Positions 1 to 64,000 of a stretch of 64,000 nucleotides of DNA are shown here, piece by piece (within the stretch, counting starts at the first letter, position 1; each line of letters begins with the position of its first letter). This stretch comes from Octopus sinensis (lineage: Eukaryota): contig NC_043022.1 of NCBI RefSeq assembly GCF_006345805.1, positions 22,506,001-22,570,000 on the forward strand, read 5' to 3'. The translations under genes were made by a program, and so were the position numbers. The notes beneath the pieces are model-generated. The model made no database searches and had not been told where the DNA came from. It saw nothing but the letters and a program-made list of their open reading frames with translations.

Positions 1-1184
1 AAAACAAGGATTTAAATGTTAATTTGGTTTTTGAGTAGGAGGAATGTTTGATAATTGCAGACTCTTACACCTCATCCATTTTCAACTGTTTCTTACTTTC
101 TTGACATTGTAAGACTGGTCAGCGAAGGGTGTTTTGTGATTTTGTTGTTTGTATGGGACAAATCACAAAAATACACAAGTTAACTTAAAAGATATTAGTT
201 ATCTTGTACAGAATTGGTTGACAGATAATAGTTGTCTTGTAGAGAATTGACTGAGAGGTACTAGTTGTTATCTTGTAGATAATAACTGTTTGATAAATGG
301 CAATTATAGAATGGAATATTTATATTCTGTATGTGTTGTCTTCTCTTGACTACATTCACCCCAAAGATTGGTTGTAATGCTGTAAGACTTAGATAAATGT
401 CTCTTTATTCATAGTAGTGAATATTGTTTGTCGTTAAATCTCTGAACTCTTTTAACTACAAGGGAGTTGGTTTCTATGTTGCTCTTATTTAATTTGCATC
501 TTAGTCAATATCAGTTATATTCAAATTGCTACCTAATATTTCTCTCCCTCACTCATGTCTGTGTCAGAGTTGAACTTGTTTTCAGCCTTGTAGACTGTGC
601 TGTCCAAGAACATGACACAAACTGTTGTGATGTGCATAACCAATAGTCCATTACTTTGCATCTTGTTTTGAGTTGTGGTTGGTCAGAATTTTCTCTGTAA
701 ACATGTTCAGCTATGTCTTTCTGCTGGTCTTATATCTTGGATTGTTTCTATTTCAAATACTAATGGTACAAGAGAAGGTTGATTCATAAGCTACAACATT
801 CACAGAAATAGATCAGTCTTCATTTTTTTTTGTTTTTTTGTTCCCCTCTGAATATTTTAGGGAATTCAATGATTACATTTTTTAAAAAATAGGTCACATG
901 TCTGATCCTTCTGACATAACTCATTTTCTTTTATTCTTCCACAAAATTTTATCTGTATTTTGCTCTGCAAATTTCTGATTCTCTGTTAGTGGCATGGCCC
1001 TTAGTATTGATTCCCAACTTAAGTTGCCAATTTAGCTTTGAGGAAAAAAAAAGAAAAGGAATGAATGTCAACTCTTCAACTTGCTATTTTTTTTTATATA
1101 TATAATACTTTTTATAATACATCTTTGATCTTGTCCCAGAATAGAATCTCCAAGAAAACAATCCCATTTAATCCCTTCTTATGT

Positions 1185-1415
1185 TTAACCCTTTAACATT
1201 TAGGTTACTCTGACAAATAATATCAAGCTTATTTTATCATATTATTTTGAATTAATCATGCATTATGTCATAGCTTGAAGATTTTGATGATCTAATTGTA
1301 TATTTTTATAATGACATTGTAGTGTAGGTATGAGAGGTTGGATCTGGCTAGTTTGAACATTAAACAAGTAGGATATTTTGGCTGGATATGGCCAGTTTAA
1401 ATGCTAAAGAGTTGA
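1185..1415 (+). mobile_element. TTAA-flanked MITE of about 225 bp (piggyBac-like ends)
   Basis: TTAACCCTTTA.CATT ... AATGCTAAAGAGTT. The family recurs through the window. Confidence 0.75.
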
Positions 1416-1901
1416 ACTGGGTATGTGGTATGACAACAGTGGTGATGATGTTGAGGAATAAGTTTTATATTTCATTGTCCTGAACGTTAAGTTTTTACTA
1501 AACTGAAACAGGTGGATACTCTTGACACATTTCTTAGACATTTTAAGAAATCTTCACCTTATTTGAACTAAGAGTTGCTAATCGATGTTTGCATATCCTG
1601 CTGCTTGTTTTTTTCCTCTTTTTTTTTTCTTTGGCTTTTCATCTTTACCCTGCCCTTGTCCCAGTGGGCATCTTATTAATGATAAAGAGGAATATATATA
1701 TCCACGTGAAACTGAAACTGCTCTTTCAATAAACACATTCGTTCATCCTGTCAGAATGATTACCTGTCTTACTCTGTATGTTTGTGCATGTTCGCATACA
1801 CCTATAAATATTATATATATATAATATCGACTTTTGAAAAAGTCTATAAATGCAAAAAATACGAATTCAATGAAAATGTTAAAAAAAAAAAAATTTGATT
1901 T

Positions 1902-2251
1902 AATAAATATAAAAAACAACAACCAAATCAATGTTAATGAAAAGGGATATTATTGGCCTGTTTACACTTTCTGTTTCTATGGCAACAACTTAGTATCACT
2001 GGCAACAGTATCAGTAGCCGAACAATTTGTATATATATTCATATACATACATATATATATATATATCAATAAAATAAAATTTTTGCCCCTCTCCCACATG
2101 ATTATTATGATTGATTATTATTATTATTTGTAAGATTAAATAAAAATAAGAAAAATAAATAAATACCTTTTTTCTTACGTAATAAAGATAAGATTTCTTA
2201 ATAAAAATAATTTGGTAAAAGTAAGCCATTTGTATCTGTTGTCTTTATTTT
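1902..2251 (+). terminator. Putative polyadenylation-signal cluster, probably intronic in WDR33
   Basis: AATAAA at 1902, 2068, 2073, 2139, 2154, 2158, 2181 and 2200, ATTAAA at 2135, then GT/T-rich tttgtatctgttgtctttattt. Preceded by about 1.9 kb of SINE-free, UTR-like sequence. Confidence 0.5.
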
Positions 2252-2444
2252 CACGACAACTCTCATACGTGTATGACTAACTTGTCCATCTGTTTCCTCT
2301 TTAGAAAGGGTTTGTCTGGCAGGTTTCAGGGGAGTGTTTCGGGTGAGGGAGGTAATAACACACATACCATTACCTTCTTTTTATAAACGACCTCACACAG
2401 GATGATTAACTGCTTTCTCCATCTACAAGTGTAGATATCTCTGC

Positions 2445-2475
<31 letters not shown>

Positions 2476-2862
2476 ATAATTCTTCATATATTTGGGTATA
2501 TCTCTTCCTGTATAATATACATCTGTTGGTGTATATTATTTCGATATGCATGTATCTATATCTGTGTGTATATATATAATATGGTTTTTGGGGTCAGTTC
2601 CTCTGTCCAGCACCTTGACTATGTATCTTTCATAATCTAATACTGACCAAAGCTTTGTGAATGAATTTAGTAAAAGAAATCTGAACGAAGTTTGTGTGAA
2701 TGTATTTATGTATATATCTATTTTCTATGTATATTGATGATGACAGCTGCGTAAAGAAGTGCTGATCTCTAATTGTAGGGAAACTTGTTGGTCAGGTTCT
2801 ACAGTATCGGTTGCAGTCAGTTGTATAGTGTAGCAATAACAGCAATTGTTGGTGTCATGGTA

Positions 2863-3092
2863 AGGCGAGCTGGCAGAAACATTAGCACGCTGGGTGAAAT
2901 GCTTAGCGGTATTTCCTCTGTTGTTACGTTCTGAGTTCAAATTCCTCCGAGGTCGACTTTGCCTTTCATCCTTTCGGGGTCGATAAATTAAGTACCAGTT
3001 ACGCATTGGCGCCGATGTAATCGACTTAATACCTATGTCTGTCCTTGTTTGTCCCCTCTATGTTTAGCCCCTTGTGGGTAATAAAGAAATAG
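2863..3092 (+). mobile_element. SINE family B (tRNA-like head and Nin/Deu-like core)
   Basis: GGCGAGCTGGCAGAA..GAGTTCAAATT head and core GGTCGACTTTGCCTTTCATCCTTTCGGGGTCGATAAATTAAGTACCAG. Other copies at 6520-6930, 10915-11400, 17619-17848, 25182-25375 and 35478-35850(-). The core assignment is from memory. Confidence 0.85.
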
Positions 3093-3896
3093 GTAATACA
3101 AGTTAGTGTGGGTGTGTAAAGAGTTGATGGGGGGGAAAGATCACTGAACAATTGCTGAACTTCAAGGTAAGGTTGCTTAGTAGGTAATATATTTTGAGAA
3201 GTTCTTTGTTCAGATGGGGCTACTTTATTTGAAGGTGTGAATTGGTGATTGTGTGAAGGAAAAGAGAGAAGTGAAAGGTAGATGGAATGAGGTAGTTAGA
3301 AAAGCCAATTTACGCTATTCAGTTCAGATCTGTTCTTTTATCTTTTACTTGTTTCAACCATTAGACTGTGGCCATGCTGGGGCACCACCTTAAAGAACTT
3401 CTTTTCGTCGAACGAATTGACCTCAGTACTTATTTTAAAACCTGGTACTTATTCTATTGATTCTTTTGTTGAACTGCTAAGTTATGGTGATGTAAACAAA
3501 CCATCACCTGTTGTCAAGCAGCAGTGAGGGACAAATACACACACACACACACACATAGATATACATTTGATGGGCTTCTTTCTTATTTCCGTCTATCAAA
3601 TTCACTCACAAGGCTTTGGTCAGCCCGTAGCTGTAGTAGAAGTCACATGCCCAAGGTGCCATGCAGTGGGACTGAACCTGGAACCATGTGGTTGTGAAGC
3701 AAGCTTCTTACCCCACAGCCATGCCTCTTGTTGATTTCTGGTTTATATTACTGAATGAGAATCATCCTTAATTATTAAGTTACTAATATTTTGGTCAGTG
3801 GCTAAAGTGGACATTCCAACTTAATGGTATGGTTACAGCCTTTATGAAGATGTTTCTTGATCAACGGAGTACATGTATGTGCAAGTAAGGTGTTCT

Positions 3897-4113
3897 TTAA
3901 CCCATTAGCTTTCAGATTATTCTATCAAATGTAATGCTTATTTATTCCAATTTTTTTGAATTAGTCATGCATTATCCCATAGGTTTTGATGATGGAATAA
4001 CTTATTTTTAGATCGACATTGTAGGATAGGTGTGTGGGGCCAGACCTGGCCAGTTTGAACATAAAACAGAATATTTTGGCTGGATATGCTCAGTTGAAAC
4101 ACTAAAAGGTTAA
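3897..4113 (+). mobile_element. TTAA MITE, same family
   Basis: TTAACCCATTAGC ... ACTAAAAGGTTAA with the shared internal sequence. Confidence 0.75.
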
Positions 4114-4369
4114 TCTGAGTTTGGGGTTTCTCGATTGTGCTGCCAAAATAGTGACCCTTCATTTATGGCATTTTACCTAATACATGACATATGCACCTAG
4201 ACATATTTATGTCTCTGGTAGAGCTGTTTGTTAGCACTAACATGTTGTTGGTCTCAGGAGTTGTTTTTTTGGTAAAAATTCAGTGTAAAGAGGGTCTAGA
4301 GTGGCTTAGACATTTATCTAGCCCCTCCTTGTGAATGGCTTTTTGGTGGTAGTCTTAAGCTGTGACAGT

Positions 4370-4596
4370 TTAACCCTTGAGTATTCAGATTACTGTCAAA
4401 AGCAATGCTTGTTTATTCACATTGTTTTGCATTAATCATACAGTATCTTTTAGCTACAAGATTTTGATGATGTGATTGCTTAGTTTCAGAATGACATTGT
4501 AGGGTAAGGTATGAGAGGTCAAATCAGGCCAGTTTGAACAAAAAACAGGTAGAATATTTTAGTCAGATATGGCTGGGTTTAAATGCTAAAGGGTTA
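4370..4596 (+). mobile_element. TTAA MITE, same family
   Basis: TTAACCCTTGAGTATT ... AATGCTAAAGGGTTA. Confidence 0.75.
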
Positions 4597-5640
4597 CAGA
4601 AGCAGATGTTCTTGTGGTCGTTCTGCTATTTTATGTAAAGGAATTTGTTTGGGATGAGTGAAAGATGTAAGTAAGTGACTTGGTCAGTCACCTTGCTACA
4701 CTTATCACAAACGCATGCAAACTAATTTTGGATGTAGATGCCTGTTGTAAAGAAGGATTAGGAGTCAAAGGTGTTGAATGTTAGACTTCCAAAACATTCA
4801 TGTATGTTATTGCAAGCAGGGTGAGACACTGGTTCCTACTGGTAGTTCAGAGGTTGACTTTGCGGATGTAATGGTTGAAATATGCTCCCTCCTCTTTCTC
4901 CTCTCCTTTGAGACAGCTGGTGCTTTGACACCACTGCATCTTGTTGGCCAGAAGTACGTCTGGGTTAATGAATCTAATGAGCCAATTAGTCTTATTTATA
5001 ACTTCAGCGAACAAAACTTTGCTGATCCATGATGATCTCTGCTAACCAACAACAAATTGAGACACACACTCACACATATTATTAGCAATAGAAGCAGTAT
5101 ATTAGTACTGAATAGCAATTTGCACATCCTACATAATGTGGTGTATGTACAGATTAATTTATATCTTAATGTAATAGATTTTCTGTAATAATTTGCAAAT
5201 ATGTTACTTATAGTGAGGTCATTACCAGTACCGCCTGACTGGGCACGTAAAAGCACCCACTACACTCTCGGAGTGGTTGGCGTTAGGAAGGGCATCCAGC
5301 TGTAGAAACTCTGCCAGATCAAGACTGGAGCCTGGTGCAGCCATCTGGTTCGCCAGCCCACAGTCAAACCGTCCAACCCATGCTAACATGGAAAGCGGAC
5401 GTTAAACGACGATGATGATAGTACTCAAGACACTCCTAGAGTATTATAATACAATGAAATAAACAACCGACACAATGTAGCTTGAAGTTAGTCCTCTTAA
5501 GTTTCGATCTTTTCATTTCTTCAGGAATAGCCCTAAGTTGGATAAGAAATGTTATTCCTAAAGAAATTACAAAAGGGAAACTTAAGTCGAATAACGTTAT
5601 GTGATGGCACCTATTATTTTTTTTTATTGCATATGTGTCC

Positions 5641-6046
5641 CTTTTACTCTTTTACTTGTTTCAGTCATTTGACTGTGGCCATGCTGGAGCACTGCCTTTA
5701 GTCGAGCAAATTGACCCCAGGACTTATTCTTTGTAAGCCTAGTACTTATTCTATTGGGCTCTTTTGCCGAACTGCTAAGTTATGGGAAGTAAACACACCA
5801 GCATCGGTTGTCAAGCGTTGTTGGAGGGACAAACACAGATACACAAGCATATACACACATACATATATACATATACATATATATGACAGGCTTCTTTTAG
5901 TTTCTGTCTACCAAATCCACTCACAAGGCTTTGGTCGGCCCAAGGCTATAGTAGAAGACACTTGCCCGAGGTACCACGCAGTGGGACCGAACCTGGAACC
6001 ATGTGGTTGGTAAGCAAGCTACTTACCACACAGCCACTCCTATGCT
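5641..6046 (-). mobile_element. SINE family A
   Basis: Reverse complement of the family A consensus, full length. Confidence 0.9.
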
Positions 6047-8199
6047 TATATATATATATGTGTGTATAAAAATCTATATATATATATATATATATATACA
6101 CATAAAAAAATTGTTTTAATATTCACTTTTCCATGCTTGCATGGGTTGGACAGAATTTGTTGAGACAGATTTTCTAGAATTGGATGCCCTTCCTGTTTCC
6201 AAGAAAGGTAATTTCCCTCTGCTCAGATATGTTTTCATGGGAGATTGGAAATGAACACCACTTGCATGTTCAGTCACTTACAACTATCATGTGATAACAA
6301 TCACTACAAGGTGATAGTAATACATGCACATACATGCACAGCAGGCTTCTTTCAGTTTCTGTTTGACCAAATCAACTCACAAGACTTTGGTTAGCTTGGG
6401 CTATTGTAGAAGACACTTGCCCAAAGTGCCATGCAGTGGGACTGAACCTGAGATCATGGAGTTGGAAAGTAAACTTCTTATCACAGCCGTGTCTGTATCC
6501 ATATATATCATCATCATTAGGGTGGCGAGCTGGCAGAATCATTAGCATGCTGGGCAAAATGCTTAGTGGTATTTTGTCTGCCGTTACGTTCTAAGTTCAA
6601 ATTCTGCCGAGGTCAACGTTGCCCTTCATCCTTTCGGGGTCATCATCATCATCGTTTAACGTCCGTTTTCCGTGCTTGCAAGGGTTAGACAGTTTGACCG
6701 GGGTCTAGGAAGTCAGGAGGCTGCACCAGGCTCCAGTCTGATCTGGCAGAATTTCTACAGCTGGATGCCCTTCCTAACACCAACCACTCCGTGAGTGTAG
6801 TGGGTGCTTTTTACGTGCCGATTAAATAAATACCAGTTATGTACTGGGGTTGATGTAATCGACTTAATCCCTTTGTCTGTCCTTGTTTGTCCCCTCTATG
6901 TTTAGCCCCATGTGGGCAATAAAGAAATACATATATATCATCATTGTTTAACATCCATCTTCCATGCATGCTTGGGTAGGATGAATGACAGGAGCAGGCC
7001 AGGTGGAAAAAGTACTGTGTCTATTTTGGCAGGGATTTTATGGCTGGATTCCTTTCTTAACACCAACCGCTCCACAGAGTGGACTCAGTGCTTTCTATGT
7101 GGCACTAGCACAGGCGAAGTTAGTTTTGTGAAAAATTTTACAGCAAGATGTCCTTCCAAATGCCAACCACATTACAGTGTGGATTGGATGCTTTTAATAT
7201 GGCACTGGCAGGGTAACCAAGTGACTCACAAGACAAGGAGTTATGAGAGGGGCAGGGCATTTGAGGAGGGGAACTTGTGTGAGAGGATGAAAGGTTAGAG
7301 TGTGACAAAGAGACAGAGACACAGATGCAGGTGTCTTGCCACAACAAAGGGGGAATAAGAGGTGATCCAGTATCAAATGATGAAAGGTTAGAGTGTAACA
7401 GAGAAGTAGAGAGGCAGAAATAGGTGTCTTGTTATAGAGGAGGTACATGGTTACCCAGCGAGAGAGAGAGGCTAGAAACAAGTGTGCTGATGTAAAGGAA
7501 ATACTTGGTTATCTAGCCTGAGGTGAAACGAGGAGAGAGAGAGAGTGTGACCAAAGGGAGAGAGAGAATAGGAAACAGCAAAAGTGTAAGAGAGAGTAAA
7601 AGAAAAATGGTGTAGTGCTAGGGTTTACTCACAAGTAACAAAAATATGAGTGTAGAACCTGGTTAGAAAAACAGGTTGGGGGTGTGGGGAGCAGGGCAGT
7701 GAGGGCAAGGAAGGAGATTGGAAAACAATCATAATTTATGAAGAGGAATTGTGAGGAAGAGAAAGATGCAGATAGAAGAGGAGTTGTAGTTCAATTTCTT
7801 AGGGCAGGGTGGGTGAGAAGTGTGTTGTTACATGTGGATGGGACCCAACTCTTCTAGCACTCAGTTTCATGGATGGGTCTTCCCTAGGACCTCATATCAC
7901 CAAACGTCTTGCTCCACTGTCATTTCCTCTATGAGCCCCCAACATCCTAAGATCAGTCTGCACCACTTTGCTAGATCAGAATAGAGCTTGGTGCAGCCTC
8001 CTGGCTTACCAGTCCCCACTCAAACCATTCAACCCATGCCAGCATGGAAAACGGACATTAAATGATGATGATGAAGAAATAACCAATTATTCATCCATTT
8101 TCTCCACTCACTATTCCTGGGAGAGTTGTTGGGGTAGCATCCCCGGGTGCTTCTTCCATAAGTCCCTATCAAAAGCAGTTGTCATTACACATTCTTGCT

Positions 8200-8400
8200 G
8201 GATTCCCAAGCATGACCAGCTGAGATTAGTTATTATCCAGCCATTTCATTCTTGGTCTCTCCAGATTGAGCCACTATTTCTCTGCATTGAGCAATCACAG
8301 CTCCGTTGCTATGGACTTGTGATAAGAATGTTGCGGGGAAGGATCACAAGACTTATTCTTCAAACCAATCCAACTTGCAGGAGACCTGGGAGTATACCTC
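8200..8400 (+). mobile_element. Degraded RTE-like LINE C-terminal fragment
   Basis: IEQSQLRCYGLVIRM...PTCRRPG resembles the QLRWxGHVxRM...PxGxRPRGRP motif. Confidence 0.45.
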
Positions 8401-8406
8401 AATTGC

Positions 8407-8768
8407 ATCATCATCATCATCATCATCATTTAGTGTCCGCTTTCCATGCTAGCATGATTTGGACGGTTCAACTGGGGTCTGGGAAGCCAGAAGGCTGCAC
8501 CAGGCCCAGTCTGATCTGGCAATGTTTCTACGGCTGGATGCCCTTCCTAACGCCAACCACTCCGTGAGCGTAGTGGGTACTTTTTACGTGCCAGACGGGG
8601 CTGGCAAACGACCACGGTTGGATGGTGCTTTTTACGTGCCACCGGCACGGGAGCCAGGCGAGGCTGGCAACGGCCATGATCGGATGGTGCTTTTTACGTG
8701 CCACCGGCACTGGTATCACAGCTACAATTTCCATTGATGTTGATCAATTTTGATTTTGATTCTGATTC
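8407..8768 (-). mobile_element. SINE family C (Meta-domain-like core, (GAT)n tail, internal tandem units of about 50 nt)
   Basis: Core GGTTGGCGTTAGGAAGGGCATCCAGC and tail GGAC..TAAA.GATGATGATG. Other copies: 5225-5420(+), 6641-6820(-), 17442-17618(+), 21563-21898(-), 24388-24610(-), 28911-29116(+), 43675-43978(-). Confidence 0.85.
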
Positions 8769-8951
8769 TGCAGTGGTTGGAACATTTAAAGAAAAATTAA
8801 ACTTTTGACTGACCTGAAAAAATACATTTTTGGAAAAATGGCACTTGGACTAGATATATTAAAGAGGTTATTCAATATGCATAGCCTCTTTAATATATCT
8901 ATATTTAGTAGTGCACCTGCACCCTGTATATAGGTGCATGTGTATGTGTAA

Positions 8952-9333
8952 TCTATTATATAAAATCTGGTCTGTCTGTATGTGTGTCTTCTAGGATCTC
9001 GGGCATCCTCCATCTGATTGCGCTCAGATTTGATATGTGGATACCGACGGTATCAGGGCGTGTGTAAGTCTTGAAAAAAACTGCAAAAATCGATTTCAGG
9101 TGAGAATGAGATCGATAAAGCCGTGGGAACGTGGATTTGCACACGCAAGTACATCAGTTGTTGCGATTGATACTATGCGTACACGAGAAAAATGCAGGGT
9201 GTCTCCGATTTAGGTTAACTCAGTGTTTCTCAAAGGGGAGGCCTATGGGACGGTTGGACAAGTTGTTTTGAGAAAATTTGGTTTAAATGTTTGACAACTC
9301 AGCACCGTCCATTGGATGGGGGTGTTTTGCTCG
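8952..9333 (+). mobile_element. Helitron-like non-autonomous element, different family
   Basis: Starts A|TCTATTATATAAAA..GTCTGTCTG. Subterminal hairpin CCGTCCATTGGATGGG and a CTCG|T end, one base from CTAG. Confidence 0.55.
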
Positions 9334-9359
9334 TATATATATATATATATTTGTGTATG

Positions 9360-9391
<32 letters not shown>

Positions 9392-9392
9392 T

Positions 9393-9759
9393 ACATATCA
9401 ATAATATGATTTAAGAACTAACATTGAATTCAGGTTAACAAACTTTATATATTCACGCTTTTACACTTCATTGCATATAGATGATACCATGACTTTCAAA
9501 TGTCAAAAAAAAACACCAGGTAAAAATCATATATAAAAAATATAAAATACACAGGACCTGCTCAGAACACATATTCTGGGCATGTTCTGTGTATTTTGTA
9601 TTGTTTTTATATATATGATTTTTACCTGGTGTTAGTATTTTTTTTTTTTTTTGACATTTGAAAGTCATGGTATCATTTATATGTAATGAAGTGTAGAAGC
9701 GTGGATATATAAAGTTCATTAACCTGAATTCAATATTTGTTTTAATATTATTGGTATGT
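9393..9759. repeat. Long fold-back inverted repeat, arms about 175 bp
   Basis: TGATACCATGACTTTCAAATGTCAAAA / TTTTGACATTTGAAAGTCATGGTATCA and TTGAATTCAGGTTAA / TTAACCTGAATTCAA. Centre at about 9570. Confidence 0.9.
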
Positions 9760-9987
9760 TTCTGGCTCAATATCATCTGAGCACTTCTCTCCTGCAGTCC
9801 TATATATATATTCATCTTATTCAATCAAAAGAAACGTACTTTATAATTTACTTCTTGTTATATATATGCATATATATAAGGAATGGCCATAATAGGACAT
9901 TCGACTCACTAGAAAGAGCAACCAAACTCCAAACCACTAATAGTTGTAATTCTGAAATGGAAAGAGAAATAAAAACGTTTACCCTTT

Positions 9988-10081
9988 CCTTTCTGGATTA
10001 TGCATAGTTTCGGCAATCTTTAGTAAATAAATTAATTAAATTAAATTTATTTACAACTGGCATGCTTCTTCAGCAAAAAAG
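9988..10081 (-). ncRNA. Degenerate type I hammerhead ribozyme motif
   Basis: Minus strand: cttttttg CTGAAGA [stem II] GAAA c tatgcata ATC cagaaagg. Two core-adjacent mismatches. Confidence 0.5.
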
Positions 10082-10210
10082 CCAAGGACTAACATATATA
10101 TATATATGCATATGTATGCATATATATATATATATGCATATATACATACACACACACACACACATATATATACATACACACACATGTATGTATATATCAT
10201 CATCATCATC

Positions 10211-10243
<33 letters not shown>

Positions 10244-11415
10244 TATATATTTATATACAAATATATATATATATTTATATACAAATATATATATGCATAT
10301 GTATTATCTTATCTTCCCAAGATGTAGTAGGTCTGTGCAGATATCTCATATACATAAATTTTTTACTCTCTAACCATTATCATACATTTTGTTTCTGATA
10401 AGCCAGATAGGCTTAACCAAGCTCTGTTGGTTCTTAGAACATTAAATTCTTTAATTTTCTTTGTACAAATTCTGATGGCTGTTGGATATGTTGTTTATCC
10501 AACAAGGGTCTATAAAATATTTTATAGTCATGTTCTTCTCTCCAAATTTCTTCCTGTGTTTTAAACCAAAAATGTTGTGGCATATGAAATGTGTCAATAA
10601 AATGTCTTATGATGTTTTAGTTGTGTCACTCTTCTGAATTCAGATACCACTCGGGTTATCTTTGTAGTTAAACTGTTTGTTGAGTTGATACATGTACCAG
10701 TTATGTATAGGGGGTTGATATCATACTCTCTCCCAGGAATTTTGTTGTCTTGTTTCTTTGTTAGAAATCGTCATTATTGAATTTAACCTTTCATCCTACC
10801 TGGGTCGATAAAAATAACATAGAAGTTACGTACTGGTCATCAGTTTAATTGACTAACGTCTCACTTCAGAAACTGCGGTCCTTGTACCTAAATTAAAAAT
10901 TATCATAATTTGCAGAAGGTGGCAACCTGGCAGAATTGGTGGCATGCCAGACACATGCTTGGCGGTATTTCATCTGTCCTTATGTTTTGAGTTTAATTTC
11001 CACCAAAGTTGACTTTGCCTTTCATCCTTTCAGGGTTGATAAATTAAGCACCAGTCAAACACTTTGTTTGTTCCTTCTTGAGCCATGCCTGGCTCATAAG
11101 GGCCAATTTCCCTGTTTCCTTGGCGTATGGGTTCCCATCTTGACGGGATGCCGGTCCGTCACAGGTGAGCTGCAAGATGCAGGAGGAAAGGAGGAAAGAG
11201 GGGGAGAAAGTTGTGGTGAAAGAATTAGCAGAAATTCGCCATTACCTTCTGCCGGAGCCACATGGAGCTTAGGTGTTTCGCTCATAAGCACACACATCGC
11301 CTGGTCTGACATGCGAACCCACGATCCCTCAACCGCGAGTCCGTTGCTCTAACCACTAGGCCATGTGCCTCCACAGTTAAACACTGGGGTCAGTGTAATG
11401 AATTTGTTCCCCACC

Positions 11416-11872
11416 ACATATGTTTCAAAGCAAGCAGAACCTCAGAAGTGGTAAATATCCAAGTGTGGTGTATACTACAGCTTACTTGTCAAGCCAAGGG
11501 TATCTTGATTAAATGAAGCATACTCTATTGCAAGGAGGTACATGTTAAAACACGGAAAATTCGATCAGAATGTGGATCACATTCTGATCGAATCTTCTGT
11601 GTGTTAACATGTACTTCCTTATTTTTTTAAGCCTTTTACCTATTCTATCAGTCTCTTTGCCAAACTGCTAAGTTATGGGAATGTAAATACACCAATTCAA
11701 TCAGATTATGGATCACATTCTGACTGAATTTCCTGTGTGTTAACATGTACCTCCTTGCAATAGAGTAAGCTTCATTTAATCAAGATACCCATGGCCTGAT
11801 GAGTAGCTTGTGGTATACACCCCACTGGGATATTTAGCACTACCAAGGTTCTACTGGCTTTGAGACATATGT
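11416..11872. repeat. Nested inverted repeat with arms of about 155 bp and an inner hairpin
   Basis: GGGTATCTTGATTAAATGAAGC / GCTTCATTTAATCAAGATACCC. Perfect 16-bp stem at 11559-11574 / 11578-11593. Confidence 0.9.
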
Positions 11873-14649
11873 AGCCCAGATCTTACCTACTCCATTCCTT
11901 AACTCTTGTATTCTTATTTGCATACCTGGCAACGGGTTGCCAATCGTGAAATATTAAAAAAAAAAAAAATTCCAGCTTATTGTACTTCAATATGAACAAA
12001 TCCACAACCTTCTGCTTCAATAAGCCATTATTGTTCTTGAAAGTTGTTTTTTATATTTACTATGGATTGCTTGAAGCTAACTTTCCTCCTACACCTCGAT
12101 CCTTGGATCTTACATACATATATATATATATGACAGGCTTCTTGGCGTTTCCATCTACCAAATTCACTCAGAAGGCCCAAGGCTATAGTAGAAGACATTT
12201 GCCCAAGGTGCCATACAGTGAGACTGAACCTGGAACCATGTGGTTGAGAAGTAAACATCTTACTACACAGCTGCACTTGCGACCAATTGCATGCACATTC
12301 ACACACATATTTGTTGCGTATTTGAGGATCTGATGTGTCTGTCCATGTCAATCTGATGCTGTTAATAGGTCATCTACACTCATTTCTCTTTTTCTTAGTG
12401 ATTACAATTTTTTTTTGTTTTGTTTACATTCATATAAACTGTAATTGTGTTTGTGTCTATAGACACCTTCCCTGTGTGTATGTATATATGGGCATAAGAA
12501 AACACAAATAGTAAATATATTCATTTATAGGGACTCACACACTGATACAAAATGTATCCCTCCTTTTTTTATTATGGTAGGGTGTGTTTTGAGGGAGATT
12601 TGACTGCTATTTCTAGCCAATCAAGATGTGACTGATTCAGAAAAGTAGTCCTGCTTGCCAAACAATCTTAGAGATATTTAAGGCAGTCAGCCCTATGTAA
12701 AAGCTTGCTAAGGTATGCTGTGTTAAATTGTTTCACATTGACATTTGGTGTAGTGTTGTCTTCATACAAAGAATAGACTAGTATTTTTGATGTTTTGTTG
12801 TGCTTTGTTACGTTGAGAGGGGTCTTAATTTTCATCCCTTTGTTTACCGGAATAACTGGTCAAAATCCTTTCTTTGTGGTGATTTGTCTTTGTGGGGTTA
12901 CCACTCGGGTATTCTCTTGGCTATTTCATTGTTGGCCAGAGCTAGACCATCATTATCTTTTATCTTTTACTTGTTTCAGTCACATTGAATTTTTAGTCAA
13001 ATGATTTGACCTCGGTACTTTTACTTTTTAAGCCTTGTACTTATTCTATCAATCTCCTTTGCTGAACCACTAAATTACAGGGGCATAAACACACTAGCAC
13101 CAGTTAGCAACTGGTGGTGACACACATACACATACACACGATAGGCTTCTTTCAGTTTCTCTCTACCAATTCCACTCACAAGGCTTTGGTCAGCCTGAGG
13201 CTATAGTAAAAGACACTTGCCCAAGATGCCATGCTGTGGGACCGGATCTAGAACCATGTGGTTGGGAAGCAAGTTTCTTACTACACATCCATAAGTTACG
13301 GGGACATAAACAAACCAGCATTGGTTGACAAGTGATGTTGGGGGACAAACACAGGCACACACATATATATATACATATATATGACGGACATCTTTCAGTT
13401 TCCATCTACCAAATCCACCCACAAGGCTTTGGTTGGCCTGTGGCTATAGTAGAAGACACTTGCCCAAGGTGCCAATCAGTGGGACTGAACCCGGAACCAT
13501 GTGGTTGGTAAGCAAGCTAATTAGCACACAGCTGCTCCTATGCCTACAATACACAAAATATTTTAATTTCTTTTAATACAATTCTTAATAATTTTTTAGC
13601 CATTGTCCATATTTGTTATACCTTCAGAACTACAAGTAATGCAAACCATTTGCTTTGAATTAAATTTTGATGAACATATGCAAAAACTTACGCACATATA
13701 TACACTGGGGCCTTGATTTGGAAAACCTTGGGTTCTTGAAGAGTGTGGAACCACCTTTTAGCCACTATTGTTCCTTACTCTAACCCAGAGTAGTAGCACC
13801 TGCCAGGGTCCTAGCAATATGTTAATTAGCTTGTTATGGAAGAAACCCCGAGCACAAACCCTCAGTGCTTTATGAATGTCTTGGGAAAGGAAAGTCTGAG
13901 GGAGTCAACCTTGGCAGCAGATTAAGGAGTGGAGTGTTGGCAGTCTGGTACCCTCTTTAATACCCTTCTGGCAACTCCAGAGTAGTAGTAGTAGTTCCAC
14001 AGCCTTGTAAAACAATTCATTTAGGAAGGGGCCACACCAATGTAAAACCTAAAGCTTGCTGGTCATTGCAACTGTCTTAGCTCGCAGAGCCACTCTGGTT
14101 GAAAGGGTGGAATCGGATTGCATGGACTGACCTAAGTGCTGCAAGAGAAACCTTGCAGTGTCAGGGATTGGAATACATATCTACTTGGGGATGTGTCACT
14201 CTTCTTTATGTTCTGGCACAAAGAAACTGCCATCATCATATATAGCTTACATTTTATCAATGGCATTTTCCAGTGATACACTTTAGATAGTGTAGATTTG
14301 GGCTATCTTTTATCTTCTTTCAGTCATTTGACTGTGGCCATGCTGGGGCACTGCCCTGAAGAATTTTTTTAGTTAACATATCGATGACAGTACTTATTCT
14401 ATCTTCCTCTTGCTGTACCGCTAAGTTATGGGGACGTAAACACACCAACACCCATTGTCAAGCGGTGGTGCTAGAGACAAACACACATATATATATGATC
14501 GGCTTCTTTCAGTTTCGACTACCAAATCAACTCACAAAACTTTGGTCAGCCCGTGGCTATAGTAGGAGACATTTGTCCAAGGTGTCACACAGCGGGACTG
14601 AACTCGGAACATGTGGTTGGGAAGCAAGCTTCTTACCACACAGTCACGC

Positions 14650-16135
14650 CTTCGCCTATATATTCGAATTTGTAAAAACAAATACCAGAGGAGTGGAGAA
14701 GAGTTTCGGATAATTCACGCACTTTCTCAAAACTGGATATTTTATCATAAAATCTAATATAAATACGTTTCAGATTCTGTATGATGTGGAGGAAAAAAAA
14801 TTGACGATAGGGTCGGATAATTCACTCAATGACTTTGTCTCCACTTTCGTTTCCCCATTTTATACGATATATATATAATGAAATTAATGTATACAGTGCT
14901 CAGGTGATGAGGTGTGTGAATTATCGCGCCTCCCCACCCAACTTTTCTTTTCCCATCAATTTCCAATATAATCGTAGTCAACATCTGAAACTTGGGTGTT
15001 GAAAATTCTATTTAAAAATGTCCATTTTTCAGAAAGTTATGAGAAACAAAATCTTGGAGTAGTGTGGGATATTGCATACATCTATCTGTAGTTATGCTCG
15101 CTTACAATACAGCGTGAATCAGAAGTACTGAAATAGACTTAGATGTTAGAAAGCCTTAGCTGTGATAAAGAACTATATAAGAATGTAAGCGTATTTCTTC
15201 TATGCCTTTGATGTACGGAAAAAAGGAGTGCGGAGACTCCTGATATTCCCGTTCTTCAGAGAAGACATTTCTTCTTTAATCAGAAGGGAAGAAATTTAAA
15301 AGAAAGGAATACTTCATTTTATCGATCTTAAAAGGACGAAAGGCAAATATGACCTCGGCGACATTTGAATTTAGAAAGAGCTGCCCAGCGCCCTCACAGC
15401 CCTTTATATGGGGCGTAACTTCGGTATAAGTACTGGATACATTTCAAGAAAGTGTTTTTTTATTTTTTATATATGATGGGGTTAGGGTTAGGAGTGGGAG
15501 AAAAGGGTTACTGTTATCTTCAGAAATGTAAACAAAGCCACTTCCGGTACTTATACCGAAGGATCGCCTTATATAGATAGATATAATGGATGGGAAATAT
15601 ACGAGTGGAGTAAGCTAATACAAATTAAAGAGGAATAACTAAACAGAAAAAAGGACTTTTTCCTTGCTTTTCTCCACACGCACATGGATAGCCATAATTC
15701 GACGTCATTTGTATTCTTCACTTCCTGTCCTGTAAGGTTATCTCCCTTGCCTTCTCTATACTTCCTCTCTTCACTTCTTTCTCGGTGTCTTCCTCTCTTC
15801 ATCCCCCCTCTCTCTCTCTCTTTACTATACTATCCACCTCTAGTTTCCTCTCCCTCCGTTCTGCCTCTGTGCACGCGCTCTCCCTATATTCTCTCACGCT
15901 CTATTAAAAATTTGTCTGTCTCTCTCTCCCTCTCTCATTCTGCTTTTGTCGTTGTTTTATCAGGCCACAGTTATATCTGTTATGTCCACACTAAAAAAAT
16001 GAAAAGTTTATGGAGGAATATATGCGATGATTACACTAGAATTCGGCCGACTGTATAATTTTGTTATATTTGCTGAAGGAAAACAAACCCAAATAGTTTG
16101 AAACCTGTTTAGGTTCAGTCGTCGTCGTCGTCGTC
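14650..16135. promoter_or_regulatory. CpG-retaining promoter-like patch inside the large intron
   Basis: Visibly more CpG than the flanks (judged by eye). ETS-like CACTTCCGG (15539) and CACTTCCTG (15719), CRE-like GACGTCA (15701), then a pyrimidine-rich tract. Confidence 0.35.
15420..15560. mobile_element. Short inverted-repeat element with internal TTAGGG motif
   Basis: TTCGGTATAAGTAC ... GGGTTAGGGTTAGG ... GTACTTATACCGAA. Confidence 0.55.
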
Positions 16136-16368
16136 TTCTTCTTCTTCTTTTCTTCTTCTTTTCTTCTTCTTCTTCTCTTCTTCTTCTTCTTCTTCTTCTT
16201 CTTCTTCTTCTTCTTTCCTTCCTTCCTTCCTTCATCTCTTTCTTTCTTTTCTTTCTTTTCTTTTCTTCTCTTTTCTTTCTTTTCCTTTCTCTTCTTTCTT
16301 TTCCTTTTCTTTTCTTTTCTTTCCTTCCTTTCTTTCCTTCATTCCTTCATTCTTTCTTTCTCCTCCTC
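16118..16368. repeat. (GTC)n(CTT)n polypyrimidine tract
   Basis: Read directly from the sequence. Confidence 0.95.
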
Positions 16369-16804
16369 TGGGTTCAGTCCCACTGTGCGGCACCTTGGGC
16401 AAGTGCCTTCTACTATGACTTCAGGCTGACCAAAGTCTTGTGAGGGGATTTGGTAGATGGAAACTGAAAGAAGCATGAAATACATTTATAATGCTGCGTG
16501 TGTGTGTGTGTCTTCTACTGTCATACCATAGCAGTTCAGCAAAAGCAGACCAATAGAATAAGTACCAGGCTTCAGAAAAACATAAGTTCTGGAGTCGATT
16601 CGTTTGACTAAAAATTCTTCATTAGACTGCATGGCTAATGACTAATGGCTGAAAGAAGTAAAAGATAAAGTGCAAAAATACATTTCAGATGGTGCAGATT
16701 ACAACTCTGTCAGAATTTAATGGGTGGGGTTGGGGACTTCTGAGGCTATGGTGATGAGCTTTGGAAAATTCACATGTGTCAGCTTTGTTTCTTCATAGCT
16801 TTCA

Positions 16805-17192
16805 GGAATGGCTGGGTGGTAAGTAGCTTGCTTACGAACCGCATGGTTCCGGGTTCAGTCCCACTGCGTGGCACCTTGGGCAAGTGTCTTCTACTATAGC
16901 CTTGGGCCGACCAAAACCATGTGAGTGGATTTGGTAGACGGAAACTGAAAGAAGCCCGTCGTATATATGTATATGTGTGTGTGTGTGTGTTTGTGCGTGT
17001 GTGTGTCCCAACATCACTTGACATCGATGCTGGTGTGTTTACGTCCCCTTAACTTAGCAGTTCAGCATAAGAGACTGATAGAATAAGTACTAAGCTTACA
17101 AAGAATAAGTCCTGGGGTCGATTTGCTCGACTAAAGGCGGTGCTCCAGCATGGCCGCACTCAAAATGACTGAAAAGAATAAAAGAGAAAAGA
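16805..17192 (+). mobile_element. tRNA-derived SINE family A, full length
   Basis: A/B-box head (TGGCTG.GTGG, GGTTCAGTCCC), internal (TA/TG)n, tail CCAGCATGGCCGCA..TGACTGAAA. Other approximate copies: 3335-3726(-), 12950-13545(-), 14305-14658(-), 16368-16670(+), 26078-26342(-), 33040-33425(+), 36757-36990(+), 41879-42440(+), 44598-44902(+). Confidence 0.9.
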
Positions 17193-18134
17193 ATAATTGT
17201 AACCTAGATATCAAAAACAAAATTTCATCGGAAAATATACAAGAAAGTTCTGAGGAAACAGTTAGGTGAAGTTGTCAGCTAAACACTGGTTATGCTCTCG
17301 TATATACTTACATACAAACACATGTACAGAGAGAGAAAGAGGGAGAGGGGGTGATTCAGTCTATCCAAGATTATTAATACTAACTACTTGAATAAATACA
17401 AAAAAGAAAACTAGTTGGAATTGAATTCATAACTGTAAAGCTGGTGGCATGTAAAAAGCACCCACTACACTCTCGGAGTGGTTGGCATTAGGAAGGGCAT
17501 CCAGCTGTAGAAACTCTGCCAGATCAAGATTGGAGCCTGGTGCAGCCATCTGGTTCGTTAGTCCTCAGTCAAATCGTACAACCCATGTTAGCATGGAAAG
17601 CGAGAGCTAAACGATGATGAGGCGAGCAGGCAGAATCGTTAGCACACCGGGCGAAATGCTTATCGGTATTTCGTCTGCCGCTACGTTCTGAGTTCAAATT
17701 CTGCCGAGGTCGACTTTGCTTTTCATCCTTTCGGGATCGATTAAATAAGTACCAGTTACGTACTGGGGTCGATATAATTGACTTAATCTGTTTGTCTGTC
17801 ATTGTTTGTCCTCTCTGTGTTTAGCCCCTTGTGGGTAGTAAAGAAAGAGATGATGATGATGGTGATGAAAGGTACCAAACTTGACGGTTTTACTGCCATG
17901 ATCATCTCTGTAACATCTTTGCTTATAATGAGATGTTAGAAATATTTTTCAAGACCTGCTCATCACAACAGAATTAAAATCCTAATGTAAAAAGCATTGC
18001 TGTTGGGTGCTGGTGCCATGTAAAAAGTACTCAGTACAATCTGTAAAGTGGTCAGTGCAGCCCCTGGCCTTGCCAATTTCTGTCAAGTGGTCCAAACCAT
18101 GCCAGCGTAGAAAATGGACTTCAAATATTGATGA

Positions 18135-18499
18135 CTAGCACTATGACCCCGCAACGCCGGGTCATAGTGCTAGTGCATGCATATACAGCTGCGTGCGTGC
18201 ACACATACACGTGAGTACTGTCCAAATCTCCGACCAATCACATACAGCTAGCTGGCATTCAATTGGTGTATCAAGTTTCGGGCATTTTGATTGGGTTTTG
18301 GATAGAAAATTCACAAAAAAGTCACTTCTATTGATTTTTTAATGGCTTTGGTGGGGTTACTGGGGAAATGTAAAGATGTGCACGACCACCCTTGGACGGT
18401 TTTGAATGACCATAGAAAGTGTGAGCCCTCTAACTGAAAAATTGTGGATTTGTATAAAGGACACGCACGCAGACAATTTGCCGTTTATATATATAGAGA
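18135..18499 (-). mobile_element. Non-autonomous Helitron, complete
   Basis: Minus strand starts A|TCTCTATATAT and ends with hairpin ACTAGCACTATGACCC..GGGTCATAGTG plus CTAG|T. A second copy lies at 26812. Confidence 0.75.
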
Positions 18500-18500
18500 T

Positions 18501-18502
<2 letters not shown>

Positions 18503-18588
<86 letters not shown>

Positions 18589-18603
18589 TCTCTCTCTCTC
18601 TCA

Positions 18604-18654
<51 letters not shown>
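18503..18654. repeat. (CT)n(CA)n microsatellite
   Basis: Read directly from the sequence. Confidence 0.97.
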
Positions 18655-18657
<3 letters not shown>

Positions 18658-19299
18658 GCCTCTCTCATGAGCTGTGATGATTTTGCCTCTCCTATCGGCA
18701 TTACCAAGGTAAGTGGAGCAGACAAGTTATTGGAGCTACACAATTCAACAGATTGTTATTATTCAAACTGCTAGAAATAACAACCAAATTTCTCAGAGAA
18801 TCATTACATGGAAGTATACATTGGATAATCTAATCAGGTGGTGGGGGATGATATGATGGTTATGACTGGAATACCTTTCTGTATATGTTTGCTTTTTTTA
18901 GGGCCAACCTAGGGCTAAATAACAACACCTGTGTTCAATACATGGTCCCTGTTCACTGTAACCTGATTATATCACCACCTCATAGAATGATGACCAGTAT
19001 TCAGTTATTTCTTTACCTTTTATTTCAAATATTGCAAGATCTTTTCTTCTGCCTTTTGACCAGCATTCTCTCCCCTACACATATGTTGGTATCTTGCCAA
19101 AATTCTCTCTCTCTCTCTCTCACCAGTTCTTTATTACTCTTACTTTCTGTTCATGCTTGTCTAACCCTGTTGCACATCCCATTTTCTTGGATCATCTCTT
19201 ATTCTCGCTGTCATTCTATGCCCCATAGGAACAAATGAGACAACGGACATGGTAAGTCATTAGTATATGGTGTTTATTTAACAGTAATATGAATTGTGT

Positions 19300-19688
19300 A
19301 GTCGCAGGAGTGGCTGTGAGGTAAGTAGCTTGCTTACCAACCACATGGTCTTGGGTTCAGTCCTACTGCATGGCCTCTTGGGCAAGTGTCTTCTACTATA
19401 GCCTTGTGAGTGGATTTGGTAGATGAAAACTGAAAGAAGCCTGTTGTATATATGTATATATATATATGAATGTATGTATGTTTGTATGTCTGTATTTGTT
19501 CTCCCAACATCGCTTGACAACCGATGGTAGTGTATTTACGCCCCCATAACTTTGTGGATCGGCATAAGAGATCGATAGAATAAGTACTAGGCTAACAAAG
19601 AATAAGTCCTGGGGTTGATTTGTTCGACTAAAGGCGGTGCTCCAGCATGGCCACAGTCAAGTGAGTGAAACAAATAAAAGAGTGAAAG
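19300..19688 (+). mobile_element. SINE family A
   Basis: Full-length match to family A. Confidence 0.9.
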
Positions 19689-19699
19689 ATATATATATA

Positions 19700-20966
19700 T
19701 AAGGTCACCCCATAAATAATGTGGTTTTTTTCAATTAAACTAAAAGTAGCAGGGGGACCGGATAAACAACCTGCATCAATTTGCTATAAAAGCAGGTAGT
19801 AATTTTACCTTGTCCTTATTTTTAGTGCAAGTTTTGAAGAGTACAGTTCAATTTTAACAGTTATTTTTCTCAAAGCTATAATCAAAGTGACAAAGGAGCA
19901 TATTCAAAATATTTTGCTTTATGAGTTCAATAAAAGCAACAATGCAACAGAAAGTGCGAGGAATATTAATGCAGTATATGGGGAATGGACAATAAGCATA
20001 AGCCAGTGTCAACAGTGGTTCCAGAAATTCTGAGCTAGAAACTACAGCGCAGAAGACAAGCCTCATTCTGGAAGATCTGTAGAGCTCAATGAGGGTGTCC
20101 TGCAAACCCTGGTAGAAGAAAAATCCCATCGTAACTGTTGAGGAACTAGCAGAGAAACGTGGATTTGGTCATTCAACCATTCATCAACACCTGCAAGCCA
20201 TTGGAAATGTCAGCAAACTGGGTCAGTGGGTTCCTTGCAAACTTTCCGAGTCTAATTGCGCGCAGGGAGTGAATGTGTGCTCTTTGCTGCCACATCTCAC
20301 GAATTAACCTTTTTTTGGACCAAATGGTGACTGGTGGCAAGAAATGGGTTCTCTATAAAAATGTTAAGTGCTGAAGACAGTAGGTAGGGAAAGGAGAAAC
20401 ACTGGCACGCCAGGCTAAAGAAGGTCTTCACTCATGTAAGGTGTTATCTGTTTGGTGAGATACGAAAGGTTTAGTTCACTTTGAACTTTGAACTTTTAAA
20501 CCCAAACCCAAATGATAACAAAGGAGATCTACTGCAAGCAGCTTGAGCGGCTTAAGTCAGTGCTAGAAGAAAAATGACCATCTTTGGTTTCCATCAGGAT
20601 AATGCTTGATCACATACAGCGAAGATGACCTTCCAAAGGCTGGAGCAGTTTGAATGCAAAACGATGCTCCACCAACCGTATTCGCTGGACATTGCTTCAT
20701 CTGATTATCATTAATTCCACAGTCTTCAAAATAATTTGGATAGAAAAAGTATGAATTCTGTAGACAAGGTCAGAAGAGTACTGGAGGTGTATTTTTTGCC
20801 ATGGATAAATGAATTTTGGAAGAGGGGCCTTGCAAGTCTCCCAGATAGATGGAAGAGTATTGCAGAAAATGAAGGAGTGTATATTTCAGATTAAAAAAGA
20901 ACTTTATCTTAATTTTGAAAAATAAAAGAAGTATAAATAAACTGCATTATCTATGGGATGACTCTA
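19700..20966 (+). mobile_element. Near full-length decayed mariner (DD34D) transposon
   Basis: Imperfect TIRs TAAGGTCACCCCATAAATAATG / CATTATCTATGGGATGACTCTA in TA context, about 1.27 kb. Broken transposase motifs: ILLYEFNK..NATESARNINAVYG, WVP, VTGGKKW (TGDEKW), HQDNA, PYSLDIASSDY (YSPDLAPSDY). Confidence 0.9.
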
Positions 20967-22339
20967 TATATATATAGATAGATATAAAAACACACACACA
21001 CAATTTGAAATCTACACTCCTGACAATATTCATTATCCAGAGAAGTGAACCCAGATTTACCTGTTCAGAGTAATTTCAGTGGGATTGCTAATACTAAGTG
21101 ATCATTGATGCTTATTACTACTTGATGTGATTAGCCATAACCTGGAACATACCTGAGAGCTATCCGGATACCTGCCTAGATAATTTATTCCCATACACTC
21201 ATCTTGTATATATATATTTGGATATACAAACAAGAGGAACAATCTTCAGTTTATTTAGAGTTTATTCAAAACTGAAGCATTACTATGTTGTTCTTCTAAA
21301 TTTCTCAAAGCATTCGTAATGGGACACTTGTGATGATGAAGTGAAGCCTGAACTGGAACAATGAATGCTAATAATACAGATGGTACTGGACAGCAAAAGT
21401 TATTTAAACTAGCCATGTCTGGCCTAAATAGTCTACCCGTTTTATGTTCAAACTGGTTAGATGTTGCCTCTCATGCAAACCCTATAATATCATTGTAAAA
21501 ATTTACAATTAACTTGCCAAAATCTCATAGTTATAAGAAAATGCATGATTAATTCATGACAACATCATCATCATCATCATCGTTTAACGTCCGTTCTCCT
21601 TGCTAGCATTGGTTGGACGGTTCGACCGGGGATCTGGGAAGCCAGAAGGCTGCACCAGGCTCCAGTCTGATCTGGCAGTGTTTCTACAGCTGGATGCCCT
21701 TCCTAATGCCAGCCACTCCGTGAGTGTAGTGGGTGCTTTTTGCATACCAGGGAAGGCTGGCAATGGCCACGATCGGATTGGTGCTTTTTACGTGTCACCG
21801 GCACAGAAGCCAGTCAAAACGGTGCTGGCATCGGCCACGTTCGGATGGCGCTTTTTACGTGTCACCGGCACGGAAGCCAGTCTAGGCGGCACTGGCAACA
21901 TGAATAAATAATCATTACATTTGAATCTGAATTCTAAAGAGTTAATGGATTGAAGAAGAAACAGATGTTATTACCAGGAACATTGCCCCAACCATAGCAA
22001 AATTGGAAACTCATTTTCCCATGATGTGACACATGTACCATTGCAGGAGAAATCAATAACTCACCCACGTTATGGCATATTCTGCTTTTAGTTTTTGTTT
22101 CAAATCTTATGGTTCTCAGTCTGAAAATGCTAGGGACATTTGGTTGCTTCATTGACACAGGTCAGTCTGTTGGATAACATCCTCCTTTTGTTTGTTCATG
22201 CTTCATTGAGCAGATCAGTTTACATCTCCTTTAATTCATCATCAACCCCAATAATGTTACTGGTATTTTATTTTATTGATCTAGAAAGGTGGGATTTGAA
22301 CTCAAAATAAATACTGCAAAACAACAACACAGATAATAA

Positions 22340-24290
22340 GGGTTTCAAGTATTGGCACAAGGCTGAAATTTGTGGGAGGAGGACTAGTCGATAACATTGA
22401 CCCCAGTGCTCAACTGATACTTATTTCCTCGACCCTGAAAGGATGAAAGGCAAACTTGATCTTAGTGGAATTTGAACTCAGTATGTAAAGACGGACCAAA
22501 AGCCACTAAGCATTTTGCCTGGTATGCTAATGATTCTGCCAGCTTACTGCCTTATTATAATAATACATTCTACTATAGGCACAAGGCCTGAGATAGGAGG
22601 GGACTAGTTGATTACATCGAATAAGCACGTAATTGGTACTTATTTCTTCAACCCTAAAAGGATGAAAGGCAAAGTTGAACTTGGAGCATAGTGACAGACA
22701 AAACGCCATGCTAATGATTCTGCCAGCTTGCCACCTTATGAGAATAATAATAATAATAATCCTAAAGGCATAAGGCCTGAAATTTTGTGGGAGGGGACTG
22801 GTTGATTATATTGTTCCCAGAATTTTACTGATACTTAATTTATCGACTCCGAAAGGATGAAAGGCAAAGTTGATCTTGGTGGAATTTGAACTCAGAACGT
22901 TGTGACAGACAAAATAGTGCTAAGCATTTCATCTGGCATAATAATAATAATCCTAAAGTCATAAGGCCTAGAATTTTGTGGGACGTACTAGTCAATTACA
23001 TTGATCCCAGAATTTCACTGGTACTTAATTTATCATTTCTGAAAGGATGAAAGGCAAGGTCGACCGTGGCCGAATTTGAACTCAGAACGTAATGACAGAT
23101 GAAATACCATTAAGCATTTTGTGTGGCATGTTAATGATCCTGCCAGCTTGCCACCTTATGATAATAATAGTAATAATAATAATAATAATAATAATAGTAA
23201 TAATAATCCTTTCTACTAAATGCACAAGGCCTGAAATTTTTGGAGAAGGGACATGACTAGTCGATTACATTGATCCCAGAATTTCACTGGTACTTAGTTT
23301 ATTGACCCCGAAAGGATGAAAGGCAAAGTCGACCTTGGCAGAATTTGAACTCGGAATGTAGTGACAGATGAAATACTGCTAAGCATTTTGCCTGATGTGC
23401 TATTCATTCTGCCAGCTCTTGGCTTTAATAATAATAGTAATAATAATAATAATAATCTTTTCTACTCTAGGCACAAGGCCTGAAATTTTTTGAGAGGGGA
23501 CTAGTCAATTAGATCGACCTCAATATTCAACTGGTACTCAATTTATTGACCCTGAAAGGATGAAAGGCAAATCTGAACTCAGAATGTAAAGATGGATGAA
23601 ATCTTACCTGATGTTCCATTGATTCTGCCATGTTATCGTCTTAATAATAATAATGATAATAATAATGAGTTTCGAATTTTTCCATGAGGGCAGCAGTTTT
23701 GAGGGAGGGGATGAATCGATTACATTGACTCTAGTATTCAACTGGTACCTATTTTATCGACTCTGAAAAGATGAAAGGTAAAGTCGACCTTGGTGGAATT
23801 TGAACTCAGAATGTAGCGATGGGTGGAATACTGCTAAACATTTCATCCAGTGCGCTAATGATTCTGCCAGCTCACCACCTTAATAATAATGATAATAATA
23901 ATAATAATAATCCTTTCTGCTATAGGCACAAGGCCTCTAGGTTCAGGGAGGAGGTTAGTTGATTACATCAGCCTCAGTGCTTAACCGGTGCTTACTTTAT
24001 CGACCCCGAAAGGATGAAAGGCAAAGTTGACTTCAGCAGAATTTGAACTTGGAACATTTAAATGGACAAAAAGCTGTTAGGCATTTTCCCCAGCATGGTA
24101 ATGATTCTCCCTGCTTGCTGCCTTAAATAATAATAACTGCATCTAATTTAGGTACGAGGTTGGCAATTTTGAGGGGGGAAGGTTAGTTGATACTAATGAC
24201 CTCAGTACTTGACTGGTATTTTATTTTATTGACCCTGAAAGGATGAAAGGCAAAGTTGAACCCAGAAGGATTTGAACTCAGAACAAACGG
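22340..24290 (-). repeat. Head-to-tail array of about 9 SINE-B-type units separated by (AAT)n
   Basis: The GAAAGGATGAAAGGCAAAG core recurs near 22440, 22660, 22855, 23041, 23311, 23555, 23765, 24008 and 24238. Confidence 0.88.
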
Positions 24291-24706
24291 AATTGAATCG
24301 AAATACTGGGCTTTATGATTTATCCAATCCGCTGCAGTATTTATGTCCATTTTTTTGGAAATTTACCTAAAATTTATAAGATTTCAATCATCATCATCAT
24401 CGTTTAACGTCTGTTTTCCGTGCTAGCATGGGTTGGATGGTTCGACCGGGGTCTGAGAAGCCAGGAGGCTGAACCAGGCTCCAGTCTGATCTGGCAGTGT
24501 TTCTACAGCTGGATGCCCTTCCTAACACCAACCACTCCGTAAGTGTAGTGGGTGCTTTTTATGTACCACCGGCACAGGTGCCAGGGGAGGCTGGCAGTGG
24601 CCACAATCGTTAACATAGATGTATTAAAATACAGTGATAGAGGCTTTGACAATGATAAGAAAATGTTAAGAGTGGCTTTGTGTTTAAACAGTTTACATAA
24701 AAGTGT

Positions 24707-24935
24707 TTAACCCTTTAGCATTTAAACCAGCCATATCTGGCCAAAAGTATTCTGCCTGTTTTATGTTCAAACTGGCCAGATCTGGTCTCTCACACCAACC
24801 CTACAATATCGTTTTAAAAATTAACAGCTACCTCATTAAAATCTCATAGCTACAAGATAATGCAGGATTAGCTCAAATCAATGTAGATGAAAAAGCATTA
24901 ATTTTGGCAGAATAATGCAAACACTAAAGGGTTAA
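24707..24935 (-). mobile_element. TTAA MITE, same family, reverse orientation
   Basis: TTAACCCTTTAGCATT ... CACTAAAGGGTTAA. Confidence 0.8.
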
Positions 24936-26609
24936 AATAGGTAGTAAAATAAATTCATAATTACTTATATGTTCATCATAATCATGACTGTATATAAGCT
25001 GATATACAGAAATAATTTGTAGATAGTATTTCAAAACAGAAAGCGTGTATTGCTTAGTCAAATCTTCATAAGAAATCATATTTAAATATTTATACAGAAT
25101 TTTAGGAGAATGACCGACCATTTTTCTTCATATCCAGTTTTGTACACACACACACACACACAATATTGAATACAAATCAAGACGGTGAGCTGGCAGAATT
25201 GTTAGCACACCAGGTATAAATGCTTAATGGCAATTTGTCTTTATGTTTTGAGTTCAGATTGCCTTTCATACCTTTGGGGTCAATAAAATAAGGACCAGTT
25301 GAGCACTGGGATAACTGTAATCAACTTAACTCTTCCCTCAAAATTACTGGCCTTGTGCCAAAATTTGAAACCAATATTAAGAACAAATCAAATTCATCAG
25401 TTGTGTTGGTAGGACCTGTTTTGACTGTTAATCTCAGTCAGTTTAAGAGTTTTGACTTGCTTGAAATAACAGCTAAATGTCTCAAATCATATCAATACGA
25501 ACATATTGAGGAATATCATCTCATATAAATTTATATTTGAAACAACATAGGATAGTCATGGCTGGACTACTTGGTCGATCCTGACACTGGGAGTAAACAG
25601 TAACATGTACAAAATCTATATTTTGCTGAACATCCCTGACCTCACTGACCTATGATTATATCGTTGAGTATGAGAGGTCATCAGTTCTGTTGATGTTGAA
25701 CATCAGGGGAGGTAAGTCATTCAGTGCCGGTTGCTATACCAGTTGCAACAAGCAATGGGGAAATAATATCTCACTACAACATCCATTGGCTCCTGTACAG
25801 GCCTTTATTCTACTTGTTTGACAATAGGTGCACTTTAACTTGGGAAGACGAGGAGGAGTTAAGCAGTAGGTTTGTTGCTGTTGAGTCCCAGGTGAGTTCT
25901 AAAATATGCAGGTGTACAATCAAAGCTGTTTGATCCACCTATGACTATCCCATTTTTTTTTTCACCAGACTTAGTGTATGCAAGGTCTACTTTTATTGAA
26001 CCCTTTAGCATTCAGATTACTCTGTTAAATTTAATCATGCATTATCTTGTAGTTTTGAGATTTGAAGGATGTGTTTCTTTTATCTTTTACTTATTTCAGT
26101 AATTTTGACTGTGGCCATGCTGGGGCAACACCTTTGAAGGGTTTTTTTTAGTCAAAAACATTGCCCTCCACCAATTTATTTTATTGGTCTCTTTTGCTGG
26201 ACTGCTAAGTTACAGGGATGTAAATACACCAACAACTGTTGTCAACACACACCACACACACACACGGCTTTGGTTGGCTAGTCACTTGCTCGAGGTGTCA
26301 TGCTGTGGGGCTGAACCTGGAAGCATGTGTTTGGGAAGCAAGTGAGAGGCTGGGTCTGGCTAATTTGATCACAAAACAGGTCGAATATTTTGACCAGATA
26401 TGGGTGGCTTAAATGTGAGAAGTTTACATGATCAGGGAACTCGTGCAAAATTCAAACCCATTATCTATATTTCTAGCTTTTCTACCCTTTCACCAGCTTG
26501 AACCCTTACCTACGAACAATGAGTTTTAAGTCATCTTCTTTATCGGCTTGGTGTGAAATCACCATAAGTTTTGTCAAATTTCACTCATTTTTTTTATTTT
26601 CCTTTCCAG

Positions 26610-26707
26610 TTTTTGCCCAACAGATGTGAAGTTCACCACATGTTCTGATGATGGCACTGTTCGGATCTGGGACTTCCAGAGATGTCACGAAGAAAAAATT
26701 CTGAGAG
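26610..26707 (+). CDS. WDR33: WDR33 coding exon (about human exon 7), WD40 region
   Basis: Acceptor cctttccag and donor gtaagt. Encodes [32 protein letters not shown], matching WDR33/Pfs2 (human [32 protein letters not shown]). 98 nt. Confidence 0.97.
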
Positions 26708-26811
26708 GTAAGTTTCTCTGTTGCAGAAATTTATATATGCTACATCTACAGTCCACTGTCCTGTCTACTGAACAGGAGAGCAGCACTGTAAAGGGAGCTT
26801 CTATATGGTTA

Positions 26812-27148
26812 TCTCTATATATATAAATGGCAAAATGTCTGTGTGCGTGTCCTTTATACAAATCCATAATTTTTCAGTTAGAGGGCTCGCACTTTCTATG
26901 GTCATTCAAAACCATCCAAGGATGGTCGTGCACATCTTTACATTTCCCCAATCACCCCGCAAAGCCATTAAAAAATCAATAGAAGTGACTTTTTTGTGAA
27001 TTTTCTATCCAAAACCCAATCAAAGTGCCTGAAACTTGATACGCCAATTGAATGCCAGCTAGCTGTATGTGATTGGTCGGAGATTTGGACAGTACTTGCG
27101 TGTATGTGTGTATGCACGCAGCTGTATATGCATGCACTAGCATTATGA
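26812..27148 (+). mobile_element. Same Helitron family, 3'-truncated
   Basis: Closely similar reverse complement of 18160-18499. Confidence 0.75.
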
Positions 27149-27974
27149 AATTGCAGCCCAAATCCCTCAAATTACATCCTACTGACTTGCAAAAGGAATG
27201 TCGATACACAATTCTTAAGAAAAAGATGGGATGGTCATAGCTGGAAGGTCTTTGATCATAGGTCTGAATGGTGAGGGTTAAGAAGAGTTGACAGACTCAT
27301 TGTATTTTCAGGCCTTTAACCTTTCAGCATTTGGATTACTCTATCAAATGCAGTGATTATTTATTCACATTGTTTTGAATTAATCTTGCATTATCTTGTA
27401 GCCTCCAGATTTCAATGATGTGATTGTATATTTTTAGAATGGCATTGAAGAGTGGGTATGGATCTAGCTGGTCTGAACATAAAACGGGTGGAATATTTGG
27501 GTTGACAGAAAGAATATTCTTGTTATATCTGAGTTTAGTGTGAAAACTATATTGTGTTAGTGGGTGTAAGGGGAAGATAGGTTGGGAAAGAATTTCCTTC
27601 TAAGGGATTTATACAGTTCTGGGAAGAAGGATTGGAGAGAAGTGTTTAGGAAGGAGTATGTTGCATAAGAAACTATTTGGCAGGGTTAGTCTGAAGGATG
27701 AGAGGGAGAAAGGTGATAGGGTAGGTATATATCAGAAAGATTTATTTATATGTCTATAAAGGTAAATGATCTTATTATATTTATTATCAAATTATATTTA
27801 TTAACTTTGCTGGTGCCATGTAAAAAGCACCCAGTCCATTTGGTAAAGTGGTTGGCATTAGAAAAGATATCCAGCTATAAAAATGATGCTAAAACAGACA
27901 GTAAAGCCTGGTGTAGTCCTTTGATTTACTATCTCCTATCAAGTCATCTCACTAATGTCAGCATGGAAAACAGG

Positions 27975-28286
27975 CATTGGCACATAAAAAGCACCATCCG
28001 AACGTGGCCGATGCCAGCGCCGCCTTGACTGGCCTCTGTGCCGGTGGCACGTAAAAAGCACCAACTGATCGTGGCCGCTGCCAGCCTCCCCTGGCACCTG
28101 TGCCGGTGGCACGTAAAAAGCACCCACTACACTCATGGAGTTGTTGGCGTTAGGAAGGGCATCCAGCTGTAGAAACACTGCCAGATCAGACTGGAGCCTG
28201 GTGCAGGCTCCTGGCTTCTTGGACCCTGGTCGAACCGTCCATCCCGTGTTAGCATGGAAAACGGACGTTAAATGATGATGATGATG
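27975..28286 (+). mobile_element. SINE family C
   Basis: Three GGCAC.TAAAAAGCACC units, core and (GAT)n tail. Confidence 0.85.
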
Positions 28287-28386
28287 TTAATGAACAATAA
28301 CTCATTTCAGCATTTAAACATTTTGTTATATGGTATTTTTCATCACTAGTTTTCTTTTCTTTTTTTTCTCTCCTTCTTCTTTTAAG

Positions 28387-28513
28387 GTCATGGAGCTGAT
28401 GTCAAATGTGTTGACTGGCATCCACAGAAGGCACTCATTGCTTCAGGCAGTAAAGACAACCAACAACCCATTAAACTGTGGGACCCTAAGACATCGCAGT
28501 CTTTAGCTACAAT
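28387..28513 (+). CDS. WDR33: WDR33 coding exon (about exon 8)
   Basis: Pyrimidine tract plus aag acceptor, gtaaga donor. [42 protein letters not shown]. Phase fits both neighbours. Confidence 0.97.
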
Positions 28514-29261
28514 GTAAGACCTGTGTTCCTATTCATGTGTGTGTGTATGTTTTCTCTTCTATTTTTAATTATTTGAACTCTTTCTCTAAGGAAGAAGCTG
28601 ATTTCTAACAAATATACAAAGCTCCATCATTGGGATGTAGATAATAAAAACAAATTTGCATTTTAATCTTGAGAAAAGTCTTGCAGAGTTTTACTGTTCC
28701 ACTTACAGTTTGTATTTGTAATATGCGAGTTAGTTGGTTGATTTGTTTTTCTGAAAACCTTAGCTTATCCAGATTGTCAGACTGTCACAAAACCAAGTGC
28801 TCCGATTATTATTATTGGTATAAATGTAAATTTATAATCTGGATGTAGAAGCTGGAGGCTTCCAAGCATTTGTCCATAGTTATCCTTTTTCTCTTTGATT
28901 TGTACCACTTTGCCAGTACCACTTGACTGGCCCTCTTGCCAGTGGCACGTAAAAGCACACTACACTCTTGGAATTGTTGGCGTTAGGAAGGGCATCCTGC
29001 TGTAGAAACTCTGCCAGATCAAGATTGGAGCCTGGTGCAGCCATCTGGTTCGCCAGTCCTCAGTCAAATCGTCCAACCCATGCTAGCATGGAAAGCGGAT
29101 GTTAAACGATGATGATAGTGGTGGTGATGGTGGTGTGGCGGCGGCGGCAGTTTGTCAGCTCTATGTGAATCATTTATTCTATAATATTGATTTCTTGTTC
29201 ATTTATGAGTAATCCCTACAATACTCCTTAACTCTGTGCTTTCCTTTATCTTTTGCTGCAG

Positions 29262-29416
29262 CCATGCTCACAAGAGTACCGTGATGGAATTGAAATGGAA
29301 CAGAAATGGTAACTGGCTATTGACAGCGTCGAGGGACCATTTGTTGAAGTTGTTTGATATTCGTAACATGAAAGAAGAAATGCAAACATTCAGGGGCCAC
29401 AAAAAGGAAGCAACTG
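29262..29416 (+). CDS. WDR33: WDR33 coding exon (about exon 9)
   Basis: tgcag acceptor, gtaagg donor. [51 protein letters not shown]. Confidence 0.97.
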
Positions 29417-29717
29417 GTAAGGGTCATCATTATATTTTCTAACAAGTTGTGGTGCACCTGAGCACTGTATACAATAATTTCATTATATTATATTATGGTC
29501 AGTATAGGGTGAGAGTGTGGGATATATGGATTTACAGATTTTTGGTAGAGGGTTTGAATGTAGTGTAAAAATTAGTGTTTAGGATTTGAGTATAAGATTA
29601 AGATGAGTATAGGATTGGCATACAGGTTATAGATTAATGCTTGAAAACAGGTGAGCATTGGTAACAGGAAGGGCATCCGGTCATGTTTATGTAAGGTTAG
29701 TGTGTAGATGTGTTTAT

Positions 29718-30090
29718 ATCTCTTTTACTCTTTTACTTGTTTCAGTCATTTGACTGCGGCCATGCTGGAGCACCGCCTTTAGTCGAGCAAATCGACCCCA
29801 GGACTTATTCTTTGTAAGCCCAGTACTTATTCTATTGGTCTCTTTTGCCGAACCGCTAAGTAACGGGGACATAAACACGCCCACATCGGTTGTCAAGCAA
29901 TGCTAGGGGGACAAACACACACACATATATATATATATACATATATACGACGGGCTTCTTTCAGTTTCCGTCTACCAAATCCACTCACAAGGCATTGGTT
30001 GGCCCGAGGCTATAGTAGAAGACACTTGCCCAAGGTGCCACGCAGTGGGACTGAACCCTGAACCAAGCTACTTACCACACAGCCACTCCT
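29718..30090 (-). mobile_element. SINE family A, young copy with CpGs intact
   Basis: Reverse complement of family A. Confidence 0.9.
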
Positions 30091-30454
30091 ATGTGTATGA
30101 CAGAATGTAAATGTTAGTTTATTTTGTTGTTGTTGATGTGATAATTTTGGTTCTATTTATAATGTTTGGGTAGATTCCCTCAGTAGCTGCGACTCGGTGG
30201 TGGTTGTATAAGTTTGGGTTATATGGGTTGTGGAATGTAAACAATTTTAGGTTGCAAGTACTTTTGAGAAAGGTTTCTTGGGTGCTGACTAAACTGATAG
30301 CATTGAGTTACGTCCCTTGATAGGTTGTCTGATCAAATCTTGTTGAGCTTGACTTTGCTGATCTTTTGAGTCAGATAAAATAAATTTCAGTTGGATGGTA
30401 GAGCAGCTGATGATAAAGCACATTGTTGTATTTTGTTACATTACTTATCCCTGG

Positions 30455-30917
30455 TCCACAGACGAAGATGATATCCGGTGTGATGTAAGAGGCGGCTCGC
30501 GCCTTCCTCCTGCGTCTCTTATTTGTTCCTCAAATTTGCTGACTGTGTTGAAGATCGTGTGGCGCCAGACATCACAGTCCACAGCCAGGTCTGACCAGCA
30601 TTGGTGGTCAATATGACATGCTGTTAGAGACTTCTTGAGGCAGTCTTTGTAGTGCTTCCTCGGAGCTCCTCTCACTCGGTGGCTGGTGGAGTGTTCGCCA
30701 AACAGGGCAATCTTTGGAAGGTGATGGTTCTCCATTCTGGAGACATGCCCTGCCCATTGGAGGTGGTACTTCAGTAGCGTGGCTTCAATGCTGGGGTTCT
30801 TGTCTCTGGACACTGCTCATGGACCTGCCTTTCCCATATCGGACTTGTCAGTCATGAGCGTGCATGCACACGACATGGACAGCCTTCCTGATCTTCGTTT
30901 GCGAAGCTGAGCCATGA
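30455..30917. mobile_element. RTE-clade LINE 3' fragment with 5' inversion and 13-bp TSD
   Basis: Minus strand SIEATLLKYHLQWAGHVSRMENHHLPKIALFGE...RGAPRKHYKD. Plus strand HCSWTCLSHIGLVSHERAC followed by the 3' end. Flanked by TACTTATCCCTGG at 30442-30454 and 30918-30930. Confidence 0.9.
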
Positions 30918-31066
30918 TACTTATCCCTGGAAATTGTTTTCCTTGTGCCAAAATTTGAAACCATTGCAATCAACTAAATATCTCTCCCGTAAAATTTGTG
31001 GCTAAATCTCAATAACAGATTTTTATTATTTGTTCATAATTTCTCTGCTCTGTTTTTTTTTTTCAG

Positions 31067-31145
31067 CTGCTGCTTGGCACCCAATTCACGAGGGACTGTT
31101 CTGCAGTGGAGGATCAGATGGAACCATTATGTTCTGGCAAGTAGG
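31067..31145 (+). CDS. WDR33: WDR33 coding exon (about exon 10)
   Basis: T-tract plus cag acceptor, gtaggt donor. [27 protein letters not shown]. Confidence 0.96.
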
Positions 31146-31359
31146 GTAGGTATCTGCGTTGATATTGTTTGTGTGCCATGAAATAGGTTATGTGTCTCAT
31201 GTAGCATAGTAGTTCACAGCCGTTGTTTTCCTTTGGACCCCTTTGATTCCTATTTTATTCTAATGGGCTCCCATAGCCATTTGAAGTTTTTAAAAAAACC
31301 CATTTTCTCCTCCTTCTCCTCCTCCTCCTTTCAATGTCTGTTTCCCTTGCTGGCATGGT

Positions 31360-31588
31360 TTAACCCTTTCGTTACTGTATTTATTTTGAGATGCTCTGTG
31401 CTTCTTCTAATTATTTTAAATATAACCAAGAATTTAGTAAAATAACTTAATTATCATTGAGCTAGTGTTAGGAACATAAATTGTGACTAAGATTTGGTGG
31501 AAGATTTGAATTCAAAACTTATGAAAACAAGACATTTACACTAAAGAGCCAGAGCCGGTTTCAGCCGAGTTGGTAACGAAAGGGTTAA
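31360..31588. mobile_element. Second TTAA MITE family
   Basis: Perfect 16-nt inverted ends TTAACCCTTTCGTTAC / GTAACGAAAGGGTTAA. Confidence 0.8.
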
Positions 31589-32053
31589 ACAGTTTGACTA
31601 AAGATGGTAAACCAGAGAGCAGCACAAAAGGATGAAAGGCAAAGTTGACCTTGGTGGAAATTGAACTCAGAGCGTAAAGCAGATGAAATACTGCTAAGCA
31701 TTTCATCGGCATGCTAACGTTTCTGCCAGCTCACTGCCTTCCTTTAATTATAATTTTGTTCACGTTTGATGGTGTCAGTGGCGAGAAGCTTGCTGGAAAT
31801 AGTGAATGAATGAGGGACAATGATGTAAACAAACATGATACAAAAATGTGAACATACAAACAAAATAAAATAAATATACATTTTACAAACAAAAAGAAAA
31901 TGGCCTTGAATATATAGTTAAAACAACGAAAATGTCCTATAGGACAGGAAACTAAAAAAACGAATGGTGGAAAAAGAAATCATGTTGAAAGTGTGTGTGT
32001 GTGTGTATCATTATAAGACTGTCATGTTGATATTTAATGTTTCTCTTTCTCAG

Positions 32054-32164
32054 AATTGACAAAGAAGTAGGTGGAATGGAAGAAGCCCATGAAGGAATGG
32101 TATGGAGTCTGGCATGGCATCCTATGGGACACATTCTAGCATCTGGTTCCAATGACCACACCAC
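32054..32164 (+). CDS. WDR33: WDR33 coding exon (about exon 11)
   Basis: ctcag acceptor, gtaagt donor. [37 protein letters not shown]. Confidence 0.97.
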
Positions 32165-32292
32165 GTAAGTCTCTCAGCATTTATTATATACACACTGCCA
32201 TTATACACATACAACACTCACAGAGTTCATGTGGCATGTTTTAACATATTACTCCTGATGTTTACACCACATAAGTTTCACAAAATGCATAT

Positions 32293-32527
32293 ATATATAA
32301 AATATGAATTAGAGATAAAACCACTATTAGGTAACTCAAACAGTGATAGACATAAACCAATACATAAATAAAAATTTTTGATTTAAAAAATTTAAATTTA
32401 AATATATATATATATTATATATTATATTAATTATATTTATATTATTTGTTATTTATGTATTGGCTTATGTCTATCACTGTTTGAGTTGCCTAATAGTGGT
32501 TTTATCTCTAATTCATATTTTATATAT
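32293..32527. repeat. Inverted repeat with arms of about 78 bp around an AT spacer
   Basis: ATGAATTAGAGATAAAACCACTATTAGG / CCTAATAGTGGTTTTATCTCTAATTCAT. Confidence 0.88.
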
Positions 32528-33649
32528 TTATACTGTGAAATTTGATTTAATCCTAATTCTAATTTTTCCCTGTAAGTTTGGAGCCATACTCCCTAATATT
32601 ATCATTATATATATATATATATATATATCATCAATCATCATCATCAACATTTACCATCTGATTTCCATGCTGGTATGGGTTGGACAGCTTGACAGGAACT
32701 GGCAAGGTCAGGACCTGTGCCAGTTTCCATAGTTCGTTTCAGCTTGTTTCTATGGCTAGATGCCAACCACTTTACAGAGTGTACTGATTGTTTTTAACAT
32801 GGCACCAGTGTATTTTATGTGGCACCATCACCTGTGCTTGTTATGTGACACTGACACATGCTTTTTATGTGGCACCATCACCAATGCTGGCCTTGTGGGA
32901 AATATTGCCTTGCTTGGAAAAGCAGATGAGAGTTGGTGCCTTGACAGATTCCATCTGACCCATACAAGCATAGAAAAATGGATGTTAAATGAAGATGATG
33001 ATGCTAACGAGAAGAAAATTCATTGAAATATTCTCACATAGGCATGGACATGGTTGTGTGGTGAGAAGCTTTCTTCCTAATCACATGGTTTAGCATTCTG
33101 TCCCACTGCTTGGCACCTTAGGCAAATGCCTTCTACTATAGCCTTGGGCCAACCAAAGCCTTGTGAGTAGATCTGGTAGTTGGAAACTGAAAGAAGCCCA
33201 TCTATGTGTGAGTGTCTTTGTGTCTGTGTTTGTCCCCTGCCTACCACTTGACAACCAGTGCTGGTGTATTTACGTCCCTGTAACTTAGCGGTTTGGCAAA
33301 AAAGACAAAAAGAACAAGTAACAACTTATGAAAAAATTAGTACTGGGAGTTAACACATTCCACTAAAATTACGAGGCAGTGCCCTAGCTTGGCCGCTGTG
33401 AAATGATTGAAACAAGTAAAAGCAATAATGCAAGAGAGATAACTCCCAAAATTTCAGTTGACCAAAAATTTAGCCAGATTATGCAGGAGTGGAAATGTGT
33501 CTGAATTTTGGTCTTGTTTGTTCACATTAGGAAAGAAAAGTCAGGAAAATACTATATAATTGCAGTTGGTTGCTTTGACACACTAAAAGTGTCACAATAT
33601 GCTGCATCTCTTAATTAAGTCCCAGTTAAACAATATTGTTAGTATTATG

Positions 33650-34158
33650 TGGAGGCGCAATGGTCCAGTGGTTAGGGCAGCGGACTCGCGGTCGTAGGAT
33701 CGCGGTTTTGATTTCCAGACCAGGGATTGTGAGTGTTTATTGAGCAAAAACACCTAAAGCTCCACGAGGCTCCGGCAGGGTGTGGTGGTGAACCCTGCTG
33801 TTCTCTTTCATTACAACTTTCTCTCACTCTTTCTTCCTGTTTCTGTTGTACCTGTATTTCAAAGGGCCAGCCTTGTCACACTCTGTGTCACGCTGAATCT
33901 CCCCGAGAACTACGTTAAGGGTACACGTGTCTGTGAAATGCTCGGCCACTTGCATGGTAATAAATGAGCTGCGACGTCACTGTTGCCAAGCTGTATCAGC
34001 CTTTGTTTATCCCTTAGATAACATTAGTGGCGTGGAGAGGGCAGGCTAGTATGCATAGGCAACTGCTGGTCTTCCATAAACAACCTTGCCCAGACTTGTG
34101 CCTCGGAGGGTAACTTCCTAGGTGCAATCCCATGGTCATTCATGACCGAAGGAGGTCA
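33650..34158 (+). mobile_element. tRNA-derived SINE family E
   Basis: Head GGAGGCGCAATGGTCCAGTGGTTAGGGCAGCGGACTCGCGG, then ACACCTAAAGCTCCACGAGGCTCCGGCAG. Relatives at about 11075-11375(-), 54625-54835(-) and 61578-61815(+). Confidence 0.8.
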
Positions 34159-34413
34159 CAACACAACACAATTTACTTTAAATTTCTTTTTATTTTAATT
34201 TAATTATAAGTGCAAAATATACCTGTAGTTGTTTGCCATAATAATTGGGATACTTAAAATAGTTATGCAGTCTACCTTGGCAAATCCTGTTCAATCCATG
34301 TAAGTATGGAAAACTGGATGTTAAAATGACAATGATGATAGATATATATGTGTGTGTGCGTGTGTGTGTTTGTATGCATTTATTAAAACTTTCTATTCTT
34401 CTGTTTTAAAAAG

Positions 34414-34511
34414 GAAATTCTGGACACGTAACCGGCCCGGTGATAAAATGAGAGATCGGTACAATTTGAACACACTACCTCTAGGAATGGATCAAGAGGC
34501 TGCTGATTGTG
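34414..34511 (+). CDS. WDR33: WDR33 coding exon (about exon 12), end of WD40 propeller
   Basis: aag acceptor, gtaaga donor. KFWTRNRPGDKMRDRYNLNTLPLGMDQEAADC contains the diagnostic KFWTRNRPGDKMRDRYNLN. Confidence 0.96.
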
Positions 34512-34611
34512 GTAAGAGTCTTAGTTTTTGTGGATGATTCTTAAGAATGCTTATTTGCACATTAAGCTAACAGTGGTACCTGAGCATTTGAACAAAAAAT
34601 TTATATTAATT

Positions 34612-35035
34612 TCATCATCATCGTTGTCGTTTAACGTCCGCTTTCCATGCTAACATGGGTTGGACGGTTCAACTGGGGTCTGGGAAGCCAGAAGGCTGCA
34701 CCAGGCCCAGTCTGCACTGGCAATGTTTCTACGGCTGGATGCCCTTCCTAACGCCAACCACTCGATGAGTGTAGTGGGTGCTTTTTACATGCCACCGGCA
34801 CAGGGGCCAGACTAGGCTGGCAAACGGCCATGATCGGATAGTGCTTTTTACATGCCACCGGCACGGAGGCCAGGTGAGGCTGGCAACAGCCACGATCGGA
34901 TGGTGCTTTTTATGTACCACTGGCACGGAGGCTAGTCGGGGCGGCGCTGGCAAGGGCCACGTTCGGATGGTTCTCTTATGTGCCACCGGCACTGGTATCA
35001 CAGCTACAATTTGCATTGATGTTGATTGATTTTGA
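34612..35035 (-). mobile_element. SINE family C
   Basis: Reverse complement with four tandem units. Confidence 0.85.
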
Positions 35036-36444
35036 ATTTGTATAGATGAATAATGGTTTCAAATTTCGTACAAGGCAAGAAGTTTTAGGGTAGGGATAAA
35101 TGGATACATTGACATTAGAACATAACTGGTACTTATCTCATGGACCCTGGAAGGATGAAAGGCAAAGTTGACCTCAGCAGCATTTGAACTCAGAACATAA
35201 AGAGCTGGAAGAAATGTGGTTTCAATTCTCAGACCGGGTGGTGCATTTTGTTCTTGGGCATTGCGATCACTTTGACACCTGATGTGTGGTATACCATGTA
35301 CCTGTTCAGACAATGCCAATTTGATGGAGGCAGTGAGCTAATGTACAGCACATCCATTTGATCCCTATAAACAAATCATTTGTGCAGGTCGTTTGGCGAA
35401 AGGTCTTTGACAAGGAGAGTCTGTCATTAGCATGCCAAACAGAATGTGTAGTGTCATTTTGTATGTCTTTATTATTTCTTTATTGCTCACAAGGGGCTAA
35501 ACATAGAGGGGACAGACAAGGACAGACAAAGGGATTAAGTCGATTACACCGACCCCTATGCGTAACTGGTACTTAATTTCTTGACCCCGAAAGGATGAAA
35601 GGCAAAGTCGACCTCGGCAGAATTTGAACTACCCAGAAGGGGCTAAACACAGAGAGGACAAAAAAGGACAGACAAACGGATTAAGTCGATTAGATCGACC
35701 CCAGTGCGTAACTGGTACTTATTTAATCGGCCCCGAAAGGATGAAAGGCAAAGTCGACCTCGGCAGAATTTGAACTCAGAACGTAACGGCAGACGAAATA
35801 CTGCTAAGCACTTCGCCCGGCGTGCTAACGTTTCTGCCAGCTCACCACCTTTTGTATGTCTTTAAGTGCTGAGTTCAAATTCCATCTGAGGTCAACTATG
35901 CTTTTCATCCTATCAGGACTGGGTTTGATGTAATTGACTTGCAATTGACAAATTTCAGGCCTTGTACCTATAGCAGAAAGTATTATTATTGATATTGAAG
36001 TGGTGGGCTGGGAGAATCCTTCGCATGTCAGATGAAATGCTTTGTGAAATTTCTTCTGGCTTTCAAATTCCACTGAAATTGGCTTTGCTTTTCATCTCTC
36101 TGAGCACTGGGGGTTGAAGAAATCAACTAACTCCCTGTCCCCAAATTTCAGGCCTTGTGCCTATAATAAATAGAAAGAATTGTTGGCATACCAGATTAAA
36201 TGCTTAGTGGCGCGTCATCTGTCTGTAGGTTCTGAGTCCAAGTCCTTTCAAATTTGCCTTTCATCATAATGGGGTCGATGAAATGAGTAGCAGTTGAATA
36301 CTGGGGGTTGATGTAATTGACTAGCCCTTCCCCCCACCACAATTTCATACCTTGTGCTTATAATAGAGAGGACTGTTATTATTATTGTTGTTGTTTTTGT
36401 TGTTGTATTAATTTTTCTCTCATTCTATTCTCACGTGGCTCCAG

Positions 36445-36519
36445 ATTACGAACAGATAACCACACATCTACCTGGAATGGGTCTTGAACAATTTCCAGAG
36501 AAAGAACAGAAAATGAAAG
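36445..36519 (+). CDS. WDR33: WDR33 coding exon (about exon 13)
   Basis: ctccag acceptor, gtaact donor. DYEQITTHLPGMGLEQFPEKEQKMK, where LPGMG matches the conserved IPGMG. Phase 1 on both sides fits the neighbours. Confidence 0.88.
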
Positions 36520-36565
36520 GTAACTTATCATCTCCATCATTTTTGTCATTTAATTCGCTCACTCT

Positions 36566-36715
36566 ATAAGCTGTTTTAGAACGAATATGTCATCTATTGT
36601 ATTGTGGTTCCTATAGAAACCTGCTTGCTCTCTTGGCTGTGGGTTGTTGAGGTGTCTTGATAGTCTTGTGACTATGACCTTTGTAAACAGCTTATATAGG
36701 TGAAACGAGGCATTT
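36566..36715 (-). mobile_element. RTE-like reverse-transcriptase fragment
   Basis: HLYKLFTKVIVTRLSRHLNNPQPREQAGFYRNHNTIDDIFVLKQLIE carries the EQAGF..T.D.IF motif of non-LTR RT. Confidence 0.75.
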
Positions 36716-37398
36716 GGGTGATGGTTTTTTAAATCTAGTTTGTGTGGTGTGCAGAAGTCCAGTTGTGTGGTAAGAAGTTTGCTTCTGAAGCTCATGGTTC
36801 CACATTCAGTTCCACTGTGCGGCACCTTGGGCCAGTGTCTTTTACTATTTCCTCTGGTTTTATATTCTGATTTTCTGAGGTTTAAAATAAGTACCATTTG
36901 AGCACTGGGGGTCAGTCTAACTAAAACTTCTTCAAGGCAGTGCCCCAGCATGGCTGCAGTCTAATGACTGAAACAAGTAAAAGATAAAGATAACAGTTGC
37001 CCCCTGTGTCACTCAAGTGAAAGTTGCACCTTTTTCACCGTGTTAGTCACTCAGTAATCTATCGTTTTGCAACCCACAAGAGTGAACATTTCAGCTGAGG
37101 GTTTTGCTATTTATTATTTAAAAGGTATATTCACGCCTGTCATTGTTGCCTTGCTAACTCCGCTTACTCCAGAAGACCAAGGCGATTCAAGTATTGAAGC
37201 TCATGCAGAAGTATTGGGCACGGCTCTTCATTGTCTTATTAACTTAATTGTTGTTTAACCCCAGGTCAGCTCTGGTGGTTTAGATATATGACCAAAGGTT
37301 AGGCAGCTGTGACAACAATATTTCATTGGATTTCTGTTATATTTCCTAATTTTCCTGTTGTTCCTATACTTTTTCTCTACGTTTTTGTTTATTTCCAG

Positions 37399-37995
37399 AG
37401 ATATCCAGTTTAAGTTGTGGTAGTGGCAGTGACAATGATCTTCCTGCAATTCCTGGACTGGATTGGGTTGCAGATGAACAGTACTTAAAGCAACAGAATG
37501 AACAGAGGATACCCCGCAAGCGGGTACCATATGCTCGGCCTGTGCCGAAGAACTTTGAGCAAGCCTGGCTCGGGCAGAAACCGACTGGAGCGGCAGGTAC
37601 TGATGGGAGCCAACAAAAACCTCCTGCACAGAAAGACGACGGTACAACGCCAGCTGCCAACCTCCCGCCTCAGTCTAGAGATGGTGTGACCCCAGCTAAT
37701 CAACCACAGACTACCCCACTTGCTGCTGGTAATCAGACAGTCCCTGCTCCTCCTCCACAGCCAGGAAAGATGCTTGGCAATCAGCTCAGTCTGCCCCCAA
37801 ATATGCCCCCACCTCCCCAAATGCAAGGAGGCCCAATGAACATGAATGCACCTCCACCTCCTCTTCCAATGGGTGGTCAGGTGATGCACCCTATGGCCCA
37901 AGGACCTCAGACTATACAACCACCAGGCATGATAGGACCTCCGAATATGACTGGTATGCCTCAGGGATCACGTCCTCCGGTACATAATCCAATGA
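37399..37995 (+). CDS. WDR33: WDR33 coding exon with IPGLDW and VPYARP motifs followed by a Pro/Gln/Met-rich region
   Basis: tttccag acceptor, gtaagt donor. PAIPGLDWVADEQ...RKRVPYARPVPKNFEQAW matches human TIPGLDWG...KKVPYAKPIPAQFQQAW. Confidence 0.93.
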
Positions 37996-38051
37996 GTAAG
38001 TATTAAATTTCAAATACTTAAAACGATTTATATTGTATAGTTCTACTATAT

Positions 38052-38378
38052 AGGCACAGGAGTGGCTGTGTGGTAAGTAGCTTGTTTACCAACCACATGG
38101 TTCCGGGTTCAGTCCCACTGCGTGGCACCTTGGGCAAGTGTCTTCTACTATAGCCTCGGGCCGACCAAAGCCTTGTGAGTGGATTTGGTAGACGGAAACT
38201 GAAAGAAGCCCGTCGTATATATGTATATATATATGTATATATATGTGTGTGTGTGTGTCTGTGTTTGTCTCCCTAGCATTGCTTGACAACTGATGCTGGT
38301 GTGTTTATGTCCTCATCACTTGGCGGTGCTCCTGCATGGCCGCAGTCAAATGACTGAAACAAGTATAAGAGTAAGAGT
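38052..38378 (+). mobile_element. SINE family A with internal deletion
   Basis: Head and tail of family A. Confidence 0.88.
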
Positions 38379-38831
38379 ATATAGTTTTATCATGCAATTC
38401 TGTGATGCAGTTCCACTACATAGCTCTACTACACAAATTCTACCATATGGTTATATATCATTTCTCTCTCACAGTCCTTTCACACTGTTCTACCATTTAG
38501 TTGTATCATTCAGATATACAGGGTGTGCCAAAAATATCGACATCACTTGAAATGTGAATATTTGAGTAACTACATGTCCTAGGCAAAGGAAATTGAATAG
38601 GCTTTACGTGGAACAATAAAAGATTTATTTATCAAAATAGATGTAGGAGTAGCTGTGTGGTTCCGGGTTCAGTCCCACTGCGTGGCACCTTGGGCAAGTG
38701 TCTTCTACTATATTCTCAGGCTGACCAAAACCTTGTGAGTGGACAAAAAATGGTTTTTATTTGTTCTTTCTGATATTTTAGAAATTGTTTTCATCACCAT
38801 TGTCATCAACATCACCATAATTATTATCACT

Positions 38832-39146
38832 CGGTGGCATGTAAGAAGCACCATCCGAACGTGGCCGATGCCAGCGCCACCTGACTGGCGTCCGTGTCGG
38901 TGACACGTAAAAAACACCAACCGATCGTGACCGTTTGCCAGCCTCCCCTGGCCGCTGTGCTGGTGGCACGTAAAAAGCACCCACTACACTCACAGAGTGG
39001 TTGGCGTTAGGAAGGGCATCCAGCTGTAGAAACACTGCCAGATCAGACTGGAGCCTGGTGCAGCCTCCTGGCTTCCCAGACCCCGGTCGAACTGTCCAAC
39101 CCATGCTAGCATAGGAAACGGACGTTAAACGATGATGATGATGATG
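38832..39146 (+). mobile_element. SINE family C
   Basis: Tandem units, core and (GAT)n tail. Confidence 0.85.
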
Positions 39147-39408
39147 AAAGAAAACTATTTTCATTGTAAACATTGTTGTTGTTGTCAACATCGCCATAAT
39201 CATCATCATCAACAGAAACATTATCATCATAAGCATCACTGTCATCATCATCAACAATAACAAAAGCATTATCATCATCACCATTTCACCACCTTCATCA
39301 TCATTGTCACATCATCACAAACATCATCACCACTACCACCACCACCACCATCATTACAAGATTGAGCATTGTATTAATATGTAATTTTTTTCGTTTTTTT
39401 TTTCATAG

Positions 39409-40448
39409 ATATACGAGGTCCAACCATGCAGCAACCTCCACCTCCACACGGACAAGCTGGCCCCATGGTAGCCCCAAATCAGATGCCTATGATACGACAG
39501 GGACCACCAGGAATGCAGTGTCGACCAGGACCAGGTGGTCCAGACCCTAATGGCCCTCCTCCTCCTCTCGGCAACCAACAGGGACCTCCACCTCCAGGAC
39601 AGTACATGCAGGGTGGGGATGGCCCCGAGAACAACCAGTCCCGACCCCCAGGCAGTGAAGGTGAAATGGGCAATCTCAGTCACCGCGACAAGGATTACCG
39701 ACAGGGGGGTTCCAATATAAATGATGGCAACTTCATGCCACATGACATGAGGGGTGGTGACGGCGGAGGAGGTGGAGGAGGGGGCATGCCCCCACGTGAA
39801 GGCATGGGTGGAGGTCGACGAGGTGACATGAATATGGGACATGGTGGTGGCGGTGGTCAACGCTTCAACAATGACCGACCCCCAAACCAGTGGCCACAGG
39901 ATGGCCCAGACATGTCGCAACGCGACAACCAGCCGTATGACAGATCCATGGACGAATATCATGACATTGACGAGAGGATGGAGCGTAGCCGTGGTTACCA
40001 CCATCACCAACAACAGCAGGGCCGGAATCAAGGGGGTTTTGGCCCACCTCAAATGAACAATCCCAACCATCCTGATGCAATGCACCGGGATGATTTTGAA
40101 CACCACCGGAGGATGGGTAATGACTCTGGTGGTCCTGACCAGGGTATGGACATGGGTAACAGCCGCAAGCGTCACTGGGATGATGACCAGATGAACGTCC
40201 CACCCCCTGCTATGATGGACATGCGAGACAAGTACAATCGACAAGACATGGGGCCTGATTTCTCGTCTGTCCGCAACAACAGCAACAATTACAACCAAGA
40301 CTATAACTCCGGACCACGCGGCAGCGGCGGTGGTGGTGGTGGTGGTGGTGGTGGCGGAGGGTTCAGGGGAGGACGCAACAATCGCAACAACAATCGAAAT
40401 GGTGGTAGGGGCCCATACCGAGGGGGGCGCAACAATCGGTGTAGATAA
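39409..40448 (+). CDS. WDR33: WDR33 terminal coding exon: P/G/M/N/D-rich disordered tail ending in an RGG box
   Basis: T-tract plus catag acceptor, in frame with the previous exon and with ORF 39426..40448. Ends FRGGRNNRNNNRNGGRGPYRGGRNNRCR then TAA. Confidence 0.92.
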
Positions 40449-40519
40449 TACCAAATCCACTCTTTGTGCAGGATCATACATGCTGACACATACACACACA
40501 CATTAATGTCTGCGTGTGT

Positions 40520-40554
<35 letters not shown>

Positions 40555-41560
40555 CACGCATACATACACATATATACACACACACATATATACATACAGA
40601 CATGCACACACACACATATGTGTGTGTGTAACATACATAACATCATCCTCCCTTTATGTCGTTGGCCCACCCTGGCTCCCACCACTTTCTTCTCCTCTTT
40701 ACCAGACCCACATATCCTCCTGCCGTTCTCCTTACCAAAGCAATATGCCCCTTTCTGGTCCTCCACTTTCCTCTTCTGTCGAGCGTTCAGTATTCCCTGT
40801 TATTGTAGTACCACTGTTGTGCGTCTACCAAGGGTAGATAGATTATTGTTTCATATACACACTGACACACACACACATGCATACACATGCTAATCCAGTT
40901 GTTATTCGTCTCCAGTCTTTTTTTTTTTTGTTGATGGATATGATGGAAACATGTATGCATGGGTATACAAATATATACACATATATACATTTGTGTATAT
41001 TCATCAACATATGCATATTTTTACATAATTCCATATGTATAGACATAAATATATGCAAGAGTTAATAAAATGACTGAGAAAAAAATGTATTATCTTCCCT
41101 ATACACACACACATGCATGCATACACACACACACCACACACACACACCCTATACACACACACACGCATGCATACACACACACACCACACACACACACACA
41201 CACAGAAATGTTTTTATGTTCAGTTAAAGCAGTTTTACATTAATCTGATGGGTTACTCTATACCTTTGTAGAGTACAGATTTATTCTTAAACAAGAAGGT
41301 TGTTGACAGTGACTTTGAAGTTGTGGCCAGCTAAGCCATTGTCTGACAATGGGGTTAGCTGGCGGAAACTTCCAAAGTCACTGTTGATAATATTTTTCGT
41401 TTAAGAATAATAAATAAATAAGCATGTGTGTATGTGTGTGCGTGTGTGCATGTGTGTGATATTGACTTTTGAAAAATCTATAAATACAAATAATAAAAGT
41501 TCTATGAAAAATATTCCAAATTGATTTAATAAATATTAAGAAGCAAACACACACACACAC
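40449..41560 (+). other. WDR33: WDR33 3' UTR with poly(A) signals
   Basis: Follows the stop codon. AATAAA at 41064, 41409, 41413, 41492 and 41528. SINEs resume at about 41880. The exact cleavage site is unknown. Confidence 0.6.
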
Positions 41561-42043
41561 ACACACACACTCACATATATAAATATAAACAGAGATATGC
41601 AAACACACATACTCATACACAATAGAGCAACAAACACTCATATAGTTACACACAAACTAGATTAAATAGTACTCAATAGCAGAGATAGTGTTTAGTTTTA
41701 GTATTTTGAAACTGTATCTTCACTAATTGCGTTTCTAGACACTTGTTCTGGATCCTCAGGTTACTACTTAAGTTAACTGAGGATTGTGAAACTAGTAGTT
41801 GCAACGTGTATATATATATATTTATATATATATATATATAGTCCAGTCGGAGATGAAACATCATTCTATAAAATCCTTATAGGCGTAGGAGGGGCTGTGT
41901 GGTAAGGATCTTGCTTACCAACCACATGGTTCCGGGTTCAATCCCACTGCATGGCACCTTGTGCAAGTGTCTTTTACTATAGCCTCGGGCCGACCAAAGT
42001 CTTGTGAGCGGATTTGGTAGACGGAAACTCAAAGAAGCCCCTC

Positions 42044-42079
<36 letters not shown>

Positions 42080-42501
42080 GTTTGCGTGTATATGTTTGTG
42101 TGTCTGTGTTTGACCCCACCAACATCGCTTGACAACCTATGCTGGTGTGTTTACATCCCCGTAACTTAGACACAAAAACACACACATGTGGCTATCTTCT
42201 ATATTGATCCATCTAGATGTGTGTGTTTTTGTGTCTGTGTTTGTTCCCCAGCACTGCTTGACAATCAGTGTTGGTATGTTTACACACCTGTAACTTAGTG
42301 GTTCAGCAAAAGCGACTAATAGAATAAGGACCAGGCTTTTAAAAGAAGAAAATAAGCACTGGCCTTGATTCATTCAGCTAAAATTTCTTGAAGACTCTGC
42401 CCTAGTGTGGCTACAGTCTAATGAGGAGTGAAGCAATTAAAAGATATGTTTGTGTGTGTGTGTGTGTATTATATATATATATATATATATATATGATGAT
42501 A

Positions 42502-42541
<40 letters not shown>

Positions 42542-43495
42542 CATACATATATATATACATACATATATATATATATATATACATACATTTATATATATAT
42601 ATATATATACATATATATACATACATATATATATATATATATATACATACACACATATATATATAGGAGCACTTGCTTGTCTAATAATAGTCACGTCTAT
42701 AGCTTGCTTACTTGAATTGAAGTATACATGCTCATTCAGGATAAAACACATTTCTGAATTTTCCGACACACATCATCATCATCAACACCAACAACAAGAC
42801 TGATACGAGATTTTACAAGACTAAACATCCCCCTCACACACACACATAACTAGAAACCTGAATCTCAAACATCACAATCATCATCATCATAATCAGCATC
42901 GTTAGCAAGAGAACACTTTGTTGTTTAAAATTGGTGAGGAAGCAGGGTACTATATTAAAGAACGGGGCCGTTTCATATTGGCATTTACTAGAGATGTAGT
43001 CTGTTGTATATTGATGGTAGAATTTGATGGAAAGTGGCGGCGGGGTTGTTTTTGGTGGAGTTGGACTGTTTTCTTGGAGGAGTTGTTTGGTGGGGGAATT
43101 GTGTTTGCGAAATTGTTGGAGAAATTCAGGGATTTCACAGAAGTGATGGAGGTAGCTGAGATTGGTTGTTGTTCACAGTGCTGACGAAGGAATTCTATTC
43201 GTGGGATTCACTGCAGAAGCTCGAATCCACAGAATCGATTATCGACGGTGGAATTTTTAGGGTTGAGAGGAATATGACTGTTGAATTCTGTCCCATGGAG
43301 TTTGGAAGAATTCATTCAGTTGTTGATGAAAGACAAACATGTATTGATTATTGATTTGTAAACCAAGAGAAAAAAAAAAAGAAACAAAAAAGAAACAAAA
43401 AAAATCCTGAAAACCAAAAACCAAAAAAAAACCCAACAAAAGATACCATTAGTTATTTGTTTATTTCTTTATCGTTGTTATTTTATCTTTGTTTG

Positions 43496-43526
<31 letters not shown>

Positions 43527-43547
43527 TGTATGTATATATATATATAT

Positions 43548-43580
<33 letters not shown>

Positions 43581-44343
43581 GCAAAAATGGGACAAGACAT
43601 CCAGGCAGGTGATACAAAAAAGGGGCAACAAAACATCTTGACAGATGATACAAGGAAAACAAGGACGGGTCATTCGTCCGCTTTCCATGCTAGCATGGGT
43701 TGGACGTATGACTGAGGGGTGGTGAACCAGATGGCTGCACCAGGCTTCAATCTTGATCTGGCAGAGTTTCTACAGCTGGATGCCCTTCCTAACGCCAACC
43801 ACCCCGAGAGTGTAGTGGGTGCTTTTACGTGCCACTGGCACGGGGCCAGTCAGGCGGCACTGGCAACGACCTCGCTCGAATCTTTTACACATGTCACAGG
43901 CACGGGTGCCAGTAAGGCGATGCTGGTTACAATCCCACTCGAATGGTGTTCTTTATGTGCCACCGGCACGGAGGCCAGATAGCTGTCAACTACTTCTAGT
44001 TTTTTCTCCCTGGAATGTGGCAGAAGTTGTTCTCCGCGCATTTTCAGTGCTTATTGCTCCCGAGCATCTGCCACATACAAAAACTATCTTCCCCGTTAGC
44101 CTTCCTTTGATATTGTCTTTGATGTACCTAAGTCACACCGGTGGTTCGTTTTCATTCATGGAAATTTCATTCCATAGTATATGGGCTATAATTTTGTTCG
44201 GCGATCCTTCACATCAGTGTTTCTTCACTTTTGAAACTTTAGGGGCCATCAGTTTTCTCTGTATCAAAGAGAGAGAGAGGTAATATATAGTGTGGAAACC
44301 TAGCCAGTCAATCCAGTATGGCTGTTTTTCATGAAAATTAAAT

Positions 44344-44566
44344 TTAACCCTTTAGCATTTAAACCAGCCACATCTAACCAAAATATTCTACCTGTTTTAT
44401 GTTCAAACTGGCCAGATGTGACCTTTTACACCTACCCTACAATGTCTTTCTGCGAATATACTATCATGTAATCGAAATCTCAAAGCTACGAGATAATACA
44501 TTATTAATTCAAAACAATATAAATAAACAAGCAGCAGATAGAATTATCTGAGTGCTAAAGGGTTAA
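44344..44566 (-). mobile_element. TTAA MITE, same family, reverse orientation
   Basis: TTAACCCTTTAGCA ... TGCTAAAGGGTTAA. Confidence 0.8.
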
Positions 44567-45584
44567 ACTGAGTCTATCCAGTGCAAATATTCTACAATAG
44601 GTGCAGGAGTGGCTGTGTGGAAAGTAGTTTGCTTACCAACCACATGGTCCCAGGTTCAGTCCCACTGCATAGCACCTTGGGCAAGTGTCTTCTAGTATAA
44701 CCTCGGGCCGACCAAAGCCTTGTGAGTGAATTTGGTAGACGGAAACTGGAAGAAGCCTGTTGTATATGCATATATATATATATGTTTGTGTGTCTGTTTG
44801 TACTCCCAGGATCACTTGACAACCAATGCTGGTGGGTTTACGTCCCCCATAACTTAGCGGTTCGGCAAAGGAGACCGATAGAATAAGTACCAGGCTTACA
44901 AAGTGCCTATGACAAGGGGGAGGAGAGGTTATGAAACTATGTCAGATGTTCTGTGAGAGTTGTAGACTGGGTTGATGGATGAAGTGAAGTTCCAGCTGTG
45001 TGAAGGTTGACATGGAGAGTGGAACAGTACAGCAGATAAAGCCATAGAAGTTGGCATGAAGGTTTGGAAAGAATGGTTTCCGGTTGTTAGATGCCAGGTA
45101 TAGAGGAACAAGATATTGCGAAATCTTTTGTACACACAGTTCGGATAGAATTGGAAGCTGTTGGCAGGAATGGTCCACATGTATAAAAAAAGAAGTTCTA
45201 AATGTTTTTTCACCATGAGGAAACCACAGTTCATCCAGTGAGTTCAAAACATTACTGATGATTCCAGAAAAACGAGGGCCATTGCCAAAGAACAGTGGTG
45301 TATGAGGACATTCAATACAAATTGTATGTACTGTAGAGAGGCCAGTTCAGGTTTGCAAAGACTGGAAAACTGATCCACCGAGAAGATGGCATGATTTGAT
45401 TCCTCTTTGATGAGTAAAACTGACCAAAACCAAAAGCTGAATATGAAAAATGACATTATTATATACAGATCCTTCCGATGTCTTTTGGTTGATGAACAAG
45501 TTTCCAGCAATTGTGATGGTTTTTTAAAGTGGTGAATAATGATCATATCATGCTACCTCACACCGAGATCCTTAGAATTACTTA

Positions 45585-45950
45585 ATGCTGCAGGCTGCAT
45601 TGAAAATTGTTGAGTTCTGGGTGGATGATGTACGTAGTGAAAGGTCAAAAGTTAAAAACTCAGTACATTCTCACAAAACCCATTTAATCCAAGATCGGAT
45701 GTCAGTCAACCTTTATGATCAAGTAACTTCAAACTTGTGGCTTCCAAATTCACCAGATTTAAATTCCATGGATGAGTACTGGAGTGTTGTTTAAAGGGAG
45801 ACTAATCGACATCCTCCCAAACCACAGCTTTACGGAAGATTACCATTGTCCAGGTGATGTCCAAAATGAATAAGGATCATTTAGTGTAAGTGTAAGCATG
45901 TCTCGCATTAAAGAAGTCATCAAAGTTTATGGTGGATTCACAGGTTAATC
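45585..45950 (+). mobile_element. Tc1/maT-type transposase fragment
   Basis: NLWLPNSPDLNSMDEYW matches the WPPNSPDLNPLDYxxW catalytic motif. Confidence 0.7.
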
Positions 45951-46959
45951 CTAATCCTATCAGAAAGTTTATCAGGAGCATTTGCACGAATTTCTATTAA
46001 AATAAATTTGGTTTTATTAAATTACCAAATAAGTCTTCAAATACTACTTACACTCTATCATTCTCGTGTTGTATTTGGTAAAATGTGACTGATAAAATAA
46101 GGTTTAAGGAAAAGAAAATATTTGACTAAAATGTCTTCAAGGAGGTTCCCTAGCGTGGCTGCTGTCTAAAGACTGAAACAGATAAAAGATATTTCTATAG
46201 ACAGCAGTGGGGGGAAGGGTATCTTTTTTTTCTTCACAAATGTAAATAAACCCAATTTGTTTCTTAAACGAGGGACATATTCATACAGCACAGAATATTT
46301 TCACCTCAATAGACGTCATTGATTGGTTGAAATTGAGGAAATAAACAACAAATATCTTACAAACCATAGAATTTTCTCAATAAAGCCAAGAGAAAAAGAT
46401 GTCTTATAAACACATTCTACCAGTATATGAAGTTTAAAAGTGTTTAGTTACGTGGAAATTATTTTAAAAAACTGCCGGTCAAACCGAAAAGATCCCAAAA
46501 ACTTTATAAGAGATGTTGAAAGTGTCGTCCTTCATTTTCAGTACATAAGTTGACTCTTCCACACGTTTTTAAATACATCTTGAAGGAAAAAAATTCACGG
46601 CTGAGAGACTTTTTGAACACTCTGTATATGAGATTATATTATTCAATGCGTCGTCGTTCTGTTTAACAGTTTAGTTTGGTGTGTCTTCCAGGGGTGTTTT
46701 CTCTTCGGCTTGGTATCACTATATTTGTTTCATCAGTTGCATCGACCTCAACAATCTGTAGAAGCCCTGAAAAGACCCCGATTGTTGCTTCTTGCTCCTC
46801 TAATAAATAGACGAGAGAGAAAATAATAAAAATTATAATGGTAAGAAGAAAACAAACAAAATAAAAAAAGCGAATATTGAGTTTGAGCTTGCCACTAAAT
46901 AGGGAGAAAGCTGAGGTATGTCAATGCGAGTTATCTCCCTTAGACTTCATGTTTTGAAA

Positions 46960-47310
46960 CCTGGCAGAAACGTTAGCGCGCCGGGCGAAGTGTTTAGCGG
47001 TATTTCGTCTGCGTTACGTTGTGAGTTCAAATTCCGCCGAGGTCGACTTTGCCTTTCATCCTTTCGGGGTCGATAAATTAAGTACCAGTTACGCACTGGA
47101 GTCGATGTAATCGACTTAATACCTATGTCTGTCCTTGTTTGTCCCCTCTGTGGGTAATAAAGAAATAGATATTTCGTCTGTCGTTACGTTCTGAGTTCAA
47201 ATTCCGCCGAGGTCAACTTTGCCTTTCATCCTTTCGGGGTCGATATAATCGACTCAATCTCTTCGTCTGTCCTTGTTTGTCCCCTCTATGTTTCTGGGCA
47301 GTAAAGAAAT
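46960..47310 (+). mobile_element. SINE family B, tandem pair with CpGs intact
   Basis: Two head-to-tail family B units. Confidence 0.85.
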
Positions 47311-47849
47311 ATATACGTACGCGCGGGCAAGCACACACACACGTTCTCATACACATCCCCACGTCATTTACACACACTTATATATAATATCATAAGTCCG
47401 TTTACAAAATAGACACATTTATATATGTACAGATTTGTAATTTTTGTTTTATGTATGCATATAGTTGCATGTCTAGACACGCTCATATATGCTTAAATGA
47501 TAAACTTTGGAAAGTTTTATACAAAATTTGCAGTTCCAGTGATGAATTGGATCTGTAGTCTTCGAATCGGCTTTCTCTTTCAGATATTCAGAAGCCTAAT
47601 TTCTCAAGATTGAGATTTAGGCAGTGTGTTACTTAATCCCAGTGCCCCAATAATTTACAGGTATAAACCCGAAATTGTAATCTGGATAGATTAGCGGTAG
47701 ATTCTTCAATAGTACAGCGTAAGTATTTTTTTTTTTTTTTTTGATGTTTAGCTTTATGTTAATACCCGCTGCGCAGCAAAGGCGGCGAGAAACGTTAGCG
47801 CGCCAGACGAAATGCTTTGTGGTATATCGTACGTCTGTTACTGAAAATT

Positions 47850-48660
47850 TATTGTTGGAGTGTCTTCGTAAGTTTCTATTAATTGTTATATTTCTTGTTG
47901 TGCCTATTGTTGGACTTATTGTTGAAAAAAAATTGTAGTATAGTTTTCTTTCGAAAGCTATCTGTGGTTTTTCCCCTGTGGGGGAAAACATTAATTGCCG
48001 GCAAGATGTCGAAAAGTTCGTGTTCTTCGTCGGGGGACGAAGCATCAATTAAACGAGAAGCAAAGAAAATAGAAAGCTTAATTTTCGACAACATTTCTGA
48101 TGTGTCGGAAAGCGAATTTCCGAGAGTTACGAACACTGAAAGGAAGACAGAAAAAAGGACCATCCAAAATGAAGAAAAGAAAAGTTTTGCGTCAGCGGCT
48201 GGTGGTGGAACGCGACAGCTGTCAACCGACATAAAATAATTATTAAAATATATAGATATGATAACAGAACGAGATAGAATGGTAAAAGTGGAAATACCAG
48301 AAGAAGAATTAACGGAGGAAAAAAAGAAAAACATTATTTTTAAGACATTTTGCTTAGAAGATCGTAAAATTGATAAAATATGTGAAGAAAAAATTGAAAA
48401 ATGTCTAAAACCTATCTGGCAGGACATTACATATCTAGCAAGAGGGAAGAAGTTTGGAACCATTGTGGTGAGGTTCAAGACTGCAGAAATTATGTGCTTG
48501 ATGGCGGCAGTCCTGGCAAACAAGGAAGATAATATTAACCTCCTGCAGGCTACCGTTACAGAAAGTACTTATTGGACAGGTCAAACGCTTAACATCGTAT
48601 TGCAGGTTGACCAAAAAATTTTAGAACAGCTCCCAGAAATCGTGGAAGTAAGGGAGGAAG
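47850..48660 (+). mobile_element. Probable Tx1/L1 ORF1 fragment
   Basis: Purine-rich frame with an internal stop: MSKSSC...KSFASAAGG...DITYLARGKKFGTIVVRFKT. The SFASAA motif and the RRM-like segment are typical of ORF1. No splice structure. Confidence 0.45.
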
Positions 48661-49048
48661 GGATATTTTCAGTTTGAACGGCAGTTTTCTCTAGCGGTGT
48701 CATATGAAATTGTCACCCATAATTATGACCCTAGTATCGATCTATTGCATTTCAATCTGTTTTAGGGTAAGGGTATCTTTTTTCTTCACAAATGTAAATA
48801 AACCTAATCTGTTTCTTAAACGAGGGACATATTCATACGGCACAGAATGGTTTTTACCTCAATGGACGTCACTGATTGGTTGAAATTGAAGAAAAAAACA
48901 ACAAATATCTTACAAACTATAGAATTTTCTCAATAAAGCCAAGAGAAAAAGATGTTTTATAAACACATTCTACCAGTATACGAAGTTTAAAAGTGTTTAG
49001 TTACGTGGAAATTATGTTAAAAAAGTGCCGTTCAAACCGAAAAGATCC
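48661..49048 (+). mobile_element. TIR-bounded non-autonomous element (partial copy at about 46210-46496)
   Basis: GGATATTTTCAGTTTGAACGGCA ... TGCCGTTCAAACCGAAAAGATCC with an internal TTAGGG-like motif. The 3' part is repeated at 46.2-46.5 kb. Confidence 0.7.
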
Positions 49049-50064
49049 AAGGCTTCCGTTTTTTTTTTATCAACGCTAAAGCAATTTCATAAGACGCTTC
49101 ATTCGTCGCCAAACGTTTACTTCTTTTAACAAATATTCGTTTCCTCTTGATGTCTTCCTTTTGTTTCTTACTCCTTTATTATTTCCTACCATTTGTTTTT
49201 TAGTCTGCTGTGTTAGCGGTCGAGCGTCCATCATCGACAAGATTTCTGTCGCTTATATTTAACAAATTCACTGACTAATCGCGACACCAGCACCTGCTCT
49301 AACACTGTTACTATATATATCGCCCGCGGGGAGGTGAATCACTGCTATCTCTAGCAGTCGAGTGTCCATCATTGACAAGACCAAGGAAGGTCGAAATCTC
49401 GGGATCTGGTGGTTTGGTGGCCGTGGTGATGGTGATGGTGGCGGGGGTCGTGGTGACGGTGACGGCGGTGGTGGTCGAAGTGATGGAGGGATTGTTGAAA
49501 GTAGTGATGAAGTGGCAATGATGGATGGTGGTGGTGGTGGGTAGAACGAAGGTAGTGGGTGTAGGAGCGGAGGGTGGGGGTAATAAAGGTGGTGATGGAT
49601 GTGGGGGGGGGGCGGACGTGGGTGAATCGTCGAATGTCAGTAATGCATGTTACAGTGGAGGGGAAAGACTTGACCCTTAAGACACTTCACAGCTAAACAC
49701 ACAAATGTCTATGAGATGTGTGTGTGTGTGTTTAGAATATGTCAGCACGAAGCATTTCGATGGCGCTCTAAATGAAAGTACCAATAACCACGCAAATGTT
49801 TACCCTCGCGGGGTTAAGTGGTTCGTTGGTTAAGTGTTGGTAATGACACGCACTTGTGAAGTTTAGGGTTAAAATCACTATCGGAAAGGTTTCGATTTCG
49901 GGTCGCGTTAAGTTATCACTTTCTTTTTCTTTAAATAAATAAGTGTGTGTGTATACGTCTGTATACATACATGCAAACACACATACACGCATATATATAT
50001 ATAAACACAAATATATATCTGTGTATGTATGTGCGTCTATCTATGCGCACGCAGCCACACACGC

Positions 50065-50348
50065 ATCTATCTATCTATCCATCTATCTGTCCGTCCTTCC
50101 ATCCATCCATCTATCTATCCACCCATCTATCCATCCATCCATCTATCTATCTATCTATCCACCCATCCATCCATCTATCTCTCCATCCATCCATCCATCC
50201 ATCCATCTATCTATCCACCCATCTATCCATCCATCCATCTATCTATCTATCCACCCATCCATCCATCTATCTATCCATCCATCCATCTATCTATCTATCT
50301 ATCTATCCACCCATCCATCCATCCATCCATCCATCCATCCATCCATCC

Positions 50349-50383
<35 letters not shown>

Positions 50384-50450
50384 CACCCATCCATCCATCT
50401 ATCTATCCATCCATCCATCCATCCATCCATCATCCATCCATCCATCCATC

Positions 50451-50481
<31 letters not shown>

Positions 50482-50546
50482 CACCCATCCATCCATCTAT
50501 CTATCCATCCATCCATCCGTCCGTCCGTCCATCCATCCATCCATCC

Positions 50547-50605
<59 letters not shown>

Positions 50606-50671
50606 CACCCATCCATCCATCCGTCCGTCCATCCATCCATCCATCCATCCATCCATCCATCTATCTATCTA

Positions 50672-50745
<74 letters not shown>
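50065..50745. repeat. (ATCC)n/(ATCT)n compound microsatellite
   Basis: Read directly from the sequence. Confidence 0.97.
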
Positions 50746-51462
50746 CATGCGTAGCTTCGTGTGTGTGTGTGAGTGTAATATCACCCCCTCTCCAAACAGC
50801 TACTCACCTCGACCTTTATCCATGTGTGTTGTTACACGAGATATGCTTTTAAGTGGGAGCTGCGTGAGTCTGTGTGTGTGTGTGTGTGCGCGCACGCATG
50901 TGTGTATGTGCGTTTATGTGTGTCAATTCATGTGTGTGTGTGTATGTGAATGTATACCTGTTTACGCGATGTGTGCGTATATGCGCGTGTGTGTGTTTGT
51001 GTTTATATGCATGAATTAGTGAATACATGGGGGTTATGTTAATGATGGCGGTGGTACTGGTAATCGGTGTATTGGTGGTGGGGGTCGGGGTGATGATGAT
51101 GAGGGTGACAGTAGTAATAGTGGTCGTGGTGGTAATGAGGGCTAATTAATGCCCCCTCCTCCCCTCACCCCAACTTTCATGAAGAAAAATTAAGGTCTCG
51201 CCTTCCTTACTGCCATCCAACTCCCAAATGCTAGTCTGAGAAAGAAACAGGGATCAGTTACATGTTGTTGTTGTAGTTGATGGTGGTGGTGGTGGTTGTG
51301 GCGTCTATTTCATGTTAACAGCTGTTATGTCACATTTCAGCACTCCTGGAGACTTCCATAGGAACAAGTACAACAATAATAGTAAGTACAAACAAGTACT
51401 TTCGAGAAATATGGAAGGGCTGTTAAAAGGTAACTACACTTGGTGACTTTGGATAAAGGTTG

Positions 51463-51750
51463 AGGTGGTGGTGCTGGTCGTGATGGTGGTGGTGGTGGTG
51501 GTTATGGTTGTGGTGGGGTGGTAGTGGTGGAGGTGGTAGTGGTGATGGTGGTTGTGGTGGTGGTGGTAGTGGTGATGGTGGTTGTGGTGGTGGTGGTAGT
51601 GGTGATGGTGGTTGTGGTGGTGGTGGTTGGTGTTGTGGAGGTGGTGGTGGTTGGTTGGTGTTGTGGAGGTGGTGGTGGTGGTTGTTGTAGAGGTGGTGGT
51701 GGTGATGGTGTTGGTAGTGGTGGCTGCGATGGTGGTGGTGGTGGGTGATG
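51463..51750. repeat. (TGG)n-rich repeat with a 30-nt higher-order unit
   Basis: GGTAGTGGTGATGGTGGTTGTGGTGGTGGT repeated about three times. Confidence 0.9.
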
Positions 51751-51901
51751 ATAGTGTTTGTTGAAAATAGGGAAGTCGTATAGACATAGAACTGCAAGCT
51801 GTTCTAACAGTGACCATCTACACTTTATAATATAAACGTGCTATATGTGTGTGTATGTATGTAAGTCATTCTCAGGTGATGTGTGTGTGTGTGTGGGGGG
51901 G

Positions 51902-52137
51902 CTCTTTTACTTGTTTCAGTCATTTGACTGTGGCCATGCTGGAGCACCGCCTTTAGTCGAGCAAATCGACCCCAGGACTTATTCTTTGTAAGCCTAGTAC
52001 TTATTCTATCGGGCTGTTTGTGTGTGTATATATTTGTGTGTCAGTGTTTGTCCCCCCAACATCGCTTAACAACCGATGGTGGTGTGTTTACGTCCCCGTA
52101 ACTAAGCGGTTCGGCAAAACAGCCCCATGGAATATAT

Positions 52138-52190
<53 letters not shown>

Positions 52191-52343
52191 CACACATATA
52201 TATATACGACGGGCTTCTTTCAGTTTCCGTCTACCAAATCCACTCACAAGACTTTGGTCGGCCCGAGGCTATAGTAGAAGACACTTGCCCAAGGTGCCAC
52301 GCAGTGGAACTGAACCCGGAACCATGTGGTTCGTAAGCAAGCT
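51902..52343 (-). mobile_element. SINE family A, rearranged
   Basis: Family A segments in mixed orientation. Confidence 0.8.
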
Positions 52344-52580
52344 GTCCATAAGAAAGAAAAAGAAATCACTCTCCAAAAGCTGTATCGGCCTATGCTTTTG
52401 CCTTGGATAACATCGGTGGCGCGGAGAGGGGAGGCTGGGATGCGTGGCTGACTGCTGGGCTTCCATAAGCAAATTTGGCCGAAATTGTACTTCGGAGGGG
52501 AACTTTCTTGATGCAATCCAATAGTCATTCTTGACCAAAGGGAGTTTTTACCCTTTATATATGTTATATATATATATATA

Positions 52581-52659
<79 letters not shown>

Positions 52660-52794
52660 GAGTGTATTTTTACCTTGTTAACAATTAACACGGAAAGATA
52701 AATAAATAGTTACCAGGACAGCAAAAATCTCACAAGTAAAGATGTTTATAAAGGTTGAAACTTCGTGTTTACGTTGAATATTTTGAATAATATG

Positions 52795-52850
52795 AATAAA
52801 AAGTCTCCACAAACAAACAGAATTCTGTTTGTTTGTGGAGACTTTTTATT
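52795..52850. repeat. Perfect 56-bp palindrome
   Basis: AATAAAAAGTCTCCACAAACAAACAGAA|TTCTGTTTGTTTGTGGAGACTTTTTATT. Confidence 0.95.
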
Positions 52851-53356
52851 AGTAGAGGAAATAGTGATCAATTTTGGCTGCTATTTCTAATATTTTCGGT
52901 ATGTGGTTTTGAGCAACTTGTTGCATTTAACCCTTAATTATAAATATATATATATATATATATATACTTTTTTTTTATCCGAGGGGAGGCAATGCGAGCA
53001 ACAACCACAGGAACATCACAAAATCCACAGAAAGATCAAACACATACAAATATTCATATACTCATTTATACCAATAAAGCCCGACATTTAAAAATTAAAA
53101 AATTTAGTAATATATAAATATATCATATGAAAATATAAATTTTGCATATAACACCTTGAATTTACGCTTAAAACATTTAGTATAAATTTGTTACAATAAG
53201 AGAAATAAATATAATAATAATAAATAAAAAATAAAGCATACAATGACATATCCCCTCGGATTAAAAAAGTGAATACGGCTCAATAGACCACTTCTATTTC
53301 CAGTCCGTTGTATATCTTAAGCGTTGTTGTCACTCAAGATATAACTTTATATTTTG

Positions 53357-53398
<42 letters not shown>

Positions 53399-53408
53399 CA
53401 TATATATA

Positions 53409-53476
<68 letters not shown>

Positions 53477-54347
53477 TATATAATATATTATATGTATATA
53501 TATGTATATATATATATAGTTAATCCAAACAAGAAAACACAAAAAAAAAAACACAGCAACGCGAGGACGTGGATGAAATAAAGTATTATTGGACGCTCAG
53601 GAAAGAAGAGAAGAAGATATATATATATGTGTATATATGTGTGTGTGTGTGTCTTTTCAATACATTGTCTGGTTTAAAAAGCCACTTCAGATGCCATGAC
53701 GAATCTAAGAGTTGGTCAAACTCTGCGCAAGAAGTAGACAACCACCATATTTTCATATGAAAAGGAAAAAGGTCACCAACCCAAGGCTGGGGATGAAAGG
53801 GCCTGTCATAATCCCTTTTACTCTTGTCTTTCACATTACCTCCTTCGCGGTAGCTACTACACAGAGGAAACAAGCCTGCTCTTCCCTATTCAGTGAAGAA
53901 ACAATCTTAATTATAGACTCGGTTGACAGCTGTATTCTTCTCAGATGCGACAACAGTCGTTCGACATAAACCCCAAAGGTCCGATAGCTTCGGACATTAC
54001 ACAATTGCGTGCAGCACAGTTTCATTGTCCTGACCGCATCTTGGACAAGTTGGCGTGGCTGAAGAACCATGCTAAAGAGTCCCGACTGTTACACAGTTTC
54101 CGCTGAATCGTTTTCATTTTGAACTCTATATATTCTATTTTCAGAGAAATGGAATTTTTTTGACATTCGAAACTGCATTATTTATTGATGGAACTTAGAA
54201 TATCTGTATTTGTCCTTACTCACTTTTTCCAGATCTAATAATCTAGGTTTCGGGATGGTAAAAAGGGGTTGCTTCTTTCCTTAATCATTTGAAAATCGAA
54301 CGGCGACGAAAAATGAAACTGTATGTATGTATATATGTATATGTATG

Positions 54348-54379
<32 letters not shown>

Positions 54380-54468
54380 ATATATATATGTAGGTCCCCG
54401 GGTTGAGTCGGGGTTAACCACAGTAAATAAGGTACTCAATACTTAGCAGAGTAAATAATTTATTTTAT

Positions 54469-54569
54469 AGGAGCTTCTACAGGACTAGAAGTGTTTCATT
54501 CAAAAGAAATCATCAGAGCTTCCTGATGATTTCTTTTGAATGAAACAGTTCTAGTCCTGAGAAGCTCCT
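54469..54569. ncRNA. Inverted pair of degenerate minimal hammerhead motifs (Penelope-type)
   Basis: gagcttc CTGATGA tttcttttgaat GAAA cag ttctagtc ctg(t)a gaagctc, present on both strands as an inverted repeat. Confidence 0.55.
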
Positions 54570-54585
54570 TCTATAATTATATATA

Positions 54586-54618
<33 letters not shown>

Positions 54619-54837
54619 ATCACCGTGACCGACCAGGCTATCGGATGTTGCTACACATCGCTGGTCACAATGCGCTTCGCATTGTTTTAGCCTTCAAATG
54701 ACGCTAGCTAAGCGAGCAGGCCAACAGAAGAAAGAGTGAGAGAAAGTCGTGGTGAAAGAGTACAGCAGGGATCGCCACCACCCCCTGCCGGAGCCTCGTG
54801 GAGCTTTAGGTGTTTTCGCTCAATAAACACTCACAAA

Positions 54838-54980
54838 CTGCAACCCTTTGATTATTATGTGTGGGGCGCAGTTGAGCGAAACCAAAAAAAAAAAAAAAAA
54901 AAACCTTGTAACACCAAAGATGGACTGAAGGCAAAGATTATGGCAGCATTCATCACTTAAACAAGGAAACCCTCCAGAAG
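54838..54980 (+). mobile_element. Tc1/maT-type transposase fragment
   Basis: CNPFDYYVWGAVER...PCNTKDGLKAKIMAAF. Confidence 0.65.
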
Positions 54981-55354
54981 ATATATATATATATGAGAGT
55001 TATATATATATATATAAATATATATATATAATATATATAATATTATTATATATATATATATATATATACAAGCATTTTATAATTATAAGTATAATTATAA
55101 TTAAGGTTCAGCAAAATTGCTTCACCACATACCGAAATTTAGAAATAGCAGTTAAATACTATTCTATATAGTCAATTCAACGAACAAACAATTAAAAAAT
55201 AGAGAAAAAGAGAAGAAAACGCGAACGTGTGGACTTGCACAAGCAAAATATTAATTTGACGTTCGGCGAAAGCAGAGAGTTAACGTTCCTAACATAGCTC
55301 TTCGTTGGAAAAAACCGTCAACAATGCACGTGCGGTTACAAGTATGCCATAATT

Positions 55355-56196
55355 CAGGTGTTCCCAACCATCGTCTGCCAACGGGCCGCAGAGAAATAAC
55401 TTGTTTAAAATTACATAATAGCTAAATTGAATATTGGAATTTCATTGAAAAGTTTTGTTTAAACATTCAATATTCATCTACTCAATATTATCTCTCATAA
55501 TTGCAAGTACATTTTGCAGTTAATGTATGTTTTTATTTAGTTGTAATTTTCAACTAATTTTCTGACCCCAACTAATTGTCAGATTTTGTAGAATTTCAGT
55601 ACAATGACCCAAAAGCAAATGTCACTGAAAAATTTCTTTGAAAAGAGAGAAAGACCCATCGATGGAACACCGGAAAGGGTCGTAGAATGTAAACAAAATA
55701 CCAAGAGTCCTACGTAAAATACGGGTTCATCACAACAGGTGATTCACACGCTCCACAATCGCTCTGCACAATATGTGATGACAGACTCGCTAAGGAAGCC
55801 ATGAAACCTTCAAAATTTCTTCGCCACATGGAGAGCAAACATCCTGCATTAAATGACAAGTCTCTGAAATTCTTTGAAATGAAAAACGTGAACATGAAGT
55901 TCAGAAGCAGTTATTGAAGGCCATCACTTCAACAAATGTGTCTGCGCTGAAAGCATCATTCTTCGTAGTTGACTGCATGGCTAAAACCCAAAACCCCTTC
56001 GCTATTGGTGAAGAGATGATTTTGCCTGCTACGAGGGACATTTGCAGTGAACTTATCGAAGAGGAAGCAGCTAAAAAGGTTGCAACCGTTCCTCTTTCGG
56101 CTATCACCATAACAAGGTGAATTAACGAAGTAGCAGAGCATGTCGAGGAACAGTTATTAGAGAGGATTAATGAGTCTCCATGGCACACAATTCAGG
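55355..56196 (+). mobile_element. hAT Buster/Charlie-type transposon 5' fragment with BED finger
   Basis: TIR-like CAGGTGTTCCCAACC. KYQESYVKYGF...LCTICDDRLAKEAMKPSKFLRHMESKHP, then ALKASF..AKTQNPFAIGEEMILPA...VPLS..TITR. Frameshifted and truncated. Confidence 0.88.
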
Positions 56197-56519
56197 AAGA
56201 AACGCGAATGACAAGTCAATTTATTTGCATATTGATGTCAAAACTCGAGTTTAAAGGTAATTACGAAAATGTTTTTATTTTTTAATTCCCTTTGAAATTA
56301 CTCTTATTCGTCGTTTGGGTTTTAAATGCCCTTTCCAGCATTGTAAGGTCTCTTGTTAAAGACCACCTCTTTTGTGTATAAAAACGTAAAAATATTTTAT
56401 ATGGAAAATATGTTGTCTATTGACTTTATTACACATGCTGGTCGCCGGTAGGAAAATTTTTCTAAATTTTCTACCCTTATTATTTCTAACGCATATATAC
56501 AGGTTTATATGTCCATGTA

Positions 56520-56523
56520 CATA

Positions 56524-56610
<87 letters not shown>

Positions 56611-57981
56611 AATATATATATATATATAGTCCGTGTATATAAATATATATACATGCATATATATACATATATATACATACACATATATATACACAATATA
56701 TATATATGTATATATACATACATATATATATGTATATATATACTCATATATATATCTATATATATACATATTTATATATATATATATGTATATGTACATA
56801 TATATGTATATATACATATGTACATGTATATATACATACATATATATATATACATATATCTGTATATATACACATATATATATATATACATATATATGTA
56901 TATATGCATATATATATATACATATATATATATACAGTATATATATATATATATATTATACGTATGTATATGCTTATATATACATATGATCTATATATGT
57001 ACATATACATCTATACATATATATATATATATATATATACATCTATATATTCATATAGATCTATATATGTACATATACATTTATATATACATTTATATAT
57101 ATACATATATACATATATACATATAAAAGAGTAAAAGAGAATATAGATCTATATATATATACATATATATACATATATATCTCTCTATAGATACATCTAT
57201 GTATATACATATATACATATACATCTATGAATGTACTGTTATATATACACATATATATGTACACACATATACATATACACATATATACATGCATACATAT
57301 ATATACATATATATGTATATACATACACACACACATATATATATATATATAGTATATATATATAATATATATATATATATATACATATACACACATATAT
57401 ATAAATATACATATATATATACATACATATAGCGGTTTTTAAATCAAAGCTGGACATCTTCCTGTCGAGAGTCCCAGATGAACCTACCTCATGGCAAGAG
57501 GTGCAAATGAGGGTAGCTATATCAAACTTCATTCTTCATCAAGTGCCACATATTAGAGGAGGCTCTTAGTAATATCAGTGTAGCACAAAATGCCGGTGCA
57601 TCAGCATGGCTGCAGCTCTGAGCTGAAACAAAATAAAAATAAATATATAATATATATATACATATACATCTATATATATACACCTTTACATATACATCCA
57701 TACATATACATCTATATGCATACATATATTTATACACATAATATACACACACATATAAACACATACATATACATATATATGCATACATATATACACATAT
57801 ATATATACATACATATATACATATATATACATATAAATCTCTATATACATGTATATATATATATATATATAATATATATATATAACTTATACATCTGTAC
57901 ATACACATCTTTACATATACATGTATACATATAAATCTCTATATATACATATATGTGTAGATGTATATAGGACATATATAC

Positions 57982-58012
<31 letters not shown>

Positions 58013-58018
58013 AAATAT

Positions 58019-58056
<38 letters not shown>

Positions 58057-58416
58057 ATATATATATATATATTATTATATATATATATATTATAGATATA
58101 TATATATATATTACATACACATACATACATAAACATACATACATACATACATACATAATACATACACACCATACATACGTACATATATATATCATGAACT
58201 AACTGTACTTCTCAGATGCAGCACGGAGTTTGTCAGTGAACAGGTCGCGGTCTCAAAGCGATGGAAGATTTTGACAAATTAAATTTAGATGTTGAAGTGA
58301 ATCTAACGGTTTTTGTGTGTTTCTTAAATGGCTTATAAACACCTTCCTCGCTGCAATTGTTTTCGTTCCAGCACACGATCTCAGATCAGGTTACTTGCTA
58401 TGCAAGTACATCTCCG

Positions 58417-58455
<39 letters not shown>

Positions 58456-58490
58456 AATATATATATATATATATTATATATATCTAATAG

Positions 58491-58521
<31 letters not shown>

Positions 58522-58595
58522 ATAATATATATATATTATATATATATATATATAATATATATATATATATTATATATTATATATATATATATATC

Positions 58596-58644
<49 letters not shown>

Positions 58645-58808
58645 ATATATATTATTATATTATATATATATATTATATATATATATAATATATATATATA
58701 TAACATATAATATATATGTTATATATATATATATTATGTTATATATATATATATTATATATATATATATAGATATATTATATATATTATATATATATATA
58801 TATCTTAA

Positions 58809-58847
<39 letters not shown>

Positions 58848-58960
58848 TACTATATCTATAGATATATATATATTATATTGTATATATATATATTATATTA
58901 TATATATATATATTATTATATATATGTTATATATATATATATGCATATGCATGTATATAT
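56520..58960. repeat. Long (ATCT)n/(TA)n/(TACA)n low-complexity field
   Basis: Read directly. Interrupted by inserts at 57432 and 58190. Confidence 0.95.
57432..57643 (+). mobile_element. CR1/L2-group LINE extreme 3' end
   Basis: AVFKSKLDIFLSRVPDEPT...AISNFILHQ then stop (FKxxLDxFLxxxPDxP motif), short 3' UTR and (AAAAT)n-like tail. Confidence 0.75.
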
Positions 58961-59099
58961 GTGAGATAATTGTTTCAGTATTAATAGTGAAGCTATTAAA
59001 GCTGAAAGTATTATATTACATTACAATAGGGATGTTATTGTTTCACTTTTGACACGTAATACTGAAATAGTACAAGAGATAAAAGATTACTCCGCGCTC

Positions 59100-60481
59100 G
59101 CATTAGGCAAGAGGTTGGAGAAGAACTGGAGCGAGGTGACGAGCAGAGTAGCCACTCTCGCCCAGAAATGGGCCGAGAGGAAGCTATCCTTGAAATGTCG
59201 AGCAGTGGTGGAGAACACATACGTCGCCTCGGTCATTTACTACCGCCTCACCCACGTGTCTTGCTCCAGTTCGTACATGGTCAAGCTGGAGCGTTTGCTT
59301 TTCCGCCTCTTATGGAAGGGACAGACTCCGCCGGCCAGACGCTTCATTTGCTATCGACACCCTATGAACGGTGGGCCGGGTACGCCATGGCTATTGATGT
59401 GCAGACATACACTGAGGCTGCGGCACATCCAGCGTTTCCTCGACGACGGTGAGCAGGTGTGGTCGCCGTTTGTCAGACTTGCTTTCCCGCAGCTCGTCAC
59501 TTTGACTGAGCTACAATCTTTGATGAAGCGTAGACCGAGGTTGGGCGTCTGGCACCTTGAGTATCGCCAGGTGCTCACGCTGCTCAGCCAATCGGGCAAT
59601 GCGGTTAGTGGAAGTTCTAAGTCTCGGGGAGACTCTAGGCGTTTGTGAATTTCAACTCGCCAGTCTGTTCCGGAGAACTTTCGGGCCGGGGCTTATGGAT
59701 AACTTCCAGAAATCCCTTCCCTGGCACTGCTACCAGGGGGCTTTACGTGTTCGAGATAAACTCTACAGGCACGGAAGTGCCTGTAGAGATGTGCGCAGAA
59801 CAATGAATATGCGCAGAGCAACGAAACCGTTCTGCACGCACTCGTCCAGAACTCGAGCATATCTGATATATGGGTTTATGTCGAACATATGCTGTCACAT
59901 ATAGGACGCTTGTCGTCTGATTTCGCCATGAAGATTGCCCCGCCGCCTTCCTTTGACCGGCAAAGGAAAGTAATTTTCATCTGCCTTTTGGCTGTAGCGA
60001 AAGAGCTTGTGTGGTGGACTAGACTGAAAGGGTTGAAGACAGATACTTTCTTCTATGGTCTACCCCTCATCAACTTTTTCAGATACCATCTGAAAAGGAA
60101 AGTGAGGATTGACAGAGAAGTGCTGACTTCCGGAAAATTTGTTAGAAGATGGGTGAATGTGGCGAAGATGGTCCGCGTAAACGGGCCTACTTTGAGCAAG
60201 CGTTTTTGAGTTTCCAAGGCTGAGAGAGAGGGAGAGAAAGATGGGAAGAGGGCTCTTGCTCTAGTGGTCGGGGAGATTGTGGAATTTTCGTGGGGGTCTA
60301 CATGAGTAGCCCTGAGTTGCTTGCCTCTTTTAGGCATTTTGTTTGTTATACTTTTCATTGTTATCGACTTTTTACACGATACTTCATGTAATCCCATTTT
60401 GTCCATCATGTTTTGTATTGTTTAATCTTATTTTTATCGTCCCTTGTTGCTAATAAAGAAAGGATTATTATATTATTATTA

Positions 60482-60520
<39 letters not shown>
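59100..60520 (+). mobile_element. L1/Tx1-clade LINE ORF2 C-terminus, 3' UTR and (TTA)n tail
   Basis: WAERKLSLKCRAVVENTYVASVIYYRL...FRLLWKG...HPMNGGPGTP plus a NETVLHALV knuckle remnant. AATAAA followed by a (TTA)n tail. Confidence 0.88.
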
Positions 60521-60521
<1 letters not shown>

Positions 60522-60983
60522 GTATGGTGGACCCGTTTGAAAGGGCTAAGGTCAAACATTTCCTCTTTGGCCCAGGCCTCATCAACTTTTTCAAGTTTCA
60601 CTTGAAGAGGAAGATGAGAGTAGAGAGAGGGAAGTGCTGTCTGATAGCAAGTTTACTGAAAGGTGGGTAAATGTCGCAAGAATGGCCAATATGAATGGAC
60701 CAATTCTGAGGATTCACCTGTGATTTAAAAAGGTAATATAAAAGGAGAAAGGTACTCTACCCCCCTTTTGACCCGGCTCCCGTGGCTTTTATGGGTTTTT
60801 CCACGAGCAACCTTTCGAAGCGCCACCCCCGTATTGGGAGTTTTTCATTGTTAAATATTTTCGTTGTTGTACAGTTTTTTACACGGACTTTTGAAACGGA
60901 CAAAACCCTTTGTAACTTTCGTCCTGTGTTTTGTCCCTTTATCTTATAATTAATTTTTGTCAGCCCCTGTGGCCAATAAAAGA

Positions 60984-61052
<69 letters not shown>
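60522..61052 (+). mobile_element. Second, related L1/Tx1 3' fragment
   Basis: LINFFKFHLKRKMRVER parallels LINFFRYHLKRKVRIDR of the preceding copy. Has its own AATAAA and (TTA)n tail. Confidence 0.8.
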
Positions 61053-62006
61053 TCATCATCATCATCATCATCATCATTATTATTATTATCATCAGCGGCA
61101 AATCTAAATAATTGATAATAACAACAATGATAACATTAGTGGAAGCAATACCATTTCTTAAATATAGCCACGAAACACGTGTTGTTATTCTACCAAATAT
61201 ATACGTTTTATTTATTATTTTGCACATTACTTAATCATTGTTATATGTTTTATATTATGTTTAATGTTTCTATAAGATGTAATTTTTCTAAATGGTATAA
61301 TTTAATTTTTCATTTTTGAATTGATAAAAGGTGTTTTTTTTCTAATTTATATATATATATATATATATATCATCATTTTCTTTCTGAAATTTGATTCAGT
61401 ATTTCTAAATTGAATTTCTTCCTGTAAGTTTGGAATAATATTCCCTCATAAAATTATTATCATTACATTATTATATATATACTATTATATAGATATATAT
61501 ATATATATATATATATATATCTATAATATATATATATATAGCTATATGTATGTATGTATATATAGATATATATATATAGGGAGGTGCAAAGGTTTCGATT
61601 CCCAGAGCGGGCGTTTGTGTGTGTTTATTGAGCGAAAAGACCTAGGCTCCACGAGGCTCCGTCAGGGGGGGGGCGACCCCTGTTGTACTCTTTCGTTCCA
61701 ACTTTGTCCCACTCTTTCTTGCTGTTTCTTGAGTAATGCTGGGGGAACGCATACGCCATAGAAACCGGGAAACTGGACCCATGAGCCTGGCTAGGCTTGA
61801 AAAGGGCGCATAAATAAATAAAAAATATATATACACACATATATATACACACACACATATATACATGCGTACATACGTCTCTCTCTCTCTCTAAATATAT
61901 ATATAAATGTATATGTATATATATAATTATATATATATATATGCATATATATATATATACATGTGTGAATGCGTGTATGTGGCGCGGCTGCTATGATTTG
62001 TTTGTA

Positions 62007-62038
<32 letters not shown>

Positions 62039-62651
62039 CGCATGCATGTATATATACGCGTGTACATTTGTATGTATATCTGTAAAAGTACGTATGTGTA
62101 GGTGTTTGATAAGAGCAAGGCGGCAGGTTTCCTCTCTGCTATTGACTTATATCTCACTACAACACGGGTGTTTAAGTACACTGCAACAACAACAACAGCA
62201 GCAACAGATACCATCAATACCCATACATATATACATACATACGTACGTACATACGCTAACAGACGCTATGAAAACAACACTAACGCCAACACCGGTTTGA
62301 ATAACAGAAACAAACAGCAATAACAACAGACAACAACATCCCTGAAGAGAAAAAAGTTCATTACACAATCGATGAATTCTGTGCCTCCTGGGAATTGCTA
62401 TTGAAAAGTTGATGGTGGTTTTATAGAGAAACTTATGACAGAAGACGTCTTGGTAGAAGAGTTTTGATGATAGAGACTGGGTTAGCGACAGACTGAGAGA
62501 CAAGGCAGACGAAGAGGACCACCGGCTTTGATGCACTTACTAGGTATGACAACAGGAGACTAGTGTGGCAAATATATGCAGTGGTTAAATCTGTGACAGA
62601 AGCCATGTTGTTTGAAGAAGAACAGTTGTGGTGTTAGAAAGTGAGAGAGAA

Positions 62652-62751
62652 NNNNNNNNNNNNNNNNNNNNNNNNNNNNNNNNNNNNNNNNNNNNNNNNN
62701 NNNNNNNNNNNNNNNNNNNNNNNNNNNNNNNNNNNNNNNNNNNNNNNNNNN
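62652..62751. other. Assembly gap (100 N)
   Basis: Run of N. Confidence 1.
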
Positions 62752-63245
62752 TCCGTCAGATACTGGAGCCGGTGTAATCGAATAGTTGCCAACCCCCAAA
62801 TTTCAGGCCTTGTGCCTATAGTAGAAGAATTACTTTGTCTATCCTTCTGTTTCTAACAGACAGTGAAATCGATATAATCCAGGAAAAGAAAAAATGATTT
62901 AAACGTTGTTGTCTGAGAAAAGACTAGCTGCATCTAGTTTACCAAAAGCCGGAACAACAGTCAAAGAATTCTAAAGCATACGAAAGAACTAGTAGAATTA
63001 CTCGCTGAAAAAATATTTTCTATGTATTTTGGAACAACCAGAAAGGAAGAATGGCTGTTGGAGCCAAATAGAAAGCTCTCGAGGGTGAATTCTTGGTATA
63101 CTGTACGATGGTACTAATTCCTAGATGTAAGAGAATAACATCCGTGTGTTAATCGAAGGAAGTATTCTGCTAATGCGCGCCGTTCTCTGTTTCTCGTCGT
63201 TCTAAATATGGACGAACTGAGAGAATTCCTTTTCTAAAATCAGTT

Positions 63246-63283
<38 letters not shown>

Positions 63284-63490
63284 CGTGCGCGCATCACTCG
63301 GTCAGCCTATCTGAAGATCACCAATATTACCAAGTGCAATAGACGCTGCGAACCGACGGTAACATTCTGACCAGACCATTCGTACGCCATAACCAATAAT
63401 TACTGCTCAACAATACTACACCAACACACACACACACCACACACCACACACACACACCCACACATATATATATATATCTTCCTTCTTTAT

Positions 63491-63525
63491 GTTTCCGACG
63501 AAGAGCTCCGCTCGAAACGTCATAC
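63491..63525 (+). ncRNA. Degenerate minimal hammerhead motif in a Penelope-like terminal repeat
   Basis: gttt CCGACGA agagc tcc gctc GAAA cGTC atac. The core has C in place of U. Related repeat sequence lies on the minus strand near 53520-53610 and 55195-55310. Confidence 0.5.
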
Positions 63526-64000
63526 CTCCCTGCTTCCATCTCCTGATCGCCTATTAATAATATACTGTAATTGTTCCTGTTGTTGTTGTTTTTTTGTTTC
63601 CCTTTTGGATTAAATTATACCACTGCGCGCCTACACGGGACCCCTGTACCTTGGATACCCACTCTCGATTTTTTGCACCTACGGATTATTGTTACCATTC
63701 TTCCTGACCTACGGATCACCTGCAACCTTCTTCCGGAGTAACCGCTTACCGTGATGTAAACAATTACTTAATCTGTCCGTTGACTCTCAAATCTCTTTCC
63801 TGACTTTTTTTCAACTTTTTTCTATTGTTTTCAACTGTCTTCACCCTTTTTCTTCTTTCGTTGTTTTCCTGTTGTCTCTTCTCTCCTTTTTCCTGCTTCG
63901 CCACCACCCCTTACCACACCTGTACCTGTTTGCCACACCTCTCATCATGCCGACTTGCACTCGTTCGTCCCACACCTCAATCCCTCCTCAGCCCTACTCT

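Follow-up and report, generated by a model that had tools for sequence, protein, structure and literature searches.

A locus-restricted pair of short AT-rich sequences near two candidate 3′ ends of the WDR33 gene in Octopus sinensis

Within the window analyzed here, a stretch of 64,000 nucleotides (nt) of the Octopus sinensis genome, the WDR33 locus contains two copies of a short AT-rich sequence, copy A in a large intron and copy B downstream of the stop codon of the full-length protein. We assign a probability of about 0.47 to the reading that the pair is a one-off local copy between two WDR33 3′ ends, lying among ordinary poly(A) signals and having no sensor role. The similarity between the copies is not explained by an A+T content of 84%, and the pair is restricted to the WDR33 locus, unlike two control pairs.

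The two copies and their restriction to the WDR33 locus

Protein searches support the identification of the gene as WDR33, originally made from the letters alone: 578 protein matches were obtained and, among the 120 listed, the named ones are mostly WDR33 or polyadenylation factor subunit 2. P0002, a protein 98% identical to the locus protein whose cluster includes a named cuttlefish protein, maps five coding exons upstream of the window and eight at about 26608-38000. By eye, the frame holding the last coding exon resembles P0123/P0125 and the C-terminal part of P0002. The gene and the two copies are laid out as follows.

G000:C26:22501157-22501308, exon preceding the intron, with donor AG/GTACGC
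G000:C26:22501309-22501507 (L003:5309-5507), in-frame 65-residue V2-type tail and stop
1..26609, + strand, in-window part of the WDR33 intron, which is 31,301 nt long as a whole and begins 4.7 kb before the window
26610..26707, + strand, next WDR33 exon (FCPTDVKF...), which closes the intron (tblastn with P0002)
28386..38000, + strand, seven further WDR33 coding exons, starting at about 28386, 29263, 31063, 32034, 34415, 36444 and 37398 (tblastn with P0002)
39378..40448, + strand, open frame with the last WDR33 coding exon; its stop ends at 40448
1824..1919, + strand, copy A, AT-rich, 96 nt, with a predicted 6-bp hairpin at 1829-1844, an A13 run and AATAAA at 1902
41459..41546, + strand, copy B, 88 nt, with AATAAA at 41492 and 41528; hairpin not predicted

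Copy A begins 6515 nt into the intron, and copy B begins 1011 nt past the stop codon of full-length WDR33. The original prediction had the copies at these positions, colinear on the + strand and 39.6 kb apart, all of which the sequence bears out. A (1824-1919) and B (41459-41546) align over 98 columns with 74 matches in 86 aligned bases, and differ by 12 substitutions (7 transitions) and 4 indel events. BLAST within the window returns the match at E = 7e-13. Its alignment score of 76 is reached by none of 150 dinucleotide shuffles of A when both window strands are searched (mean 36, maximum 48), and with B masked the best score of A against the window is 37. The longest perfect runs, 15 and 13, are those expected for an even scatter of 16 events (P = 0.59 and 0.44, respectively), giving no block-wise conservation signal between the copies. 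Such evenly scattered differences are as in neutral decay, and favor the local copy.

A GU-rich 20-mer upstream of each core is also alignable (1775-1795 on the A side, 41429-41449 on the B side); in sets of 300, 0-5 shuffles and 0-8 real segments reach its score, depending on the scoring scheme. Beyond the core, homology is limited to this tract, and nothing downstream of the copies can be aligned. This abrupt stop argues for a local copy, although a short core between flanks that cannot be aligned could also be what was kept of an older, longer duplication. A larger decayed duplication was considered and rejected: downstream similarity in a global alignment failed against both shuffles and real segments, and a match far downstream is a TA repeat. 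A remnant of the last coding exon was sought in the intron, where one 21-nt low-complexity match was all that appeared.

No other copy had been seen in the window, and this holds not only there but also in the 204 kb around it. Genome copy number, originally proposed as a check, was addressed by a DNA search of the 2.72-Gb genome that skips common words and needs seeds, so that very old copies may escape; it returned two candidates per copy, namely A and B themselves. Five pattern searches of the genome gave 1, 0, 0, 3 and 1 matches outside A/B, against 1, 13, 0, 1 and 0 in the corresponding controls. By comparison, 40 local two-copy pairs in the 204 kb around the gene pass the same filter as A/B, and both of the two pairs (of the other 39) that were checked genome-wide are dispersed repeats, with 206 and 867 candidates. 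The pair resembles the dispersed SINE- or MITE-like repeats of the octopus genome in being short, AT-rich and near microsatellites, which adjoin both copies, and differs from them in having two copies where the control pairs have hundreds of candidates. A dispersed repeat of the SINE or MITE kind was rejected on the basis of the two candidates per copy together with pattern counts at or near those of controls, and the same locus restriction speaks for a local copy.

A rarer source could be imagined, in which a rare, old mobile element inserted twice in the gene beside microsatellites and decayed to the pieces now seen as A and B. The position of both copies against microsatellites, the repeat density of the region with its 40 local pairs, and the ease with which a seeded search that skips common words can miss old copies are all compatible with such an origin, as are four partial look-alikes elsewhere in the genome (L091, L092, L095 and L101). 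When aligned, L091, L092 and L095 score 34-42, within the shuffle range (maximum 48) and far below the 76 of the A-B match, and were rejected as further copies; L101 was discounted on inspection by eye. Neither terminal repeats nor a target duplication was found around A or B, in keeping with the original observation, and no clean poly(A) tail or target-site duplication was seen at the copies by eye. With pattern counts outside A/B also at or near controls, we regard a mobile element as improbable. The surroundings of L095 are single-copy apart from 42 nt of another repeat. The best look-alike of the 5′ 29 nt of the element lies on the minus strand at L019:810-710 (G000:C9536), with a score at chance level; an exon about 700 nt downstream of it appears to resemble the start of beta-ureidopropionase.

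Other repeat features of the window include a 339-nt inverted pair with 94% identity (18162-18500 and 26811-27148) that flanks the exon at 26610-26707 and that, in the pre-mRNA, could loop out this exon or be edited. Downstream of WDR33 are broken open frames that look by eye like transposable element remnants (47879-48677, 55693-56191 and 58965-60209), and a 100-base assembly gap occupies 62652-62751.

Both copies had been described as opening with a hairpin. The hairpin is predicted in A, with pair probabilities of 0.72-1.00, and not in B, where they are 0.01-0.08 and the 5′ piece has a minimum free energy of 0.0. Neither whole copy folds better than its shuffles (z-scores of −0.52 for A and +1.52 for B), and one stem base has been lost in B without a compensating change. 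A conserved hairpin was therefore rejected, since B does not fold and the loss is uncompensated; a stem broken in this manner is in line with a local copy. The 6-bp stem and 4-nt loop of A recall the histone 3′ stem-loop and other 3′-UTR hairpins in Rfam, from which the pair differs in lacking an Rfam match over A and a stem in B. None of the 75 rows of the Rfam search reached the gathering score, and none overlapped A up to E = 10; those over B are to microRNA families and intron RNAs, weak matches in repeat-rich sequence that fall far short of the gathering scores. A known RNA family was accordingly rejected as the identity of the element. Separately, a TG repeat and a CA repeat are predicted to pair into a long stem whose loop contains B (41421-41570; −47.5 kcal/mol, z −4.0). 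This stem is a possible substrate for A-to-I editing, and could also hide or expose nearby AATAAA signals.

Evidence for a V2-type isoform

In human, the WDR33 V2 isoform retains intron 6, carries two WD repeats and an intron-encoded 118-residue membrane domain, and regulates STING (PMC11019558, PMC11445923, PMC11331416, as far as the text available from these papers goes). V2 homologs have been reported in Drosophila and Nematostella, with no mollusc named among them (excerpts of PMC11019558). The human V2 level is reported to depend on CFIm25 and on slow splicing of intron 6, with several weak sites used stochastically, and the available part of that study describes no autoregulation by WDR33 (PMC11445923).

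Octopus WDR33 shows three features of a V2-type isoform, namely the junction, the hydrophobic tail, and spliced exons that continue into the intron. Read-through at AG/GT gives the junction KEPVRGI-R/Y, which follows the second WD repeat. We infer that the intron holding A is the equivalent of human intron 6 from this protein junction and from L066, an apparently mammal-like locus with an open tail of 122 residues at the same junction (118 as published for human). The octopus tail is 65 residues long, and its best 19-residue Kyte-Doolittle mean, a measure of hydropathy only, is 2.23. Among 13 WDR33 intron read-throughs, 4 of which are long enough to score, it is the longest, and no other exceeds 2. 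Over the first 42 residues, 28 are identical to the cuttlefish-like protein P0127, including 19 of the first 21. P0127 and P0135, also cuttlefish-like, contain the whole N-terminus plus tail and derive from contigs of 1565 and 1587 nt. Conservation of the tail may reflect RNA-level constraint near the donor in addition to protein constraint. In organism B, which is 2.6% diverged, the first listed change falls about 170 bases into the intron.

A protein search directed at the junction, and thus biased towards intron-tailed forms, yielded 48 proteins (the query plus 47 of 50 matches), of which 21 have a full N-terminus and an intron-type tail; hydropathy is at least 1.8 in 15 of these 21. At 37 metagenome loci with an intron at this position, drawn from 68 fetched WDR33 loci that include many near-duplicates, the tail scores at least 2.0 in 15 cases, scores below this in 8, and is shorter than 19 residues in 14. 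The short tails belong to L054-L056, L074-L078, L049, L069, L080, L081, L084 and L046, the last of which stops at a contig end. From such sequences, some lineages seem to lack a membrane-tailed V2 or to make it differently. No octopus V2 protein turned up in the protein collection, where P0135 was the one match among 24 candidates and where the last-exon protein is also absent; this is a weak negative.

The octopus arrangement is like human V2 in its protein junction, its in-frame hydrophobic intron tail, its inclusion of the first WD repeats only, and its several candidate poly(A) signals. It differs in the length of the intron (1668 nt in human, 31.3 kb in octopus) and of the tail (118 versus 65 residues), and the likely V2 3′ UTR of octopus, at least 6.5 kb and repeat-rich, is unlike that of human V2. 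As far as the accessible human V2 literature extends, no sequence common to the V1 and V2 3′ ends is described in it. Our literature search, mainly of titles and abstracts with few subscription papers, found no description of a mollusc V2 or of a sequence common to both WDR33 3′ ends, and within the same scope no paper describing the A/B element itself.

Poly(A) signals and RNA-like contigs at the two ends

Several candidate poly(A) sites surround the two copies.

1775..1795, + strand, GU-rich lead of copy A and possible downstream element for a proximal poly(A) site whose AATAAA is at 1728
2068..2255, + strand, AATAAA cluster (seven, plus one ATTAAA), with U/GU-rich sequence after 2228; by sequence the strongest candidate for a V2-type mRNA end
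41409..41458, + strand, two AATAAA (41409, 41413) and then a TG-rich tract; possible proximal poly(A) site, immediately before copy B
41661..41715, + strand, ATTAAA and a U/GU-rich tract, about 115 nt past copy B; possible distal poly(A) site for full-length mRNA

An AATAAA precedes each copy, at 1728 for A and at 41409 and 41413 for B. The cluster at 2068..2255 has no homology to the sequence after B. Copy A had been described as heading an AATAAA cluster in the large upstream intron; it does lie in that intron, but 150-290 nt upstream of the signals at 2068-2205 rather than at their head. A contains five canonical or variant hexamers and B contains four, where 73 AT-rich 90-mers from the window average 1.6; the enrichment is mild, and the two counts are not independent. 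The U fraction 10-60 nt past the terminal AATAAA is 0.28 for A and 0.12 for B, versus 0.34-0.48 for eight other AATAAA near A, and a U/GU-rich downstream element after the terminal AATAAA is absent in both copies.

Contigs of 4 of 24 sequencing runs were compared with L020:300-8100, which extends from 5.0 kb before the window to window position 2800; the contigs are unstranded. We call a run RNA-like if its intron contig starts 30 bases ahead of the donor, as expected where spliced and read-through forms part. The RNA-like runs are X1 and X8 (both RNA by guess) and X15 (kind unrecorded), from three studies and two organisms. All three share a 31-mer branch at the donor as the starting point of their intron contig, whereas X20, a much larger and DNA-like run, spans the exon without a branch there. 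Record 25 of X8 has 408 unaligned bases before the exon and ends at the donor. Pieces of X1 tile the intron as far as window position 2023, with gaps at repeats. One of them, record 8 (1380-2023, no substitutions), bridges all of A, extends 116 nt beyond the AATAAA of A, and stops at the same TA microsatellite as the DNA-like contig. Among the pieces listed, no RNA-like piece lies beyond 2023, while X20 has 2080-2432; this absence is a weak hint of an end in the AATAAA cluster at 2068-2205. A piece from X15 stops at 1762, or 29 nt beyond the AATAAA at 1728, which at its low depth may be chance. No poly(A) loose end occurs among the contig ends listed. A further X1 piece, record 5 (L020:4045-5202), is 1636 nt long with 1158 nt aligned and has 8 substitutions, against 0-3 in other X1 pieces, possibly reflecting an insertion allele, or else a haplotype that has diverged in this part of the intron.

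Premature 3′-end formation very likely does occur in the intron holding A, given the position of the known V2, the conserved hydrophobic tail and the RNA-like contig cover. To this extent the original prediction of an intronic 3′ end is upheld. Cleavage just after the AATAAA of A as the main end is not supported, because the contig runs 116 nt further and no U/GU-rich downstream element follows; this signal is not the only end, and minor use of it would be invisible in contigs. Bases 1-2023 are likely the distal 3′ UTR of a V2-type mRNA, and A most likely lies near the end of such an mRNA.

The same coverage might instead represent unspliced pre-mRNA or oligo-dT capture on the A13 run, in which case no mature V2-type mRNA would reach A, and A would be a neutral intronic copy. 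This would suit evidence that consists of contigs only, with no run recorded as RNA, no poly(A) loose end among those listed, and a compared stretch that ends at window position 2800. Moreover, with contigs as short as 1565 and 1587 nt behind the cuttlefish-like V2 proteins, V2 could end much closer to the donor. We nevertheless judge it very improbable in view of the donor branch at the same 31-mer in all three RNA-like runs and not in the DNA-like run, the lack of RNA-like pieces beyond 2023 among those listed while the DNA-like run has 2080-2432, and a conserved tail that is the longest of the 13 read-throughs. A function on the minus strand deserves still less credence. There, both copies show a T-rich tract ending in TTTATAG and might form a duplicated splice acceptor of an antisense transcript, but the putative exons would at once enter TA or CA microsatellites, and no joint at A appears among the joints listed for the unstranded contigs.

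Origin and possible roles of the pair

If the pair is a local copy, its history may be pictured as follows. By analogy with human WDR33, slow splicing of the intron would let cleavage and polyadenylation win in some transcripts, giving a two-WD-repeat membrane protein. Some 95-145 nt of 3′-end DNA, comprising the GU tract and the core, would have been copied from one end to the other, in either direction, through template switching or because a short cDNA made from the 3′ end of the gene itself inserted into A/T-rich DNA. The copies would now be ordinary 3′-UTR or tandem poly(A)-signal sequence without special structure, and cleavage would more likely occur at the flanking AATAAA-plus-GU sites (1728 or 2181-2205 in the intron; 41409-41413 or 41661 at the terminus) than at the core AATAAA. 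The divergence between A and B, 14%, is about 5 times the 2.6% of organism B, so on sequence grounds the copying event is likely to be much younger than the V2 isoform.

A local copy is further favored by the terminal AATAAAs, which lack U-rich downstream sequence, by the passage of X1 record 8 through A, and by the V2 context of the intron (our data; available text of PMC11019558 and PMC11445923). The cDNA route finds no direct support at the copies, where neither a target-site duplication nor a clean poly(A) tail was seen by eye. The main weakness of a local copy is one of position: we estimate at about 1 in 100 the chance that a random 95-nt copy in a 60-kb gene would fall so close to the likely V2 end (about 300 nt or less), unless insertion or retention favors such places. 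For this reason we retain, as a tentative alternative that we hold distinctly possible, a selected core common to the V1 and V2-type mRNAs, acting through shared binding of a protein or small RNA or as a poly(A) auxiliary element and linking the making, keeping or localization of the two.

Sequence from organism B bears on both readings. Relative to the octopus intron, 94 of 3561 bases are changed (2.6%), and window positions 1619-1862, with 1 change in 244 (binomial 0.011, Fisher 0.03), are the least changed of seven intron pieces. This dip is a point for selection and against a neutral local copy. It takes in only the first 39 nt of A, and the seven pieces together are not significantly uneven (P = 0.10), both of which detract from selection. 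That both copies lie in ends rich in poly(A) signals, each after an AATAAA and a homologous GU tract, and that A lies inside RNA-like contigs would suit a selected element as well. On the other side, the copies share no structure and no clustering of identity, and the core has no full copy elsewhere in the genome, so that it is not a motif of a gene group. A metagenome pattern scan for the element gave 0 matches, and the best BLAST rows for 68 WDR33 loci from metagenome contigs, none of them recognizably cephalopod, contained no A/B-like stretch beyond AT-rich noise.

A precedent for selection on intronic 3′ ends exists in the conserved autoregulatory sites of CSTF3 (PMC3708835) and PCF11 (PMC6458999). 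These are likewise 3′-processing factor genes with tandem AATAAA in a large intron, and, in the portions of the two papers at hand, their sites are conserved across vertebrates and respond to factor level. They differ from octopus WDR33, whose intron encodes a conserved protein tail, in yielding no apparent or no detected protein, and in the same portions the intronic site is not described as a copy of the terminal one. The stochastic use of several weak sites by human V2, as given in the available text of PMC11445923, also weighs against a selected element. One form of such an element, the WDR33 feedback sensor raised in the original prediction, we consider decidedly improbable. A combined history, in which the gene copied its own mRNA 3′ end into the intron and the 95-nt core has since been kept as a common control of V1, the nuclear poly(A)-signal reader, and V2, a STING-regulator-like membrane protein, is unlikely though worth stating.

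Cephalopods would join the animals with V2-type WDR33, with a tail conserved between octopus and cuttlefish-like sequence. Octopus cleavage-site data exist in PMC9699675, according to the accessible part of that paper. Should the core prove to be under selection, one element would be common to two alternative 3′ ends of a central polyadenylation gene, and coupling of V1 and V2 output, a question left open by the human studies, would be directly testable. If the pair is ordinary, it would be a small natural example of an intronic 3′ end gaining sequence from the gene's own terminus.
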